Shown here: one piece after another, positions 1 to 64,000 of the stretch
Numbering within the stretch: position 1 is the stretch's first letter
How the letters are laid out: each line of letters starts with the position of its first letter
Assembly: GCA_964457335.1 (NCBI GenBank)
Contig: CAYWGD010000023.1
Coordinates: 1,127 to 65,126, forward strand
Reading direction: 5' to 3'
Source of the DNA: an uncultured Enterobacteriaceae bacterium
GTDB lineage: Bacteria > Myxococcota_A > UBA796 > SXON01
DNA length: 64,000 nucleotides
Position numbers and translations under genes: made by a program
The notes under the pieces: generated by a model
What the model was told of the DNA's origin: nothing
The model's database searches: none
Seen by the model: the letters and a program-made list of their open reading frames with translations, nothing else

Positions 1-2
1 TC

Positions 3-2900
3 GAGGGCAAGGTCGCGGCGGAGCAGGCCAAGGGCGCCGCCGAGGCCGCGGCCCCCTACGGCGAGGACGCGCTCGCCCCGCAGGCCGAGCCCGAGACGCT
101 CACCGCCGCGGTCGGCGGGGGCGGGGGCGGCGGGGGCGCCGCCGGCGACGTGGCCGACGACGAGGTCGGCGCGATCGTCGCCGAGGAGCGGAACCGGCCT
201 GAGATCGACGCCGCGATGGCGCAGGGCCAGGCCGACATGGGCTCCGCGGAGTCGGACCAGGCCAAGGCCGAGACCGAGGCGCGCGAGCAGGCCAAGACCG
301 AGGTCGACACCGCGGTGGCCGAGAAGACGGCCGAGCAGGAGGGCGAGAAGGCCTCCGCCCAGGCGGACGTCGAGGCCGAGCGCAACAAGTGGACGGACGA
401 GCAGAAGAAGACCGTCGACGACGCCCGCGAGAAGGCCGACGGGCACGCCAAGACCGCGGTCGACGAGGCCGCGAAGCAGAAGGAGACCGCCGACAGCGAA
501 GCGGGCAAGGAGGTCGAGAAGGGCGAGACGGAGGCGGAGGCCGCCAAGGAGAAGGGCGAGAGCGACGCGCGGGCGGAGAAGGAGAAGGCCGAGTCGGAGT
601 CCGACGGGGTGTTCGGGTGGCTCGCGTCGAAGGCCAAGGCGTTCTTCGACGGGATCAAGGCCGGCATCAAGAAGGCGTTCGCGTTCGCCCGGGACATGGC
701 GAAGAAGGCGATCGAGGCGGCCAAGAAGCTCGCGGTCGCGGCCATCGAGAAGGCGCGCGAGGCCGCCATCGCCGCGGTGCGGCTCGCGGGCGACGCCATC
801 ATGGCCGTCGGCGACGTGGCCCTCGCCGCGTTCCCCGAGGCGCGCGAGAAGTTCCGCAGCGCCATCAAGGAGCGCGTCGCCGCCGCCGAGGAGACCATCA
901 ACCAGGCCGCGGACTTCCTGAAGGAGGCCGCCCAGAAGGCGCTCGACTTCCTCGGGGGCGCGCTCGACGCCGCGTTGGGGCTGCTCGAGAAGGCCTACCT
1001 CGCCGCCGTGGACGCCGTCGCCTCCGCGGTCGACGGCGCCATCAAGGCCGCCAAGGCCGCCGCCGAGGCCCTCGGCGGCTTCATGGCGCTCATCAAGGAC
1101 GTGGCGTCCGACCCCGGCGGCTGGATCGGCAAGCTCGGCGCCGCCGTGGTGGACGGCATCAAGAACCACCTCTGGACGGCCTTCAAGACCGCCGTGAAGG
1201 AGTGGTTCGACCAGAAGCTCGAGGAGGTGCTGGGGCTCGGCACCGCCATCTGGGAGTTCCTGTTCAAGGGCGGCATCAAGCTCGCGGATGTCGCCAAGAT
1301 GGCGTGGCAGGCGCTCATCAGCGCCATCCCCGGCGTGCTCATCGGCATCCTCATCGAGAAGCTCGTCGCGATGATCGTGCCGGCCGCCGGCGCCGTCATG
1401 GTCATCATCGAGGGGCTCCAGGCCGCGTGGGGCACCGTGAGCCGCATCCTCGCGGCCATCGGCAAGTTCATCGCCTTCCTCAAGGCCGTGAAGGGCGGCG
1501 GCGGCGCCCCCGCCTTCGCCACCGCCGTGGCCGCCGGCGCCATCGCGGTCATCGACTTCGTCGCCAACTGGTTGCTCGCCAAGCTCCGCAAGCCCGCCGG
1601 CAAGGTCGCCGGCAAGCTCCGCGCCATGGCCAACAAGATCATGGCCAAGATCAAGAAGGCCCTGAAGAAGGTCGCCAAGGCGCTGAAGAAGGCCGGGAAG
1701 AAGATCAAGGGCCTCTTCAAGAAGAAGGGGGGGAAGAAGGGGAAGAAGGGGAAGGAGAAGGACAAGCGCGCGAAGGATCAGGAGCGGTTGGACAAGGCGC
1801 AGCGGGAACTGACTCCGAAGATAAAATCGATGTTGGACAAGGGTGTGCGCGGAGTCGTACTGAAGGCTCGATTGCTCGCCTGGCGGGTGCAGTACCGCCT
1901 GTCGGCCCTGGAGGTCACCGGCGGAAAGTCGTTCCGAATTCGTGCCAAGGTGAATCCAACAGCGGAGCTGATTTCCGGCGTCGAGATGGATGTCGATGAA
2001 CTGCTGATCTTTGTGCGCGAGGTGGCGGCGAAGATGGCTAGCAGCGATCGGGTCAAGCGCGAATCCGCTGCGATCGCGGGTTCCGACCGTGGCAAGGAGC
2101 TTCCGTCCCCCGTAAAGAAGGGCGAGGACCCGCGGATGGGTCGCCAAGTGGACATCCCCGCTGGCACCAGCCATATTGGTGCCGCAGAAGGATTGAACGC
2201 CACCGGAGCGCTAGAGCGAGGCAAGGTCCGGGACGTCAATGCACTGACGCCCGGAGGAGAAATCAGCGCGGTCGCCCGGATCCAGCAGCCGCCGTTCGCA
2301 CCGTTGCCCGCGCGGCATTCAACTGCGGTGGTGAAAGAACCAAGCTCGGAAGGCGTGGGCTTCGAAAAAGGCGCGTACGCGGAGATTACCAAGCGACTCG
2401 GTCCGGGGTTCCCGGAGCACAAGCGCGGCCCCCTCACCGCGCAGGCCTTGGACACGTTCGCGCGCACAGGCAAGGCTCCGGCCGGGTTCTCCGAGGCACA
2501 ACTCCACGCGTTGCGCGTGACCATGTTCGGCGCGGAACGGAGCCGAAGTGCCGCGGCCAACGTCTGGGGCCAGATGTCAATCGACCTGATGAAAGCAGGG
2601 GCTAGCCCGGAGGACATCCTCGGAAAGGATGAGACCGGAGGCAAGCACCCGCTGTCGCCGAGGGGTGTCGGTGAGGACAAACGTGAACTCGAGGATCGCC
2701 TTGCACGAGTCAAGAGCGGAGAAGCCGGGGGAGAACCGACGGCCGGTGAGAAGCGGCAAATGGATCGGGAGGTAGCCATGATTACAGCTTGGCTCAAGTC
2801 GTTGAAGGACCTGTCTTTCGACGACAAGGCATCCATGGAAGAAAAGAAAAATCACATAAAGGCTGAAATCGAGCGTAGGATGATGGACTCTGTGAAGTGA
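3..2900 (+). CDS. Large polymorphic-toxin-like protein, 5' partial (coiled-coil/amphipathic core, hydrophobic segment, poly-Lys linker, variable C-terminal domain)
   Basis: The frame is open from the left window edge with no stop before the GTG at 150, so the gene starts upstream. The translation shows an Ala/Glu/Lys-rich coiled-coil-like stretch and hydrophobic segments ([46 protein letters not shown]). [17 protein letters not shown] linker follows, then a non-repetitive roughly 370-aa C-terminus encoded in visibly lower-GC DNA. The layout recalls DUF4157-type/eCIS-associated polymorphic toxins (from memory, not searched). Confidence 0.75.
511..919 (+). repeat. Direct repeat copy A (409 bp) inside the toxin gene
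   Basis: Aligns with 3928-4336 at a constant offset of 3417 nt. Only two mismatches were seen: 521 g vs 3938 t, and one codon aag vs cag (K vs Q, F vs C on the antisense track ORFs). The encoded peptides are otherwise identical (…[21 protein letters not shown]…INQAADFL). Confidence 0.9.
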
Positions 2901-2901
2901 G

Positions 2902-3495
2902 GTGGCGGTGAGCAAGCGAGGCGTGCGGTTGATCCCTCGGGTCGAGGTTCCGGTGGAGCGGCTGATCGACATCTCCCTGGAGCGCGGCTGGCAGCTTGAG
3001 AAGGCCATCGGCCGGGCGCCGAACGAAGGGATCTCCGGCGAGTTGGAGTACACGATTCCTGGCTCCGATACGATCGTGTACCTGCGGGATGACCTGCTCC
3101 TGGGGTTCCCGTTCATCACGGTGATCGGCCCTGACCAGGCGAACGTGGCAGCGGACCTCTCGCGAGACTTCGATCCGTGGCCTGAGCCCGATCTGTTGGC
3201 TTGGTGGGACCGGGCAGAAGGCTCGGGCGACATCGACGACAAGGTGGACGCCGTGCTCTACCTCGGAACGAACGCCGGAGAATCGGTTGATGAACGGTAC
3301 ATGACGCGGATCGAGAAAGCGCTGAGCGATCCAGACAAGGACGTGCGCAACGCAGCGGTCGTGGCGGCCGCCTACACCGACTGGCGCGTGTTTCGCGATC
3401 GTCTTGCCGAGATTGCGCAAAAAGATCTGGATCCAAAGGCCCGGGAACGCGCGGAGCATGTGGTGCGCGGGTGGAGAACCGAGGATGGGGGCTGA
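2902..3495 (+). CDS. Putative cognate immunity protein (N-terminal alpha/beta-like region + C-terminal HEAT-like repeats)
   Basis: GTG start 1 nt after the toxin stop (tga 2898-2900), preceded by gaggtgg. Alternative GTG at 2908. C-terminus has a HEAT/PBS-lyase-like motif (LSDPDKDVRNAAVVAAAY…LDPKARERAEHVV). It shares the lower-GC composition of the toxin C-terminal region. The immunity role is inferred from position only. Confidence 0.6.
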   Translation: MAVSKRGVRLIPRVEVPVERLIDISLERGWQLEKAIGRAPNEGISGELEYTIPGSDTIVYLRDDLLLGFPFITVIGPDQANVAADLSRDFDPWPEPDLLAWWDRAEGSGDIDDKVDAVLYLGTNAGESVDERYMTRIEKALSDPDKDVRNAAVVAAAYTDWRVFRDRLAEIAQKDLDPKARERAEHVVRGWRTEDGG

Positions 3496-3677
3496 CCGCG
3501 CCCTTCAGAAGGATTTGGGCCACGCAAAATCCGCCCCGGGCGGCCCGATCACCGTTTGATCCAACGTTTAACCGGACTGGGCGACTCCGTGACACGCGGA
3601 AGCCAACGCTGAGCAAACGTGCGAGCGGACAGCTGGGTGCACGCATGGCGACGGCACAGCCGATAGTCCACCACCCG

Positions 3678-3922
3678 CGCGAGGGGGGCTGGAGGGCGGC
3701 GCGGGCTCCCAAACATGACAGGCCGAAGGCCACATCGAGATCCAACGCCCGCGCCGGTCGGCCCGCGCGCAGCGGGCCGACCGAGGCCCTTCGGGCCGCT
3801 CCACCGCAGGCGGGGGGCGAAAGGGCTCGCTCGTGCGCAAGCCGAGCGAGACATCGTACGGCCCGGAAGACACCCGACCCGGCGTCTTCGCCGGGGGCGC
3901 GCCCAACTGAAGCCCTGACACC
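3678..3922 (+). repeat. Structured intergenic repeat element, copy 1 (with a roughly 60-nt internal insertion)
   Basis: Starts cgcgaggggggctggagggcggcgcggg and ends gcgcccaactgaagccctgacacc. Contains hairpin ggtcggcccgc-gcgca-gcgggccgacc and a second GC hairpin (cgacccggcg-tctt-cgccgggggcg). Collinear with copy 2 apart from an extra segment gctccaccgcaggcgggggg…catcgtacggc. Confidence 0.85.
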
Positions 3923-3927
3923 TGCGT

Positions 3928-4336
3928 AGGTCGAGAATGGCGAGACGGAGGCGGAGGCCGCCAAGGAGCAGGGCGAGAGCGACGCGCGGGCGGAGAAGGA
4001 GAAGGCCGAGTCGGAGTCCGACGGGGTGTTCGGGTGGCTCGCGTCGAAGGCCAAGGCGTTCTTCGACGGGATCAAGGCCGGCATCAAGAAGGCGTTCGCG
4101 TTCGCCCGGGACATGGCGAAGAAGGCGATCGAGGCGGCCAAGAAGCTCGCGGTCGCGGCCATCGAGAAGGCGCGCGAGGCCGCCATCGCCGCGGTGCGGC
4201 TCGCGGGCGACGCCATCATGGCCGTCGGCGACGTGGCCCTCGCCGCGTTCCCCGAGGCGCGCGAGAAGTTCCGCAGCGCCATCAAGGAGCGCGTCGCCGC
4301 CGCCGAGGAGACCATCAACCAGGCCGCGGACTTCCT
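3928..4336 (+). pseudogene. Orphan fragment of the toxin gene (direct repeat copy B)
   Basis: Near-identical to 511-919. It lacks the upstream and downstream parts of the toxin gene. A TAG lies immediately upstream in frame (3927-3929). At 4337 the homology stops abruptly and glycosylase-like sequence begins. Confidence 0.85.
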
Positions 4337-4337
4337 C

Positions 4338-4603
4338 AACGGCGCACCGCCCTCCGCGCCCGTCGGTCCGTGGACCGCCTGCTACGTCGCCATGCGCGCC
4401 GGTCGCGACCCCGACGCCTTCCTGGGCGGCGACACAACCTCCTGCGGAGGGCCGCCGACGCCGCGGGCGGGCGCCCGCCCCCCGCCGCGCTCCTCGCCCG
4501 CGCCGAGCCCTGGCGGCCGTACCGGGCCTACGCGGCCCAGCACCGGTGGGCGACGGACGCATCTCGATTCGAGAGCACGCAGCGGAGCGTCCCTCCGCGC
4601 TGA
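4338..4603 (+). pseudogene. 3' remnant of an AlkA-type (HhH-GPD) DNA glycosylase, 5'-truncated and frameshifted
   Basis: One frame reads VGPWTACYVAMRAGRDPDAFLGGD. From about 4430 a second frame reads NLLRRAADAAGG…LLARAEPWRPYRAYAAQHRWATD, ending at tga 4601-4603. Together these resemble the C-terminal part of AlkA-like proteins (E. coli AlkA has …GRWTANYFALRGW…ERWKPWRSYALLHIW, recalled from memory). No N-terminal part is present. Confidence 0.65.
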
Positions 4604-4653
4604 CGCCGGTACTTGCGGGTTCGTGAGGGCAGAACGCCCCACGGGAGGTACCG

Positions 4654-5418
4654 ATGAGGAAGCAACGACTCGAAGGCAAGGTGGCGATCGTGACGGGCGC
4701 GAGCTCGGGGATCGGGCGGGCGACGGCGGTCGCGATGGCGCGGGAAGGCGCGCGGGTGGTGGCCGCGGGCCGCCGCGCGGGCGAGCTCGAGGCGACCGTG
4801 CGCCTGGCCGAGGAGGCCGGGGGCGAGGCGATCGCCTGCGTCACCGACGTCACGGACGAGGCGCAGGTCGAGGCGCTCGTGGCGCGCGCGATGGCGCGCT
4901 ACGGGCGCGTGGACATCGGCGTGAACGCGGCCGGCGCCACGTTCGCGGGGGCGCTCACGCACGACCTCGACGTGTCCGCCTTCCGCGACTGGCTCGACGG
5001 CCACCTCGTGAGCGCGTTCCTGTGCACGAAGCACCAGGTCCGCGCGATGCTCGAGTCCGGCGGCGGCAGCGTGGTGCAGATCGGCACGTTCGTCGGCGAC
5101 ACCAAGGCGTTCCCGGGCACCGCCGGCTACGCCGCGGCGAAGACGGGCCTCCTCGGGCTCACCCGGACCGTCGCGGCCGAGTACGCGACGCGCGGCATCC
5201 GCGCCAACGTGCTCTCGCTCGGCGGGGTCGACACGCCGATGTTCCGCCTCTGGAACGACGACGCGGCCAGGCGCGAGGGCGCCGCGCAGCTGCACGCGAT
5301 GAAGCGCGTCGGCGCCCCGGACGAGATCGCGAACGCCGCGATCTTCCTCGCGAGCGACGAGGCCTCGTTCGTCACCGGCGGCGTCGTCGCGGTGGACGGG
5401 GGCGTGTCCCTGACCTGA
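4654..5418 (+). CDS. Short-chain dehydrogenase/reductase (classical SDR)
   Basis: GGAGG RBS before the ATG. TGASSGIG cofactor motif and YAAAK catalytic motif. 254 aa. Confidence 0.9.
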   Translation: MRKQRLEGKVAIVTGASSGIGRATAVAMAREGARVVAAGRRAGELEATVRLAEEAGGEAIACVTDVTDEAQVEALVARAMARYGRVDIGVNAAGATFAGALTHDLDVSAFRDWLDGHLVSAFLCTKHQVRAMLESGGGSVVQIGTFVGDTKAFPGTAGYAAAKTGLLGLTRTVAAEYATRGIRANVLSLGGVDTPMFRLWNDDAARREGAAQLHAMKRVGAPDEIANAAIFLASDEASFVTGGVVAVDGGVSLT

Positions 5419-5428
5419 TCGTCGGACG

Positions 5429-5616
5429 CGCGAGGGGGGCTGGAGGGCGGCGCGGGCATCCAAATGTGACAGGCCGAGGGCCGCGCCACGATCCAACGCC
5501 CGCGCCGGTCGGCCCGCGCGCAGCGGGCCGACCGAGGCCCCTCGGGCCGAGACCGGAAGACACCCGACCCCGGCGTCTTCGCCGGGGTCGCGCCCAACTG
5601 AATCCCTGACACACCA
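5429..5616 (+). repeat. Structured intergenic repeat element, copy 2
   Basis: Same start and end blocks as copy 1. Hairpins ggtcggcccgc-gcgca-gcgggccgacc and cgaccccggcg-tctt-cgccggggtcg. Confidence 0.85.
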
Positions 5617-5631
5617 ACCGGGAAGGCGCCC

Positions 5632-5937
5632 CTACCCCTCCTCCTCCGCCAACGGCCCCTCGGCCTGCCCCTTCTCGTAGTCTCGCTCGGCCTTCCGGAC
5701 GGTCTCCTCCTTCGCCTCGCCGGGCTCCGGCGGAGGCAGGTCCGCGCCCGCGCGGCGCGCCTTGGAGAGGCCGATGGCGATGGCCTGGGCCCGGCTCTTG
5801 ATGTCCGGGTCCCCCTCCTTGAACTTCTCCATCTCCTCGCGCACGAACTCGCCCGCCTGCGTCGAGGGCGACTTGCCCGCCGCCTTGTCGGCCCGGGCGC
5901 GGTCGAGGGTCTCCTTCTTCGGCACGTGCCACCCCAC
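5632..5937 (-). CDS. Small conserved hypothetical protein
   Basis: 101 aa. The motif GKSPSTQAGEFVREE…AQAIAIGLSKARRAG resembles a widespread small-protein family that I recall as DUF6496-type (unverified). Confidence 0.6.
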   Translation of the reverse strand: MGWHVPKKETLDRARADKAAGKSPSTQAGEFVREEMEKFKEGDPDIKSRAQAIAIGLSKARRAGADLPPPEPGEAKEETVRKAERDYEKGQAEGPLAEEEG

Positions 5938-5962
5938 GCGACCAACATAGGCACCCGAATGT

Positions 5963-6952
5963 TCAGCGTCGGAGCAGCTCCGCCTCGCGCTCCCGGGTGA
6001 GCGTCCGCGGCCGGTAGCGGCCGTCCGACTGCCTCGGCGGGTCGCCGGTCAGGGTGCGCGCCCACGCCAGCGTGTCCACCGCGGTCTCGCCGAGCGGCCG
6101 CAGGCGGAGGCCCGCGGCGAGCGCGCGGGCGTTGGGCGTGCGCAGCATGCCCGGGGCGTGGGGCGCCCACAGGGGGAGCTCGCTCCAGGGCTCGACGCCG
6201 GTGAGCCGGGCCGGGTCCGTCCAGACGAAGCGAGCGTCGCCGCCCACCGCCGCGCGGATCGCCGCGAGCGCGTCGCCGAAGGTCGTCTCGGGCCCGACCG
6301 CGTTGAAGACGCCGCCCGGGCCGCGCTCCGCGAGGTGCACGATCCACGCCGCCAGGTCGCGCGCGTCGATGACCTGTACGGGTCCGTCGGCCGGCGCGGG
6401 CGCGAGCACGTCGCCGCCCTCGGCCACGCGCACGGGCCAGTAGGTGAACCGCCCCGTGGGGTCGTGGGGGCCGCCGATGAGGCCCGGGCGCACGATGGTG
6501 GCACGTTCGTCGAGCACGCCGGCCACCACGCGCTCGCACGCCGCCTTGAGCGCGCCGTAGTGGGCGGCCACGTCCTCGGAGTGGGGGTCGGGCAGCGCGG
6601 GCGCGTCCTCGTCGTTGGGCCGCGAGAGGTCGGCGTACACCGACACGGACGACACGAACACGTAGCGCTGGCACGAGAGCGCGACGGACTGCGCGACGAC
6701 CCGCGGCACGAAGCCGCACGTGTCCACGATGGCGCCCCAGCGCCGCCCGGCGAGCACGTCGAGGCCGCCGTCGCGGTCGGCATGGACGCGCTCGAGGTCG
6801 GGAAACAAGTCGGGTTGGGTGAGCCCGCGCGTGAGCACGGTGACCGCGTGGCCGGCGGCGCGCGCCGCTTCGACGACGTGGCGCCCGAGGAAGACCGTGC
6901 CGCCGAGGACGAGGATGTTCACGCTCTCGACGTAGCCCGTGCCCGGCCTCAT
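5963..6952 (-). CDS. NAD(P)-dependent epimerase/dehydratase-like (atypical SDR) protein
   Basis: N-terminal ILVLGGTVFLGRH Rossmann motif. The true start may be the GTG at 6922 (VNILVLGG). Confidence 0.8.
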   Translation of the reverse strand: MRPGTGYVESVNILVLGGTVFLGRHVVEAARAAGHAVTVLTRGLTQPDLFPDLERVHADRDGGLDVLAGRRWGAIVDTCGFVPRVVAQSVALSCQRYVFVSSVSVYADLSRPNDEDAPALPDPHSEDVAAHYGALKAACERVVAGVLDERATIVRPGLIGGPHDPTGRFTYWPVRVAEGGDVLAPAPADGPVQVIDARDLAAWIVHLAERGPGGVFNAVGPETTFGDALAAIRAAVGGDARFVWTDPARLTGVEPWSELPLWAPHAPGMLRTPNARALAAGLRLRPLGETAVDTLAWARTLTGDPPRQSDGRYRPRTLTREREAELLRR

Positions 6953-6967
6953 CGCCGGTCCGCCGCG

Positions 6968-7351
6968 TCAGTGCGGCCCGCTCACGCCGACCTCGCGCTC
7001 CCGGAGGAGGTCGCGGATCTCGCCCAGGAGCGCGACCTCCTGGGGCGGGGCCTCGACCGCGGCCGCCTGCTTCCGGCGGAAGAACCGCATGAAGGGCAGC
7101 ACGATGAGGTAGTACAGGCCCGCCGCCTTCAAGACGAACGCGAGGATCGCGTTCAGGAAGCTCCCCAGCTTCACGGGCCCGACCGTGATCGCCGCGAAGT
7201 CGGGCGCCCCGCCGACGAGCCCGATCAGGGGGGTGATCACGTCCGCGACGAGCGAGTCGACCACGCTCGAGAAGGCGGCGCCGATGATGACGCCCACCGC
7301 GAGGTCGATCACGTTGCCGCGCAGGATGAAGTCCCGGAATCCCTTGAGCAT
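6968..7351 (-). CDS. mscL: Large-conductance mechanosensitive channel
   Basis: MLKGFRDFILRGNVIDLAVGVIIGAAF… is the canonical MscL N-terminus. 127 aa. Confidence 0.95.
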   Translation of the reverse strand: MLKGFRDFILRGNVIDLAVGVIIGAAFSSVVDSLVADVITPLIGLVGGAPDFAAITVGPVKLGSFLNAILAFVLKAAGLYYLIVLPFMRFFRRKQAAAVEAPPQEVALLGEIRDLLREREVGVSGPH

Positions 7352-7421
7352 GCCCCCCCCCTGGACCCGGAGTAGCCACGCGCCCCTGCCGCGTGCCTAC
7401 CCTCCTGGGAGGGAGGTGGGG

Positions 7422-7721
7422 ATGCGCGCCGTGTACCGCGTGGTGCCGGATGGGGACCGTTGGGCGATCCAGCTCGAGGGGCGGGGCACGCCGCTCTCGC
7501 TGCACGACCGCAAGAACGAGGCCGTCAAGGTGGCCCGCGACCAGGCGGAGCGCGACATGCCGAGCCGCCTCGTCATCGTGAACGGGCACGGCGACGTGGA
7601 GAGCGACCGCCTCTACGGCACCGACCAGCTCGAAGCGGACGTGCGGGGGATGCGGTCGATGGAGGAGCCCCTGCCCGAGGGGCTCGAGCCCATGCCCGAG
7701 ATGGAGGAGGAGCCGACCTGA
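7422..7721 (+). CDS. DUF2188-like small protein
   Basis: ATG at 7422 preceded by gggaggtgggg. YRVVPDGDRWAIQLEG…HDRKNEAVKVARDQA is the typical DUF2188 pattern. The upstream part of track ORF 7185.. is antisense to mscL and is discarded. Confidence 0.7.
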   Translation: MRAVYRVVPDGDRWAIQLEGRGTPLSLHDRKNEAVKVARDQAERDMPSRLVIVNGHGDVESDRLYGTDQLEADVRGMRSMEEPLPEGLEPMPEMEEEPT

Positions 7722-7733
7722 CGCGCGGATCCG

Positions 7734-9551
7734 CTATCCGCCGAACATCTTCCAGAAGGCGTCGCCGACGCCCACGATGCTCTCGCCCGCGATGACGCCC
7801 GCGCAGAGCACGATGCCGAAACGCGCCGTCCACTGCGGGGCGAAGCGCTGGCCGAGCGCCATCGCCACCGCGCCGACGAGGAAGGAGAGCACCGTGTAGG
7901 CCTGCACCGTGAACGCGAGCCCCACGGAGACGGGGCTCGGGATCCACGGGCGGGCCTTGGCCGGCGCCGTCTTCTCGGCGATGGCCAGCGCCATGGCGAC
8001 CACCGCGGCGATCGCCATCGCCTCCATCGCCATCGGGGGCATGGCGGAGAGCCCCTGCTTGAACACCTCGGCCACCGCCTTCCAGGTGGCCACCGCGGGG
8101 GCGGCCCACTCGTCGGTCAAGAGCTGGGACTTGGGATCCGGGATCAGCACGAGGTAGGCGGCCGAGCCGATGAGCGCGCCGGAAACGACGCCGAGCGCCT
8201 GCGCGACGAACTGGTGGCGCGGCCAGCTGCCGAGCATCATCCCCGTCTTCAGGTCGTGCAACAGGTCGCCGCACTGGCTCGCGGCGCCGCCCGTGACGTT
8301 GGCCGCCATGAGGTTGGACGCCACGTTGGACGGATCGAGCACGCCGAAGGTGAGCTGCGTCACCTTCCCCATCGCGCCCACGGGCGTCACGCCCGTCTCG
8401 CCGGACACGCGGCCCGCCACGATGGCCAGCACGAAGGAGAGGAACACGCCCAGGACCGCGAGCCAGGGCTTCACGTCGAAGAACGCGACCTGCAGCGTGG
8501 TGGAGGCCACGAGCACGATCGCCAGGAACGCCCAGAACGTGCGGCGCGGCACGTCGGTCGGATCGGCCGCGTCGACGGACGCGGACCTCGCCGCCTTCAA
8601 CCCGGACAGCACCGACTTGATCGTGAACGCGAACGACGTGAGCGAACCGACGACCATCAGCGTGACGCCGGGCCACAGGAGCCACTGGACGCCGCTGGTG
8701 AACCACGGCTTCGCGGGGTCGGCGGGGCCGGGCTTCATCCAGCCCGCCTCGAGCGCCATGGGCGCGAAGACGCCCCAGGCCAAGACCGCGCCGAGCACCA
8801 TCGAGAGCGTGGCGCGGAGCCCGATGATGCCCCCGGTCGCCACCATGAGCAGCGAGGGCTCCAGCGAGAACGTCAGGTTCGCGAGGGTGTAGCTCGTCGA
8901 GCCGCCCGTGAACGTGGCCGGGATCGCGAGGTGCGGGGGGTGCGCCACGAGGTTCGCGAGCTTGCTTGCCGCCCCGGCGACGCCGCCGGCGAGCAGCATC
9001 TTCACGCGCGCCACGGCCTCCTCGCCCTTGGCGTACATCTCCTTGAGCGTCTCGCCCGTGGCCATGCCGCCGGGGAACGTGAGCCCGCTGTTCACGAGGA
9101 GCTGCTTGCGCACGGCCACCGCGGCGGTCACGCCGACGAGCCCGACCGAGAGCACCCAAACGGCCAGCTGCGGCCAGGAGAGCACCGTCCCCTCCAGCAG
9201 CGTCAGCGCCGGGATCGGCGCCACGAGCCCCGCCGAGGAGATCGCGGCCGCGGCCGACGCCGCCGTCTGGTTCAGGTTGTTCTCCAGCACGCCGAAGGGG
9301 CGAAGCCGGAACGCCCGCGTGAGCGCCGCCCAGAGCCCGAAGCCGAGGAGCGCGGCGGTGACGGACATGTTCATGCTCCAGCCGATCTTCAAGCCCAGGT
9401 AGATGTTGCACAACGACAGGCCGCCGCCGAGCAGCATGCCGGTGGCGATCGAGCGCGCGGTGTAGCCTCGGTCGGCGGGGACCTCGGAGTCGAGGGCGGC
9501 GTGGGCGGGTTCGGACACGGAGCCTCCGCGGGCCAGGGTAGCCGAATCCAT
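7734..9551 (-). CDS. OPT-family oligopeptide transporter
   Basis: 605 aa polytopic membrane protein. N-terminal block TGMLLGGGLSLCNIYLGLKIGWSMNMSVTAALLGF is typical of the OPT superfamily. Confidence 0.85.
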   Translation of the reverse strand: MDSATLARGGSVSEPAHAALDSEVPADRGYTARSIATGMLLGGGLSLCNIYLGLKIGWSMNMSVTAALLGFGLWAALTRAFRLRPFGVLENNLNQTAASAAAAISSAGLVAPIPALTLLEGTVLSWPQLAVWVLSVGLVGVTAAVAVRKQLLVNSGLTFPGGMATGETLKEMYAKGEEAVARVKMLLAGGVAGAASKLANLVAHPPHLAIPATFTGGSTSYTLANLTFSLEPSLLMVATGGIIGLRATLSMVLGAVLAWGVFAPMALEAGWMKPGPADPAKPWFTSGVQWLLWPGVTLMVVGSLTSFAFTIKSVLSGLKAARSASVDAADPTDVPRRTFWAFLAIVLVASTTLQVAFFDVKPWLAVLGVFLSFVLAIVAGRVSGETGVTPVGAMGKVTQLTFGVLDPSNVASNLMAANVTGGAASQCGDLLHDLKTGMMLGSWPRHQFVAQALGVVSGALIGSAAYLVLIPDPKSQLLTDEWAAPAVATWKAVAEVFKQGLSAMPPMAMEAMAIAAVVAMALAIAEKTAPAKARPWIPSPVSVGLAFTVQAYTVLSFLVGAVAMALGQRFAPQWTARFGIVLCAGVIAGESIVGVGDAFWKMFGG

Positions 9552-9676
9552 CCCGGCCCGGGGAGCGGGATCAGGGCACCCGGCCGCCCACGGTCACGCC
9601 GTGCTCCAGGCGCCGCCGTGGCGTCCGGTGCGGCGACGTCGGCGCCGGGCGGGACGTCGGCGGCTCCTGTGCGAGG

Positions 9677-12532
9677 ATGTCCCGCATGTTCTGGCTCCTG
9701 TCCGTCGCGATGGCTCGCGAGGCCGCGTGGCGATGGGTCACCGCGGACCAGGGGCTCGTCTCCGAGCACGTCAACGACGTGGTCCAGGGCCCGGACGGCA
9801 TGATGTGGATCGCGACGCACGGCGGCGTGTACCGCTGGGACGGGCAGCGCGCCGTGCGCCAGGACGGGGGCGCGCTCGGCATCGAGGTCTCCCACATCGT
9901 GTTCGACGCCGCCGGCACGCTGCACGCCCGCGACGCCTACCGCGGCTTGTGGCGCTTCGGGCCCGGGGGCGCCGTGAAGGTGGAGGCTCCGCCGGTCGAC
10001 GACCTCGCCGTGGACCGCGGGCGCGTCCTCGTGCTGGCCGAGAACACCGCGTGGCGCGTCACGGAGGCGGGGCTCGAGGCGCTCCCCGTGGCGCTCCCGC
10101 GCTGGACACGGGTGCTCCGCGCCGACGGCGCCACGGTCGTCGCCGGCACCCAGGACGCCTTCTGGCTCGTCGAGCCCGGCCTGCGGCCGCACAAGATCGC
10201 GGACGCCACGATCGCGATCGACGCCGCGCCGGCCGGCGACGGCACGTGGTGGCTCCTCGACGTCCTGGGGACCGTGCGCCGGGTACACACGAGCGGCGCC
10301 CCGATCACCGAGGTGAACCGGACGGGGCGCGGGCTGCGGATCACCGTGCGGCACGGCGACGCCTGGGTCGGCTACGACAACGGCTTCGTGCGCGTCGGCC
10401 TCGAGGACTCGACGGACACCTGGGGCACGAGCCGGGGCGTGCACACCGGCGGGCGCATCTGGTTCGACGACGAGGGCAGCCTCTGGCTCGCGACGTTCCG
10501 CGGGCTCGGGCAGCTCCCGGACGTGGGCTCGGCGCTCTACGACCGCGACGACGGGCTCCCCGGGGAGGCGCTCCGCGACCTGGAGCTCGTCGGCGACACG
10601 CTCTGGGTGTCGGGCTGGGGCGGGCTCGTCCGGATGCCGGCGGGCGGCGGCGTCCTCGCCCCCTGGGACGAGCTGGTCCTGAAGGGGCGGCTCTGCGCGG
10701 ACGGCGCGGGTGGTGTGTGGGGAGTGGGGACCGACGGGCCGGACGGACCCGCGCGCTTCGTGCGGATCGACGCGGCGGGCACCCGCACGTGGCCCGCCGT
10801 GTCGCGCTCCCACTTCCTCGACGACTGCGAGCCCGCCGGCGACGGGAGCGTCTGGATCACCGCGGCGGACGGCCTCTGGCGGGCCGGGCCGGACGCCGCG
10901 CCCCGGCGCGTGGCGGAGTGGCCCACCCGGGCGATCGAGCGCGAGACGAAGGGCCTCGCGGTGGCGCCCGACGGCAGCGTGTGGGCGGCCGGGGGGGAGA
11001 CGGTGTGCCACCTCCGGGAGGCGTGGACGTGCGAGACGCTCGGGCGGGGCGCGCACGTGACGGACATCGAGGTGACGGCGAGCGGGGCGCCGTGGGTGGC
11101 CAACGCGCTCGACGGCGTGCTGCGCCGCGGAGCGGCGGGGTGGGAGCCGATCCCGGGCGTCGCGGCCCTCCCGTCGCGGTCGGTGCTCGGCCTCGCGCGA
11201 TCGCCGCGCGGCGGGATCTGGGTGCTCGGGCACGGCGTGGTCACCCGGGTCGAGGAGGACGCCTCCGACGCGGGCTGGCGCGAGGTGGAGACGCTCGCCG
11301 CGTGGCTCGGCCACCTCGTGTCGGGCGCCGCCGATCTCGTGGAGCTCCCCGACGGCGGCATGTGGATCGCCCACAACGGCGGGCTCACCCAGGTGTCCGC
11401 CGGGTCCCGGGAGCCGCCGAGCGAGCCGCCGGGGGTGACGCTCCTGGAGCTCCGGGTGGACGGGCGGCGCGTCGACCCAGGGGCGGACACGGCGACCGGG
11501 CCTCCCGCGGTCGCGGCCGGCGCGCCCGGCGGCGCCGTCGCGCGCGCCGTGCTCCCCTCCCCCCGCTCGGGCGTGCTGCTGCGCTTCGTGGCGCCCACGT
11601 GGCGCGCCCCGTCGCTCGTCCGCTACCGCGTGCGCGTCGGGGACGGCGCGTGGCGCGAGCTCGGCGGCCGCGGCGAGCTCGAGCTCGGGGACCTCCGCGC
11701 CGGCCGGTACACGGTCGAGGTCGCGGCGAGCCTCGACGGGCGCCGGTGGAGCGCCGAGCCGCTTCGCGTCGCGCTCGACGTGCCGCTCCCCTGGCACCGG
11801 CGCCCCACGGTGTGGGCGGGCGCCGCGGCGCTCGTGGCGCTCGTCGCGATGGGGGCCGAGCGGGCGCGCGGCCGGGTCGAGCGGCGCATCGAGCGGCTGC
11901 GCACCCGCGTGGCCCTCGACCTGCACGACGAGATCGGCGCCGGCCTCGGCGCCATCGGGCTCCTCGCGGGCCTGACGGGGCGCGCGGACCTCCCCGCGGA
12001 CGCGCGGGCCGAAGCCGCCGGGCGCGTGGCCCGCATCGCCGGGGCGCTCGGCGGCGCGATGCGCGGCATCGTCTGGTCGCTCCGGCCCGAGAGCGCGCGG
12101 ATGGACGCGCTCGGGCGGTACCTCGGCGAGCAGGCGCGGGCGCTCTTGCCGGAGCTCCACCACGCAGGCGGCCTCTCGCTCTCGCTCCCCGACGAGCCCG
12201 TGCCGATCGACCTCGACGTGCTCCGGGCCGTGCAGCTCGTCGGGTTGGAGGCGCTCCACAACGTGGCCCGGCACGCCGCCGCGCGCCGGGTGCACGTGAA
12301 GCTCGGCCGCGACGCGCGCGGCTGGGCGCTCGTCGTCGAGGACGACGGGGCGGGCCTCGGCGGCGGGGTGGCCGACGCCGCGGACGCCGGCAACGGGCTG
12401 TTGTCCCTGCGCATGCGCGCGGAGCAGGTGGGGGGGCGCCTGGAGATCGGGCCCGGCGCGGCCGGCGGCACGCGCGTGCGGCTCTGGTTCGTCTCCGTCC
12501 GGTCGCGTTGGACGGGCAGGAGGTCCGAATGA
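9677..12532 (+). CDS. Sensor histidine kinase with periplasmic/extracytoplasmic beta-propeller repeats (HisKA_3 type)
   Basis: Repeated W-containing propeller-like motifs (DGMMWIATHGGVYRWDG, GSLWLATFRGL, GSVWITAADGLWR…). TM segment WAGAAALVALVAM. H-box LDLHDEIGAGL (NarX/LiaS type), then an ATPase region (GNGLLSLRMRAEQVGG). Confidence 0.9.
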   Translation: MSRMFWLLSVAMAREAAWRWVTADQGLVSEHVNDVVQGPDGMMWIATHGGVYRWDGQRAVRQDGGALGIEVSHIVFDAAGTLHARDAYRGLWRFGPGGAVKVEAPPVDDLAVDRGRVLVLAENTAWRVTEAGLEALPVALPRWTRVLRADGATVVAGTQDAFWLVEPGLRPHKIADATIAIDAAPAGDGTWWLLDVLGTVRRVHTSGAPITEVNRTGRGLRITVRHGDAWVGYDNGFVRVGLEDSTDTWGTSRGVHTGGRIWFDDEGSLWLATFRGLGQLPDVGSALYDRDDGLPGEALRDLELVGDTLWVSGWGGLVRMPAGGGVLAPWDELVLKGRLCADGAGGVWGVGTDGPDGPARFVRIDAAGTRTWPAVSRSHFLDDCEPAGDGSVWITAADGLWRAGPDAAPRRVAEWPTRAIERETKGLAVAPDGSVWAAGGETVCHLREAWTCETLGRGAHVTDIEVTASGAPWVANALDGVLRRGAAGWEPIPGVAALPSRSVLGLARSPRGGIWVLGHGVVTRVEEDASDAGWREVETLAAWLGHLVSGAADLVELPDGGMWIAHNGGLTQVSAGSREPPSEPPGVTLLELRVDGRRVDPGADTATGPPAVAAGAPGGAVARAVLPSPRSGVLLRFVAPTWRAPSLVRYRVRVGDGAWRELGGRGELELGDLRAGRYTVEVAASLDGRRWSAEPLRVALDVPLPWHRRPTVWAGAAALVALVAMGAERARGRVERRIERLRTRVALDLHDEIGAGLGAIGLLAGLTGRADLPADARAEAAGRVARIAGALGGAMRGIVWSLRPESARMDALGRYLGEQARALLPELHHAGGLSLSLPDEPVPIDLDVLRAVQLVGLEALHNVARHAAARRVHVKLGRDARGWALVVEDDGAGLGGGVADAADAGNGLLSLRMRAEQVGGRLEIGPGAAGGTRVRLWFVSVRSRWTGRRSE

Positions 12533-13188
12533 GCGTCCGCGTCGCGATCGTGGAGGACCAGGCCTCCTTCCGACAGGCCCTGGAGCTGGTGCTCGCGCAC
12601 ACGCCTGGCTTCGAGCTCGCGGGGAGCTTCCCGAGCGTCGAGGAGCTCACCCGCGCGCTCGACGACCCCCGCGCGCTCGCGCGGCGCTGGGACGTGGTCG
12701 TCATGGACCTCGACCTGCCCGGGGCGAGCGGGCTCGAGGGGACGCGGCGCGTGAAGCGGCGGTCGCCCGACACGGCCGTGCTCGTGTGCACGGTGTTCGA
12801 GGAGGCGGCCACGCTCGTGGAGGCGATCGGCGCGGGCGCGGACGGCTACGTCGTGAAGGGCGCGCCGCTCGACACGCTGCTCGAGCAGGTGCGGACCGTC
12901 GCCCACGGCGGGGGCATCCTCTCCGCCACCGTCGCCCGCACCCTGCTCGAGGTGGTCCGCGGCCAGGCCGCCGACGCCGGCCCCGCCCCCGCCCGCCTCG
13001 ACCTCACCGACCGTGAGCGCGACGTGCTCCGCTGCCTCGTGGACGGGATGAGCTACAAGCAGGCGGCCGACGCGCTCGACGTGAGCCCGAACACGGTGCG
13101 GACGCACGTGAAGGCGCTCTACCGCAAGCTCCAGGTGCAGAACGTGGCGGAGGCGGTGAGCCGGGCGATCCGGCAGCGGCTGGTCTGA
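12529..13188 (+). CDS. Response regulator, NarL/LuxR family
   Basis: The ATG overlaps the kinase stop (ATGA at 12529-12532). Receiver domain (VVVMDLDLPGASG) plus a C-terminal HTH (LTDRERDVLRCLVDGMSYKQAADAL). Confidence 0.9.
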   Translation: MSVRVAIVEDQASFRQALELVLAHTPGFELAGSFPSVEELTRALDDPRALARRWDVVVMDLDLPGASGLEGTRRVKRRSPDTAVLVCTVFEEAATLVEAIGAGADGYVVKGAPLDTLLEQVRTVAHGGGILSATVARTLLEVVRGQAADAGPAPARLDLTDRERDVLRCLVDGMSYKQAADALDVSPNTVRTHVKALYRKLQVQNVAEAVSRAIRQRLV

Positions 13189-13194
13189 ACCGCT

Positions 13195-13587
13195 TCACCG
13201 CCCGGCCCGGGCCGACAGCGCCACGCCCACGAGGAGCACGCACGCGCTCCCGACGTGGAACGGCCCCGCCGACGCCCCGACGGCGGCGAGGGCCCCGCCG
13301 GCGGCGACCCCGTCGAAGGCGTCCGCGCCCGCGACCACGTGGTAGCCCGCGAGGAAGACGGCGAGCGTGCGCAGCGCCGCGGCGTCGAGGCGGCGGAGCG
13401 CCCACAGCGTGAAGAGCGCGGTGGTGGCGTTCGTGAAGCCGGCGAGCCGGAAGCCGAGGCGGCCCGCGTCGTCGAGCGGCGCGTGCACCACCTGCTCCGC
13501 GAAGAGCGCGAAGCCGACACCGCCGAGCAGGAGCTGCGCCGCGGCGTTGAGGGCCAGCGGCGCCTGGATCCAGCGGGCGCTCCTCAT
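13195..13587 (-). CDS. Small integral membrane protein (about 4 TM)
   Basis: 130 aa hydrophobic protein. Its ATG at 13587 overlaps the stop of the upstream KAS III gene (13584-13586). Last gene of the operon. Confidence 0.6.
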   Translation of the reverse strand: MRSARWIQAPLALNAAAQLLLGGVGFALFAEQVVHAPLDDAGRLGFRLAGFTNATTALFTLWALRRLDAAALRTLAVFLAGYHVVAGADAFDGVAAGGALAAVGASAGPFHVGSACVLLVGVALSARAGR

Positions 13588-14666
13588 GCGGTGTGGGCGA
13601 TCGGCCCGGCCCGGAGCACGGTCGCGCCCGAGGACGACACCGACCCCATCGTGAACAGCACCACGAGGTCGCCCGCGCGCACCTTCCCCTCGGCGAGCCC
13701 GTGGTGCAGGAGGAACGCGGGGAACGGGGCGCCGAGGTTCGCGTAGCGCGGGAAGAGGTCGATCGTCCGCGCGGGGTCGATCTCCAGCGCGCGCACGCAC
13801 AGCCGCGCGAACCACGCGAGCGGCGTCGAGAAGCCCCAGTACACGACCTGCTCGGGCGCCACGCCGGCGCGCTCCAGGGCGGCGGCGCAGAGCCGGCGCA
13901 CCAGCGCGGGGCTCGACGCCTCGCGCAGCGGCCGCCCGCCGGCCGGCCCGACGGCCATCCGCACGCACGGCCGCCCGTCGGCGCCCACCTGCAGCGCGTG
14001 CTCGAACACGCCGCAGGTCTCCGCGGTGTTCTCGGCGTAGCTCCCGAGCAGCCCCTCCCGGTCGTCGCGCGCGGGCCCCACGACCCACGCGGCCGCGGCG
14101 TCGCTGCTGATCCAGCCGAGCGTGCCGGCGGGGTCGGTGTGCCGCGAGTTCGTCGAGGAGAGCACCACCAGGACGCGCCGGAACGTCCCCGCCACGACGA
14201 GCGCCTGCGCCAGCTGGAGGCACGCCGTGCCGCTCGAGCAGGCCGACTCGACGTTGTACGCGGGCGCCGTCACGCCCAGCGCCCGCGCGAGCAGCACCGC
14301 GTCCCCCGGCGCGACGAAGCGCTCGGGCAGCCACGAGGCGCAGAGGATCGCGTCCACGTCGCGCGCGTCGAGCCCCGCCAGCGCGATCGCCGCGCGGGCC
14401 ACCTCCTCCTCCAGGCCGAGCGCGGTCTCCCCCGGCGCGAGGAGCCAGCGCACCTGCGCGCCGCGGAAGGGATCGTCGGCGTAGCGGGCCATCTCGGCGT
14501 CGAAGCCGCTCGACCGCTCGGTCCCGTCGGTGGTGGAGAAGGCCCGGGCGAGGCCCTTCTCCCTCGCCGTGGCCAGCACCTCGGGCCGGTGGGCCAGGTA
14601 CCAGTCGTTCGTCCGCCGCTCGCCGCCCCGGCGTACCGCGACGCTCCAGATCGCGGCGCGGGTCAC
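13584..14666 (-). CDS. KAS III (FabH)-like ketosynthase/acyltransferase
   Basis: GTG at 14666 with GGAGG upstream; it overlaps the stop of the ThDP gene (GTGA). Active-site Cys context YNVESACSSGTACL. C-terminal YANLGAPF and GDLVVLFTMGSG-like blocks typical of the FabH fold. Confidence 0.85.
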   Translation of the reverse strand: MTRAAIWSVAVRRGGERRTNDWYLAHRPEVLATAREKGLARAFSTTDGTERSSGFDAEMARYADDPFRGAQVRWLLAPGETALGLEEEVARAAIALAGLDARDVDAILCASWLPERFVAPGDAVLLARALGVTAPAYNVESACSSGTACLQLAQALVVAGTFRRVLVVLSSTNSRHTDPAGTLGWISSDAAAAWVVGPARDDREGLLGSYAENTAETCGVFEHALQVGADGRPCVRMAVGPAGGRPLREASSPALVRRLCAAALERAGVAPEQVVYWGFSTPLAWFARLCVRALEIDPARTIDLFPRYANLGAPFPAFLLHHGLAEGKVRAGDLVVLFTMGSVSSSGATVLRAGPIAHTA

Positions 14667-16364
14667 GTCGCCTCCGCGGCGGCGGCCCAGGTGAGCGACC
14701 GCACGCGCCGGCCGATCGGCGCCGGCTCGTCCCGGTCGACGAGCACGTCGACCAGCGCGGGGCCGGGGAGCGTGACCGCGCGCGCGAGCGCCGCGGCGAG
14801 CTCCTCCTCGCTCGCGACCCGCTCCGCGCGCATCCCCATGGCGCGGGCCACCGCGGCGAAGTCGACCGGGGCCAGCCCGGTGGGCGTGCCGGGGAGCCCG
14901 TTGCCGTCGAGGCCCTGGCGGCACATGCCGTACTGCGAGTCGTTGAGCACGACCCACGTGGCCGGGAGGCCGTCACGCACGGCGGTGGCGAGCTCGTTGC
15001 CCATGAGCACGGCGCCGTCCCCGACGAGCGCGACCGTTCGCCGACCGGCCGCCGCGGGCCCGATGGCGCCGCCCGTGGCGTGCCCCATCGAGCCCCAGCC
15101 CACGCTGATCCGGAGGCGCGGCCGGTCGGCGGTGGATCGCCCACGCGAAGCTGTTGCCCGACTCGGCGAGCACGAGCGCGTCGGAGCCGTCGACCACCAC
15201 GCGCTGCACGGTGTCGAGCAGGAAGCTCGGCCGCACCGGGCCGAGCTTCCGGGGCGGGCCCGCGACGACCACCGCGGGGCGGGGCGCCACCGGCGGGACC
15301 TCGGGCAGGCGCTCCAGGAGGTCCCGGAGGAAGGGGGCCACCGACGCCTGGACGGCGACGAGCGGCGCGGAGGGGTACGCCCCCGCGGCGAGCTCGCCCG
15401 TGTCGCTCACCTGGACGAGGAGCCGCGTCGGGCGGAGCGCGTCCGTCCAGCCGCTCGACGCCTCGCCCAGGTGCGTCCCCAGCGCGAGCACCACCTCCGG
15501 CCGCTCCACGAGCGCGGCCTCGGCGGAGTCGTGCCCGCCGACGCCGAGCACGCCCACGCAGCGCGGGTGGCGCTCGGAGAGGATGCCCTTGCCGCGCGGC
15601 GTCGAGGCCGCGAGCCACCCCGTGCGCTCGACGAGCGCGCGCACCTCGGCCGCGGCGTCGCGCGCGCCGAAGCCCACCACCACGAACCCCCGGCGGGCCG
15701 CGAGCGCGGCGATCGCGTCGACCATCGCGGGGTCGACGCGCGCCCCGGCGAGCCGCACGGGGCCGACCGGGAGGGGCTCGTGGGACACCTCGGCCTGCAC
15801 GTCGCTCGCGAGCCCGAGGTGCACGACCGCCCCGCCCGGCCGGGCGAGCGCCTCCGCAGCCCGTTGCAGCGCCGGGGCGAGCATGCGCGCGTCGGTGATC
15901 AGGGCCGCCTCGTCGAACAGCGGGCCCGCCTGGTAGAGGCCCGAGAGCGGCCCGCCCTCGGCGGTCTCCTGCGTGGCGCCGCGCAGCCGGCGGCTCACGG
16001 GGGTTGCGGCCGACAGCACGATCACCCGGGCGCCCTCCTGCCGCGCCGCGACGATCCCGGTGAGCGCGTTGGTGAGGCCGGGGCCCGTCGTCGTGAACAC
16101 CGCGACGGGCGCGCCGGTCTCGAGGGACGCCTCGGTCGCGGCGAAGGCGGCGCTCGACTCGTGGGCGGTGTGGACGACGCGGAGGCCGGGGGCGTGGCCG
16201 AGCGCGTGCCAGAGGTGGGCCACCGCGCCGCCGGTCACGCCGAACGCGAGGCGGACGCCCTGCGCGAGGAGCCAGTCGACCACGCGATCGGCCCCCCGCC
16301 GCGCGGGCGCGGGCCGACGGAGCTCGGTGGTGGGGTCGGGGAGCGAGAAGGGGTCGACGAGCAT
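14663..16364 (-). pseudogene. ThDP-dependent acetolactate-synthase-like enzyme with an apparent frameshift
   Basis: N-terminal and middle domains are in one frame (…FGVTGGAVAHLW…TTTGPGLTNAL…LAESGNSFAWAIHR). The C-terminal ThDP-binding domain is in another frame (DRPRLRISVGWGSMGHATGGAIG…GDGAVLMGNELATA…VLNDSQYGM). The span is 1702 nt, not a multiple of 3, and the switch maps to about 15125-15135. Either a sequencing error or a genuine inactivation. Confidence 0.8.
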
Positions 16365-16774
16365 CACGCCACCACGCCGAGCTGGCGGAGGAGCGCGAGC
16401 TCGTCGGCGACGCGCCAGAGCTCGACCAGCCGTCCGTCCTGGAAGCGGAGGATGCCCGCTTCGCGCATCTCGACGGCCCGCCCGGTGGCGGGCAGGCCCA
16501 TGAAGTCGCCCCGGTGCGTGCCGCGCACGGTCCACCGGGCGCCGACGCGGTCCCCCTCGACCACGAGGTCGTCCGGCGTGCTCGTCCAGTCCGGGAACGC
16601 GGCGCGGATCATGCCGAGGCCGAGGACGAAGCCCTCGCGGCCGGGCGGCCCGCCGCGGTGGTCGACGTAGTCGGGCGCGACGAGCTCCTCGACGCGGGCG
16701 AGGTCGCCGGTGGAGATGAGCGCGAACACGGCGCGCGCCTGCTGGCGCAAGAACTCGGCGGACGGGCTGGACAC
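16364..16774 (-). CDS. SnoaL-like ester/polyketide cyclase family protein
   Basis: 136 aa. Pattern …VAPDYVDHRG…GFV…AFPDW…VVEGDRVGARWTVRGTHRGDFMGLPATGRAVEMREAGILRF.DGRLVELW is typical of ester-cyclase/SnoaL-like proteins. Its stop overlaps the ThDP gene ATG by 1 nt. Confidence 0.8.
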   Translation of the reverse strand: MSSPSAEFLRQQARAVFALISTGDLARVEELVAPDYVDHRGGPPGREGFVLGLGMIRAAFPDWTSTPDDLVVEGDRVGARWTVRGTHRGDFMGLPATGRAVEMREAGILRFQDGRLVELWRVADELALLRQLGVVA

Positions 16775-16925
16775 GAGGCCTCCGGGGAAGTGCTCGTGAC
16801 CGTACCGGCCGGACGTGGCCGCGTCGTCTCACATGATCGGGTGAGCCGCGCGGCGGATGCGCACGGGCTCGAACGACCGGGGCACGGGCGAACACCCGAT
16901 CCGCTCCCGACGGTACACTCCCGAC

Positions 16926-17648
16926 GTGCGCATCTCCTGCATCATGCCGACCCGCGACCGCGCGCCCTTCGTGCCGCTCGCGCTCGAGTGGTTCGACGCC
17001 CAGGACTGGCCCGACACCGAGCTCGTCGTGGTGGACGACGGCGACGAGCCCGTGGGTGCGCTCGTCGAGCGCCACCCCCGCGCGCGGTACCTGCGCGCGC
17101 CGCGGTGCTCGATCGGCGCGAAGCGGAACCTCGCGGTCGCGCACGCGACCGGCGCGCTCGTGGCCCACTGGGACGACGACGACTGGTCCGCACCCGACCG
17201 CCTGAGCCGGCAGGCCGCGCCGATCCTCGCCGGGACGGCGGACATCTGCGGTTTCGACGCCCGGCTCCTGCTCCACCTGCCGACGGCGAGCGTCTGGGGC
17301 CCGGCGGGGCGGCGCCGCAAGGCCGCGGCGGACATGCCGGCCCTGGCCACGATCCTCTGGCGGCGCGCGCTCTGGGAGGCCGGCGCCCGCTACCCCGACC
17401 AGGACGTGGGCGAGGACGCCGTGTTCCTCGCCGCGGCCCGGCGGATGGGGGCGCGGCTGCGGACGCTCCGGAACGACGGCGCGTGGGCCTACGGCCGGCA
17501 CGGCGGCAACACCTGGCGCTTCGAGCAGGGGCGCGCGCTCGGCGCCATCGGGTGGGGCCTCGCGCGGCCTCCGCCGGCGCTGCGGCGCGCGGACGTGGAG
17601 CGGATGGCCGCGGCCGCCGCGGCGTGTGGCCGGCCTCCCGGCGCTTGA
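16926..17648 (+). CDS. Family 2 glycosyltransferase
   Basis: ISCIMPTRDR…LVVVDDGD…AKRNLAV…HWDDDDW (DxD-type motifs). Start uncertain: GTG 16926 or upstream 16857. Confidence 0.75.
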   Translation: MRISCIMPTRDRAPFVPLALEWFDAQDWPDTELVVVDDGDEPVGALVERHPRARYLRAPRCSIGAKRNLAVAHATGALVAHWDDDDWSAPDRLSRQAAPILAGTADICGFDARLLLHLPTASVWGPAGRRRKAAADMPALATILWRRALWEAGARYPDQDVGEDAVFLAAARRMGARLRTLRNDGAWAYGRHGGNTWRFEQGRALGAIGWGLARPPPALRRADVERMAAAAAACGRPPGA

Positions 17649-17663
17649 CCACCCGAGCGCCCG

Positions 17664-19562
17664 CTACCGCGACCCGCCCGCGAGCACGTAGATCGCGCCC
17701 GCGTCCGTGTCGTAGCCGGGGGCGCCGGCGACCAGGTCGGGGATGCCGTCCCCGTCGACGTCACCGACGGTGAGCGCGCTGCCGAGCTCCTCGTCGCCGC
17801 TCGCGCCGGCGATCTCCACGCCGTCCTCCGCGTCGAGGCTGGTGGTGATCGGCCCCCAGTGCACGTAGACGTAGCCGCGCGCGGAGTCGGCGCCGAGCAC
17901 GAGGTCGGGCTTGTAGTCGGCGTTGAGGTCGCCGGCGACGGAGGTCTCGATCGTGCCGCTGATCTCGTACTCGCCGCCGGTCGAGATCGCGCCGGTGGCG
18001 TTGCCCGGGAGCACGTAGACGTAGGTGTCCTGGGTGCCCACGATCACGTCGTCGTAGCCGTCGTCGTCGAGGTCCCCCCCGGCGTCCACGCGGAAGCCGG
18101 TCTCGTTGCGCGCGGAGAAGCTGTCGTCGGCGCTCGCCGTCGTGAGCCCGTCGGTGATCGGGCCGATGAACACGTAGGCGGTGTCGGCCCCGGGGGCGCC
18201 CAGGACGAGGTCGCCCTGGCCGTCCCCGTCCATGTCGACCGTGTCCACGCCGTACCCGAGCTGGTCGTTCGAGCCCACCGCCGTCACGTCCCACTCGATG
18301 CTGCCGCTCATCACGTACACCGTGCCGCCGCCCTGGCCCGGGCAGCCCACGATCGCGTCCTCGATGAGGTCGCCGGTGACGTCGATGCCGCCGCCCACGC
18401 CGGCGCCGCAGTAGTCGAGGCTCGCGGTCCCGGTGATCGAGTTGTACGGGCTCGTGTTCCAGCTCCGCGCGCCGCGGAAGTAGCCCGCGTAGCCGGCCGA
18501 GCCGTCGTAGCCGTAGGCGCCGACGAGCCAGTCGTCGTAGCTGTCGCCGTTGCTGTCCCCCAGGGAGACGAGCCGCGACCCGTAGTACGAGTCGGTGTCG
18601 CCCCCCGCCCACTCGTTGTCGCGCGTGGAGAGGTCGACGGACCCGGTGGAGAACCCGCCGGTCAGCGCGTACACGGCGCCGACGTCCCCGGCCCCGTACT
18701 CGCCCGACGCCCCGACCAGGATGTCCTGCACGCCGTCGCCGTTCCAGTCCCCGACCGCCACCCCCGTGCCGGCGCGGTCCCCTTCGGCCTCGCCGACGAA
18801 CTGGATGGTGTGGAGGTCGTCCACGTAGCCGCTCTCGATCTCGCAGCCGTTGCCCGTGCCGTCGCAGTCGTCGTCGACCTCGTTGCCGCACACCTCGGTG
18901 GCCGACGGGTTCACCTCGTCGTCGTCGTCGTCGCAGTCGTCCACCTCGGAGAGCGGGACGTGGCCCGCGGGCTGCTCGCAAGCGGCGAGGGTGGTCGTCT
19001 CGCCGTAGTAGCCGTCCCCGTCGGCGTCCGCGTACCAGAGCTGCCCGGTGGAGCCGTCGAGGTCCGGATCGTCGTCGTCCACGAGGCCGTCGCAGTCCTC
19101 GTCCGTGCCGCCGCACACCTCGGTGGCGTCGGGGCTGCGGAGGGGGTCGGCGTCGTCGCAGTCGCCGGCGTCGTCGACCGCCCCGGCCGGCGGGTGGCAC
19201 GCCACCTCGGACTGCGTCGGGTCGCCGTACCCGTCGCGGTCCACGTCGAAGTACCAGGTGGACTCGGCCTGCACGGAGGCGTCGGCGTCGTCGCAGTCGT
19301 CGTCGTTGCCGACGTGATCTTCGGGCGCTTCGCACGCGCGCACGGATACGTCCGGGTCGCCCGCGCCGTCGCCGTCCGCGTCCGCGTACCAGGTGGAGCC
19401 GTCCCCCGCCGCCGTGTCGCAGTCCGGATCGGGCCCGGTGTCGTCGCCGGTGTGGTCCCCGGTCTCGTCGCCGGAGGCGGAGTCCCCGCCCGCCGGGCCG
19501 TACTTGTCACCCTCGTCGCCTTCGCACGCGACCAGCCCGAGCACCAGGACCCATCGCCACAT
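17664..19562 (-). CDS. Lipoprotein with MopE-like Cys-rich metal-binding-type repeats and FG-GAP/VCBS-like repeats
   Basis: Lipobox LGLVAC. Repeated WY.D.DGDGYG…CDD.D…P motifs, then repeated GD.NGDG..D….GA motifs. Confidence 0.85.
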   Translation of the reverse strand: MWRWVLVLGLVACEGDEGDKYGPAGGDSASGDETGDHTGDDTGPDPDCDTAAGDGSTWYADADGDGAGDPDVSVRACEAPEDHVGNDDDCDDADASVQAESTWYFDVDRDGYGDPTQSEVACHPPAGAVDDAGDCDDADPLRSPDATEVCGGTDEDCDGLVDDDDPDLDGSTGQLWYADADGDGYYGETTTLAACEQPAGHVPLSEVDDCDDDDDEVNPSATEVCGNEVDDDCDGTGNGCEIESGYVDDLHTIQFVGEAEGDRAGTGVAVGDWNGDGVQDILVGASGEYGAGDVGAVYALTGGFSTGSVDLSTRDNEWAGGDTDSYYGSRLVSLGDSNGDSYDDWLVGAYGYDGSAGYAGYFRGARSWNTSPYNSITGTASLDYCGAGVGGGIDVTGDLIEDAIVGCPGQGGGTVYVMSGSIEWDVTAVGSNDQLGYGVDTVDMDGDGQGDLVLGAPGADTAYVFIGPITDGLTTASADDSFSARNETGFRVDAGGDLDDDGYDDVIVGTQDTYVYVLPGNATGAISTGGEYEISGTIETSVAGDLNADYKPDLVLGADSARGYVYVHWGPITTSLDAEDGVEIAGASGDEELGSALTVGDVDGDGIPDLVAGAPGYDTDAGAIYVLAGGSR

Positions 19563-19721
19563 CGCCGCCTCCGTTCACGGGCCCATCCGGAAGGATGTCG
19601 GCCGAGAACCGGGCGTAACCCGACGTGCGTACGTCGTCTCGTGACAATGCTCGCCGGGAGCACCCGACGTCGTTACCCAAGCGTGTGGTCGGCGCCCTCC
19701 GGCCCGTCCGACGGAGTCGCC

Positions 19722-22490
19722 ATGCCCCCGCTCCCACCCAGTTCCTTCCCGCTGCCCGCGACGATGAAGGCGCCCGGGGATCGCCGCAAGGGGATCTGGC
19801 GGGAGGGCGTGCTCCAGATCTGGGTCACCCGCGCTTGCGACAAGGCCTGCGTCGGCTGCACCCAGGGCAGCAACCTCGCCGGCCCCTACGGCCGGATGAC
19901 GCCCGAGCAGTTCGACGCGGCCTGTCGCAGCCTGAAGGGGTACTTCGGCGTGGTGGGCGTGTTCGGGGGCAACCCCACCCTCCACCCGCAGTTCGAGGAG
20001 CTCTGCGACATCCTCGCGCACCACTTCCCCAAGGAGCAGCGGGGGCTCTGGACCAACAAGCTCCACGGCAAGGGGACGATCGCGCGCCGCACGTTCAACC
20101 CGGCGTACTCGAACCTCAACGTGCACCTCGACCAGGCCGCGTACGACGAGTTCCGCCGCGACTGGCCCGAGGCCCGACCCAAGGGCCTCGACGGCGACTC
20201 CCGGCACTCCCCGCCCTACGTCGCCATGAAGGACGTGATCGCCGACGAGGCAGAGCGCTGGGGGCTCATCGCCAACTGCGACGTGAACCAGCTCTGGTCG
20301 GCGTTGATCGGTGTGTTCCGCGGCGAGCTGCGGGCGTGGTTCTGCGAGCTCGCGGGAGCGCAGGCCATGCTCCACCAGCACGAGCCCGACTACCCGGACC
20401 TCGGGCTGCCGGTCGTCCCTGGCTGGTGGGAGCAGCCCCTGCGCGCGTTCGAGGCGCAGGTCCGGCACCACTGCCACGCGTGCGGGATCCCGCTGCGTGG
20501 CGCCGGGGACCTCGCGGTGGGCGGCACGGTGGAGCAGGTGAGCGAGACGCACGCCGCGGTGTACCGGCCGAAGCTGAAGGGGCGCGAGGTGCGGCTCGTG
20601 ACGAGCCGCACCGAGCTCGGGCGCGTGGGGCGGGCCACGGACTACATCGAGAACGGCGCGGAGACGGCGCCGGTGGCGCCCGCGGGGCCGCGGAAGCGCG
20701 CCATCGACGGGCTCGTGACGTGTGTCGGCGCGGTCTACGCGGCCCAGCTCGCGCGCTCCCTGCCGGTGTGGCTCGACACCCTGGACTCCCTCACCGTCGT
20801 CACTGCGCCCGGCGACCCCGACGTGCTCCCCGTGCTCGCCCTGCACCGCGCGCGGCCGAACCTCCGCGTGGTCGAGACCGACCTGTTCTCGCGCCACGGC
20901 GCCCACTTCAACAAGGGCGCGGCGCTCTCGCACGCGCTCGCGCAGATGCGGCCCGAGGACTGGGTGCTGCACTTCGACGCCGACATCCTTCCGAGCCCCA
21001 CGTGGCGGGCGGTCGCCGAGCCCCTGCTCGAGCCCGGGAACCTCCACGGCGCGGACCGGTGGTTCGAGAACGGCCGGTTGATCCACGACACGCCCTTCCC
21101 CGCCGGGTACTTCCAGCTCTGGCACGTCGACGACCCGCGCGCGCAGCTCCGCCCGCTGTTCGACGTGCACTGGGGCCACGCGGGGAACTACGACACGTTC
21201 TTCCTGGAGCGCTGGCCCGAGGCGGCGCGGCGGAAGCTGGAGATCCGGCTCACCCACCTGGGGGCGCCGCGGCGCAACTGGTTCGGCGTCGGACGCCGGG
21301 ACAAGGGGCTCGAGCGGGACGGTCTCCGGCGCATGCAGCGGCTGCACAAGATCGGGCTTCGCGCGGCGCTCCACCAGGACACGAAGGTGCCCGTCCCGCC
21401 GCCGCGGGTGCGCGTGCGCATCGAGCCCGGAGGGGACCCGGCGTGGCTCCGGGGGATCGTGCGGCTGTGCACGCCGGCCGACCCGTTCGCCGTCCGGGCG
21501 AGCGTCTCCGCGGAGGCCGCCGAGCCCGTGCCCGGCCTCGTCGACCTCGTGATCCCCGCCGGGATGCCCGAGGAGGAGGTCCGGCAGGCGCTCGAGGCGG
21601 CGCTCGCGAGCACAGCCGCCCCGACGACGACGGAGCCCACGACCAGCCGGTCGGCCGCACCCCCGAGGCCCCGCGCGACGCTGGAGCGGGCCGCTGCGCG
21701 CCGGGTGGCTGCCCCGAGACCGGCCGCCGCGCCCCGCCCCACCCGGCCGCCGATGCCCGCGGCGCCGACCGCCCCGACCCCCGACGACGTGCGGTACGCC
21801 TGCGGCTGCGTGAACCGGGTGGACCGCGAGTGGGGCATCCTGCGCGCGGTGCGGAAGTGCCGGCGGCACCGCCCCACGCCGCCCCAGGCGCGCGCGCGGC
21901 CGCACTACACCGAGGAGTGCGGCGTGCTGACGCGGGCCGGGATCCCCCGGCACGCGGTTTACATCCGGGAGCTCCTCGACGCGTTGGTCGAGCTCGACGT
22001 GCGGATCCCCCGCGCGACCTCGGCCGACCCGGACCACCCGCCGCGCGTCCTCGAGGTGGGCTGCGGGTTCGGCCAGTACGCGCCGCTGTTCATGCGCCAC
22101 GGGTACGTCTACGAGGGGCTGGAGGCCAACCCCTACGCCGCGGACTGGACCGCCGGGGCCTTCGACGTGACCGTGCACCGCGGGCCCTTCGAGGCCTTCG
22201 GCGCGGCGGGCGGCACGTACGCGGCGATCCACGCGGCCCACGTGCTGGAGCACTTCGACGACGCGCCGCGGATGGCCGCCAAGATGTTCGACCTGCTCGC
22301 CCCGGGCGGCCGCCTCTACCTCGTGGTCCCCGACGACAGCGACCCCGTCAACCCCGACCACCAGTGGTTCTTCACCGAGGCCGGCCTGACCGCGCTCCTG
22401 AACCGGGTCGGCTTCGCGGACGTCCGCGCGACCGCGCGGCAGATCGTCGCGCACGAGAAGTTCATCTACGTGGTGGCCGAGCGGCCCTGA
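19722..22490 (+). CDS. Multi-domain fusion protein: radical-SAM-like + nucleotide-sugar-transferase-like + class I SAM methyltransferase
   Basis: One uninterrupted frame. Start ATG 19722, alternative ATG 19764. N-terminus has WVTRACDKACVGC (CX3CX2C), GGNPTLHP and a HHCHACG cluster. Middle has VVTAPGD…FNKGAALS…WVLHFDADILP…GYFQLWH (DxD). A Pro/Ala-rich linker follows. C-terminus has VLEVGCGFGQYA…LAPGGRLYLVVP (methyltransferase motifs I and post-I). The part of track ORF 17859.. before 19722 is antisense to the FG-GAP gene and is discarded. Confidence 0.8.
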   Translation: MPPLPPSSFPLPATMKAPGDRRKGIWREGVLQIWVTRACDKACVGCTQGSNLAGPYGRMTPEQFDAACRSLKGYFGVVGVFGGNPTLHPQFEELCDILAHHFPKEQRGLWTNKLHGKGTIARRTFNPAYSNLNVHLDQAAYDEFRRDWPEARPKGLDGDSRHSPPYVAMKDVIADEAERWGLIANCDVNQLWSALIGVFRGELRAWFCELAGAQAMLHQHEPDYPDLGLPVVPGWWEQPLRAFEAQVRHHCHACGIPLRGAGDLAVGGTVEQVSETHAAVYRPKLKGREVRLVTSRTELGRVGRATDYIENGAETAPVAPAGPRKRAIDGLVTCVGAVYAAQLARSLPVWLDTLDSLTVVTAPGDPDVLPVLALHRARPNLRVVETDLFSRHGAHFNKGAALSHALAQMRPEDWVLHFDADILPSPTWRAVAEPLLEPGNLHGADRWFENGRLIHDTPFPAGYFQLWHVDDPRAQLRPLFDVHWGHAGNYDTFFLERWPEAARRKLEIRLTHLGAPRRNWFGVGRRDKGLERDGLRRMQRLHKIGLRAALHQDTKVPVPPPRVRVRIEPGGDPAWLRGIVRLCTPADPFAVRASVSAEAAEPVPGLVDLVIPAGMPEEEVRQALEAALASTAAPTTTEPTTSRSAAPPRPRATLERAAARRVAAPRPAAAPRPTRPPMPAAPTAPTPDDVRYACGCVNRVDREWGILRAVRKCRRHRPTPPQARARPHYTEECGVLTRAGIPRHAVYIRELLDALVELDVRIPRATSADPDHPPRVLEVGCGFGQYAPLFMRHGYVYEGLEANPYAADWTAGAFDVTVHRGPFEAFGAAGGTYAAIHAAHVLEHFDDAPRMAAKMFDLLAPGGRLYLVVPDDSDPVNPDHQWFFTEAGLTALLNRVGFADVRATARQIVAHEKFIYVVAERP

Positions 22491-22701
22491 GGCAGGGGCG
22501 GCCTGCCACGCCGAGGTCGTCGCGCGCGGTCAGGCGCGGAGGCGGAGGCGTCGCAGGCGGACAGCGCGCTCGTGACGCTCCCCGGCAAGGGGCCCCGTCC
22601 CGCGCGGCGAGCGCGGCCCGGTCCGCCGTGGCGAGCCGGCGGGCAGGAGCCCGACTGATCGCGCGGGACGGCTCGGGGACCGCTCGGCTCGCGAACACCC
22701 G

Positions 22702-24279
22702 TCAGAAGTAGAAGTTCAGCCCCATGTTCCCCTGGAACGCGCCGGGGATGGTCAGGTCGTCCGCGGGCTTGTTCAGGTAGCCGGTGTAGCGGGCGTCGAA
22801 GTTGATCGACGCCTTCTGGCCGACGCCGAACTCGATGCCGAGGCCCGCGTGCGGACCCCAGAGCGTGGAGGACTGCGTGACGGTGGTGAAGCCGACGTTG
22901 TCTTCGACCTCGCGCCCCGTCACGGTCACGCCGGCGAGCACGTAGGGGTTCACGCGCGTCCAGGGCGCGGCGAAGAGCTCGACCGAGGCCTGCAGCGGCT
23001 GGTACACGCGCTCGGACCCGTCGTCCCAGGTCTGGTCGTGGTGCATCCAGGAGACCTCGAGCCCCACGGCCTCGACCGGGCGGTAACGCGCGGCGATGCC
23101 GAGCCCGGCGTCGCCGAAGCCGCCGCCGCCGAAGTTGTAGCCGCCCATGTAGGAGCCGCCGCGCAGGCCCACCGCGAAGGTGCGGGTGCGGTCGACCTTG
23201 CGCACCGGCGCGTTCGCCTCGGCGGACTCGCCGCCGCCCCCGCCGTCACCTTCGACGATGACGGTGTGGTGGTGGTGCCAGGGGGAAGGCCCGTACACGA
23301 AGACGCCGTGGTACCAGTAGGCGTGGCCGGGGCGCCAGGGCCGGAACCAGCCGCCCGGGTGGTACCAGCGGTGGTAGCGGTGGTGGCGGGCGGACGCCCA
23401 GGCGTGGTGACGCGCCGCCGCGGAGCGGTGGTACGCCGCCGCGTGGCGGTGGTGCGCCGCGGTGGTGCGGGCGTGACGCGCGGCCTCGTGGTGACGGGCC
23501 GCGGAGGCCCCGTGCGTGGCGCGCACGGCGTCGGAGCCGCCGTCGCCGTGGCGCGCGGCGCTGGCGTGGCCGCCGTCCGGGCGATCGGCGCCGCGGGACA
23601 CCGCCGCGCGGTTGGCGGAGGCGCGCATGTCCGCGCTGGAGCGGAAGTTGGAGGGCGCCGCCGACCGCGCGGACACGCCGCCGACCTCGGGCTGGCGCAT
23701 CGTGAGGGAGGCCGGCGTGCCGACGCTCACGCGGCGGACCGTGGGCTGCCCGGGCGCTGGCCGGGCGCCGTCGAAGCCCCCGCGGCCGTCGAAGCCGGAG
23801 GACGGGCGTGCCGCGTCCGGCCGGGCGCGCGAGGTGTCGCCGCGCGGGGAGGCGTCGGGGCCCGGGGAGGCGTCGGAGCCGCCGCGATCCGCGGGCGCGG
23901 GACGCGCGGCGCCGGGGCGGGCGGAGGGGCCGCTCCCGCCGCGGGACCCGGCGGTGTCGCCGTCGCCGCCACCGTCGCGGGGGGCGGGCCGCCCGGAGGG
24001 ACCGCGCTCGCCGCCGTCGCTGCCCTGCTGGCCGCCGCCGTCGCTGCCCTTCTGGCGGCCGCCGTCGCTGCCCTTCTGGCCGCCGCTCTTCTGGCCGCTC
24101 TTGCTCCCCCGCTTCGTCGCGCGCTTGGCGGAGCCGCTCTTGCGGGACCGGTCCGCGCTGTCCGGCGCGGCGGACGCCGACCGCTCGGAGCCGCCGGCCG
24201 GCGCGTCGGGCGCCGCGACGGCGATCGACGGGAGCAGCAGGAGCGCCAGGGTGGCGGGGAGCAGGGAGCGGAGCATCAT
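22702..24279 (-). CDS. Outer-membrane beta-barrel protein with long disordered Gly/Ser/Arg/Asp region and His/Arg-rich segment
   Basis: GGAGG RBS and signal peptide MMLRSLLPATLALLLLPSIAVA. G/S/D/R/K-rich repeats (QKGSDGG x3). His-rich block HHEAARHARTTAAHHRHAAAYHRSAAARHHAWASARHHRYHRWYH…WHHHH. The C-terminal alternating pattern ends …GNMGLNFYF, with the terminal Phe typical of OMPs. Confidence 0.8.
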   Translation of the reverse strand: MMLRSLLPATLALLLLPSIAVAAPDAPAGGSERSASAAPDSADRSRKSGSAKRATKRGSKSGQKSGGQKGSDGGRQKGSDGGGQQGSDGGERGPSGRPAPRDGGGDGDTAGSRGGSGPSARPGAARPAPADRGGSDASPGPDASPRGDTSRARPDAARPSSGFDGRGGFDGARPAPGQPTVRRVSVGTPASLTMRQPEVGGVSARSAAPSNFRSSADMRASANRAAVSRGADRPDGGHASAARHGDGGSDAVRATHGASAARHHEAARHARTTAAHHRHAAAYHRSAAARHHAWASARHHRYHRWYHPGGWFRPWRPGHAYWYHGVFVYGPSPWHHHHTVIVEGDGGGGGESAEANAPVRKVDRTRTFAVGLRGGSYMGGYNFGGGGFGDAGLGIAARYRPVEAVGLEVSWMHHDQTWDDGSERVYQPLQASVELFAAPWTRVNPYVLAGVTVTGREVEDNVGFTTVTQSSTLWGPHAGLGIEFGVGQKASINFDARYTGYLNKPADDLTIPGAFQGNMGLNFYF

Positions 24280-24353
24280 GCCCTCCGGGGGGGAGTGGGG
24301 TCGACCTCACGCATCTCTACGCGCGTCGCCCCCTTCCATTCAACACGATCCCG

Positions 24354-25715
24354 TCAACCGCGACCGAACGCCTTCTTGAGCTCCGCGAGGGTGGCCTCCT
24401 GGAGCTGGTAGACGCCGTCCTTCCCCGCGACGCGAACCCGCACGAGAGGCCGGTTGTCCGCGTCGCGCTCGCTCTGCCCGAGCTCGATCGCCTGCGTACG
24501 CCCGTCCCGGAGGCGCACCTCGATCCGCGCGCCGGTGGGGGCGAAGCGATCGTCCGCCGGGATGGCGGCGGCGCGGAGCGTCGCCAGGGTGTTGACCGTG
24601 AACAGGGCCTGCTTCTGGTCGGCGTCCATGTTCGGGGGCTGCGTGATGGCCCAGGTGGCGCCGTCGTCCGACTGGGCCAGCACCACCGTGAGCCCGGCGT
24701 CGCTGAGCGCGACGGACGCCACGTCGTCCCGCTCGAACGTGAGGAGCCGCCGGTCGCGGAACGCCTCGACCGGCTGGGTCATCACCCGCCCGATCACGCC
24801 CGCGGCCCGGAACACCTCGTCCCGTCCGCTCACCCGGACGAAGGACGCGCCCTCGTCCCGGCGCCCGCCGAGCGTCACGGTCCGCGCCGTGCCGTCGTCG
24901 AGCGTGAGCGTGGCCACCGCGGCGGGGGCGTCGAAGCCGGCCTGGTAGTCCGGGTTGTGGATCTCGCCCGCACGGATGGTGGCGAGGGTCTTGATCGTCG
25001 CGTCGACCGTGTCGGTGTCGGTGACGAAGGACGCCCCTTCGAGCTGCCACGGACCGGGGACCGGGTTCCCGTCGGTGTCCGCGCCGGTGGAGGGCCCGCG
25101 CGAGAAGCGGAGGGTCTCCGCGCCGCGGACGAGCGTGAGCCCGGCGACCCGCGCGCGGTCGACCGTGTGCGCGACCTTGTCCCGCCACTCCGCGGCGGGC
25201 CGCGCGTAGCGGGCGCGCCCGCCCACGTCGGCGCGGTACACGTCCTCCGCGCCGGGCAGCCGCACGAACGTCGACGGCCCCGCGGCCGTCTTCCCCACGA
25301 CCACCGCCGCGGCCGGCACGTCCTCGCCGGCCCGGAAGAGCTCCACGAGGAGGCCGTTCTGGTCGTCGACGCCGTACTCCTCCTGGTTGCCGGAGTCGAC
25401 GAAGGCGTCCATCGGGAGGCCGGCCGCGAAGGTGCGCACCAGCGTCCGGACCTGGGCCGCGTCGGCCGGGAACTGGAGCGGCGTGACGATCTTCCAGCTC
25501 TCGAAGTCGGGGGTGCCCTTCTCCGTGGACACCCGCTCGATGCGGAGCTTCTCGATGGGCGTCGAGATCTGCACCACCGCGACCGTCTCGGGGATCACCC
25601 CGGGCACCGAGGGGAGTGACTCGACCTGGACCGTGTCCCGCCCGTCCCAGAGGTTCAGGACGGCGAGCACGAGCGCCAGGAGGAGGAGGGCGAGGCTGCG
25701 ACGGGTGAGCTTCAC
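24354..25715 (-). CDS. DUF4340-like periplasmic protein of the GldG-type ABC operon
   Basis: GTG 25715 with GGAGG upstream; GTGA overlap with the GldG-like gene. N-terminal TM anchor LALLLLALVLAVL. Domain call from typical synteny and length (memory). Confidence 0.65.
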   Translation of the reverse strand: MKLTRRSLALLLLALVLAVLNLWDGRDTVQVESLPSVPGVIPETVAVVQISTPIEKLRIERVSTEKGTPDFESWKIVTPLQFPADAAQVRTLVRTFAAGLPMDAFVDSGNQEEYGVDDQNGLLVELFRAGEDVPAAAVVVGKTAAGPSTFVRLPGAEDVYRADVGGRARYARPAAEWRDKVAHTVDRARVAGLTLVRGAETLRFSRGPSTGADTDGNPVPGPWQLEGASFVTDTDTVDATIKTLATIRAGEIHNPDYQAGFDAPAAVATLTLDDGTARTVTLGGRRDEGASFVRVSGRDEVFRAAGVIGRVMTQPVEAFRDRRLLTFERDDVASVALSDAGLTVVLAQSDDGATWAITQPPNMDADQKQALFTVNTLATLRAAAIPADDRFAPTGARIEVRLRDGRTQAIELGQSERDADNRPLVRVRVAGKDGVYQLQEATLAELKKAFGRG

Positions 25716-27325
25716 GCCGCACCTCCGGAGCGACGCGCCCGCCGGCGGAACCACACCTGCCGGGACGCCCCGAACGCGAGCAGCGCGGCGGGCCCGAAGA
25801 GGAGGTTGAACACCTTCCACCCGAGCTGCTCCCGCGGCGTGGTGACCGCGAGCGCCGGCAGCGTGGCCGTCTTGCTGCGGATGCCGATGAGCGCCTCGTC
25901 CTGGACGAGCCAGTCGCAGAGGTTGAGCATGAACGCGAGGTTGTTCGCCACGAGGTCGGCCGACCCGGCCACGACGAGCCGCGTGGAGGCGCCCTCGACC
26001 ATCAGCGGCGGCTCCTCGGGGTTCTCCTCCTCCGTCATCGGCGGAGCGTCCTCGTCCGGCTGGGGCACGGGCCGCGTCTCGAAGAAGGAGCGCAACGGCC
26101 CCGTCAGCGCGACGAGCAGCGGGAACGGACCGCGCTTCTCGCTGGAGAGCACGGCCTGGAGGCTCGTGGGGTCGACGGTCTTCAGGTCCTGCACCGAGCC
26201 GGCGGAGGCGGCCGTCCGCGCGAGCACCTCGACCTCGACGCCGGGGTTCAGCGTCTCGGCGACCTGGATCGAGGAGGTGAACGGGAAGAGCATCGCGTCG
26301 AGCCCGCTCGTGAGCACGCTCCGCTTCGACAGGTCCGTGGCCTGGGGGATGAGCGGGTAGTTCACCTCGCGCATCGTCTGGCGGTTGCCCACCCGCGCCG
26401 GGAAGCGCATGACCCCGTTCTGCACGCGGTCCATCACGATGTCGCGGTTGACCTGCACCCCGTAGTGCCCGAGCAGCGGCTCGAGGCCCGCGCTCACGCG
26501 GGTCGGGCGGTAGGTGCGCAGGTCCGGCCGCGTGTGGGTGACGAAGACCGCCGCGGCGCCGCCGCGCATGAGGAACTGGTCGATCTGGTAGACGGCGCGG
26601 TCCGAGAGCGCCTTCTGCGGGCCCACGACGAGCAGCGCGTCGACGTGCTCGGGGATGGCGCCCGGCCCGCCGAGCGCGAGCGGCTGCAGCGCGAACTTCT
26701 TCGCGAGCTGCTCCATCATCTCGCGGAGCGGCCCCTCGGGCTTGGCGAGGTCGGGCTCGCCGTTGCCCACCGTCCATGCGAGCACGGGCCGATCCTCCGC
26801 TTTCTGCCGCAGGCGGTGCATCGCGGAGGCGAGGTCGTACTCGAGCCCCGAGAGGTCCGTCAGGGCCGGGAGGACCTCCTGCTTGTCGCCGTAGAGCAGG
26901 ACGGCCCCGAGCCAGATGCGCCGGAGCTCGGAGCGGTTGGCCTCGGTCACCTTCTGCTCGAGCGGCGTGAGCCCGTACTTCTGCGGCTCCTTCACGAGCT
27001 CGGGGTCGTTCCCCGGGTCCACGACCGTGATCTTGAGCCGGCCGCCGGCGTACGCCTGGAACTCCTCGAGCTTGTCCCGGATGATCTGCTCGTGGTTGTT
27101 GTACGGCGCGGACAAGCCCTTCGAGAGGAAGGCCTTGATCACCAGCGGGCGGTCGAGCGAGGCGACGAGCGCCTTGGAGGACTCGTCGAGGCTGTGCAGG
27201 CGGTCGCGCGTGACGTCGAGCCGCGCGAAGTGCGCGCTGCTCCAGACGTTGGCGAGCACCACGACGACGACCACGAGGGCCATCTGCAGCCAGGAGTTGG
27301 CGAGGAGGTTGCGGCGGGCGGTCAC
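25712..27325 (-). CDS. GldG-like ABC-transporter auxiliary protein
   Basis: GTG 27325 overlaps the permease stop (GTGA). N- and C-terminal TM anchors flank a large soluble domain (…RLDVTRDRLHSLDESSKALVASLDRPLVIKAFLS…). Confidence 0.75.
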   Translation of the reverse strand: MTARRNLLANSWLQMALVVVVVVLANVWSSAHFARLDVTRDRLHSLDESSKALVASLDRPLVIKAFLSKGLSAPYNNHEQIIRDKLEEFQAYAGGRLKITVVDPGNDPELVKEPQKYGLTPLEQKVTEANRSELRRIWLGAVLLYGDKQEVLPALTDLSGLEYDLASAMHRLRQKAEDRPVLAWTVGNGEPDLAKPEGPLREMMEQLAKKFALQPLALGGPGAIPEHVDALLVVGPQKALSDRAVYQIDQFLMRGGAAAVFVTHTRPDLRTYRPTRVSAGLEPLLGHYGVQVNRDIVMDRVQNGVMRFPARVGNRQTMREVNYPLIPQATDLSKRSVLTSGLDAMLFPFTSSIQVAETLNPGVEVEVLARTAASAGSVQDLKTVDPTSLQAVLSSEKRGPFPLLVALTGPLRSFFETRPVPQPDEDAPPMTEEENPEEPPLMVEGASTRLVVAGSADLVANNLAFMLNLCDWLVQDEALIGIRSKTATLPALAVTTPREQLGWKVFNLLFGPAALLAFGASRQVWFRRRARRSGGAA

Positions 27326-28098
27326 GAGAGGCGCCTCCGCTCGAGGCTGAAGACCGCGACGTGCAGCGACACCGCGGCGACCGAGCCCCAGAACACGAGG
27401 TTCCGGGTGTCGATCACGCCGCGGGCGAGGTTGTTGAAGTGCGTCTCGAAGGAGAGGTACTGCACGAGCGGCAGGAGCCCCTGCGGCACGCGCTCCAGGA
27501 AGAAGCCCGTGGCGTACGGGAACATCGACACCACCAGCGCCAGCAGGAACGCGACGATCTGGTTGCTCGTGAGCGAGGACGCCGCCGTGCCGATCGCGGC
27601 CAGCGCGGCCCCGAGCAGCAGGAGCCCGAGGTAGCCGCACAGCGCCGGGCCGAGATCGAGGCCCGTGTCCGTGAACAGGCGGACGAGCATCGGCGGCGCG
27701 TCCCCCGCCGCGACGCTGGGCGTGCCCAGCCAGGCCAGGGTGAAGGCGTACGGCAGGGTGGTGCCCACCGCGACGGCGACGAGCCCCAGCGCGGCGAGGA
27801 ACTTGCCGAGGACGAGCTCTCCCTCCGTGATCGGCAGCGTCACGAGGATCTCGAGGCTGCCCGTGCGCCGCTCCTCCGCGAACAGGCGCATCGTGATCGC
27901 CGGCACCAGGAGGACGAGGAAGACCGCGGCCCAGAAGAAGACCCCGCGGAGGGACACCGTGCCGGCCGCGAAGAGGTCGTCGAACCAGAGCGCGAAGCCC
28001 CCGACGAGCACGACGTAGACGGGCACCACGAAGTAGGCCAGGGGCGAGTCGAAGTAGGCCCCGAGCTCACGGCGGGCGATGGCGAGGACGTTCGTCAT
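27322..28098 (-). CDS. ABC-2 type permease (GldF-like)
   Basis: MTNVLAIARRELGAYFDSPLAYFV…FAEERRTGSLEILVTLPI is the characteristic ABC-2/GldF N-terminal block. 6 TM. Confidence 0.85.
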   Translation of the reverse strand: MTNVLAIARRELGAYFDSPLAYFVVPVYVVLVGGFALWFDDLFAAGTVSLRGVFFWAAVFLVLLVPAITMRLFAEERRTGSLEILVTLPITEGELVLGKFLAALGLVAVAVGTTLPYAFTLAWLGTPSVAAGDAPPMLVRLFTDTGLDLGPALCGYLGLLLLGAALAAIGTAASSLTSNQIVAFLLALVVSMFPYATGFFLERVPQGLLPLVQYLSFETHFNNLARGVIDTRNLVFWGSVAAVSLHVAVFSLERRRLS

Positions 28099-28229
28099 GC
28101 GTCCGGCGGCTTAGCCGGAGCGTCGGGCGGCAGTCAACGAATCGTTTGAGCCGGGCGGACAGAAACTGTCCGGGTGATAACCGCACCTCGTCGGGCCTCC
28201 GCCCGAGCCGACGCCCCAGAGGAGCACGG

Positions 28230-28844
28230 ATGCCCGACGAGATCGTGCTGGTGCTGGACGACGAGGTCCGCGGCGACGACCTCGACGCCATGATGAAGAG
28301 CCTGGGCCTCGTGCGGGTCCAGGTGCTCCGGCCGCCCCGGGCGCCGATGGTGGAGCTGATCTACCGCCGGGCGTCGGCGCCCATCGAGGGCACCGGGAAC
28401 GAGCCGATCCTCGTCCGAGCAATCGACGATCACTTCGTGGGCGTGCTCGTGCTCTCGATCGAAGCGCGCCCCGGCGCCGACGGGCTCGCGCGCATGATGC
28501 AGGGCTGGGTGCGCTCCATCGGGGAGCGTCGCGAGCGCGCCTTCACGACGGAGGATTTGCGCGCGATGTGCGCCGATCCCGATCCGCGCACGCGCGGCTT
28601 CGCGCTCCGCGGCCTCGCCGCCGCCCACCTCGGTCCGGTCGACCCTTCCCTGGTGACGCTGCTCGAGACGGCGGCCGCCGACCCCGTCACCGAGGTGCGC
28701 CAGGACCTGCTGGACGCGATGGCCCGCCTCGGTTGGCCCGAGCTCCGGGGCCTCGCCGAGCGCCTCGCCGCGAGCGATCCGGAGAAGCCCGTGCGGAAGG
28801 CCGCGAAGGGGCTGGTCGCGGCCTTCCGGAAGCTGCAGGGATAG
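28230..28844 (+). CDS. HEAT-repeat protein, apparent paralog of the immunity-like protein at 2902-3495
   Basis: ATG 28230 preceded by agaggag. C-terminal HEAT-like repeats (DPDPRTRGFALRGL, DPVTEVRQDLLDAM, DPEKPVRKAAKGL). The N-terminal region has a similar pattern to the 2902 protein (…ELIY…ILVRAIDD…G…L.I). Confidence 0.65.
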   Translation: MPDEIVLVLDDEVRGDDLDAMMKSLGLVRVQVLRPPRAPMVELIYRRASAPIEGTGNEPILVRAIDDHFVGVLVLSIEARPGADGLARMMQGWVRSIGERRERAFTTEDLRAMCADPDPRTRGFALRGLAAAHLGPVDPSLVTLLETAAADPVTEVRQDLLDAMARLGWPELRGLAERLAASDPEKPVRKAAKGLVAAFRKLQG

Positions 28845-28885
28845 CGGAGCGCCGGTCGTCCCTCACGACGCCGCCGGAAACGCCG

Positions 28886-29770
28886 ATGATCGACCTCGGT
28901 CCCGTCTCCTCCACCGCCCTCCTCACGCTCTACGCCCGGGTGATCGCGGCGGGCTGGGATCCGCCGCTCCTCGAGGACCCGGCCGCGGCGGCGTTGGTCG
29001 CGCGGCTGGACGAGGCGCTCGCGGGGTCGGACGCGCCGTTGCACCGCGCGGTCCGCGCCCGCGACCTCAACCCCGTCCTGGTGGCCGAGCTGGCCCTCCG
29101 CGCCCGCCACTTCGACCGCGTGGCCGACACGTTCCTGGAGGGCACCCCCGGCGGCCTCGTCGTCGAGCTCGGTTGCGGGCTCGACACCCGCGCCGAGCGC
29201 GTGGCGCGCGGACGCGGGGACTGGCTCGCCTTCGATCTGCCCGGCGTGGTCGCGCTCCGCGAGCAGCTCCTGCCCCCGAACCCGCGCCGGACCGTGCTCG
29301 CCGCCGACCTCGCCGACCCGGCGTGGATGGACGCGGTCGCCGAGCGGCAGCCCGTCGCGCCGCCGCTCTTCCTCGCCGAGGGGCTCCTGATGTACCTGCC
29401 CGAGCCCGCGGTCGAGACGCTGGTGATCCGCCTCGCAGCGCGCTTCCCGGGCTGTGTCCTCCTCGCGGACGTGTACCCGCGCTGGGCAGTCGCGATGGTC
29501 CACTCGCGCTACGGGCGATGGAAGGCGCGGCGCCAGCTCCACCTCGACGGGGGCCTGCCCGTCCGGTCCGGCGTCGCCGGCTCCCGCGCGTTCGAGGGGC
29601 TCGCGCCCGGCATCCGGCTCCTGGACGAGTGGTCCTTCCTCGACGAGCCGGACCTCGCGCCCGGGTGGCTCCGCGTGATGCGCGCCGTGCCCGGGCTTCG
29701 GCACGTCCATTGGGCCGTGCGCTACCAGCTCGGGGAGCCGGGTTCGAGCGCGCGAGGCAACGCGCCGTAG
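28886..29770 (+). CDS. Class I SAM-dependent O-methyltransferase (leucine carboxyl/TcmP-like family)
   Basis: LLTLYARV…VVELGCGLDTR…LAEGLLMYL are motifs of the LCM/TcmP-type methyltransferases. Confidence 0.75.
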   Translation: MIDLGPVSSTALLTLYARVIAAGWDPPLLEDPAAAALVARLDEALAGSDAPLHRAVRARDLNPVLVAELALRARHFDRVADTFLEGTPGGLVVELGCGLDTRAERVARGRGDWLAFDLPGVVALREQLLPPNPRRTVLAADLADPAWMDAVAERQPVAPPLFLAEGLLMYLPEPAVETLVIRLAARFPGCVLLADVYPRWAVAMVHSRYGRWKARRQLHLDGGLPVRSGVAGSRAFEGLAPGIRLLDEWSFLDEPDLAPGWLRVMRAVPGLRHVHWAVRYQLGEPGSSARGNAP

Positions 29771-29848
29771 CTTCCGGGCGCCCCCGGATGAAGCCCGGTG
29801 TCGTCACGCGCGAGGCCCGCCGAGCGTACGCTTGCGACGGAGGCAGGC

Positions 29849-32005
29849 ATGCTCACGCGCGCGTGCGTCGGATCGGTCGTGGCGGTGCTGCTCGCGGCGA
29901 GCGGATGCACGCGCCCGGGTGAGGGGAAGGACCCGACGGAGGACCCGGCGCCGCCGGAGGCCGACTCCGGGGACGGCGACACCGCCGACTCCGCGGACAC
30001 CGGCGACACCGCGCCGGACCCGTGCGCGGAGCTCCGCTTCGCGCCCCCGGCCCCCGTCGGCGACCCCTACGTCGCCCTCCAGGAAGCCTGCGCCGCGGGC
30101 TACAACGCCCTCCCGAACACGCTCACCCTCGAGGGCATCGACGGCCCGCTCTCCGGCGTGGACTGCCTCTGCGAGATCCGCGGGGACCTCGTCGTCACCG
30201 GCAACCCGGGCCTCCCCGACCTCGACGGCCTCTCGAACCTCCGCGCCGTCGAGAACGTCGAGATCACCGACAACCCCGCGCTCGCGGACATCGACGGCCT
30301 CGCGGGCCTGAGCGCGCTCGGGACCCTCGAGATCGCCGACAACGCCTCGCTCGCCGACGTCGACGGCCTCGGCGGGCTCCGCTCGGTCTCCACCGTGACG
30401 ATCGCCCGCAACGGCGCGCTCGTCGACCTCGCGGGCCTCTCGGGCCTCACGACCTGGGACTTCCTCACCATCGAGGACGAGGCCTCGCTCGTGGCCCTCG
30501 CGGACCTCCCGGCGCCCACGCCCGACGCCGAGCTGTGGATCCTGCGCTGCGACGCCCTCGCGAGCCTCGACGGGCTCGAGGACATCGAGAGCCTGGCCCG
30601 GATCTACCTCGCGGACACGCCCTCCCTCGCCGACCTCCGCGGCCTGCGCGGCCTCCGGTGGACCGGGGATCTCCTGCTCGTCCGCACGGGCGTCCCCTCG
30701 CTCGACGGCCTCGACCGCCTCCAGCAGGCGGACCTCGTTCTCCTCGGGAACGACGCCCTCCTCGACCTCCGCGGCCTCGGCGGGCTCCGCCTCGCGGACA
30801 CCGTCCGCGTCGAGGAGAACGCCGCGCTCCTCTCCCTCGACGGCCTCGGGGACGGGCTCGTGGTGGACGAGTACCTCCGCGTCACCGACAACCCCTCCCT
30901 CGTCGGGGGCGGCACCGTCTCCGTCCTCGGGGCAGACTCCCTGACGGTCTCCCGCAACGCCGCGCTGGTCGACTTCTCCGGGTGGGAGCGCCTCGCCGAG
31001 GTCACGCGCACCTTCACGATCGAGGACAACCCCTCGCTCACGACGCTCGCCGGCCTCGGCGGGCTGCGCGCCGTCCACTCCCTCGGCGTCAGCCGCAACG
31101 AGACGCTCGGGACGCTCGCCGGCCTCGGCCTGGAGGAGGCCGTCAGCGTCGGCATCTCGCTCAACCCCGAGCTCCGAGACGTGCCGATGCCGCTCCGCTC
31201 GGTCGACTCCCTGACCATCCAAGACAATGCGTCGCTCGCCGCCCTCTCCGGGCTCTCCGACCTGGAGAGCGCCGACACGGTGACGCTGATCGCCAACGGC
31301 CTCACCTCGCTCGACGGGCTCGGCGCCGTCACGGTCCTCGACGAGCTCACGGTCGACGGGGAGGCCGAGCTCGTCACCCTCGACGGCCTCTCCAGCAGCC
31401 TCGTGGTCACGACGCTCACCCTCGAGAGTCTCTCCTCCCTCCCGGATCTCGCCGGGCTGAGCGTCGCGAGCGTCGGCACACTCCACCTCACCGACAACGA
31501 CGCGCTGACCCACCTCGCCGCGGCCGCCCCCGCCGAGGTCGGCGCGCTCTACCTCTCCAGCAACGACACCCTCGTGGACCTCACCGGCTTCGACGCGCTC
31601 ACGTCCACCGCGCCCGCGACCGTGGAGATCTCGGAGAACGCCGGGCTCGCGTCCCTCGCCGGCCTCGGCGCGTTCTCCACGATGGGGGACCTCACGATCG
31701 AGGACAACGACGCCCTCGTCGGCCTCGGCGACCTGTCCGCGATCGCCACGCTGGAGGACCTGTCCATCGAGTACAACGGTGCGCTCACGACGCTCGACGG
31801 CCTCGACGGCCTGCGCGTCGCCGTCGTCGTCAACCTCTACGACAACGACGCGCTCCAGGACGTGACGGCGCTGCACGGCCTCGAGACGGTCGAGGTGCTC
31901 GGCATCCAGGAGAACGACACGCTGCGCTCCGTCGACGCCTACGCCCTCCGCGACGCGATCGGCGCGATCACCGGCTGGAGCACGATCCGCGACAACGGTC
32001 CGTAG
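29849..32005 (+). CDS. Leucine-rich-repeat lipoprotein (about 25 tandem 23-aa LRRs)
   Basis: GGAGG RBS and lipobox LLAASGC. Repeats of form DGL.GL..v..L.I.dN.aL.dl (69-nt period) run through about 30200-31900. Confidence 0.85.
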   Translation: MLTRACVGSVVAVLLAASGCTRPGEGKDPTEDPAPPEADSGDGDTADSADTGDTAPDPCAELRFAPPAPVGDPYVALQEACAAGYNALPNTLTLEGIDGPLSGVDCLCEIRGDLVVTGNPGLPDLDGLSNLRAVENVEITDNPALADIDGLAGLSALGTLEIADNASLADVDGLGGLRSVSTVTIARNGALVDLAGLSGLTTWDFLTIEDEASLVALADLPAPTPDAELWILRCDALASLDGLEDIESLARIYLADTPSLADLRGLRGLRWTGDLLLVRTGVPSLDGLDRLQQADLVLLGNDALLDLRGLGGLRLADTVRVEENAALLSLDGLGDGLVVDEYLRVTDNPSLVGGGTVSVLGADSLTVSRNAALVDFSGWERLAEVTRTFTIEDNPSLTTLAGLGGLRAVHSLGVSRNETLGTLAGLGLEEAVSVGISLNPELRDVPMPLRSVDSLTIQDNASLAALSGLSDLESADTVTLIANGLTSLDGLGAVTVLDELTVDGEAELVTLDGLSSSLVVTTLTLESLSSLPDLAGLSVASVGTLHLTDNDALTHLAAAAPAEVGALYLSSNDTLVDLTGFDALTSTAPATVEISENAGLASLAGLGAFSTMGDLTIEDNDALVGLGDLSAIATLEDLSIEYNGALTTLDGLDGLRVAVVVNLYDNDALQDVTALHGLETVEVLGIQENDTLRSVDAYALRDAIGAITGWSTIRDNGP

Positions 32006-32020
32006 CCGCGGATCCGGGCG

Positions 32021-32219
32021 CGCCCCCCGGGCGCCCGCGGTGTGTCGGAGTTGTCGGCGGCGCAGCGGCGCCCGGGGGTCGGGTGTCCTCCGGGCTCGGC
32101 GCGGAGCGCCTCGGTCGGGCCGCCGCGCGCGGCCCGACCAGCGCGGGCGTCAGGGCGTCCGGTGGCCTCCGGCCCTCCGGGGTGGCGCGCCCGCGCTGCC
32201 CTCCGGCCCCCCTCGCGCG
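32021..32219 (-). repeat. Structured intergenic repeat element, copy 3 (inverted orientation)
   Basis: Collinear with the reverse complement of copy 2 (ggtgtgtc…cctcggtcgggccgc-cgcgc-gcggcccgacc…ccctccggcccccctcgcgcg). The hairpin carries a G/C swap that preserves pairing relative to copies 1 and 2. Confidence 0.8.
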
Positions 32220-32368
32220 GGCGGCTCGGTTGTTCGGGCGGTAGGGGCCCCGCACCACCCGACGGGGCCGGCGCCACGGAGCGGTCCGTCGCGGCTGGGG
32301 AGGCGAGACGTGCGCCCTCGTGTCACGGGCGGGGCCCGATCGACGTTTCGGGCTCCTCGGAGCGACCC

Positions 32369-34252
32369 ATGCGCGTCTTCGGCTGCCTGATCCTCTGCCT
32401 CGCCGGCTGCGCAGGGAAACCCGACGCCGACACCGCCGCCCCCGGAGGCGACACGAGCGGGGACACCGCCGCGGACACCGACACCGCGGACACCGACACC
32501 GCCGCGGACACCGACACCGGCCCGGATCCCGACGCGGACGGGGACGGCTGGCCCGCCTCCGCCGACTGCGACGACGCCGACGCGACGGTGAGCCCCGGCG
32601 CGTCCGAGGCCTGCGACGAGGCCGGCCGCGACGAGGACTGCGACGGGGACGCGAACGAGGGCGACGCCGCCGACGCGACCACCTGGCACCCCGACGGGGA
32701 CGCCGACGGCTACGGCGATGGGGCGACCTCCTACGCCGCGTGCGAGCCGCCCAGCTCGGCGTGGGTGGCGGACGGCACCGACTGCGACGACGAGGACGAT
32801 CGCCTGAACCCCGGCAACGCCGAGGTGTGCGGGAACGGCCTCGACGACGACTGCGACGGCGACGCGAGCGACTGCTCGTTCTCCGGGTCCTACGAGGCCA
32901 CGACGGCGACCTGGACCTTCACGGGCTCCGACGACTCGGAGCGGCTCGGCGAGCAGGTCGAGCTCGGGGACCTCGACGGGGACGGCCACGCCGACCTCGT
33001 CGGGGGCATGCAGGGGTACCGGGTGGCCGGGTACGTGTACGGGGGCGTCGGGCTCGCCTACGGGCCGGTCACCACCGACGGCACGTTCACGGCCGTGACC
33101 GACGCCGTCCTCTACGGCAGCGGCAGCAGCGACTACCTCGGGCGCACGATCGGGGTCGGGGACCTCGACGGCGACGGCGCCGACGAGCTGCTCCTCGCCG
33201 CGTACGAGGGCGCCCGGTACCTCGGCGAGGTGCACCTCGTCTACGGCTCCACCACCCGGCGCTCCGGGGTGACGGAGGCGGCCGCGGCCTCGGACACCGC
33301 GACGCTGCTCGGGACCACGCCGGGCGACTACCTCGGAACCGACGTGGCCGCCGGGGGCGACCTCGACGGCGACGGACTCGAGGAGATGGTCCTCGGCGCC
33401 GCCGGCGTGACCGGATGGCTCGATCGGGAGGGCGCCGCGTACCTCTACTACGGCTCGACCACGCGCCTCGCCGGCGACGCGACGGCCACCTCCACGGCGG
33501 ACGCCGCCTTCGAAGGCTTCGCCGCGGTGCACCGGGTCGGGTGGGACCTCGCCTTCGTCGACGACATGGACGGCGACGGGCTCGACGAGCTCCTGATCGG
33601 CGCCTACGGGGAGACGGCGAGCGTGGAGCACGACGGCGCGGCCTACCTGTTCCTCGGGAACGCAGGCTACGCCGGCGTGTTCTCCGTGGCCTCCGCCGAC
33701 GTGAAGTACACCGGCACGGCGGCCCACGACTACGCGGGGCAGGAGGTCTACGGCCTGACCGACCTCGACGGCGACGGCTACGGCGACGCCGGCGTGTACG
33801 GCGACGGCTACGACGGGGGCGGCCTGTCGAGCACCGGGGCGCTCTGGATCTACCGGGGCGGTGCCGCCCTCTCGAGCACCGCCGACGCCACCGTGCACGG
33901 CACCGCGCGCGAGTTCCTCGGCGACGCGGCCACCTCGGTCGGGGACCAGGACGGGGACGGCGTCAACGACCTCCTCGTCGGAGCCTCCGGCGAGAGCATG
34001 AGCAGCTGGTACGACACTCCCGGCGCCGCCTACCTCTTCTACGGCCCCGTCTCCGGAACCGTGGCGGCGTCCGCGGCCGACGCGACCTTCCTCGGGACCC
34101 CGGGCGACGGGCGGGACCACTTCGGCACGGGGCTGCCCGCCCGCCCGGGCGACGTGAGCGGGGACGGCCTCCCGGACGTGATCGTCGGCGCCAGCTTCTA
34201 CTCCCCGGGGGACAACGCCGAAGGCGCGGTATTCGTCTGGACCGGCGAGTAG
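32369..34252 (+). CDS. Lipoprotein with MopE-like Cys-rich repeats and FG-GAP repeats (paralog of 17664-19562)
   Basis: ATG 32369 and lipobox LCLAGC. DT-rich low-complexity region, CDD.D…P repeats, then GDLDGDG…D…GA repeats. Confidence 0.85.
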   Translation: MRVFGCLILCLAGCAGKPDADTAAPGGDTSGDTAADTDTADTDTAADTDTGPDPDADGDGWPASADCDDADATVSPGASEACDEAGRDEDCDGDANEGDAADATTWHPDGDADGYGDGATSYAACEPPSSAWVADGTDCDDEDDRLNPGNAEVCGNGLDDDCDGDASDCSFSGSYEATTATWTFTGSDDSERLGEQVELGDLDGDGHADLVGGMQGYRVAGYVYGGVGLAYGPVTTDGTFTAVTDAVLYGSGSSDYLGRTIGVGDLDGDGADELLLAAYEGARYLGEVHLVYGSTTRRSGVTEAAAASDTATLLGTTPGDYLGTDVAAGGDLDGDGLEEMVLGAAGVTGWLDREGAAYLYYGSTTRLAGDATATSTADAAFEGFAAVHRVGWDLAFVDDMDGDGLDELLIGAYGETASVEHDGAAYLFLGNAGYAGVFSVASADVKYTGTAAHDYAGQEVYGLTDLDGDGYGDAGVYGDGYDGGGLSSTGALWIYRGGAALSSTADATVHGTAREFLGDAATSVGDQDGDGVNDLLVGASGESMSSWYDTPGAAYLFYGPVSGTVAASAADATFLGTPGDGRDHFGTGLPARPGDVSGDGLPDVIVGASFYSPGDNAEGAVFVWTGE

Positions 34253-34352
34253 GCCCCCGGAGAGGGGTGGCGCGCCCCGCGCCGGGGGTTCGGGGGCGGC
34301 TGGGCCGCCCCCGACGGGGGGCGTTGCGGGGGGAGCCCCCCCGCCCCAAGAC

Positions 34353-35528
34353 CTACTTGGCGACGGCCGGGACGATGTCCACCTGCTCCGTGCGGGCCCA
34401 GAGCCGGGCCTCGTCCCACGTGGCGGGCTTCTCGATGTGGTGGGTGAGCACGTTGCGGGCGGTCTCGAAGAAGCCCTCGATCGTGCGGAACATGAAGCTC
34501 GTGTCGATCCAGCACGCGCGCATGCAACCCTCGCAGCTGCCGGCCTCCAACATGCGCTTCCGCTCGTACTCGATGGAGTGGAAGTAGGCCTCGAAGTCGG
34601 GATCGAGGATGTGCTTGTGCTGGTGGAGCGTGCGGTGGCAGATGGCGAATTGGCCGTTGGGCGACACGCTGAAGTAGAGCCGGCCCGCGTCGCAGCCCTC
34701 GGCCGGGAAGCGCCCGGTCTTCAGGTACATGCGGCTCGCCTCGAGGTAGGGCGTCGAGTTGAGGATCGGCCAGCCCTCGTTCTTCATCGCGATGAGCGTG
34801 TCGTAGGCGTGGTCGATGCGGGCGAGCACGGCTTCGGCGGAGTCGGCGGTGTTGAGCCCCATCTCCGGGCGGTAGCGGATGAAGCGCGCCTCCCAGTTGC
34901 GCACGCCGGCCTTGGGGTCCGGGAGCAGCTCGACCGGCAGGAAGCTGATGTGGAAGCCGATGTCCCGCGCGAACCGCACGAGATCGGGCAATTCCTCGAG
35001 GTTCAGGTTCGAGACGACACAGTTGATCGTCGGCATGCCGTTCGTGCCGTCGAGCAGCTTCGCCACGGTGGTCATCGACTTGACCGCCTCGTCCCAGCTG
35101 CCCTCCTTCTCGCAGATGTAGTCGAAGCGCGCCGGGTAGAGCGAGTCCAGCGAGATCGAGAAGTTGCGGACGCCCTTGTCCACGGTCTTCGCGAGCCGGT
35201 CGTAGCTGACACCGACGCCGTTGGTGAGCACGCGGACGTTGAGCCCCGCGTCCACGAACTCGCCCGCGGCGTCCTCGAGGTAGTCGCAGGCGTAGGGCTC
35301 GCCGCCGCCGATCGAGAGCTGCACCACGCCGAGCCGCCCCATCCGCTGCGCCATCTCGCGGATCTGCGGGATCTCCAGCTCCTCCTTGCGGTTGCCGTAG
35401 CGCCAGATGCCGCACATCTTGCAGGTCAGGTTGCAGCGGTGCGTGATGCCGTAGTGGGCGTACACCGGCACCCGCCGGGTGACGAAGGCCTCCGCGATGC
35501 GGGCGTAGCCAGGGACCTTGAGCTTCAT
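34353..35528 (-). CDS. Radical SAM protein with SPASM/twitch-like C-terminal Cys cluster
   Basis: ATG 35528 overlaps the upstream stop (ATGA). HYGITHRCNLTCKMCGIW (CX3CX2C) and GGGEP. C-terminal CDAGRLYFSVSPNGQFAIC…CEGCMRAC. The DNA has slightly lower GC than its neighbours. Confidence 0.85.
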   Translation of the reverse strand: MKLKVPGYARIAEAFVTRRVPVYAHYGITHRCNLTCKMCGIWRYGNRKEELEIPQIREMAQRMGRLGVVQLSIGGGEPYACDYLEDAAGEFVDAGLNVRVLTNGVGVSYDRLAKTVDKGVRNFSISLDSLYPARFDYICEKEGSWDEAVKSMTTVAKLLDGTNGMPTINCVVSNLNLEELPDLVRFARDIGFHISFLPVELLPDPKAGVRNWEARFIRYRPEMGLNTADSAEAVLARIDHAYDTLIAMKNEGWPILNSTPYLEASRMYLKTGRFPAEGCDAGRLYFSVSPNGQFAICHRTLHQHKHILDPDFEAYFHSIEYERKRMLEAGSCEGCMRACWIDTSFMFRTIEGFFETARNVLTHHIEKPATWDEARLWARTEQVDIVPAVAK

Positions 35529-36598
35529 GCGACACCTCGGCGCGGGGCGCCGGCGTTCGGGGCAGCGGGGGCCGGCGCGCCGGTGGGACGAAGGGCCTTC
35601 GTCCACTCGAACAGCGTCGGGGCGTTGAGGTTGTAGAGGTAGTTGTACTCCGTGAGCGACGTGGACGTACACGCGCGGCACGGGTTGTCGCCGAGCCGGG
35701 CGAACGCCTCGGCGAAGCCGCCCCGGCGCACGTTGATGCCCGAAGCCCCGTCGCCGAGGAGGCCGCACGGCGTCACGGTGCCGTCGGGCTGCACGGCGCA
35801 GTAGAGCTGCCCGGCCATGCAGTGCACGTCCTCGTGGGGCGCGCTGGACGAGCCGGTGGCGAACGCCGGCCAGGTGAGCAGGTAGCGGAGCGACTTCTCG
35901 CTGGTGCCCACGCGGCGGCCCGCCAGCCGGGCCTCCAGGAGCTTTCGGAGCACCTTCTTCACGCCGTCGTCGGGGGGCCGGAGCTCGTCGGCGCGCGCGG
36001 CGCACAAGAACGGCCGGCGCTGGAGCAGCTGGAAGTTGGCGACGAAGCCCCAGCGGTCGGCGAGATCGAGGACGGTGTCGACGTCGTCGAGGTTCTCGCG
36101 GGTGAGCGTCGTGATCGTGTGGGTGTCGACCCCGCGTCGGGAGGCCTCGGCGATCGCGGCCAGGGCCTGCCGCCAGGCGCCGGGCTCGCGGTTGTTGTCG
36201 TGGGCCGCCTCTCCGCCGTCGAGCGCCACCATGAGGCGCCCGAGGCGCGTCAGCTCGTCGGCGCGGGCCGGGTAGCGGTAGCCGTTGGTCTCCATCGTGG
36301 ACCAGATGCCGTGGTCCGCGAGGCGATCGACGATCGCGCCGATGTCCGCCCGGAGGAGCGGCTCGCCGCCGCTGATCCCCGCGCGCACCGCCCCGGCCGC
36401 CGCCATCGCGTCGACGAGCGCGATCATCTCGGCGGTGTCGAGCTCCTTCTGGGGGTGCAGCGGGATCGAGCAGTAGCTGCACAACGCGTCGCACCGCGTC
36501 GTCACGTAGAGCATCACGGACAGGGGCATGCGGTGCCCCGTCAGCCGGTAGCGCGCGGCGCCGACCCCGCTCTTGAGGACGGCGGCGCGCCGGCTCAC
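35525..36598 (-). CDS. Radical SAM protein with SPASM-like C-terminal domain
   Basis: GTG 36598 overlaps the DegT-like stop (GTGA); alternative internal ATG (MPLSVML…). YVTTRCDALCSYC (CX3CX2C), SGGEPLL, and C-terminal CMAGQLYCAVQPDGTVTPC…CRAC. Confidence 0.85.
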   Translation of the reverse strand: MSRRAAVLKSGVGAARYRLTGHRMPLSVMLYVTTRCDALCSYCSIPLHPQKELDTAEMIALVDAMAAAGAVRAGISGGEPLLRADIGAIVDRLADHGIWSTMETNGYRYPARADELTRLGRLMVALDGGEAAHDNNREPGAWRQALAAIAEASRRGVDTHTITTLTRENLDDVDTVLDLADRWGFVANFQLLQRRPFLCAARADELRPPDDGVKKVLRKLLEARLAGRRVGTSEKSLRYLLTWPAFATGSSSAPHEDVHCMAGQLYCAVQPDGTVTPCGLLGDGASGINVRRGGFAEAFARLGDNPCRACTSTSLTEYNYLYNLNAPTLFEWTKALRPTGAPAPAAPNAGAPRRGVA

Positions 36599-37848
36599 CT
36601 GCCGACCTCGAGGACCGCGGAGCGCACGGCCTCCACCATGTGCGCGAGATCCTTCGCGTCGAGGTTGGGGTGCACCGGGAGGTGCACCTGCTCGCGCTTG
36701 ACCTGCGCCGCGTTGGCGCACGGGCGCCGGAACGTGGGGAAGAGCGGGTGATCCGAGCAGTCGTTCATGTACCCGGTGGTCGTGTCCACGCCGCGCTTGA
36801 GCAGGGCCTTCATGAGGCGCTCGCGCCGGGGGTGGTGGATCACGAAGCTCATGTAGATGGGCTCGGCGCCCTCGGGGTAGGTCGGCACGACGAGGCCGGG
36901 CACGTTGGCGAGGTGCTCGTCGAGGTAGCGGCCGTTCCGGACGCGCGCGCCGTTGAGCGCCTCGATCCGCTCGATCTGCTTCATCCCGACGGCCGCTTGC
37001 ACCGCGCGGGGGCGGCTCGTGCGGAAGCTCTTCGGGACCGCGTCGTAGAGCACCTCGGGCTCGCCGAAGCGGTCGTGGATCGGGTCCTTGCCCACGAGGT
37101 TCCCGACACGGATCGCCTGGTGGAGCGTGAAGGGGTACACGAGCGGGTTGGTCGCCACCATCATCGCGAGGCCGGTCACGGCCTCCTTCGCCGCCTTCTT
37201 GAGCTGGGCGGGGCTCGACGAGTCGATCTCGCGGCGCACGAACGACGCCACGGCGTCGTCGTTGGTCGTGATCATCGCGCCGGAGAGCGTGGTGATGTTC
37301 TTGGTGAGGCCGAAGGTGTAGTAGGCCGCGTCCCCGAGGTTGCCGACGCGGACGCCCTTGTAGCGGGCGCCGGTGGACTGGGCGCAGTCCTCGATGACCT
37401 TGATCCCGTGCTTCTTCGCGACGCGGTTGATCGCGTCCATGTCGCAGGGCGTGCCGTAGAGGTGGGTGGGGACGACCGCCTTGGTGCGCGGCGTGATCGC
37501 CTCCTCGAAGGCGGCCGGATCGAGCACGTGCGTCGTGAGCCCGATGTCGGCGAAGACCGGCTTGACCCCGGCGGTCACGGCCATCGACGGGATGGCGAAG
37601 TAGGTCAGGCCGGGGATCACGACCTCGTCGCCCGCGCCGATGCCCATCGCCTGCAGGAGCAGGTAGAAGGCGTAGCGCGCGCTCGGCGTCATGATCGCGT
37701 GCTTCGCCCCGATGTAGCTTGCGAACTCCCGCTCGAACCTGCGGACCTCCGGCTCGTCCTCCGGCTGGAGCGCGAGGTAGCGGGCCGCGACGAAGGCCTC
37801 CACCGGCGAGAAGCTGGGGCTGAAACGGGGGATTCGTCCGAGGTACAT
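36595..37848 (-). CDS. DegT/DnrJ/EryC1/StrS-family (fold type I) aminotransferase-like protein
   Basis: 417 aa. Blocks FEREFASYIGAKHAI…SARYAFYLLLQAMGIGAGDEVVIPGLTYFA…VVPTHLYGTPCDMD…VIEDCAQS…YTFGLTKNIT (putative PLP-Lys context). Confidence 0.8.
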   Translation of the reverse strand: MYLGRIPRFSPSFSPVEAFVAARYLALQPEDEPEVRRFEREFASYIGAKHAIMTPSARYAFYLLLQAMGIGAGDEVVIPGLTYFAIPSMAVTAGVKPVFADIGLTTHVLDPAAFEEAITPRTKAVVPTHLYGTPCDMDAINRVAKKHGIKVIEDCAQSTGARYKGVRVGNLGDAAYYTFGLTKNITTLSGAMITTNDDAVASFVRREIDSSSPAQLKKAAKEAVTGLAMMVATNPLVYPFTLHQAIRVGNLVGKDPIHDRFGEPEVLYDAVPKSFRTSRPRAVQAAVGMKQIERIEALNGARVRNGRYLDEHLANVPGLVVPTYPEGAEPIYMSFVIHHPRRERLMKALLKRGVDTTTGYMNDCSDHPLFPTFRRPCANAAQVKREQVHLPVHPNLDAKDLAHMVEAVRSAVLEVGR

Positions 37849-37972
37849 GGGTCTTCTGGGAGAGGGTTCGGCGGCCGGAGGGCGCGCGGTCTATGGGGTG
37901 CGGCCCGAAAGTTCAAGCTACAGTGCGGCGCCGCCCGTGTCGCGTAGCCGGGCGCACACCGGGAGAGGGTCG

Positions 37973-39919
37973 ATGGGGCCGTGGTTGCTGCTGGCGGTGG
38001 GCTGCGGCGAGCCGGTCGAGCTCCCCGACCCGACCACGGTTGGTCCGGCGCCCCCGACCCGCGCGCTCGTGCTCGTCGTGGACGGGGTGCGCACGGACGA
38101 GCTCTGCACCACCACGCCGTCCGACGTGACGGGGATCTCCGGCGAGGAGATGGCGCCCGGCCTGTGGGCCACCGTGGCGCCCGACGGCGTCGTGTCACGC
38201 AACGCGCTCGCGACCGGCGCCACGATCACCGCCCCGGCGCACGCGGCGCTGCTCACGGGCCGGCCGGAGGCCTACGCCAACCTCGCGATGGACGGCGGAC
38301 CGGGCCTGTACCGCCCGCTCCTCCCCACGCTCTTCGAGGCGGTGCGGGAGCTCGGCGTCGGCGCCGACGAGGTCGTGCTCGCCGCCAACACCCAGCTCCT
38401 CGAGGGCCTCACGCACAGCGTGCGCTCCGAAGACGGCGCCACCTGGGCCCTCGTGCCCGACCCGGCGGACGCGAGCACGGCCTCGGACGACGCCGGCGTG
38501 CTCGACGCCGTGCGGCGCCGCATCGACGCGGGGCCGCCGCGGCTCCTCGTGGTGAACCTCCACGACGTGGACCGCGCCGGCCACCACGCCGACGCGCCCG
38601 AGTACCCGTCGCGCGTCACCGACGTGGACGCGGAGATCGCCCGCCTCTGGACCTGGATCCGCGCCGAGCACCCCGCCTACGCCGCGTCCCTGCTCTTCGT
38701 CGTGACCGCCGACCACGGCCGCCACCGCCCGGGCGGCGGCGAGGCGTGGCGCAACCACGGCGACGCCTGCCTGGGCTGCCGGGAGCTCCCGCTCTTTCTG
38801 GTCGGTGGAGGCGCGCTCGCCGGGACCGAGCTCGACGTGGCGCCCATCGCCGCGGACCTCACCCCCACGCTCGCCGCGCACCTCGGCGTGACGATGCCGT
38901 GGGCGACGGGGCTCCCGCTGCTCGGCGGCGCGGCGCGCACCGGCGAGATCGCGCTCTCCCGGAGCGGCGGCCTCGTCGCGACGCAGGTGTGGCGGGCGGA
39001 TCCGCTGGCGCGGAGCGAGATCGTGGTGGACGGCGCCGTCGTCTCCACGCCCGGCACGCTCGCGGCCGAGTCGCCGACGGTGCTCGACGGCGCGGTGGAC
39101 GTGGCCTGCTGGCGCGAGCTCGCGGAGGTCGACGACGCGCTCCCCTGGGTGCCGCGCTGCGCCGTCCGGGACGGCGGCTGGACCGACATCGGCTTCCCCG
39201 TCGACGAGGTCGGCCCCTTCTGGGAGGTCGCGCTGGTCGAGCGCGACGGGGCCGTGTGGGCGGCGTGGCCCGAGAACCCGCAGGGCGCCGCGGAGGCGGC
39301 CGGCACGGGGCTCGCGCTGGCGTCGTGGACCGCGGCGGCCGGCTGGTCGGCCCCCCTGCTGGTGGCCGGCGACTTCCCGACGGACGTGGCCCTCGCCTCC
39401 ACCGACGACGGCCTCGTGGCGGCCTTCGGCACGAACCTCCCCGATCCGGGCGGCCGGCACACGCGCCGCGTGCGGATCGTCGCCTTCACGGTCACGGCGG
39501 GCGTCGCGGCGGACACCGGGGCCACCGACCTCGCCGAGGACGGCGCCCGCGTCGAGCTCGGCGCGCTCGCGGCCGGGGACGGATACGTGCGGGCCGCGAT
39601 GGTCATCCTGGACGAGCACGGCGCGCGGATCGCCGCCACGAGCGGCGACGGCCGCACCTTCGGCGCCCCGGTGACCGTCCCCTCGCCGGGGGTGCCCGCC
39701 GCGCACCTCGCGCCCGCCTGGGACGGCGACGAGGTGGTCTGGGTCGCGGAGGACGCCGGCGACAGCCTCCTCTGCCGCGCCACCCCCGGGGACGCCGACG
39801 CCCGCTGCGTCTCCGTGGGGTCGCCGCGCGTGGACTCGTTCGTGGTGACGCCCGGCGGCGCGACCGTGATCCGCGACACCTCCACCGCGACCTGGGCGCG
39901 CGCCGAGGTGACGTGGTGA
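37973..39919 (+). CDS. Lipoprotein: type I phosphodiesterase/nucleotide pyrophosphatase (alkaline-phosphatase superfamily) domain + C-terminal BNR/propeller-like domain
   Basis: gggagaggg RBS and lipobox LLLAVGC. VLVVDGVRTDE, ITAPAHAALLTGR (Thr-x-Pro-x-His…TG, NPP-type nucleophile motif), VVNLHDVDRAGHH, VVTADHGRH. The C-terminal half has W-rich propeller-like repeats. Confidence 0.75.
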   Translation: MGPWLLLAVGCGEPVELPDPTTVGPAPPTRALVLVVDGVRTDELCTTTPSDVTGISGEEMAPGLWATVAPDGVVSRNALATGATITAPAHAALLTGRPEAYANLAMDGGPGLYRPLLPTLFEAVRELGVGADEVVLAANTQLLEGLTHSVRSEDGATWALVPDPADASTASDDAGVLDAVRRRIDAGPPRLLVVNLHDVDRAGHHADAPEYPSRVTDVDAEIARLWTWIRAEHPAYAASLLFVVTADHGRHRPGGGEAWRNHGDACLGCRELPLFLVGGGALAGTELDVAPIAADLTPTLAAHLGVTMPWATGLPLLGGAARTGEIALSRSGGLVATQVWRADPLARSEIVVDGAVVSTPGTLAAESPTVLDGAVDVACWRELAEVDDALPWVPRCAVRDGGWTDIGFPVDEVGPFWEVALVERDGAVWAAWPENPQGAAEAAGTGLALASWTAAAGWSAPLLVAGDFPTDVALASTDDGLVAAFGTNLPDPGGRHTRRVRIVAFTVTAGVAADTGATDLAEDGARVELGALAAGDGYVRAAMVILDEHGARIAATSGDGRTFGAPVTVPSPGVPAAHLAPAWDGDEVVWVAEDAGDSLLCRATPGDADARCVSVGSPRVDSFVVTPGGATVIRDTSTATWARAEVTW

Positions 39920-41934
39920 GGCGCCTCCTCCCGCTCGTGCTGCTCACCGGCTGCAACGGCTGCACCGTCGAGGATCCCCTCCCCCCGACCGTGATCGTGC
40001 TCGTGCTCGACGGCGTCCGCACCGACGAGTTCTCGACGGCGACGGCCTCCGACCTCACCGGCGTCCCCGGCGAGGAGTACGCCGACGAGACGTGGCGCAC
40101 GCTGGTGGGCGAAGGCACCGTCCAGCGCGCCGCGCTCAACCCGGGCATCACGATCACCGCCCCCGCGCACGCCGCGATGGTGATCGGCCGCGAAGAGCCC
40201 TTCGCCAACTTCCCCGTCGACACCGCGCTCGGCGCGGGGCTCTACATCCCCGAGCTCCCGACGATCTTCGAGGAGGCGCGCGCCCAGCTCGACCTGGAGG
40301 AGGACGAGGTCGTGTTCCTCGCGAACACCGAGCTCCTCCTCCCGCTCCAGTCGAGCCTCTTCCCCGGGTACGCGGGCGGGGCCCGCTACGACCTGCTCAT
40401 CGACGAGAAGAAGGACGCCCCGGTCAACGACGACGAGCCCGTCATGGAGGCGCTGCTCGAGCTCCTCGACAGCCGGCCCCGGCTCGTGGTGGTGAACCTC
40501 CACGACGTGGACCGCGCCGGCCACTACGGCGACGGCGACGCCTACATCGACGACGTCGACAAGATCGACGGGCTCCTCGCCGACTTCTGGCAGGCCGTGG
40601 AGCGCGACCACCCCGCGCTCCGCGAGAACCTGCTCCTCGTCGTGACCGCCGACCACGGCCGCCACCGCCACGACGAGCACGACGGCTGGCACAACCACGG
40701 CGACACCTGCACCGGCTGCCGCGAGGTGCCGCTCCTCGTCCTGGGCCCCGCCAAGGCCGGCGAGGAGCGGGACGACACCGTCGTGAACATCGACCTCGCG
40801 CCCACGATCGCCGCGCACCTCGGCTTCGACCTGCCGTGGGCGGAGGGCCTCCCCTGGGTCGAGGCCTTCGACGGGCTCGACGGCGCCGCGCGCTCCGGCG
40901 AGGTCGAGGTGTCCGCGAGCGGGTCCCACGTCGCGGCCCAGGCCTGGCGCGACGACCGCGACGCGCGCAGCGAGGTGCTCGTCGACGGCGAGGTGCTCTC
41001 CACGCCGGGCACCTACGCCGCGGAGGCGCCCGTGCTCGTCGACGCGACGGACGGCGCGCGCGTGTGCTTCCGGGAGCTCGACCTCGCGACCGGCGAGGAC
41101 ACCCTCCCCTGGCGCCCGCGCTGCCTCGCGGAGGCCGACGGCGCCTGGTCCGAGATGGGCTTCCCCGACGAGGAGGTCGGGCCCTTCTTCGAGGTCGCGT
41201 TCGTCGAGCGCGACGGGCAGCTCTGGGTCGCGTGGCCGAACAACCCGCACGGGAGCTCCGACATCGGGGTCGACGGCGGGATCGGGCTCGCGATCTCGTC
41301 GTGGTCGCCCACCGGCGGCTGGACCGACCGCCTCTGGGCGCGGGCGATCTTCCCGACCGACGTGGCCGTCGCGGCGACCGACCGGGGGCTCGTGACCGCC
41401 GTGGGCACGAGCCTCGGCGACCCCGACTACCGCTACAGCCGCCGCATCCGCGTGGTCCCCGTCGACCTCTCGGGCGAGCCCTACGCCGACGAGGCGACCG
41501 ACATCACGCTCGAGGGGCTCCTCGGCGAGGGGGGCCGCCCGGAGCGCCCCGCCCTGCGCGCCGAGGGCGACCACGTCTGGCTCGCCGCGCTCGGCCACGG
41601 GGAGGTGGAGGGCGGCGTCGCGTCCATCGTGGCGACCGTCGAGAGCACCGACGGCGGGCTCAGCTGGGGCGCGCCCGCGGCGATGCCCGACGCCGGCCCG
41701 CCCTTCCCCCACCTCACGCCCGCCTGGGACGGGCCGCTCCTCGTGTGGGCGGTGGCGCCCGACGCGCTGGACGGCGAGGCCCTCCTCTGCCGCGCGGCCC
41801 CCGGGGACGCCGAAGCGGACTGCGTCGGCGTGGGCAGCGCGCGCGTGGACTCGTTCTCCGTGCAGGACGGCGTCGCGACGGTGTCGCGGGACGCGGGGGT
41901 GGGCGCCTGGGAGCGCGTCGTGGTCGCGTGGTGA
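39913..41934 (+). CDS. Lipoprotein, tandem paralog of 37973-39919 (NPP-type phosphodiesterase + BNR-like domain)
   Basis: The GTG at 39913 (or 39916) overlaps the upstream stop. Lipobox LLTGC. Same catalytic blocks (VLVLDGVRTDE, ITITAPAHAAMVIGR, VVNLHDVDRAGHY, VVTADHGRHRH). BNR-like STDGGLSWG. Confidence 0.75.
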   Translation: MVRRLLPLVLLTGCNGCTVEDPLPPTVIVLVLDGVRTDEFSTATASDLTGVPGEEYADETWRTLVGEGTVQRAALNPGITITAPAHAAMVIGREEPFANFPVDTALGAGLYIPELPTIFEEARAQLDLEEDEVVFLANTELLLPLQSSLFPGYAGGARYDLLIDEKKDAPVNDDEPVMEALLELLDSRPRLVVVNLHDVDRAGHYGDGDAYIDDVDKIDGLLADFWQAVERDHPALRENLLLVVTADHGRHRHDEHDGWHNHGDTCTGCREVPLLVLGPAKAGEERDDTVVNIDLAPTIAAHLGFDLPWAEGLPWVEAFDGLDGAARSGEVEVSASGSHVAAQAWRDDRDARSEVLVDGEVLSTPGTYAAEAPVLVDATDGARVCFRELDLATGEDTLPWRPRCLAEADGAWSEMGFPDEEVGPFFEVAFVERDGQLWVAWPNNPHGSSDIGVDGGIGLAISSWSPTGGWTDRLWARAIFPTDVAVAATDRGLVTAVGTSLGDPDYRYSRRIRVVPVDLSGEPYADEATDITLEGLLGEGGRPERPALRAEGDHVWLAALGHGEVEGGVASIVATVESTDGGLSWGAPAAMPDAGPPFPHLTPAWDGPLLVWAVAPDALDGEALLCRAAPGDAEADCVGVGSARVDSFSVQDGVATVSRDAGVGAWERVVVAW

Positions 41935-41979
41935 GCCCGGTCACGTGAAGATCGGCCCCGGAGAGGCTACAAAGGGCGC

Positions 41980-42537
41980 ATGGCCGTCCTCGAAATCCTG
42001 ACCGTCCCGAACCCCGTCCTGACGCGGAAGTGCCGGCTCGTGGGGCCCGGCGAGTTCGGCGAGGATCTCCGCACGTTCATCTCGGACCTCGCGGAGACGA
42101 TGTACGCCGCGCCGGGCGTCGGCCTCGCCGCGCCGCAAGTGGGCGATCTGCGGCGCATCATCGTGGCCGACCCGGGCAACTCCAAGCGCGAGGAGGACGA
42201 CGCCGGCCGCCCCAAGCGCCCGCGCTTCGTCGCGATGGTGAACCCGGTGATCCTCGAGGCGAGCCGCGAGAAGATCATCTGGGAGGAAGGCTGCCTCTCG
42301 GTGCCCGAGTTCAACGAGGACGTGGCCCGGCCGCGGAAGGTCCTCGTGAAGTGGCTCGACGAGACCGGCAAGTCGAACCAGCAGTGGTTCGAGGGCTACG
42401 ACGCCGTCGTGATCCAACACGAGATGGACCACCTCGAGGGCACGGTCATCCTCGACAAGGTGTCGAGCCTGAAGAAGAGCCGCTACCTCAAGAAGGCGCA
42501 GAAGGCGCGGTCGCGGGACGAGGTCTTCGCCGAGTAG
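41980..42537 (+). CDS. def: Peptide deformylase
   Basis: GVGLAAPQVG, EGCLSVP and HEMDHLEG, the three canonical PDF motifs. Confidence 0.95.
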   Translation: MAVLEILTVPNPVLTRKCRLVGPGEFGEDLRTFISDLAETMYAAPGVGLAAPQVGDLRRIIVADPGNSKREEDDAGRPKRPRFVAMVNPVILEASREKIIWEEGCLSVPEFNEDVARPRKVLVKWLDETGKSNQQWFEGYDAVVIQHEMDHLEGTVILDKVSSLKKSRYLKKAQKARSRDEVFAE

Positions 42538-42558
42538 CGGGGATAGACCCCCGCCACC

Positions 42559-43518
<960 letters not shown>

Positions 43519-43539
43519 AACCGACGCCCCGGAGCCCCC

Positions 43540-43914
43540 ATGCTGCTCGCGTTCCTGCTCGCCTGCGCCACCCCCTACGTGCCCGACGCCCACGCGAGCA
43601 GCTGCGGGTCGATCGGAGACGCGGACCTCCGCTACTACTGCCAGGAGAGCTGCGGCTCGATCTCGGACGCGGACCTGCGCTACTTCTGCAACGGCAGCTA
43701 CGGCTCCATCGGGAACGCGGACCTGCGCTACTACGGCCAGGGCAACTGCGGGTCGATCTCCGACGCCGACCTCCGCTACTACTGCCAGGGCAACTACGGC
43801 TCCATCGGGGACGCGGACCTGCGCTACTACGGGCAGAAGAGCTGCGGCTCCATCGGGAACGCGGACCTGCGCTACCTCTGCCAGTCCGGGCGGCGCTACC
43901 CGGGGAAGCGGTAG
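43540..43914 (+). CDS. Small lipoprotein made of six tandem 15-aa Cys/Tyr repeats
   Basis: Lipobox AFLLAC. Repeats of (C/Y)GSI(G/S)(D/N)ADLRY(Y/F/L)(C/G)(Q/N)xx, six copies, encoded by a 45-nt tandem repeat at about 43597-43887. Confidence 0.7.
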   Translation: MLLAFLLACATPYVPDAHASSCGSIGDADLRYYCQESCGSISDADLRYFCNGSYGSIGNADLRYYGQGNCGSISDADLRYYCQGNYGSIGDADLRYYGQKSCGSIGNADLRYLCQSGRRYPGKR

Positions 43915-43989
43915 CCGACCGTCACGGCCGCGTCTCGGGGCGCGCGGACGCCGGCGGCGTCGGCTAAAGAGGGCCGCCGAGGAGCCGTC

Positions 43990-44643
43990 ATGACCCAACG
44001 CCCGCTCGTCTCCCCGAGCATCCTCTCCGCCGACTTCGCCCGGCTCGGCGCGGAGCTCGACTCGGTCGCCTCCGCCGACTGGATCCACGTGGACGTGATG
44101 GACGGGCGCTTCGTCCCGAACATCACGATCGGGCCCCTGGTCGTCGAGGCCGCGCGCCGATCCACGAAGCTGCCGCTCGACGTGCACCTGATGATCGTCG
44201 AGCCGGACCGCTACCTCGAGGACTTCCGCAAGGCCGGCGCCGACTGGATCACCGTGCACGCCGAGGCCTGCACGCACCTGGACCGCTCGATCCAGGCGAT
44301 CAAGCAGACGGGCGCCAAGGCCGGCGTGGCGCTGAACCCGCACACGCCCGAGACGGTGCTCGACTACGTGCTCGAGGAGCTCGATCTCGTGCTGGTGATG
44401 AGCGTGAACCCGGGTTTCGGCGGGCAGTCGCTGATCGAGCGGGTGTTCCCGAAGATCGAGCGGCTGAGGCGGACGATCGACCAGCGGGGCCTGGCGACGA
44501 TCATCGAGGTGGACGGCGGCGTGAAGCCGTCGAACGCGCGCCGCTTCGTGGACGCGGGGGCCGGCGCGCTCGTCGCGGGCTCGGCGGTGTTCGGGTCGGC
44601 CGATCGCGCCGCGGCAATCCGCGCGATCCGTGGCGAAGGATAG
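43990..44643 (+). CDS. rpe: Ribulose-phosphate 3-epimerase
   Basis: [13 protein letters not shown]…[12 protein letters not shown]…HLMIVEPD…[10 protein letters not shown]…EVDGG canonical motifs. Confidence 0.95.
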
Positions 44644-44652
44644 GCTGAGCCC

Positions 44653-45972
44653 GTGCTGTTCCTGCTGCTCGCGTGCGACTCGCCGGAGGTCGTCGTCGAC
44701 GACCCGGCGCCCGAGGTGCCGCGCGGGCCGCCCACCGACACCTTCCCGAGCTTCTACGGGGAGGTTCCGCACAACCTCCTGGTGGTCTCGGTCGACACGT
44801 TCCGGCGCGACCAGCTCGCACGTTACGGCGGCCGGGGCGACGCGGCGTTCCTCGACCGGCTGATCGCCGAGGGCGTGCCGCTCGACGCGCACCGCACCTG
44901 CTCGAACTGGACGTTCCCCTCGGTGATGTGCGTGGTCGAGGGGATGACGAACATCGAGGCCGGCTACGCGCCGGACCTGCGGCTCCCCGGCGAGGCCCTG
45001 ATGCCGGCCACCGTGCCCACGATGGCACAGCGGCTGTCCGCGGACGGGTGGCGGACGATGCTCGTCACGTCGAACAGCTGGTTCTCGAGCGAGCACGACG
45101 CCGACCTCGGCTTCGACAGCTCCGAGCGCACCGACGACCGGCGCACGACCGCGGTGTTCGAGGCCGGCCTGGACCGGCTCCAGCAGGCGCGCGCGGAGGG
45201 GGTGGACCGCTGGTACCTGCACCTCCACATCAAGGAGCCGCACCCCGCCTACAACCCGCCCGACGACTACCTCGACGAGCTGGACGGGCTGCCCGAGCTG
45301 CCCTACGACCTCACCGACTCCGACTCGCACTACGAGGCCGGCGACGCCTGGCCCGAGATGACCGAGGAGGAGCGCGCGCAGCTGTTGGAGCAGCTCTGGA
45401 TCCGCTACCGCGCGGAGATCCGCTGGATGAGCGACCAGCTGACCGAGCAGTTCGAGGCGCTGGACCGCGCCGGCTTCCTCGACGACACGCTCGTCGTGTT
45501 CTGGACCGACCACGGCGAGCAGTTCTGGGAGCACGGCGAGCAGACCCACGCGTATGGGCTCCATGACGAGGAGAACGACGCCGTGGCGTTCTTCTGGGCC
45601 AGGAACATCGTGCCGGGCGAATGGGCGGAGCCCACCTCGCACATCGACCTCGCGCCGAGCTTGCTGGGGCTCTACGGCGTCGACGGCGCCGGCATGACCG
45701 GCGTGCCCGTCGGCGAGGCCGACCCCGCGCGCGACCTGCACTTCGTCTCGGTGGCGCGCCACGGGGTCGTGCAGTCCGTCGTCCAGGACGGCTGGAAGCT
45801 GATCTACCGCTGGGAGACCGGCGAGCGCTGGCTCTACGACACGGTGAACGACCCGCTGGAGCTCGAGGACCGCTACGCGCCCGGCGAGGAGCGGACGGCG
45901 GCGCTCGAGGCGTTGCTGCAGCCGAAGATCGAGGCCATGCAACCGTTGGCGCCGCGGCACACGCCGCTCTGA
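44653..45972 (+). CDS. Sulfatase-like (alkaline-phosphatase superfamily) lipoprotein
   Basis: GTG start and lipobox FLLLAC. LLVVSVDTFRRD, NWTFPS (Thr rather than the Cys/Ser-x-Pro-x-Arg FGly motif), HIKEPH, VFWTDHGE. Confidence 0.7.
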   Translation: MLFLLLACDSPEVVVDDPAPEVPRGPPTDTFPSFYGEVPHNLLVVSVDTFRRDQLARYGGRGDAAFLDRLIAEGVPLDAHRTCSNWTFPSVMCVVEGMTNIEAGYAPDLRLPGEALMPATVPTMAQRLSADGWRTMLVTSNSWFSSEHDADLGFDSSERTDDRRTTAVFEAGLDRLQQARAEGVDRWYLHLHIKEPHPAYNPPDDYLDELDGLPELPYDLTDSDSHYEAGDAWPEMTEEERAQLLEQLWIRYRAEIRWMSDQLTEQFEALDRAGFLDDTLVVFWTDHGEQFWEHGEQTHAYGLHDEENDAVAFFWARNIVPGEWAEPTSHIDLAPSLLGLYGVDGAGMTGVPVGEADPARDLHFVSVARHGVVQSVVQDGWKLIYRWETGERWLYDTVNDPLELEDRYAPGEERTAALEALLQPKIEAMQPLAPRHTPL

Positions 45973-46030
45973 GGACGGGCGGAAAGGCTGCGTGAGGTGC
46001 CCGGAGCGGGCGGCCGGCCCCTGGCCGGCC

Positions 46031-46125
46031 GGTCCCGGGCCGCGTCCGCGCGGACCGGGACCGAGGCCCCCCGGGCCGAGCCCCGGAGGGGACCGACCCC
46101 GCCTCCGGCGGGGGCACGCCCACCC
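46031..46125 (+). repeat. Partial/diverged copy 4 of the structured intergenic repeat
   Basis: ggtcccgggccgcg-tcc-gcgcggaccgggacc hairpin followed by gaggccccccgggccgag…gaccgaccccgcc-tcc-ggcgggg…cgccca. Collinear with the central and 3' part of copy 2, with a different but still paired stem sequence. Confidence 0.5.
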
Positions 46126-46140
46126 GCGAGCCCGCGCCGT

Positions 46141-46169
46141 GGATACAGCATCCGAGTTGCAGTTGCATC
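46141..46169 (-). promoter_or_regulatory. Candidate Fur/Zur-family operator upstream of the metal permease gene
   Basis: The reverse complement gatgcaactgcaactcggatgctgtatcc matches 48558-48586 (gttgctactgcaaccaagatgcaataaca) at 20 of 29 positions by hand alignment. It is a relatively AT-rich patch in a GC-rich intergenic region, 32 nt upstream of the GTG at 46201. Confidence 0.45.
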
Positions 46170-46200
46170 CGCCGCCGCGGCGGGTCAGGCTGGCGGCCGC

Positions 46201-48045
<1,845 letters not shown>

Positions 48046-48089
48046 TCAAGGCCGGCGCGCCTCACGCGCCGGTGCCCGCGCCGCCCTCG

Positions 48090-48536
48090 TCACCCCGACG
48101 CCTCGCAGCGGTCGCAGCGCCCGCGCAGCTGGATCGCGACCTTCCCCTGGCGCACCGCCCCCGGGACCTTGCCCGCCGGCACCGGGAGCACGAAGTCGGG
48201 GAGGCAGGCCACGTCGCCGCACTCCGTGCAGAGAAAATGCGGGTGCTCGTCGTCGCCGTGCGCGCGGTCGGGCCCCGCCGCGAGCTCGTAGCGCCAGACG
48301 TGGTCACCGAGGTCCACGCGGCGCAGGATCCCGACCTCCGTGAGGTCGACGAGGTTGCGGTAGAGCGTGGCGCGGTCCCAGCCGTCTTCCGCGAGCGCGG
48401 CCGTGATCTCGGGGTGGCTCGACGCGCTCGCGCGACCGCTCAGGATGCGGAGCACCGCCACGCGGGCCGCGGTCGCGCGGAGGCCCGCGGCGCGGAGGCG
48501 CTCGCGGAGGTCGGCGTCGGACGCGGTGTCGGACAC
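48090..48536 (-). CDS. Fur-family transcriptional regulator (Zur-like)
   Basis: GTG 48536 with caggag upstream. LRATAARVAVLRIL…ATLYRNLVDLTEVGILRRV…HPHFLCTECG…CDRC (winged helix plus two CxxC pairs). Confidence 0.85.
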   Translation of the reverse strand: MSDTASDADLRERLRAAGLRATAARVAVLRILSGRASASSHPEITAALAEDGWDRATLYRNLVDLTEVGILRRVDLGDHVWRYELAAGPDRAHGDDEHPHFLCTECGDVACLPDFVLPVPAGKVPGAVRQGKVAIQLRGRCDRCEASG

Positions 48537-48557
48537 GTGGCTCCTGGACGGACGGGC

Positions 48558-48586
48558 AACCGGGCGTGTTGCTACTGCAACCAAGA
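48558..48586 (+). promoter_or_regulatory. Candidate Fur/Zur-family operator in the divergent zur-like/lipoprotein intergenic region
   Basis: Imperfect palindrome gttgc-tact-gcaac plus gatgcaataac. Matches 20 of 29 positions with the site upstream of the permease gene. Confidence 0.45.
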
Positions 48587-48654
48587 TGCAATAACACCCT
48601 TCACGCTCAGTCTATCCCGCTCGGGTCCCCCCACCGGCGGGCTCCGGAGGTCCC

Positions 48655-49110
48655 ATGCTCGTCGCCCTCGCCCTGATGCTGTCCGGCTGCACTTCGACCG
48701 AGAAGGAGGAGGATCCCGCCGCGCACGCCTGCGAGCAGGTGGCCGAGGCCGGAACCGCGGTGGCCGCGGGCGCCGATCCCGCTGCGGCCGGCGCCATCAC
48801 CATCGGGGAGGCGCCCTTCACGGTCACGCTCGTGGACTCGGCCCCTGGCTACGTCTCGGTGGAGGTGACCGGGGACACGGCGGCGCTCCTGTTCCTCGAC
48901 ACGGCGGACGTCGCGGCCTCGCTCTGGCACGGCGACGAGGAGGTGGGCCTGCCCGACCCGGCGCCGAACGAGCTCTGCCCGGACGAGATCCCGGAGCACT
49001 ACGACCTCGACTTCCACGAGGCGGGGACGTGGACGCTCGAGCTCGGCCCGGCGGCGGTCCCGGACGTGTGGCTGCTCCTGATCTCGGCCGAAGGGCACGG
49101 GCACGAGTAG
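48655..49110 (+). CDS. Small lipoprotein, possibly metal-related
   Basis: Lipobox LMLSGC. 151 aa, acidic, ends …SAEGHGHE. Divergent from the Fur-family gene and downstream of the candidate operator. Function is inferred from context only. Confidence 0.6.
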   Translation: MLVALALMLSGCTSTEKEEDPAAHACEQVAEAGTAVAAGADPAAAGAITIGEAPFTVTLVDSAPGYVSVEVTGDTAALLFLDTADVAASLWHGDEEVGLPDPAPNELCPDEIPEHYDLDFHEAGTWTLELGPAAVPDVWLLLISAEGHGHE

Positions 49111-49189
49111 CCGCCCGCTGGCGTCGCGCCGCCCATTCGCAGCGGATGGGTTGACGACGCCCGGGGTGCTCGATAATAAGCGGCCCGTT

Positions 49190-49267
49190 CGGGGTGTAGC
49201 GCAGCCTGGCTAGCGCGTCTGGTTCGGGACCAGAAGGTCGTGGGTTCGAATCCCGCCACCCCGACCA
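49190..49267 (+). tRNA. tRNA-Pro (anticodon CGG)
   Basis: Cloverleaf by hand: acceptor CGGGGTG/CACCCCG, D stem GCGC/GCGC, anticodon stem TCTGG/CCAGA with loop TTCGGGA, T stem GTGGG/CCCGC with loop TTCGAAT, discriminator A and encoded CCA. Confidence 0.95.
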
Positions 49268-49273
49268 TCCTGT

Positions 49274-49320
49274 GAAGGCCCGTCCGAGTCGTGAGATTCG
49301 GGCGGGCCTTCCTCGTTTTT
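49274..49320 (+). terminator. Rho-independent terminator after tRNA-Pro
   Basis: 14-bp stem gaaggcccgtccga / tcgggcgggccttc (one G-U pair) followed by ctcgttttt. Confidence 0.8.
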
Positions 49321-49627
49321 CGGGGTTCGATGTCCTGGTGGCGTTCGGGACCACGCCACCGCGAGCAAGGTGCAACCTGCCTTTCGCGGTTCGAAACCAG
49401 TCAGCGCTCGCCCGCCATCGGCCTCGCCGCCGTCGGCTCGCCCCCAAGATCCACCAGCGTCGGAGCGCGGCGCACATTCGCGATCGCCGAGGCCGCTGCT
49501 CGCCAGCCTCGTCTGCAGGTAGGACGCGCGGCCGTCACCGGCGGCCGCCCGCTACGCTCGGACCGTCACGCCCGTCGAGGCACACCAGCCCGCCAGCCCC
49601 AAGCGCGGCGAGCGCCATCTGTCTGAG

Positions 49628-50035
49628 TCAGCGCGCGCGCCGGTAGTGCATTGCGACCGCGCCGCTGCGGAGCGGCTTCGCCGAGACCAGCTCGAGCCGT
49701 CGCGTGCTGGGCAGCCCGCTCTGGTACAGGGTCGGGCCGTGGCCGGCGATCCTGGGGTGGACGAGGAACTTGTACTCGTCGATCAGATCCAGCCGGTCCA
49801 GCTCGGTCGCGAGCTTGCCGCTACCGAGGAGCACGCCGGCCGGGGTCGCGTCCTTGAGCTTCTGCACGCCCGTGCGCAGGTCGCCGGCGATGTGGTGGCT
49901 GTTGGTCCACGGGAAGTCCTTTCGCGTCGACGACACCACGTACTTCGGCTTGGCCTCCAGCTTGACCGCCCACTCGCGCATCGCCGGCGGCGCCTCCTCG
50001 TCGCCGCGGGCGACCGCCGGTCGTCGAGAAGGTCG
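49628..50035 (-). pseudogene. RibD_C/dihydrofolate-reductase-like family gene, N-terminally truncated
   Basis: The C-terminal roughly 130 aa are recognisable (…KPKYVVSSTRKDFPWTNSHHIAGDL…LKDATPAGVLLGSGKLATEL…LIDEYKFLVHPRIAGHGPTLY). The expected N-terminal roughly 50-60 aa are missing, and the vapC gene ends at 50040. Confidence 0.6.
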
Positions 50036-50039
50036 ATGC

Positions 50040-50441
50040 TCACCGGGCCGGCCCGAGCTCATCCAGGGTCCGAATCCGCCCGACTCCAGGCGCGTAGCCC
50101 GCGAGAGCGCGAAGGTCGTCTGGGTCACTGGTGAGTACGTCGTCCTTCCGGTCGGCTGCCGACCGGACCACGAACGCATCCACCACGTCGGCGGTCCCAG
50201 CGCGGGCAGAGAGCTCCCCGGTACGTCTCGATCCGTTCGCGTCGAACGGCACCTCACGACACCCATCGAGGACGATCGCCAGCCGCACATCGCGCGGGCC
50301 GCGCCATGCCTGCGCCACGACGGGCGACGGAACCGAGGCCACCAACCCCTTCGACGTCAGCCACTTCCACCAGACCCAGAACCGGCGGTCGTCACGGCCC
50401 GCCGCGATCAAGGCGCCCGTGTCGAGCGTCACTCCCGCCAT
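50040..50441 (-). CDS. vapC: PIN-domain toxin (VapC-like)
   Basis: 133 aa. N-terminal TLDTGALIA (first acidic PIN residue context), …DAFVV…LTSDPDDL. Overlaps the upstream antitoxin gene by 13 nt. Confidence 0.75.
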   Translation of the reverse strand: MAGVTLDTGALIAAGRDDRRFWVWWKWLTSKGLVASVPSPVVAQAWRGPRDVRLAIVLDGCREVPFDANGSRRTGELSARAGTADVVDAFVVRSAADRKDDVLTSDPDDLRALAGYAPGVGRIRTLDELGPAR

Positions 50442-50647
50442 GCGCGCTCCGTCGCCGCGAGCTCGTCGTCAGTGATCTCCCCATGCTCGCGCTCCCACGC
50501 CGCGATGGCCAGCGACGCGTTGCGGAGGAGGAGGCGAGACTCGGCCGCCCGCGCGAGCCACGCCGAGAGAGTCGAGCCATCGGCTTGGGCCGCGTCGCGG
50601 ATGCGAGCGGCGAGGTCTTCCGGAAGGGAGAGGGAGAGGCGTTCCAT
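50429..50647 (-). CDS. vapB: Ribbon-helix-helix (CopG/VapB-like) antitoxin
   Basis: 72 aa. MERLSLSLPEDLAARIRDAA… is a typical RHH N-terminus. Sits upstream of and overlaps the PIN gene. Confidence 0.7.
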   Translation of the reverse strand: MERLSLSLPEDLAARIRDAAQADGSTLSAWLARAAESRLLLRNASLAIAAWEREHGEITDDELAATERAWRE

Positions 50648-50845
50648 GCGGCCATCATACGACCGTAATACGGGGCCGTCAACGGGTCGCCGCGCTTGAC
50701 GACCTCAGGAACACGCAGCCTCGAACCCGAGCATCCTCTCGCTGGACCATCCCCTCGGATCCAGCCACCAAGTTCGATGAGCATTCGGCCACCCCGACCA
50801 TCGATGGAACGCCCTCGGATCGCCGCCCTCGAGTTCGTGCAAGCG

Positions 50846-51299
50846 TGACGGAACAGCGTCTCCGTGAGGGTGGCGCCCTTCACCTTGCGTTCAAGGGCAA
50901 CGCCGAACGACGTGGTGCGGGCGCGCGCGGAGCGTGCCCGCGGGCGTGGGCACGCGACCGTGAAGCCATCGTCCGTCGCGCCCACCTGCGGGCCGAGGGG
51001 CCACCGGGCCCGCCGCCCATCCCGCCCCCTGGTAGGCCGCCCCCCATGCTACCCGCCGGGGGTGCGCCGCCCATCCCACCCCCTGGTAGGCCGCCCCCCA
51101 TGCTACCCGCCGGGGGTGCGCCGCCCATCCCACCCCCTGGTGGGCCACCGCCTGATCCAGGGGGCCCCCCTCCCGGAGCCGGCGCGAACGCGGCGACTGC
51201 CGCCTCGGCCGGGTCGCTCCGTGCCTGATCGAGTCGCCCCGTACCCGCAAGGTCATCGGCGGGACCGGCGAGCGCGCTCGCGAGGATGAGGAACCACAC
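50846..51299 (-). pseudogene. Decayed paralog of the PGGGMGGG-repeat secreted protein (compare 60378-61097)
   Basis: GTG 51299 gives VWFLILASALAGPADDLAG…(GGMGGAPPAGSMGGGLPG)n in one frame. The homologous C-terminal part (QVGATDDGFTVA…SFGVALERKVKGATLTETLFR) is in another frame, has an internal deletion, and loses homology after about 50846. Confidence 0.7.
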
Positions 51300-51307
51300 A
51301 GCGGCTC

Positions 51308-52906
51308 CTACTCGGGCACCGCCGCCTGGACGGCGTCGTGACGTTGCCGCACGTGCGCGTTCATGTCGGCGAGCGCCGCGTCCCAATCGGCCTCGGAGGT
51401 CAAGAAGGTGCTCCCCTCGACCTCCCCGTCAGCGCCGAAGAGCGAGGGACGGACGATCTCGGCGAGCTCGGCCGCGCGCGTCTCGAAGGAGTCGACGCCG
51501 TACGCCCCCTCGAGCGCCTCGGACAGGTACTGCCGGTACGTTGCGGCGTAGGTCGGGTCGTCGAGCACCCGTCGGATCATCGGCCAATCGTCGCCGACAT
51601 CGTCCAGCAGGGGGTCCGAGCCGCCCCCCATACCGCCGCCGGCCATCAGGCTCAGGTTGTGGTCCCAGGGAATCCACGCCAGCCGCCCACCGTCGGTGGG
51701 TACGCCGTAGAGGTAGTAGTTGTGGGCCATGCTCCCATAGGCGTCCCAGTTGTCGATGGCCGTGTTGACGGCGAGCCAGCGCAGGAATCCGTCCACGTCG
51801 GCGGTCGCCTCGAGCTCCGCGCGCCAGCTCGCGGTGTCACCTTCGCCGCTACCCAGCGCGGCGACCAGGGCCTCGACGTCGGACCAATCCTCGTCCTTTT
51901 CGTTCGACTTCTTCGCGAAGGTCTCCTCATCGAAGCAGGCGAGCGTCGCGCAGTCCCCGTCCGGCTTGTAGAGGTTGCCTGCGTCATCGCCGAAGACCCG
52001 TGTCATCATCGCGTCCGAGGGATCCTCCATCATCGTGTAGAGGCCGAGGTACTGCGCTCCCTCGCCGGCATCGAGGTAGACCGCGTAGAAGGCATTGCGC
52101 GCGGCCGGGACACCACGATCCTCGAGGATCTCGCTGGCCAGCACCTCGTGCAGCAGCGTCGAGTCGCCCTGCCCGCTTCCGAAGGTCAGCTCCTTGAAGC
52201 CGAAGAAGCGCTGGTCCTCGACTTCGGGCCGGTCGTCCTCGTAGCGGTCGAAGTCGAGTCGGAAGGGGAGCTTCGTTACACCCGCCTGCCACGCCGAGAT
52301 GAGCGTGGCATTCCCCTTGAAGCGCATCCCGACGCTGCACCAGGTCTGGCCGTCCGCCTGCACCGTCACCGCGTGGTAGCTGGGATCCGACGGCAGGAAG
52401 GACAGATCCCCCCCGCCCCCATCCATGCCACCGTCGCCGTCCGGGACGCAGACGAGCGCGTCCCCCTGGCGCTGGCAGGTGCCTTCGAGGTCCATCCCAC
52501 CCATGTCGATCGCGCAGGCGTCGCCCTCGGAGAGACCGTCACACGCGGCTTCCATCGCCTCGCTCATCCCGCCCATCCCGGTGTCGAAACCGTCCGGCGG
52601 GCCGTCTTCGCCAAGGTCCCCGCCACCGCCGAGGCCGCCGCCTGAGCCGAACGCCGAGCCGGAGAGCGCCTCGAGCTCGGCATACATCGCCGCGTAGTCC
52701 TCGGCTGCGATGGTGATGTCCACGCGGTGGACGGCGGACTTGTCGAACACGCCGTCGTAGTCCGGTGTGTCGAGCTTGCCGTGGGTCGCCTCGGTCCAGG
52801 AGGCCGTTCGGTCGCCGACGACGTCGCAATCGCCGGTCCCCTCGTCGTGGGCATCCGTGGGATCGGGAGCCTGCGAACAGGCGGAGAGGAGCAGGAGGAT
52901 GTGCAT
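51308..52906 (-). CDS. CotH-family (atypical kinase fold) lipoprotein
   Basis: Lipobox LLLLSAC. Blocks …FRLDFDRYEDD…FKELTFGSGQGDSTLLHEVLASEI…YAVYLDAGEGAQYLGLYTMMEDP…NLYKPDG…WLAVNTAIDNWDAY…HNYYLY…WIPWDHN are typical of CotH proteins. Confidence 0.8.
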   Translation of the reverse strand: MHILLLLSACSQAPDPTDAHDEGTGDCDVVGDRTASWTEATHGKLDTPDYDGVFDKSAVHRVDITIAAEDYAAMYAELEALSGSAFGSGGGLGGGGDLGEDGPPDGFDTGMGGMSEAMEAACDGLSEGDACAIDMGGMDLEGTCQRQGDALVCVPDGDGGMDGGGGDLSFLPSDPSYHAVTVQADGQTWCSVGMRFKGNATLISAWQAGVTKLPFRLDFDRYEDDRPEVEDQRFFGFKELTFGSGQGDSTLLHEVLASEILEDRGVPAARNAFYAVYLDAGEGAQYLGLYTMMEDPSDAMMTRVFGDDAGNLYKPDGDCATLACFDEETFAKKSNEKDEDWSDVEALVAALGSGEGDTASWRAELEATADVDGFLRWLAVNTAIDNWDAYGSMAHNYYLYGVPTDGGRLAWIPWDHNLSLMAGGGMGGGSDPLLDDVGDDWPMIRRVLDDPTYAATYRQYLSEALEGAYGVDSFETRAAELAEIVRPSLFGADGEVEGSTFLTSEADWDAALADMNAHVRQRHDAVQAAVPE

Positions 52907-52916
52907 CGGAACCTCG

Positions 52917-52932
52917 GCAACAGACTAGCAAC
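52917..52932. promoter_or_regulatory. GCAAC direct repeat (11-nt spacing) just upstream of the CotH-like gene
   Basis: gGCAACagactaGCAACgagg lies between the CotH start (52906) and the kinase stop (52987). A similar tandem GCAAC pair occurs at 54304-54323. Confidence 0.3.
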
Positions 52933-52986
52933 GAGGGGCCGACGATTCTGTGAGCGGAGGGCTTCGAATTGTTGCGGAGTGTAGCG

Positions 52987-54234
52987 TCAGCCCGCATCCG
53001 GAGGCGCGGCGGGCCATTCGAGCACGAAGCTCGCGCCGCCGCCCGCGTGCGACTCGGCGAACACGCGCCCGCGGTGCCGTTCGGCCGCCCGACGGACGAT
53101 CGCGAGCCCGAGGCCCACGCCGCCGCGCTCGCGTGACCGGCTGGGGTCGAGTCGCGCGAAGGGCTCGAAGATCCGCTCGACGTCCGCGAGCGGGATCCCC
53201 GGGCCGTCGTCCTGCACCCGGACGTTCACGATGTCCGCGGCCGTGGTGACACCGACGACCACCCAGGACTGGGCGTGCTCGGCGGCGTTGCGGAGGAGAT
53301 TCCCGACCGCGCGGCGGAACAGGCGGGCATCGCCGCGTGCGAGCAGGCGGGACGGCAGGACACATCGCAGCCGATCGTCGGCGAGGGACTCGACCTCGCG
53401 ACGGATGGCCTCCCCGGCGTCGAAGACCTCGAGCTCCGCGCAGCCGCGCGGTCCGTCGAGCTGTACCCAATCCACCAGCTCCGCGGTGAGGCGATCCAGC
53501 TCGTCGAGATCGATCCGCAGGGCGTCCACGCGTCCCTTGGCGTCCTCGGGCAACCGGGCGCGCAGGAGCTCCACGTGGAGCGCTACGCGGGACAGCGGGG
53601 TGCCAAGCTCGTGCGCGACCGCGTGCAGGAGCTCTTCCCGGTCCCGCATCCGGCGTTGCAGCGTGGAGGCCATGCGATCGAAGCCCGCGCCGAGGCGGCC
53701 GACGAGGTCCGCCCGTGGGTCCCCGACCCGGGCGTCCAGCTGCCCGCCCTGGAGCGCATCCATCGCCGACTCGATCGCCTCCAGCCGCCTCGCGAGGGGC
53801 CACACCACTCCCAGCGCCGCCCCCGAGACGAGAACCCCGGAGACCAGGATCCCCACGATGACGGCAACGTGGTCGGGCGCCGGGACGTCGAGCGGGCCCA
53901 CCACCAACTGGTTCCGTCCCTCGTCGAGCGGGAGGTAGAACCGCGCACCGCCCGGCCCGAAGCGGGGTCTCGGCTCCGGCTCGGGCGGACTCGCGGCCTC
54001 GAGCGCCAGCGGAAGCTCGACCTGCCTGCGGAGCCGCTCCAGCTCCGCGGGCCGATCCGCCGGGTCGAGCGCGTCGAGGCGACGTTGGGCGGCGCCGAGT
54101 CCGGCCTTCAGCAGGAGGCCGGGGAAGGGGTCGTCCCTCGTCCGGTGAGGCAGGGCGACGGCGGCGAAGACCAGCGAGCAGCCGACCACCACGGCCGCCA
54201 TGATGGCGGCCACGCGCAGGACGAGCGCCCTCAC
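52987..54234 (-). CDS. Sensor histidine kinase (TM-HAMP-HisKA-HATPase, EnvZ/CusS class)
   Basis: H-box LLHAVAHELGTPLS. N, G1 and G2 boxes (NLLRNAAEHA, DDGPGIP, GGVGLGLAIV). Start taken at GTG 54234 (VRALVLRVAAIMAAVVVG…); the ORF stays open up to 54375. Confidence 0.85.
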   Translation of the reverse strand: MRALVLRVAAIMAAVVVGCSLVFAAVALPHRTRDDPFPGLLLKAGLGAAQRRLDALDPADRPAELERLRRQVELPLALEAASPPEPEPRPRFGPGGARFYLPLDEGRNQLVVGPLDVPAPDHVAVIVGILVSGVLVSGAALGVVWPLARRLEAIESAMDALQGGQLDARVGDPRADLVGRLGAGFDRMASTLQRRMRDREELLHAVAHELGTPLSRVALHVELLRARLPEDAKGRVDALRIDLDELDRLTAELVDWVQLDGPRGCAELEVFDAGEAIRREVESLADDRLRCVLPSRLLARGDARLFRRAVGNLLRNAAEHAQSWVVVGVTTAADIVNVRVQDDGPGIPLADVERIFEPFARLDPSRSRERGGVGLGLAIVRRAAERHRGRVFAESHAGGGASFVLEWPAAPPDAG

Positions 54235-54303
54235 GGGCGCCTCTTGTGACAGGTCGTGTACATCTCGCGAACCTACCGCCCCGGGCGCCCCCGAAGTCGC
54301 GCC

Positions 54304-54323
54304 GCAACGCTTCGCAACGGTTC
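54304..54323. promoter_or_regulatory. Tandem 10-nt direct repeat GCAACG(C/G)TTC x2 in the divergent kinase/exbB intergenic region
   Basis: gcaacgcttc gcaacggttc (followed by gctgcac). The helical-turn spacing is typical of OmpR/PhoB-family binding sites. Confidence 0.3.
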
Positions 54324-54405
54324 GCTGCACATCCCCGACAGGCGGCACCCGGCCGCGACGGTACACCCACGCCACTCATCGACCGACCCGTGTGTGGAGG
54401 CAGGT

Positions 54406-55065
54406 GTGCTCGAACAGAAGGTCCTCGCCCTGGCCCTCACCGGCACGACGGGCATCCTGTGGCTCCTTGTCGCGCTGTCGATCGTCTGCCTCGCCGTAGC
54501 CGTCGAACGCGGCATCGTCCTCGCGCTCGCCGGGCGGGACACCGCCTCCATCGATCGGGCGGTCGCCAGGTACGTGACGGAGGGCGACCCGGCACCCCTC
54601 TCCGCGTCGCTCCGCGTCACGGAGACGGCCGCCACGCGCGTCCTCCGCGCGACGCTCGCCGCCCTGCCCCACGGGGCGGCGACCGTGGACGAGGAGCTGA
54701 CGAGCGCGCTGATCACGGAGCGGGCGCGGCTGGACCGAGGCCTCGCGATCCTCGGCACGACGGGCTCGAACGCTCCCTTCATCGGCCTCCTCGGCACCGT
54801 CCTCGGGATCGTCCGCGCCTTCCACGAGCTCGCCGCCAACACCAGCGCCGGCAATTCCGCCGTCATGGCGGGGATTTCGGAGGCGCTCGTCGCCACCGCG
54901 GTGGGCCTGTTCGTGGCGATTCCGGCGGTCGTCCTGTACAACGCCCTGCAGCGCCGGGTGAAGTCCCTCCTCGCGCACGCCGAAGCCGCGGCCCACCGGG
55001 TGTCCGGGCGCGCCCGGTCGAGCCAGGACGAACCCACGGCCGCCGCCCCCCGGTTGGTGCCGTGA
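54406..55065 (+). CDS. exbB: MotA/TolQ/ExbB proton-channel protein
   Basis: GTG 54406 after GGAGG. GSNAPFIGLLGTVLGIV…AGISEALVATAVGLFVAIPAVVLYN is the canonical ExbB/TolQ block. Confidence 0.85.
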   Translation: MLEQKVLALALTGTTGILWLLVALSIVCLAVAVERGIVLALAGRDTASIDRAVARYVTEGDPAPLSASLRVTETAATRVLRATLAALPHGAATVDEELTSALITERARLDRGLAILGTTGSNAPFIGLLGTVLGIVRAFHELAANTSAGNSAVMAGISEALVATAVGLFVAIPAVVLYNALQRRVKSLLAHAEAAAHRVSGRARSSQDEPTAAAPRLVP

Positions 55066-55490
55066 TGGGCGCGCGCCTCGACTCGGACGACGACATCGTC
55101 ACCGAGATCAACGTCACGCCGCTGGTCGACGTCGTCCTCGTCGTGCTCGTCATCTACATGGTGACGGCGAGCGCGCTCGGGAAGCAGGCCCTGCCGGTCG
55201 ACCTCCCCCGGGCGAGCACCGGCGAGCAGGTCGAGGCGCCCCGCACGCTCTCGGTGACGCTCGGCGGAGATGGGCAGATCGCGGTGGACGGCGTGCCGTC
55301 GTCGGCGGACGCGTTCGTCGCGGCGCTCCGGGAGGCCCACCGGTCGTCCGCCGACCTGACCGTCCTCGTGGCGGCGGACACGCACGCCGAGCACGGCCGC
55401 GTGGTCTGGGTGCTGGACACCGTCCGGGCGGAGGGCATCGATCACTTCGCCGTCCAGGTCGACCCGGCCGGGGGCATCGCCCCCCGATGA
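55065..55490 (+). CDS. exbD: ExbD/TolR biopolymer transport protein
   Basis: The ATG overlaps the exbB stop. EINVTPLVDVVLVVLVIYMV is the canonical ExbD N-terminus. Confidence 0.85.
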   Translation: MGARLDSDDDIVTEINVTPLVDVVLVVLVIYMVTASALGKQALPVDLPRASTGEQVEAPRTLSVTLGGDGQIAVDGVPSSADAFVAALREAHRSSADLTVLVAADTHAEHGRVVWVLDTVRAEGIDHFAVQVDPAGGIAPR

Positions 55491-56185
55491 GGTCCGTCGG
55501 GAGGTTCGCCCCCGCAGCGGGTGTGTGCGTCTCGCTCGCGACGCACGCGGTGCTGCTGCTCTTGTCCGTGGCTTCGCCCCCGCCCCCGCCGGCCCCGCCC
55601 GCGCGCGTACGGATCGAGCTGCGTGCGGCCGTCCCGCCGCCCCCGCCACCGCCGCCACCCCAGGTCCCGACGCCGCCTCGCGCCAAATCGATGGCCGCCC
55701 GGCGCCACCCCTCCGAACCCGCGCCTCAGGCTCCCGCACCGCCGACGCCGGCAGTCGCGCCGTCCGCGACGCCGGTCCCCTTGATGGTCCCCAGCCTCTC
55801 CGCGACATCGTTCTCGCCGACGGGAGGCTTCGCGGTGCCCGTGGGCGGAGGGGGCGGCGCGCCCGCGACCGCACCATCCGGGTCCGGGAGCGGGGGCGAC
55901 GGGGGTGGACCGGACGAGCCGGCACGCGTCCGCTCCAAGCCGGTGCTCGATGTGCCCGAGGCCGCGCGCGTCGCCCGCGTCGAGGGCTCGTGGACCATCC
56001 TCGTCGACGTGGACGCCGAGGGGCGCCCCGTCCGCGCGCGCGCGGCGGCCCCGATCGGATGGGGGCTCGACGAGGCGTGCGCGGAGGCGTGGATGCGCTC
56101 GCGCTGGCGCGCGGCCCGATCGGGGGGCGTGCCGGTGGCCTCGTCTGGGAACCCCGTCCGTTGCACCGTCAGGGAGCAGAAATGA
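55487..56185 (+). CDS. tonB: TonB-like energy transducer
   Basis: N-terminal TM, Pro-rich spacer (PPPPPAPP…[15 protein letters not shown]), and a C-terminal TonB_C-like block (…AARVARVEGSWTILVDVDAEGRPV…). Confidence 0.75.
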   Translation: MRSVGRFAPAAGVCVSLATHAVLLLLSVASPPPPPAPPARVRIELRAAVPPPPPPPPPQVPTPPRAKSMAARRHPSEPAPQAPAPPTPAVAPSATPVPLMVPSLSATSFSPTGGFAVPVGGGGGAPATAPSGSGSGGDGGGPDEPARVRSKPVLDVPEAARVARVEGSWTILVDVDAEGRPVRARAAAPIGWGLDEACAEAWMRSRWRAARSGGVPVASSGNPVRCTVREQK

Positions 56186-58770
56186 CCTGCATTTTCGCCC
56201 TCCTCGCGACGGCGCTCGCCCAGGAGCCGACGACGGGCGCCACCCCCGCGCCGGAACCCGCCGTCGTCCCGCCCGTCCTGGCGCAGTTCGTCGAGGCGCC
56301 CTGGCCGCCGGACGCGCCGCCCGATCCGGTCGAGGTGGTGCTCCGATTGACGATCGACGAGGGGGGCGGGGTCACGGACGCCGCCGTGGTCACGTCGGGC
56401 GGCCCCGGCTTCGACGAAGCCGCCGTCGGCGCCGCGCGCCAGTTCGTGTTCTCGCCCGCCACGCGCGGCGGCGTACCCGTCCCCGTGGTCCTGGACTTCT
56501 CGTACCGGTTCGCGCTCGCCCCCGCCCCCGCCGCGCCGGAAGCGGCGCCCGCCGCGGAGTCCCCCGTCCGCATCGACGGCGTGGTGCGGCAGATGGGCAC
56601 CGGTCGTCCCCTCGCGGACGTGCTCGTCGCGGCGGGAGACACGTCCGCGCGGACCGACGCGGAGGGTCGTTTCGCCCTGCGCGGAGTCCCGGACGGCGCG
56701 TCCGTCGTCAACCTGACGCGGACCGGCTTCGTGCCGAGCCGGGAGACGATCACGCTCGGTGCGGGCGAGGCCGCGCACGTCACGTGGTGGGTGAAGGCCG
56801 AGGAATGGGCCGAGACCGAGGTCGTCGGCACCTGGGACAAGCCGCGCGACGAGGTCGTCCGCTACTCGCTGTCCATGTCGGAGGTCCGGAAGGTCCCGGG
56901 CACGTTCGGCGACCCCATCCGCGTCGTCGAGACCCTGCCCGGCGCCGCCCGGCCCGCGTTCGGCACGGGCGAGCTCATCATCCGCGGGTCGAACCCCGAG
57001 GACACGGGCATCTACGTCGACGGCATCCGCATCCCGCGGATCTACCACCTCGGCGGCTACGAGTCGGTCATCGCCCCCGAGCTCGTCGGGGACGTGCAGT
57101 ACTTCCCCGGGGACTTCGGGGTCGAGTACGGGCGGTCGACCGGCGGGGTGGTGAACGTCGTGTCGAAGACCGACTACGGCGACCAACCCCGCCTCGTCTG
57201 GTCGACCGACTTCCTCGACAGCGGCGGCGTGTTCACCGGTCGCTTCGGCGACCACGAGGTGGGCATCGCGGCCCGGCGCTCCTACGTGGACGCGCTGCTC
57301 TCCCTGGTGCCCGTCGGGTCGTTCGCGTCGCCGGTTTGGAGCGACTACCAGCTGCGCTACGCCTGGAAGGGCCGGAAAGACATCGACCTCTCCTTCTTCG
57401 CGCTCGGCATGTGGGACAGCCTGAAGGTGTCCCTGCCGGAGGGCGGGTTCGGGCGCGGGAGCCTCGACGACGACGGCGTCGCGAGTAGCACGATGGCGCA
57501 CCGCCTGATCGGGCGCCTCGCGTGGCGGCCCGCCTCGACGTGGGAGCTGAGTGTCACCCCGTCGGTGGGCGTCGACGTCGACTCCTCCTCCTTCGGCGGC
57601 CCCTTCGCCTCCGACACCGAGAAGTGGGAGGGGAGCCTCCGCGCCGAGGCCGCCTGGACGCCCTCGCCGCGGGTGGACGCCGTCGTCGGCGTGGACGCCA
57701 TGGTCGGCACCAACGACAGCGCCTCGCAGGTGCCCACGGGTGGCGGAGGCGGCTTCGGTCCCGTGGGGGGCGGCGCCGACGGCGAGCGGGACGACACGGA
57801 GGAGGACGGCGCGGAGGACGACACCGACGTGTCCAACACGTTCACCCAGTGGTCGCCCGCCCTCTACGCCCGCGTCCGCGTGCGACCGCTCCGCGATCCC
57901 GACGCGCTCGTCATTACGCCGGGCCTGCGCCTGGAGACCGACCTCACGGAGTACGGCGACGCCGTGAGCCTCGATCCCCGCCTGTCCGTGCGGTGGAAGC
58001 CGACGGGTTGGCTGGCGTTCACGGCCGGCGGCGGCCGCACGACACAGGCGCCGCAGGTGACGGATCGCACCGAGTTGGACGGCACCGCGAGCGGTGTCAC
58101 CCCGGAGCACGCCTGGTCCGCCTCGGCGGGCGCCGAGCTCACGCCGCTCGACGGGGCGCTGCGGCTCACCGTGACCGGGTTCGACAAGTACATGTACGAC
58201 CTGGTCGTCAGCGGCGACGAGTTCGGGTTCGGGGAGTGGGCGAACAGCGGCGAGGGGCGTGCGTACGGGCTCGAGGCGATGGCGAAGCTCGAGCCCTTCC
58301 ATGGCGCGTTCGGTTGGGTGTCCTACACGTTGTCACGGAGCGAGCGGAAGGACGACGAGGACGACGCCTGGCACCGCTACGAGTACGATCAGACCCACAA
58401 CCTCGTCGCCGTGGCCGGCTACCACCTCCCGTGGGAGATCGACGTCGGCGGGAAGTTCCAGTACACGACGGGGAACCCCTACACCCAACAGTCCCCGGGC
58501 GACTTCGACGTGGACACCGGACGTTACACGCCCACCTCCGGGGAGGAGAACGGCGCCCGGCTGCCCCCCTACTACGCGCTCGACCTGCGCATCGAGAAGG
58601 GCTTCACCTTCAAGCGCGCCCATCTCGGCGTCTACGCCGACTTCCTCAACGTCGTGAAGGGGGACAACCCGGAGTACGTCCTCTACAACTACGACTACAG
58701 CGAGGTCGGGTACGTCTCGGGCCTCCCCTTCATCCCCAACCTCGGTTTCGACCTGGAGGTGTTGTTTTGA
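56182..58770 (+). CDS. TonB-dependent receptor with N-terminal TonB_C-like and carboxypeptidase-regulatory-like domains
   Basis: The ATG overlaps the tonB stop. Signal peptide, then TonB_C-like segment (PVEVVLRLTIDEGGGVTDAAVV.SGGPGFDEAAVGAARQFVFSPA). CarboxypepD_reg-like segment (IDGVVRQ.GTGRPLADVLV…TDAEGRFAL.GVP.G). Plug (VPGTFGDPIRVVETLPG…IIRGSNPEDTGIYVDG). Large barrel ending …GFDLEVLF. Confidence 0.85.
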   Translation: MTCIFALLATALAQEPTTGATPAPEPAVVPPVLAQFVEAPWPPDAPPDPVEVVLRLTIDEGGGVTDAAVVTSGGPGFDEAAVGAARQFVFSPATRGGVPVPVVLDFSYRFALAPAPAAPEAAPAAESPVRIDGVVRQMGTGRPLADVLVAAGDTSARTDAEGRFALRGVPDGASVVNLTRTGFVPSRETITLGAGEAAHVTWWVKAEEWAETEVVGTWDKPRDEVVRYSLSMSEVRKVPGTFGDPIRVVETLPGAARPAFGTGELIIRGSNPEDTGIYVDGIRIPRIYHLGGYESVIAPELVGDVQYFPGDFGVEYGRSTGGVVNVVSKTDYGDQPRLVWSTDFLDSGGVFTGRFGDHEVGIAARRSYVDALLSLVPVGSFASPVWSDYQLRYAWKGRKDIDLSFFALGMWDSLKVSLPEGGFGRGSLDDDGVASSTMAHRLIGRLAWRPASTWELSVTPSVGVDVDSSSFGGPFASDTEKWEGSLRAEAAWTPSPRVDAVVGVDAMVGTNDSASQVPTGGGGGFGPVGGGADGERDDTEEDGAEDDTDVSNTFTQWSPALYARVRVRPLRDPDALVITPGLRLETDLTEYGDAVSLDPRLSVRWKPTGWLAFTAGGGRTTQAPQVTDRTELDGTASGVTPEHAWSASAGAELTPLDGALRLTVTGFDKYMYDLVVSGDEFGFGEWANSGEGRAYGLEAMAKLEPFHGAFGWVSYTLSRSERKDDEDDAWHRYEYDQTHNLVAVAGYHLPWEIDVGGKFQYTTGNPYTQQSPGDFDVDTGRYTPTSGEENGARLPPYYALDLRIEKGFTFKRAHLGVYADFLNVVKGDNPEYVLYNYDYSEVGYVSGLPFIPNLGFDLEVLF

Positions 58771-59678
58771 TGCTGCTCACCCTGGCGAGCGCGTGTTCGT
58801 CGCCCCAATTCACGCAAGAGTGGCTCGTCGACCGGACGCGCGTGCTCGCCGTCCGGGCCGAGCCTCCCGAGGCCGCGCCCGGCGCGATGATCACCTTGTC
58901 GGCCCTCGTCGTCGATCCCAACGGCGAACCCGAGGTCGCGTGGGTCGCGTGCACCGTCCCGATCGACTGCCCCGACTACGCGGCGGTGCAGGCGCTCGCC
59001 GGCACGGACACGAGCACGCTCACCGCGGAAGAGCTCGCCGCCTGGCAGGCGGACGCCGCCGCGGCGGGCTTCCTCGCATTCGGGGCTGGCTTGTCCCCCA
59101 CCCTCCTCGTCTCGGGCGGCGGGCCCCCCGACGGGCCCCCGGACACCGGGCCCCCGGACACCGGGCCCCCGGACACCGACGTCCCCGACAGCGGCTCCGC
59201 GGACACGGGCGCCCGCCCGACGACCTCGGAGCTCACGATCGTCCTCGACGTCGTGCCCGCTGGCAATTCACTCGCCGATGTCACGTTGGGAGACGCGGCG
59301 GCGACCGAGATCGCCACCAAGAGCGTGACCGTGTCCGACTCGGAGGCGCCGAACGCGAACCCCGTCGTGGCCGCGCTGAGATTCGACGGGGAGAGCGGAG
59401 CGACGGTGAGCCGCGGCGCGGTCATCCCGCTGGAGGCGACGCTCACGGACGGCTCCACCGAGTCCTACGTCGACGCGGACGGCGAAACGCAGACCGAAAA
59501 GCCCACGTTCGGCTACTACGTGTCCGGCGGCTCGCTCATGCAGAGCAGCGCCTCCGCGGACAACCCCGAGGTCTCCTGGACGGCGCCCGAGACCACCGGA
59601 ACGGTGAACGTCTGGGTGGTCGTCCGTGACGGGCGTGGGGGGATGGATTGGAAGGCGGCCACGGTGACGGTCGACTGA
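58770..59678 (+). CDS. Lipoprotein of unknown function, co-transcribed with the receptor
   Basis: The ATG overlaps the receptor stop. Lipobox LTLASAC. Contains a (GPPDT)x3 repeat. Confidence 0.65.
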   Translation: MLLTLASACSSPQFTQEWLVDRTRVLAVRAEPPEAAPGAMITLSALVVDPNGEPEVAWVACTVPIDCPDYAAVQALAGTDTSTLTAEELAAWQADAAAAGFLAFGAGLSPTLLVSGGGPPDGPPDTGPPDTGPPDTDVPDSGSADTGARPTTSELTIVLDVVPAGNSLADVTLGDAAATEIATKSVTVSDSEAPNANPVVAALRFDGESGATVSRGAVIPLEATLTDGSTESYVDADGETQTEKPTFGYYVSGGSLMQSSASADNPEVSWTAPETTGTVNVWVVVRDGRGGMDWKAATVTVD

Positions 59679-59682
59679 GCCG

Positions 59683-60381
59683 TCACCGGCGGATCCCGAG
59701 CTGGTAGCCCGTGCCGCGCACCGACTTGATCAGGTCGGGATCCGCGCCCGCGTCCCGGAGCTTCCGGCGTATGCGGGCCACGTGGATGTCGACTCCGCGG
59801 TCGACACCGTCGTAGGCGATTCCGCGCAGGCCCGCGTAGAGCTCGTCCCGCGAGACGGGTTGGCCCACCCGTGTCGCGAGGTGCCAGAGGAGGTCGAACT
59901 CGGCGCCGGTCAGCGGCAGCGCCGCGTTGCCCACGCTGGCCGTGCGGATCGCCCGGTCGATGACCAGTCCGCCCAGCTGGAGGTAGTCGACGCCCGTGGC
60001 GCTCGCCGCCGCGCGTCGCAGGACGGCGTTCACGCGCGCGAGGAGTAGCCGCGGATCGACGGGCTTGGTCACGTAGTCGTCTGCGCCCATCTCCAGGCCG
60101 ACGATCTGGTCGACGTCGGTGCGGCGCGCCGTGAGCATGATCACCCGGCCCGGGAAGGTCGGTCGGATCCGCCGGAACACCTCGAGCCCGTCCAATCCGG
60201 GGAGCATCAGGTCGAGCAGGACCACGTCCGGACACACCTCGAGCACGCGCCCCGCGGCTCGGTCGCCGCGCGTCTCGTGCGTCACCACGAAGCCGTGGCC
60301 GCGAAAGTACTCGACGAGGAGCTCGCCGAGGCGGAGATCGTCCTCCACGACGAGCAGGCGGGGGCCTGTCACTTGTGTCAT
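59683..60381 (-). CDS. Response regulator, OmpR/PhoB family
   Basis: LLVVEDD…VVLLDLMLPGLDG…MLTAR…GADDYVTKP receiver domain, plus a winged-helix C-terminus (LTGAEFDLLWHLA…VDIHVARIRRKL…IKSVRGTGYQL). ATGA overlap with the upstream gene. Confidence 0.9.
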   Translation of the reverse strand: MTQVTGPRLLVVEDDLRLGELLVEYFRGHGFVVTHETRGDRAAGRVLEVCPDVVLLDLMLPGLDGLEVFRRIRPTFPGRVIMLTARRTDVDQIVGLEMGADDYVTKPVDPRLLLARVNAVLRRAAASATGVDYLQLGGLVIDRAIRTASVGNAALPLTGAEFDLLWHLATRVGQPVSRDELYAGLRGIAYDGVDRGVDIHVARIRRKLRDAGADPDLIKSVRGTGYQLGIRR

Positions 60382-61097
60382 CCTCCCGACGCGGCCGGCT
60401 CGGCCGGCGCGGGGGACGCAGCGGGCGCGGCCGGCGCCGGCACGTAGACGCGCCGGAGGAAGATCACCTCGTCGCTCCCCGTCGACGCCTCCGCGACGAC
60501 GATCAGCGTGTCGCCCTGCCGGAACAGCGTCTCGGTGAGGATTGCGCCCTTCGCCTTTCGCTCCAGGGCCACCCCGAACTCCGTCATCCGCGCGCGCACG
60601 CGCATCACCCCCGCGGGCGTGGTCACCTTGGCAGCGGGCCCACCCACGACCAACGTGACGGGCGGCGTCGGTCCCCACGCCACGGTGAGGCCGTCGTCCG
60701 TCGGGGAGACCTGCAGGCCAAAGGTCCCGCCGAGCAGGAGGCCCGCCAGCAGCGCCGGTCCTTCGGGAGGCCGTCCGGAACCGTCCCCGTCGGGGGCGCC
60801 TCCCGGCGGCCCGCCCATGCCACCACCCGGCGGCCCGCCGTCCATGCCACCACCCGGCGGTCCGCCGCCCATGCCACCACCCGGCGGCCCGCCGCCCATG
60901 CCACCGCCCGGCGGCCCACCCCCCATCCCGCCCCCCGGCGGCCCCTTGCCACCACCGCCCGGCGGCGGCTTCCCCATCGGAGCGAGCGCCGCGAGCGCAC
61001 GCTCGGTCGCGTCGCTGCGCGACACGTCGAGCCGCCAGGCGCCGGCGAGATCGTCGGCGGGGCCCGCCAGGGCGGTGGAGAGCAGCAAGAACCACAT
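60378..61097 (-). CDS. Secreted protein with (PPGGGMGGG)n repeats and a C-terminal globular domain
   Basis: ATG 61097 gives MWFLLLSTALAGPADDLAG (signal-peptide-like). Five to six GPPGGGMGG repeats. C-terminal roughly 120 aa non-repetitive (…GLQVSPTDDGLTVAWG…FGVALERKAKGAILTETLFRQGDTLIVV…). Confidence 0.7.
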   Translation of the reverse strand: MWFLLLSTALAGPADDLAGAWRLDVSRSDATERALAALAPMGKPPPGGGGKGPPGGGMGGGPPGGGMGGGPPGGGMGGGPPGGGMDGGPPGGGMGGPPGGAPDGDGSGRPPEGPALLAGLLLGGTFGLQVSPTDDGLTVAWGPTPPVTLVVGGPAAKVTTPAGVMRVRARMTEFGVALERKAKGAILTETLFRQGDTLIVVAEASTGSDEVIFLRRVYVPAPAAPAASPAPAEPAASGG

Positions 61098-61126
61098 GCG
61101 ATGAATCCTTTGGTGAGGGATGGCGA

Positions 61127-62140
61127 TCACCGGTCGAGCAGCCGCGTCATCTCGAGGGTGAAGGAGAAGTTGGGGAGGTGGACGAGGCCGTCCGCGGACA
61201 CGACCTCAGGCGGGGCCGGGCCGAAGGCGGGCGCCGCCATCGCGAAGGCGCGCTGCACGCAGTCGTCCACGGGGTTGCTGCCCGACGGACGGGTGACGAC
61301 GAAGCCGTCGAGGGCCCCGTCCGCGCGCAACACGACGCGCACGCGTGTCACGTACACCGGCCTGGACAGGCCGAGGCGCGGTGACAGGTTGTCGACGTAT
61401 CGGGACCAGTAGAAGTTGACCTGCCGGCGGATGTGGTTCAGGTACCGAGCGCCCGGCAGCGCCATCGTGTTCAGCGCGAGGGAGTCCCCGATCGCCTCGT
61501 CGAGCAGGTCGTTCTGGGGCGCTCCGATTGCCACGGCATCCTCGGCTTGGGCGCCCGCGGAGGTGCCGGGGCCCGGCAGGCGCGCCGGCAGCCACTTCGA
61601 CGGAAGCAACGTGCGGGGTGGACCACCGGGGCCGGGCAGCGGCTCGGAGGCGTCCGCGGTCGGCGTAGCATCCTCCGCCTGGGTTGGATCCGACGAACCG
61701 CCCGTCTCGGCGTCGGGCCGCGACTCCGGGGAGTACGTCGGCGCCACCACCTCGGGGTTGACCTCGAACTTCTCGGTGCGCGACTCCCGCTCCACGCGAT
61801 TGTCGTGCTCCGCGACGTAGTCGGCGTCCTCGGGAGCCTTCTCCTCCGCGGGAGGCGGCGTCTCCACGAGCTGCCGCGGCCGGGCAACTGGAGTTGGTTC
61901 CTGCGGCGGCGGTGGCGTCCGGGCCCGCTCCTTCAGGGCCTCCATGGATGGCACGTCGAGGGTGTCCGCGTCCACGAACGTGACATTCATTGGCGCGTCC
62001 ACGGGCGCTTGGAGGCGCCCGAACCACCGCGCCGCCAGGGGAAGCACCAACAGGTGCACGAGCAGCGAGAGGAGCACGACCACGACGATGGCCGTGGCGC
62101 GCGTGGATGTCGGGGGGCCCGCTGTTCGCATGGACGTCAC
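61127..62140 (-). CDS. TonB_C-like domain membrane protein
   Basis: N-terminal TM (AIVVVVLLSLLVHLLVL), Pro/Glu-rich linker, and a C-terminal block (YLNHIRRQVNFYW…VRVVLRADGALDGFVVTRPSGSNPVDDCVQRAF) resembling TonB C-terminal domains. Confidence 0.6.
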   Translation of the reverse strand: MTSMRTAGPPTSTRATAIVVVVLLSLLVHLLVLPLAARWFGRLQAPVDAPMNVTFVDADTLDVPSMEALKERARTPPPPQEPTPVARPRQLVETPPPAEEKAPEDADYVAEHDNRVERESRTEKFEVNPEVVAPTYSPESRPDAETGGSSDPTQAEDATPTADASEPLPGPGGPPRTLLPSKWLPARLPGPGTSAGAQAEDAVAIGAPQNDLLDEAIGDSLALNTMALPGARYLNHIRRQVNFYWSRYVDNLSPRLGLSRPVYVTRVRVVLRADGALDGFVVTRPSGSNPVDDCVQRAFAMAAPAFGPAPPEVVSADGLVHLPNFSFTLEMTRLLDR

Positions 62141-62359
62141 GGGATCCGGAGGTGGGCGCCAGACGGCGTGGTGCCCGTGCCAGCGCCCGGCGGCGCCCGC
62201 GGCGGGGCCGCGGCCACCCTCGTCTCAGGGAGGCGCGTCGGCGCGCGACGGAGGCACCCGAGCCGCCGACGATGGCGACGCCACCCTTGTCGCCGCGACG
62301 CGGAGCGGTCGCCCACACGAGCCCGTACGCGCCGAGGATGCCGACCGGACATCGCGCGC

Positions 62360-63573
<1,214 letters not shown>

Positions 63574-63577
<4 letters not shown>

Positions 63578-64000
63578 GCGGCCCTCTCGTCCTTGGCGAT
63601 GCGGCCGTCCTGGAACGTGACGACGCGCGGGGTGTAGACGGCCATCTCCGGCTCGTGGGTGACCATCAGGATGGTGATGCCGCGCTCCTGGGAGAGCTCC
63701 TGGAGGAGGCGCATCACCTCGTGGCTCGTCTTGGAGTCGAGGTTGCCCGTCGGCTCGTCGGCGAGGAGCAGGTCGGGGCGGATGACGAGCGCGCGCGCGA
63801 TGGCGACGCGTTGCTGCTGACCGCCCGAGAGCTCGCTCGGATAGTGCCCGACGCGGTGGCCGAGCCCCACGTCGCGCAGCGCTTCGAGCGCGCGGAGGCG
63901 TCGCTCGCGGGCGCCGACCCCCCGGTACACGAGCGGCAGCTCCACGTTCTCGAGCGCGGTGCTCCGCGGGAGGAGATGGAAGCCCTGGAAGATGTAGCCG
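63574..64000 (-). CDS. ABC transporter ATP-binding protein (MacB/LolD-like), 5' partial at window edge
   Basis: [27 protein letters not shown] (Walker B) and H-loop MVTHE. The frame continues to the window end ([20 protein letters not shown]). The stop overlaps the permease start. Confidence 0.9.

Follow-up and report, generated by a model that had tools for sequence, protein, structure and literature searches.

A Tme-like injection-system effector gene with a probable exchangeable toxin/immunity cassette at its 3′ end

The beginning of the 64-kb stretch of DNA analysed here (the window) probably carries the 3′ end of a Tme-like contractile injection system (CIS) effector gene, possessing an exchangeable toxin/immunity cassette that was acquired by recombination. 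In the proposed arrangement, a coiled coil, a tape-measure-like transmembrane helical region and a Lys-rich linker would represent the conserved part, native to the genome, while the exchangeable unit of differing codon usage would comprise a 375-residue C-terminal domain (the tip), the gene tightly coupled to it downstream and the 180 nt that follow, gained through recombination at the linker. By analogy with Tme, the N-terminal part may load the effector into the CIS, from which contraction would eject it, and the transmembrane segment may assist the C-terminal domain in crossing the target membrane or in acting there.

The large gene and its injection-system relatives

The gene (nt 3–2900, forward strand) is 5′-partial, with 965 codons and a stop codon. 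There are 365 homologues of its product, the best with an E-value of 1e-264, and the full-length relatives are ~1600 aa in size. Alignments to these begin at subject residue ~630–700, and ~650 N-terminal residues of the protein are predicted to be encoded upstream of the window. As in Tme-like genes, the ORF is very long (965 codons visible) with an Ala/Glu/Lys-rich helical composition, combining a coiled coil with multiple transmembrane helices. The first segment (residues 1–169; nt 3–509, forward strand) is Ala/Glu-rich (A 25%, E 15%), probably coiled coil, and weakly conserved, with 33–44% identity to relatives. It is followed by a conserved helical/transmembrane core (residues 170–540; nt 510–1622, forward strand; GC3 0.99–1.00), which matches the core HMM with an E-value of 3e-176 and in a hydropathy scan shows hydrophobic segments at residues 433–476 and 499–527. 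The region of the homolog P0001 equivalent to this core matches four PHROG tape-measure families (best E-value 3e-8), while the window protein itself had no match to these families at E ≤ 0.01. A Lys-rich linker (44% Lys, with AAG codons; nt 1623–1775, forward strand) then leads to the tip.

By its homologs, the large protein is assigned to a Tme-like, DUF4157-associated family of CIS effectors. An AAA ATPase, sheath, VgrG or gp25 gene lies nearby in ~40 of 80 related loci, and synteny inside a CIS cluster, ahead of the baseplate genes, was seen in many relatives (L085, L014, L020, L022, L055, L067 and L077). In the Amycolatopsis locus L085 the gene order is Pvc16_N, WHD-AAA, a small eCIS_core gene, the big gene, its partner, sheath, tube, VgrG, PAAR and gp25. 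The eCIS_core (DUF4157) domain is fused in P0001, P0023, P0026, P0047 and the 1847-aa protein of the P0128 locus, and in L085 and L073/L086 has an upstream gene of its own, although it scored in only 3 of 18 close homologs. The eCIS/DUF4157 connection, which the preliminary description had suggested, thus holds for the relatives, and the route of delivery, which it had left open, is partly narrowed, as relatives occupy the position of Tme in CIS clusters. No sheath, tube, VgrG, gp25 or AAA homologs were found in the 64 kb downstream of the window gene, this search covering the downstream side only, and CIS genes are likewise not adjacent to the big gene in L001, L086 and L087.

The composition break, the C-terminal domain and the partner gene

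The ORF shows a sharp change in codon usage. Over codons 1–591, GC3 is 0.995, with just three A/T-ending codons, and over the last 374 codons it is 0.719, with 105 A/T-ending codons. Maximum likelihood places the change at codon 591 (nt ~1776), which improves the log-likelihood by 97. GC1 and GC2 remain nearly flat across the ORF, the Lys-rich linker excepted, so that codon usage rather than amino-acid composition is behind the shift. The lower GC content continues through the partner ORF at 2902–3495 (GC 0.643, GC3 0.79) and the trailing DNA at 3496–3675 (GC 0.644), before returning to 0.75 from nt 3676 onwards; a nearby SDR gene (4654–5418) has a GC3 of 0.98. The lowest-GC 1.9-kb stretch of the whole window begins at nt 1601–1701; its GC content is 0.623, the window mean being 0.737 (sd 0.031). 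The preliminary description had pointed to a less GC-rich toxin C-terminus, following gene and ~180 nt of DNA, and this profile, in which the C-terminal part of the gene is clearly unlike the rest, agrees with it nearly to the base. Its boundary for the swapped C-terminus was nevertheless too narrow, as the unit starts at the Lys-rich linker and takes in the entire 375-residue domain. A GC3 drop from core to C-terminus was found in all 39 other loci measured (mean drop 0.146), and that of the window (0.29) is among the largest of the family loci measured. Being family-wide, such a drop by itself gives no date for the event, and the swap may be old.

A REP-like dispersed repeat (3676–3921), with a perfect 27-nt palindrome at 3756–3782 and further copies at 5427–5612 and 32097–32224, forms the right-hand limit of the low-GC cassette. 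The window also has a direct repeat of ~410 nt on the forward strand, copy A (511–922) lying in the core and copy B at 3928–4339, the two being 99.3% identical over 412 nt. Copy B is an isolated core fragment corresponding to residues 170–306 (GC3 ~1.0), with an in-frame stop before it and neither a continuation of the gene nor a tip after it.

The tip (residues ~591–965; nt 1776–2897, forward strand; GC3 0.72) is a putative effector/toxin domain. Its AF2 model has a pLDDT of 93.4 and a pTM of 0.89 and displays one compact α/β plus α fold, and two family HMMs match it, namely 'mid' (1779–2063) and 'ct' (2118–2894). The preliminary description could not recognise this region; sequence and profile searches of Pfam, NCBIfam, PHROGs, PADLOC and PDB likewise gave no match, nor did Foldseek with the model against PDB and BFVD, and no similarity, fold or motif of a known toxin was detected in the family, profile and fold searches. 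Among 138 tip sequences, which are otherwise ~28% identical, a candidate catalytic motif stands out at E845-x-x-R848 (nt 2535–2546, forward strand). The glutamate is present in 137 of these, the third-spaced partner position is R in 115 and H in 22, and Y792 (nt 2376–2378) is also conserved, being Y in 120; model residue E255 is invariant in A2 and A6. An invariant Glu within a hypervariable domain hints at catalysis, and the tip may be an enzymatic toxin using this Glu (E-x-x-R/H) and the conserved Tyr.

The partner gene (2902–3495, forward strand) codes for a putative cognate immunity protein of 197 aa, or 195 aa if the start is the GTG at 2908, with homologs downstream of the same tip type. 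The spacing of 1 nt given previously is correct for the TGA at 2898–2900 and the GTG at 2902; however, the start at 2908 is favoured because homologs begin with MSKRG, which puts the gap at either 1 or 7 nt. The AF2 model (pLDDT 86.8) has an N-terminal α/β domain followed by HEAT-like repeats, with paired helices at residues ~95–195 in a stacked helical-hairpin arrangement. Foldseek matched it to the HEAT repeats of alphaRep, PP2A-A and AP2 (probability 1.0, rmsd 1.8–2.4 Å over ~90 residues, E ≥ 9e-3), bearing out the earlier HEAT-type call. The HEAT_2 domain (PF13646) scored 19.3 bits (E-value 0.0014), below the Pfam gathering cut-off of 27.7, and partner homologs in L001 and P0126 bear a precomputed HEAT_2 annotation. 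This α/β and HEAT-repeat protein may bind the tip and protect the producer.

Cassette behaviour across the family and alternative explanations

Judged from sequence comparison across genomes, the tip and its downstream gene behave as a polymorphic effector/immunity cassette. Tip type and HEAT-like partner are both present in 42 loci and both absent in 22, with only one of them in 8 and 5 loci (odds ratio 23, p = 2e-8), and a partner homolog lies directly downstream in 42 of the 47 loci having the same tip type. The distance from stop codon to partner start varies from −1 to +40 nt. The main tip type, always with ~270 aa following the 'mid' segment, accounts for ~70% of the family (138 of 200 tails) and spans at least six phyla, while the iterated HMM of this type did not reach the remaining 62 of 200 tails, which form ~19 clusters among 32 loci. 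These alternative tip clusters are paired with alternative downstream-gene clusters, and in P0117 the tip slot is occupied by Ntox15, a known nuclease toxin domain. The family thus has the alternative unrelated C-terminal domains and co-varying downstream gene of polymorphic toxin–immunity systems, and also orphan modules, with arrays of core 3′ fragment, tip and partner in three genomes (L002, L026, L065). The homology arms of these arrays match the main gene at 87–95% nucleotide identity and stop within the Lys-rich linker, the site of the composition shift of the window, and this linker appears to be the recombination boundary of the cassette. The window itself has only the isolated core fragment described above. 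In L001 and L012 the partner is present in tandem copies.

Core and tip also differ in evolutionary rate and in their relationships. Pairwise identity averages 58% among cores, 28% among tips and 27% among partners, and tip and partner distances are weakly correlated (Spearman 0.31). The closest relatives of the core are Sorangium/Polyangiaceae proteins (64–66% identity), whose C-termini are only 24–48% identical to that of the window protein. The C-terminus is closest to those of P0001 and P0137 (54–64%), and the cores of these are 56–59% identical. The polymorphic toxin/immunity layout that had been proposed therefore stands as regards the core, the variable C-terminus and the coupled small gene, with the tip–partner association, orphan arrays, Ntox15 and discordant relatedness in its favour; the tip, however, is not a rare one. 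Its consideration as a one-off was rejected, since no other tip type is as common in the family, and it is a fast-evolving homologous domain of roughly constant length.

A chimeric contig as the source of the junction, or of the core fragment downstream, is very improbable. The 412-nt repeat and the REP-like repeats could mislead an assembler, but Logan contig L003 (SRR32005135) is 100% identical to window positions 890–3703, running across the junction and covering trailing DNA of the cassette, and Logan contig L084 begins at the end of repeat copy B and extends into the SDR gene. The breaks in the two contigs all coincide with ends of repeats. Furthermore, the reading frame is unbroken across the junction and the 375 residues encoded there fold as a single domain. 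It is improbable, though less so, that no transfer took place in the present lineage and that selection or mutation bias holds tip and partner A/T-richer at third positions in all genomes, for instance to throttle expression. The core has a GC3 at least equal to that of the tip in 39 of 39 other loci, low-GC cyanobacteria included, and the tip averages only 0.07 below adjacent CIS genes, as such a bias would have it. Against this are the abruptness of the step at the linker, the extension of low GC through 180 nt of non-coding DNA up to a repeat, the discordant nearest relatives of core and tip, and the occurrence of the largest GC3 drops in the orphan-array loci L026 and L065.

A more serious contender, although still an unlikely one, is that the tip and the HEAT-like protein are not toxin and antidote but a conserved, non-toxic pair of the injection system, fast-evolving and exchangeable, with the tip binding the baseplate or tube, or acting on a membrane, and the partner serving as a dedicated chaperone or assembly factor. 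As the main tip type is the default in ~70% of members, in at least six phyla, a conserved non-toxic function would also fit; HEAT repeats bind proteins generically and the searches found no toxin-like fold or motif. In addition, a Sle1-type C-terminus from Amycolatopsis mediterranei, not necessarily of the domain type of the window, left E. coli unaffected, and the role of Sle1 is that of a physiological modulator (bioRxiv 10.1101/2025.11.06.686954). However, the orphan arrays with their own partners, the tandem partners, and the replacement of the tip by Ntox15 and by ~19 other clusters with their matching downstream genes are the signature of effector/immunity diversification, and the invariant Glu amid a hypervariable domain suggests catalysis. 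A loading chaperone would moreover be expected to follow the conserved N-terminal/core part rather than the tip.

A broader and more tentative proposal may also be considered, for which the odds are somewhat unfavourable. The tip may represent an undescribed enzymatic toxin fold with an active site of an invariant Glu (E-x-x-R/H) and a conserved Tyr. It would then be the payload that Tme-like effectors of at least six bacterial phyla carry most often, neutralised by a dedicated α/β and HEAT immunity family and diversifying via Rhs-like orphan arrays that recombine at the Lys-rich linker. Contractile injection systems are under engineering as protein-delivery devices, and their natural cargoes are mostly unannotated. 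The locus leads to the commonest uncharacterised cargo domain of the Tme-like effectors, a class detected in 219 GTDB species genomes among those scanned. It offers a structural model of high confidence, with E845 as the putative catalytic residue and the partner as a candidate for the cognate inhibitor. Tme-like effectors seem to diversify by homology-arm cassette exchange, as is known for Rhs and CdiA toxins, and the Lys-rich linker, as a natural splice point, would be an obvious graft site for foreign payloads.

Comparison with known systems

The Rhs/CdiA-type polymorphic toxin loci, reportedly treated by Zhang and colleagues in 2012, share with the present family a conserved core rich in GC, a variable tip richer in A/T and a small gene after it, the Rhs proteins of E. 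coli being the classic case of this contrast in composition. Orphan tip–immunity arrays, each after a core fragment acting as a homology arm, are a further likeness. However, the protein family is unrelated, lacking YD repeats and FHA/PT domains, its delivery would by analogy be by CIS and not by T6SS or T5SS, and its tips are mostly divergent forms of one domain and not unrelated toxins.

Toxins with an N-terminal DUF4157 (PVC-metallopeptidase/eCIS_core) domain have long linkers (Geller et al., 2021; PMC8213781), and those of the haloarchaeon Halogeometricum have been shown experimentally to be neutralised by downstream genes (PMC11566945). The present family is alike in the N-terminal DUF4157 of several relatives, the linker of >1000 aa, the C-terminal toxin slot and a downstream gene, whose neutralising role is demonstrated in Halogeometricum and putative here. 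The present C-terminal domain and HEAT-like partner differ in lying outside the described toxin and immunity families, and the N-terminus of the window gene lies beyond the window.

By description, Sle1 and Sle2 are also helix-rich, tape-measure-like effectors with a variable functional C-terminal domain, adjoined by a gene for a small DUF4157 protein and with a sheath gene just downstream, which is the exact synteny of L085. One such gene is directly followed by an immunity gene, and a Sle1-type effector/immunity pair (RS14790/RS14785) is on record (bioRxiv 10.1101/2025.11.06.686954). DUF4157 is absent from Sle1 but fused in several of the present relatives, and the toxic example reported there is a cytidine-deaminase-like domain.

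The namesake of the class, Tme, is BN159_7576 of Streptomyces davawensis, whose C-terminal nuclease is toxic to E. coli and from which the 'tme-like' CIS effector genes take their name (Nagakubo et al., 2024; PMC11126660). The C-terminus of Tme is an EndA-like nuclease, whereas the present one has a fold without recognised match, carries an E-x-x-R/H motif and is accompanied by a dedicated downstream partner gene, immunity being unmentioned in that paper (PMC11126660). Orphan arrays and the many loci showing no adjacent CIS genes (among them L001, L086, L087 and, on its downstream side, the window) also set the present family apart. Nevertheless, as likened by description, the ORF of both is very large and encodes coiled-coil and disordered stretches, multiple transmembrane helices and a functional domain at the extreme C-terminus. 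Further likenesses are remote tape-measure similarity (via P0001), an N-terminal DUF4157 in several relatives and, in the loci of many relatives, a place with the AAA ATPase on one side and the spike/baseplate genes on the other.

A compositionally chimeric effector gene

The large open reading frame at the 5′ edge of the window comprises 965 codons, read from nt 3 to the stop codon TGA at 2898-2900. It is chimeric, joining a conserved, native part to a C-terminal domain of foreign composition that is followed by a partner gene, and the protein family to which it belongs exchanges such units. Numbered on the partial protein, the product opens with an Ala- and Glu-rich stretch (residues 1-169), which leads into a helical core (170-540) that is well conserved and contains two hydrophobic segments (433-476 and 499-527). 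Residues 541-590 form a linker with 44% Lys; beyond it lie a "mid" segment of moderate conservation (591-689) and a divergent C-terminus (690-965).

In sliding windows, a GC content of about 0.70-0.79 gives way to 0.57-0.64 from nt ~1650 to nt ~3600, beyond which it rises again. The drop lies in third codon positions, the GC content of which (GC3) is 0.98-1.00 in each 60-codon window as far as nt ~1800 and 0.62-0.83 thereafter, with only three of the first 591 codons ending in A or T as against 105 of the last 374; maximum likelihood places the change point at codon 591 (nt ~1776). The partner ORF (2902-3495) has a GC3 of 0.79 and the 180 nt 3′ of it a GC content of 0.64, which is back at 0.75 from nt 3676, while a nearby SDR gene has a GC3 of 0.98. 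The region forms the lowest-GC 1.9-kb stretch within the 64-kb window, and both GC and codon-usage profiles reproduce the less GC-rich C-terminus, partner gene and roughly 180 nt of trailing DNA reported in the preliminary description, the coordinates of which were accurate. Positions 890-3703 are 100% identical to a Logan contig of run SRR32005135 and the SDR gene is covered by a second; since the contigs match and break only at the ends of repeats, the junction is not an assembly chimera.

The contrast between core and tip (the C-terminal globular domain, residues 591-965) is not peculiar to this gene. Of the 39 other loci measured, none had a tip GC3 above that of the core (mean difference 0.146), so that the contrast is a property of the family, as in Rhs cores and tips. 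The difference is 0.29 in the window and largest in the loci L026 (0.49) and L065 (0.41), both of which bear arrays of orphan modules. Relative to adjacent contractile injection system (CIS) genes, cores average +0.04 and tips -0.07. The family-wide contrast is best read as reflecting a higher turnover of the cassette (tip, partner and trailing DNA), and it gives no date for the exchange in the source genome.

The C-terminal domain and its partner

An AlphaFold2 model of residues 591-965, built on a 52-sequence alignment, shows a single compact α/β plus α structure (pLDDT 93.4, pTM 0.89); as these residues model as one domain, the composition break coincides with a domain boundary, the Lys-rich linker. 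The preliminary description could match this C-terminus to no toxin fold, and the searches bear this out: profile searches (Pfam, NCBIfam) and Foldseek with the predicted structure (PDB, BFVD) gave no family or fold. A sequence search of the PDB gave no match with either the single sequence or a 39-sequence profile, and the BFVD search likewise gave none (best E-value 0.14). The best PDB Foldseek hits, to aminoglycoside nucleotidyltransferases and cGAS (E-value 0.19, TM ~0.13, rmsd ~20 Å), were judged to be noise. With the tip alone as query, a word-indexed search found two fragments and no more, and exhaustive phmmer 18 representatives, each of which is either the C-terminus of a protein of this kind or a fragment of one; none of the 18 was fused to another delivery domain.

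Tails are uniform in length across the family (median 269 aa), and 138 of 200 (~70%) belong to one homologous tip type, with a mean identity of only ~28%. Within this main type, E845 is conserved in 137 of 138 tips and Y792 in 120 of them; position 848 carries R or H. An acidic residue invariant in so variable a domain suggests catalysis. SLT/lysozyme-like, ADP-ribosyltransferase, HEPN, HExxH and Fic interpretations of the E-x-x-R/H motif were each set aside for a misfit in motif order or secondary structure, or for want of a profile match.

The partner gene starts at GTG 2902, 1 nt after the effector stop, or at GTG 2908, 7 nt after it, the latter agreeing with the MSKRG beginning of its homologues. 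In its model (pLDDT 86.8), residues ~8-90 form an α/β domain, with paired helices after it. The earlier label of a HEAT-type gene holds for this helical part, which superposes on alphaRep and PP2A-A HEAT repeats (rmsd ~2 Å over ~90 residues); the Pfam HEAT_2 score lies below threshold. Of 47 loci with the same tip type, 42 have a partner homologue as the next gene in the same orientation, at -1 to +40 nt from the effector stop; it is absent from 22 of 30 loci with other tips (odds ratio 23, p = 2e-8). Two loci (L001, L012) carry two tandem copies each. Co-divergence of tip and partner in a mirror-tree comparison gave a Spearman coefficient of 0.31, which at ~27% identity is uninformative. Beyond the partner gene, no terminator was found on the + strand; the trailing DNA contains a GC-rich hairpin, CCGCCCCGGGCGG, at 3531-3543, the AAAAT flank of which on the + strand gives a terminator score for the - strand only.

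Exchange of tips and partners

Alternative tips form ~19 clusters among 32 loci and are paired with matching alternative downstream genes, tip clusters 3, 4, 5, and 8, for example, corresponding to downstream clusters 3, 1, 2, and 4, respectively. The slot is filled in one family member by Ntox15, a nuclease toxin domain; the other alternative tips matched nothing in Pfam, a search of 41 of them showing no known toxin domain. The two parts of the window protein also differ in their nearest relatives: its core is closest to Sorangium/Polyangiaceae proteins (64-66%), the C-termini of which are 24-48% identical, and its C-terminus to the homologues P0001 and P0137 (54-64%), the cores of which are 56-59% identical.

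Three MAGs, from Polyangiaceae (L002, 14309-21635), Chloroflexota (L026, 3873-7102) and Chloroflexia (L065, 6092-10938), carry orphan arrays downstream of their main effector gene, in which a module of 3′ core fragment, linker, mid segment, tip and partner is repeated, at most three times; in a Gammaproteobacteria MAG (L080, 15900-16034) a core fragment stands alone. The orphan core fragments retain high GC3 and 87-95% DNA identity to the main gene over 160-630 nt, while the tips and partners attached to them are divergent and of low GC3. In the three arrays the core fragments terminate within the linker, and the exchange point therefore coincides with the GC3 change point of the window gene. 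Rhs and CdiA loci exchange their toxin tips through orphan modules, and the arrays of this effector family have the same structure.

The window itself contains a direct repeat of ~410 nt (511-922 and 3928-4339, 99.3% identity over 412 nt) in an H-X-H layout, the copies being spaced 3417 nt apart. The second copy, 430 nt downstream of the partner gene, is a fragment of the effector's own core (residues 170-306, GC3 ~1.0) with no tip; an in-frame TAG lies before it, and the sequence after it is unrelated. The Logan contig ends coincide exactly with the ends of this repeat. The repeat could be the footprint of a circular cassette integrated by a single (Campbell-type) crossover, or the downstream fragment could be a decayed orphan module, for which the same pattern is expected.

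A REP-like dispersed element, containing a perfect 27-nt palindrome (GGTCGGCCCGCGCGCAGCGGGCCGACC), occurs at 3676-3921, 5427-5612, and 32097-32224 (- strand). The start of the first copy marks the exact end of the low-GC cassette, and the first two copies enclose the core fragment together with the SDR gene. Between fragment and gene lie 317 nt (4337-4653, GC 0.78) with residual codon-phase periodicity, in which there was no protein-like translation and no homology among the sequences compared. Judged from their translations, the genes 3′ of the locus (5632-9551) resemble ordinary housekeeping genes, all on the - strand: a small 101-aa protein, an NAD-dependent epimerase-like protein (5963-6952), MscL (6968-7351) and an OPT-family transporter-like protein (7734-9551).

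Injection-system setting and predicted function

The window effector had no match in the curated libraries Pfam, NCBIfam, PHROGs and PADLOC. Two recent Pfam accessions, PF27499.1 (P0009, P0059, P0116) and PF27758.1 (P0023), appear in precomputed annotations of homologues, neither being returned by the Pfam-A search, and might already cover part of the family, core or tip. The protein collection holds 365 homologues, full-length ones being ~1600 aa; the window protein is short of ~650 N-terminal residues. PF13699 (eCIS_core, formerly DUF4157) lies near the N-terminus of P0001, P0023, P0026, P0047, and an 1847-aa protein adjoining P0128; the fused domain scored in only three of 18 close homologues, and a small separate DUF4157 gene lies just upstream of the effector gene in L085 and L073/L086. 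The core of P0001 matches PHROG tape-measure families (E-value 3e-8). Relatives occur in 219 GTDB species genomes (Myxococcota, Cyanobacteriota, Acidobacteriota, Actinomycetota, Chloroflexota, Pseudomonadota and others), with a top protein identity of 56%. Scanning JGI metagenomes with a degenerate exact pattern yielded five loci, each of at most 75% nt identity, and an exact-protein look-up returned Logan contigs of the same sequence and nothing else.

Homologues of AAA ATPase, sheath, VgrG or gp25 neighbour the effector gene in about 40 of 80 loci, usually with the AAA upstream and spike/baseplate genes downstream. In Amycolatopsis sp. lyj-23 (L085), the order is Pvc16_N, WHD-AAA ATPase, small eCIS_core, big gene, 196-aa partner, sheath, tube, VgrG, PAAR, and gp25. 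This cluster (6526-24527) is a complete CIS cluster, with big gene and partner between the small eCIS_core and sheath genes; between its tube genes, where a tape measure is classically encoded, lies a separate 946-aa ORF. No CIS genes were found in the 64 kb downstream of the window effector gene, and those of L001, L086, and L087 are also without adjoining CIS genes.

On the basis of Tme, Sle1, the haloarchaeal DUF4157 toxins and Geller et al. (2021), the big protein would be CIS cargo, its transmembrane/tape-measure part may aid translocation, the C-terminal domain would be the active part, probably enzymatic and toxic, and the HEAT-like partner its putative immunity protein. We consider this scheme as a whole moderately probable. 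The main rival, that tip and partner form a conserved pair with a non-toxic function, for example a domain and its chaperone, would account for the prevalence of the main tip type, but it leaves both the orphan arrays and the replacement by Ntox15 unexplained and appears rather unlikely. RS24535 of Amycolatopsis mediterranei U32, which may or may not carry this domain, is reported to show no toxicity in E. coli.

In the libraries and literature searched, no description was found of the C-terminal domain family, of the α/β plus HEAT partner family, or of Rhs-like orphan arrays and a core/tip composition contrast in this effector class. The general kind is known: CIS effectors with DUF4157 association, a long helical/transmembrane region and a C-terminal functional domain, for some of which a downstream antidote is also known (PMC8213781, PMC11126660, PMC11566945, bioRxiv 2025.11.06.686954). 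The "tme-like" gene definition, from Tme of Streptomyces davawensis (PMC11126660), fits the features and CIS position of the relatives, and those with a separate small DUF4157 gene share the split arrangement of the Sle1/Sle2 type (bioRxiv 10.1101/2025.11.06.686954).

Follow-up and report, generated by a model that had tools for sequence, protein, structure and literature searches.

A near-identical internal fragment of an eCIS_core-type polymorphic toxin gene beside an alkA remnant, most likely a rearrangement scar

The left end of the window (the whole 64-kb stretch of DNA that was analysed) carries the 3′ part of a putative polymorphic toxin gene, followed by a putative immunity gene, an intergenic repeat element, a second, short copy of part of the toxin gene, an alkA pseudogene and a gene for an SDR oxidoreductase (Table 1). 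The 5′ end of the toxin gene and everything upstream of it lie outside the window; amino acid positions below refer to the visible 965 aa.

Table 1. Features of the toxin locus and its surroundings in the window
Feature	Position (nt)	Strand	Remarks
Polymorphic toxin gene (putative), 3′ 2.9 kb	3..2900	+	965 codons and stop; frame open from nt 3
Toxin, E/K/A-rich linker	to ~600	+	
Toxin, conserved core	~600-1640	+	rich in hydrophobic helices
Toxin, Lys-rich linker	~1620-1720	+	
Toxin, shared pre-toxin domain	~1725-2070	+	
Toxin, C-terminal domain (putative)	~2070-2897	+	
Repeat copy 1	511..919	+	inside functional toxin gene; aa 170-306
Compositionally foreign cassette	1700..3670	+	pre-toxin and C-terminal domains, immunity gene, 175-nt spacer
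Putative immunity gene, HEAT-like	2908..3495	+	weak HEAT_2 match
Structured intergenic repeat element A	3671..3921	+	61-nt insertion relative to B and C
Left junction of copy 2	3922..3927	+	six bases, neither element A nor toxin
Repeat copy 2	3928..4336	+	promoterless, isolated mid-core toxin fragment
Right junction of copy 2	4337..4344	+	eight bases, assignable to neither partner
alkA-type DNA-3-methyladenine glycosylase, 3′ remnant	4345..4603	+	last ~86 codons (~259 nt); pseudogene
SDR oxidoreductase gene	4654..5418	+	Pfam and NCBIfam matches; ancestral right-hand neighbour of alkA
Structured intergenic repeat element B	5421..5612	+	after SDR gene
Structured intergenic repeat element C	32077..32223	-	partial, about 77% identical

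Homology searches yielded 365 toxin homologues with a typical length of ~1600 aa, some of which carry an N-terminal PF13699 eCIS_core domain, a metallopeptidase-like domain with an HExxH motif. This domain was found in two full-coverage homologues (E about 1e-17), and a HELLH motif in a third locus, L003. Judging from these homologues, the window gene is a PVC/eCIS-type (DUF4157) polymorphic toxin gene of ~1600 codons, whose N-terminal domain would lie outside the window. The first-pass annotation had recognised a toxin of the polymorphic kind and an immunity gene linked to it, which is supported, and had likened the arrangement to Rhs/CDI-type loci. The latter assignment was abandoned. Such loci are marked by RHS/YD repeats with a PxxxxDPxGL core end or by haemagglutinin repeats with a VENN motif, whereas the visible 965 aa showed no RHS or haemagglutinin repeats and matched no Pfam or NCBIfam family at E <= 0.1, and the homologues belong to the eCIS_core/DUF4157 group. 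The core is common to 120 homologues, with homology ends clustering at aa ~540, ~650-700, 866 and 965, and one homologue joins the same core to an Ntox15 C-terminus (E 2e-25), as would be expected of a conserved N-terminal/central region with interchangeable C-terminal toxin domains. The putative C-terminal domain of the window protein gave a confident structure model (pLDDT 91.5) and had no match in Pfam, PDB sequences or PDB folds.

In its layout the protein resembles the toxins of extracellular contractile injection systems (Zhang et al. 2012, PMC3482391; Geller et al. 2021, PMC8213781), with DUF4157 (in homologues) separated by a very long linker from a variable C-terminal domain. Unlike many PVC-type toxins, it is accompanied by a putative immunity gene. 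Toxins of this type are expected at the 3′ end of, or beside, an eCIS gene cluster. Sheath, tube and baseplate genes were absent from the 61 kb on the downstream side of the locus, including window positions 4.6-64 kb, while its upstream side lies beyond the window; none were found within 10 kb to either side of the related locus L086 either. A scan of genome contigs with the toxin as query gave one distant locus only (L003, 43% identity). A 1614-codon ORF at 17649-22490, considered as a second toxin gene, proved to be a spurious stop-free frame over methyltransferase and radical-SAM genes.

Base composition divides the toxin gene in two. GC3 is 0.995 over nt 3-1640 and drops to about 0.7 (0.6-0.83) from nt ~1713, while GC content falls from 0.72 to 0.59-0.64 and the GC3 of the immunity gene is 0.785. 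Accordingly, the cassette junction lies at nt ~1700 (aa ~566) and not within 511-919, and the toxin end of the cassette was probably acquired horizontally. The start of the immunity gene is ambiguous (2902, 2908 as called by NCBI, or 2953 as called in Logan), and exact products are on record for the 2908 and 2953 starts. In locus L082, a C-terminal domain 61% identical to that of the window is directly followed by an immunity homologue of 51% identity; the toxin is likewise succeeded by an immunity homologue in 7 further loci and, in L086, by two HEAT_2 genes. This conserved linkage supports the identification of the gene immediately downstream of the window toxin as its putative cognate immunity gene.

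Ungapped comparison of 511-919 with 3928-4336 showed a direct repeat of 409 nt at an offset of 3417, with 407/409 bases identical, a longest perfect run of 367 nt, and identity at background immediately beyond both ends. The repeat is real and far above chance, and blastn and tblastn found no other long repeat of the toxin gene within the 64-kb window. The two mismatches are 521 G / 3938 T, which changes AAG (Lys) to AAT (Asn), and 552 A / 3969 C, which changes AAG (Lys) to CAG (Gln). Both fall within the first 42 nt, an arrangement with a chance of ~2% for either end and one not predicted by a plain recent duplication. GC3 in copy 1 is ~1.0, i.e. native codon usage. Between the copies (920-3927) lie the remaining core, the variable C-terminus, the immunity gene, the 175-nt spacer and element A. 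The near-identity with two differences, the offset and the bracketed contents had all been reported by the first-pass annotation and were reproduced here. The same holds for its description of copy 2 as an isolated internal toxin fragment with a stop codon just upstream, an in-frame TAG (3927-3929) that overlaps the first two bases of the copy, and unrelated DNA downstream.

Both junctions of copy 2 are non-homologous. On the left, the alignment of element A with elements B and C extends to 3921, and on the right, homology to alkA has begun by 4345. Junction 9- to 12-mers, searched across the window as possible templated bases, gave chance matches only. Element A returned one sub-threshold sRNA match in Rfam, so it was not taken as a known RNA or recombination site, and convincing terminators or promoters were not found.

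Two Logan contigs from run SRR32005135 correspond to window positions 890-3703 and 4307-5456 at 100% identity, each in 3 samples. Each starts within a repeat copy and includes precisely its last 30 nt, which corresponds to the k-1 overlap when the graph is built at k=31. Since the contigs thus break at both right-hand repeat ends, the exits 919|920 and 4336|4337 are both present in reads, that of copy 2 (4336|4337) being seen in contig L001, and the contigs constitute independent support against a simple mis-join at these exits. The order of the copies as threaded by the assembler is not fixed by k-mers of up to the 367 identical bases that separate the SNPs from the exits. A mixture, or another threading of the two-copy repeat, could then have been joined into one path, for example a chromosome whose toxin gene, truncated at 919, runs into the alkA stump, together with either a second strain or the 3417-bp unit in circular or tandemly amplified form. 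The sequence comes from a draft 77.7-kb contig, apparently of metagenome-type runs, the 367 identical bases exceed short-read length, and many public homologues are 'partial' at contig ends, which indicates that these genes break assemblies. Such an artefact is nevertheless highly improbable, because the two SNPs make copy 2 physically distinct and linked to element A, whereas a collapsed or invented copy would be identical. Moreover, no overlap exists at 3921-3928 to cause a false join, both exits occur in 3 samples, and a 3.4-kb circle without replication functions would not stay at chromosomal copy number.

The DNA to the right of copy 2 had been called foreign. It is indeed unrelated to the toxin gene, and consists of the 3′ end of alkA, the ancestral neighbour of the SDR gene. 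In contig L004, which is 91% identical at the DNA level, the order is ada(MGMT)-alkA-SDR, with alkA intact and directly upstream of the orthologous SDR gene. The remnant is homologous to L004 812-1070, the end of the intact AlkA_N/HhH-GPD gene, and carries at least two frameshifts, one of which breaks the helix-hairpin-helix motif. The SDR gene is 93.5% identical to L004 1122-1886, with changes mostly at third codon positions. Divergence at codon positions 1/2 amounts to 9.4% in the alkA remnant versus 3.3% in the adjacent SDR gene. The intact operon in L004 marks the window as the derived, deleted state, a polarity that rests on this one close relative contig of 1963 bp. The nearest alkA homologue is at 66%, and MGMT domains matching the ada fragment of L004 are 80-88% identical across many taxa. 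Element B is absent behind the SDR gene of L004. Rearrangement at toxin loci can thus harm neighbouring housekeeping genes, in this case apparently by destroying the ada-alkA alkylation-repair operon.

In this eCIS_core toxin family it is normal for the main gene to be followed downstream by a second, partial toxin copy. L087 (Polyangiaceae MAG GCA_049840955.1) carries three orphans, 94-95% identical to its main gene over 476-543 nt, L046 (a JGI metagenome contig) has one bare core fragment downstream, 91.6% identical to its main gene, and L012 has a tandem toxin paralogue. A further candidate for a large orphan was rejected, being the 3′ half of a frameshifted full-length gene. The cores of L087 and L046 share 44-52% aa identity with the window protein, and as in the window their partial copies lie downstream of the main toxin-immunity pair, with sharp left edges after stop codons. 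Unlike copy 2, these fragments consist of the core end and the Lys/Arg-rich linker (window aa ~423-590), and those of L087 run into three different C-terminal domains and then small ORFs, whereas copy 2 covers aa 170-306 with nothing behind it. Since the orphans of relatives begin at aa ~423 and not at aa 170, an origin of copy 2 as an orphan remnant is without exact precedent. The literature searched contained no locus-level description of orphan modules for eCIS_core/DUF4157 toxins, and the clean orphan array of L087 is the more useful lead on cassette exchange in this family.

Recombination with standalone cassettes is a source of diversity in polymorphic toxins (PMC3482391), and the repeat had been proposed as a substrate for such exchange. 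The orphan modules of L087 and L046 speak for this idea in the family, and the 407/409 identity with its 367-nt run is enough for homologous recombination. Copy 2 itself does not fit. It ends ~780 nt upstream of the cassette junction instead of being contiguous with it, it does not continue in frame into an alternative C-terminal toxin domain, with truncated alkA starting within 8 nt, and neither a toxin end nor an immunity gene was found behind it, the next gene being the syntenic SDR gene. Lacking both, copy 2 has nothing to exchange and cannot drive cassette exchange. The best-described parallel is the rhs-main/rhs-CT-orphan pair of Salmonella Typhimurium LT2, which shares a 522-bp, 95% identical repeat and rearranges after locus duplication (Koskiniemi et al. 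2014, PMC3967940). As there, a stretch of the conserved toxin part recurs in direct orientation beyond the main toxin end and its immunity gene, and a crossover between copies (409 bp, 99.5% in the window) would delete both. In LT2 the orphan leads into another toxin end, which is functional and has an immunity gene to itself, so that recombination creates a new toxin, while the window fragment lies mid-core and ends in a truncated alkA pseudogene, so that recombination would only destroy the gene. The window toxin also belongs to another family, without RHS repeats. The locus documents that duplication, displacement and deletion remodel eCIS_core/DUF4157 toxins just as they do Rhs and CDI loci.

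Most likely, then, copy 2 is a scar left by rearrangement, such as toxin loci are already known to contain, and not a working spare cassette. We lean towards regarding it as the dead by-product of an illegitimate rearrangement at the right-hand edge of the toxin locus. Downstream of the toxin-immunity pair there would once have been another, partial copy of this gene, having arisen by local tandem duplication of the 3417-bp unit, as a displaced orphan module like those of relatives, or by short templated insertion during break repair. A later deletion would have run from core position 920 of this second copy to alkA codon ~217, eliminating ada, the 5′ two-thirds of alkA and whatever toxin end and immunity gene the second copy may have had. 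Left over would be 409 nt of mid-core sequence, joined to element A via 6 bases on the left and to the alkA stump via up to 8 on the right. In its direct repeat, its non-homologous join points and a second copy mostly deleted later, the locus resembles the tandem-duplication remnants and join-point scars of bacterial chromosomes, which include the Roth-laboratory work on duplications cited in PMC3967940.

The relative ages of the parts complicate this history. Copy 2 encodes nothing, and its near-identity to copy 1 would mean that it arose recently or has been converted by the expressed gene, the two explanations already offered by the first-pass annotation and both plausible. To our knowledge, duplication scars are rarely kept at 99.5% identity beside a decayed pseudogene, and this identity may point to gene conversion or to another, later event. 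The alkA stump apparently predates the time implied by the 0.5% divergence between the copies, so that a single duplication-plus-deletion would need one or the other in addition.

The differing ages would follow naturally if the cassette had been acquired in a Campbell-type event. A resident toxin gene, truncated earlier at 919 and fused to the alkA stump, would have received a circular 3417-bp DNA from a close relative (core from 511 onward, toxin end, immunity gene and element A) by a single crossover in the 409-bp region, which would have restored a full-length toxin gene and duplicated the region of crossover. Single-crossover integration characteristically leaves a direct repeat on either side of precisely the DNA that came in, the unit holds the compositionally foreign toxin-immunity cassette, the de Bruijn graph fits a 3417-bp circle plus a deleted chromosome equally well, and recombination with standalone cassettes is the established route noted above. 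We consider this course unlikely, as it requires three events (the old deletion, a circle with a non-homologous 3927|511 joint, and the integration), and a truncated resident gene should have decayed like alkA, yet differs from the incoming copy at 2/409 positions. The 3417-bp unit also lacks an integrase, a replication function and a recombination site, and the family has its cassette junctions at the core end and Lys-rich linker, away from aa 170-306.

For the preferred scar, the present role of copy 2 would be that of a 409-bp RecA substrate only. If it crossed over with copy 1, unequally or within one molecule, the 3417-bp unit with the remaining core, toxin end, immunity gene and element A would be lost or multiplied in tandem; removal of the toxin 3′ part and immunity gene, as foreseen by the first-pass annotation, is thus a supported prediction. 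Copy 2 has no evident function and matters as a predictable site of instability, where the toxin-immunity unit may be lost or amplified and assemblies may break or be mis-threaded. Selection might conversely maintain the fragment as a recombination handle, for reversible amplification and loss or as right-hand homology for whole-cassette swaps between strains of the same layout. The 99.5% identity beside a decayed alkA stump, with mismatches at one edge, is what ongoing gene conversion would leave, and the LT2 repeat mediates rearrangement in a comparable position. This is very unlikely, given that conservation lends it no support and that a bare core fragment lies downstream in 1/83 other family loci examined (L046), and there at the core end. 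The deletion product would be useless (toxin truncated at aa 306 and out of frame with the alkA stump, immunity lost), and the two non-synonymous changes in copy 2 speak against coding constraint.

A combined reading, in which the 3417-bp unit is a minicircle cassette, inserted into the toxin gene and released again through RecA crossovers at a 409-bp handle that gene conversion keeps identical, seems quite doubtful. Were it true, the locus would represent an on/off or copy-number switch and a route of cassette transfer undescribed for PVC/eCIS-type toxins.

The repeat pair was found as described in the first-pass annotation: copy 1, inside the toxin gene, and copy 2, a fragment downstream, are 409 nt long, agree at 407 of 409 positions with a constant offset of 3417 nt and differ only at 521 (G; T at 3938) and 552 (A; C at 3969). 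Both changes in copy 2 are non-synonymous (Lys to Asn and Lys to Gln) and both fall within the first 42 nt of the repeat, an arrangement expected by chance, for either end, in ~2% of cases. The edges are sharp, with identity at background level one base beyond either end. The reported stop codon just upstream of copy 2 was likewise recovered as an in-frame TAG, sharing its last two bases with the start of the copy. Following blastn and tblastn searches with the toxin region, no further copy of it was detected in the whole window.

Features of the toxin locus and of related elements in the window
Feature	Position (nt)	Strand	Remark
Toxin gene	3-2900	+	5′ end outside the window
Repeat copy 1	511-919		inside the toxin gene
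Putative toxin-immunity cassette	~1700-3670
Pre-toxin and C-terminal region	1953-2897		candidate toxin domain
Putative immunity gene	2908-3495
Element A	3671-3921		structured dispersed intergenic repeat; carries a 61-nt insertion
In-frame TAG	3927-3929
Repeat copy 2	3928-4336		downstream fragment
alkA remnant	4345-4603
Element B	5421-5612		structured intergenic repeat; absent after the SDR gene in the related organism (L004)
FG-GAP/MopE-type gene	17664-19574	-	paralogue of 32006-34252
FG-GAP/MopE-type gene	32006-34252	+	paralogue of 17664-19574
Element C	32077-32223	-	structured intergenic repeat

Two contigs were retrieved by exact-protein look-up, L005 (SRR32005135), corresponding to window 890-3703, and L001, corresponding to window 4307-5456, both at 100% identity. 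They are independent assemblies from public runs, each present in three samples, and each starts precisely 30 nt short of the point where a repeat copy ends. A k=31 graph behaves in this way at a branch, so that the exits 919 to 920 and 4336 to 4337 are both present in reads. Since 367 identical bases lie between the SNPs and the exits, the same graph also agrees with other threadings, in which the 3417-bp unit is amplified in tandem or exists as a circle beside a deleted chromosome. Such mis-threading, or a mixed population, is nevertheless very unlikely, as both SNPs fall in the 42 nt next to the unique left junction of copy 2, and no overlap able to produce a false join is shared at 3921-3928. 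The SNPs and the lack of shared bases speak for copy 2 existing as a separate physical sequence.

The DNA following copy 2, described initially as foreign, is indeed unrelated to the toxin but proved to have an identifiable origin. A Logan contig from a related organism (L004, from ERR14173585; 91% nucleotide identity to the window over 1078 nt) shows three consecutive genes: ada, represented by its C-terminal MGMT domain (PCHRV motif), then an AlkA_N/HhH-GPD glycosylase gene (alkA) that is intact and, 51 nt past alkA, the orthologue of the oxidoreductase (SDR) gene. The sequence after copy 2 is homologous to the final ~259 nt of this alkA gene; the window lacks ada and the 5′ two-thirds of alkA. 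At least two frameshifts interrupt what remains, one breaking the helix-hairpin-helix motif, and the divergence of this remnant at codon positions 1+2 is 9.4%, versus 3.3% for the adjacent SDR gene. From homology, frameshifts and divergence, the sequence is considered a decayed alkA stump. At most eight bases matching neither partner separate it from the right end of copy 2, which lies precisely where a deletion or rearrangement has its breakpoint.

The toxin reading frame is open from nt 3, and the gene thus continues past the left end of the window. Its visible 965 aa matched no Pfam or NCBIfam family. A database search gave 365 homologues, mostly of ~1600 aa, with the best matches from Polyangiaceae and Corallococcus. 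The best full-coverage homologues (P0001 and P0023) carry PF13699 eCIS_core (DUF4157) near the N-terminus, another (P0117) combines the same core with an Ntox15 C-terminal end, and a HELLH metallopeptidase motif is present in a relative's locus (L003). Ends of homology to the window protein cluster at aa ~540, ~650-700 and 866, while other homologues reach the end of the protein. By this modular homology pattern, the gene is a predicted polymorphic toxin of the PVC/eCIS type and not an Rhs or CDI toxin. Zhang et al. 2012 (PMC3482391) called toxins of this type 'PVC-metallopeptidase' toxins, and Geller et al. 2021 (PMC8213781) described them as eCIS-associated, linked to DUF4157 and equipped with very long linkers. 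No eCIS structural genes were found within the window. Its remaining genes include those for FG-GAP/MopE proteins, an outer-membrane beta-barrel, TonB_C and CotH, a set that, taken with the taxa of the best matches, indicates a high-GC diderm, probably of the Myxococcota. In L086, ~24 tandem repeats of 21-22 nt (9293-9800) directly precede the homologous toxin gene P0026.

The gene downstream of the toxin gave a weak HEAT_2 match. In a related locus (L082), the C-terminal domain shows 61% identity to that of the toxin, and the protein encoded next shows 51% identity to the product of this gene. Homologues of this product come after the toxin in seven further loci, as do two HEAT_2 genes in L086. 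By this linkage it behaves as a putative immunity partner. The pre-toxin and C-terminal region was modelled confidently by AlphaFold (pLDDT 91.5, pTM 0.90) as an alpha/beta domain followed by a helical domain. The model had no significant PDB match (best Foldseek E 0.33), the full-length alignments to AadA/ANT(3'')(9) nucleotidyltransferases all being non-significant. Among 23 homologues, Tyr142 and Glu195 (numbered within this region) are invariant and Arg198 nearly so. The region may represent an undescribed toxin domain.

GC3 is 0.995 over toxin nt 3-1640 and 0.984 in the native SDR gene. It falls abruptly from nt ~1710 to ~0.7 across the pre-toxin and C-terminal domains, and is 0.785 in the immunity gene; the spacer to 3670 is likewise low in GC. 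This break points to a horizontally acquired cassette with its left junction in the Lys-rich linker, and marks the putative toxin-immunity cassette as recently acquired and unameliorated. The 409-bp repeat is located ~780 nt upstream of the cassette junction, wholly in native sequence.

Self-blastn and tblastn, the latter with the window protein as query, were used to screen relatives for orphan fragments, in 80 metagenome loci with core alignment plus L003, L086 and L087. L087 (Polyangiaceae MAG GCA_049840955.1, contig JASGIX010000042.1) contains an array at 10001-22748 in which the main toxin is followed by three orphan modules, starting at 14295, 18148 and 21301. Over their initial 476-543 nt the modules match main-gene positions 11067-11603 at 94-95% identity and have in common an abrupt left edge with stop codons before it; beyond this stretch they diverge into three different C-terminal regions, each followed by small ORFs. 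A conserved junction of ~800 nt with a DUF559 remnant lies ahead of every module (13510-14816 and 17359-18675 are 94.6% identical). The main toxin of L087 is annotated as overlapping ORFs 6241-10101 and 10001-12748 (1286 and 915 aa), probably resulting from a frameshift or sequencing error in one ~2200-aa gene. In L046, a bare 285-nt fragment (core end plus Lys-rich linker; 10933-11217 versus 15323-15601, 91.6% identical) lies 4.4 kb downstream of the toxin, past two low-GC genes; it runs into stop codons without a toxin domain and forms a GC blip of 0.50 inside a 0.35-0.40 GC island. L012 carries a tandem DUF4157 paralogue. These layouts indicate that the core family of the window toxin builds Rhs-like orphan arrays, in line with recombination of polymorphic toxins with standalone cassettes (PMC3482391).

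The first-pass interpretation, in terms of orphan fragments and cassette exchange, is partly supported. The family has orphan arrays and the homology of copy 2 to the main gene is sufficient, but the other three of four orphan-module features are lacking: copy 2 is not contiguous with the cassette junction and has neither an alternative toxin end nor an immunity gene of its own. Moreover, the orphan fragments of relatives all come from the core end (window aa ~423-590), whereas copy 2 covers aa 170-306. That copy 2 is a selected recombination handle is very unlikely, being without any conservation support. Neither junction of copy 2 shows homology, and one coincides with the alkA truncation point; the most economical reading is a rearrangement scar. 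A second, partial toxin copy would have arisen downstream by tandem duplication of the 3417-bp unit, orphan displacement or a templated patch during break repair, and a later deletion would have trimmed it, removing ada and most of alkA as well.

The alkA stump appears older than the 0.5% repeat divergence. Given two indels in 259 nt, the probability of none in 409 nt is ~0.15, which is weak as a lone argument for an age difference. A circular cassette integrating by the Campbell route into a toxin gene that was already truncated would account for this difference, but such an origin is unlikely, requiring three events and a resident fragment free of decay. For the rearrangement scar, the older-looking stump and the confinement of mismatches to 42 nt suggest either that the expressed gene has converted copy 2 to near-identity or that a second event took place later. 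The feature is most likely a duplication or orphan remnant in an eCIS_core-family polymorphic toxin locus, of a kind already known, and copy 2 is without evident function. In Salmonella LT2 the comparable rhs repeat is 522 bp long and 95% identical (PMC3967940); judged by that analogue, the one plausible activity of copy 2 today is to serve RecA in deleting or amplifying the 3417-bp unit. Deletion would leave a toxin cut off at aa 306 and no immunity gene, a product that should be counter-selected.

ARAGORN called a tRNA-Pro(ggg) at 20394-20466 and a 92-nt tRNA-Asp(atc) at 36261-36352. At gathering threshold, the Rfam tRNA model supported only a tRNA at 49190-49264, and both calls are probably false positives in GC-rich sequence. 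Six bases of no assigned origin separate the left end of copy 2 from the end of element A. The intergenic repeat element (~190 nt, GC-rich) matched no Rfam family; it contains a hairpin with a perfect 12-bp stem (CGGTCGGCCCGC...GCGGGCCGACCG) and a second hairpin, with an RNA fold z-score of -3.8. Element C is located just across the 5′ boundary of one of the two paralogous FG-GAP/MopE-type metal-binding genes, that on the plus strand.
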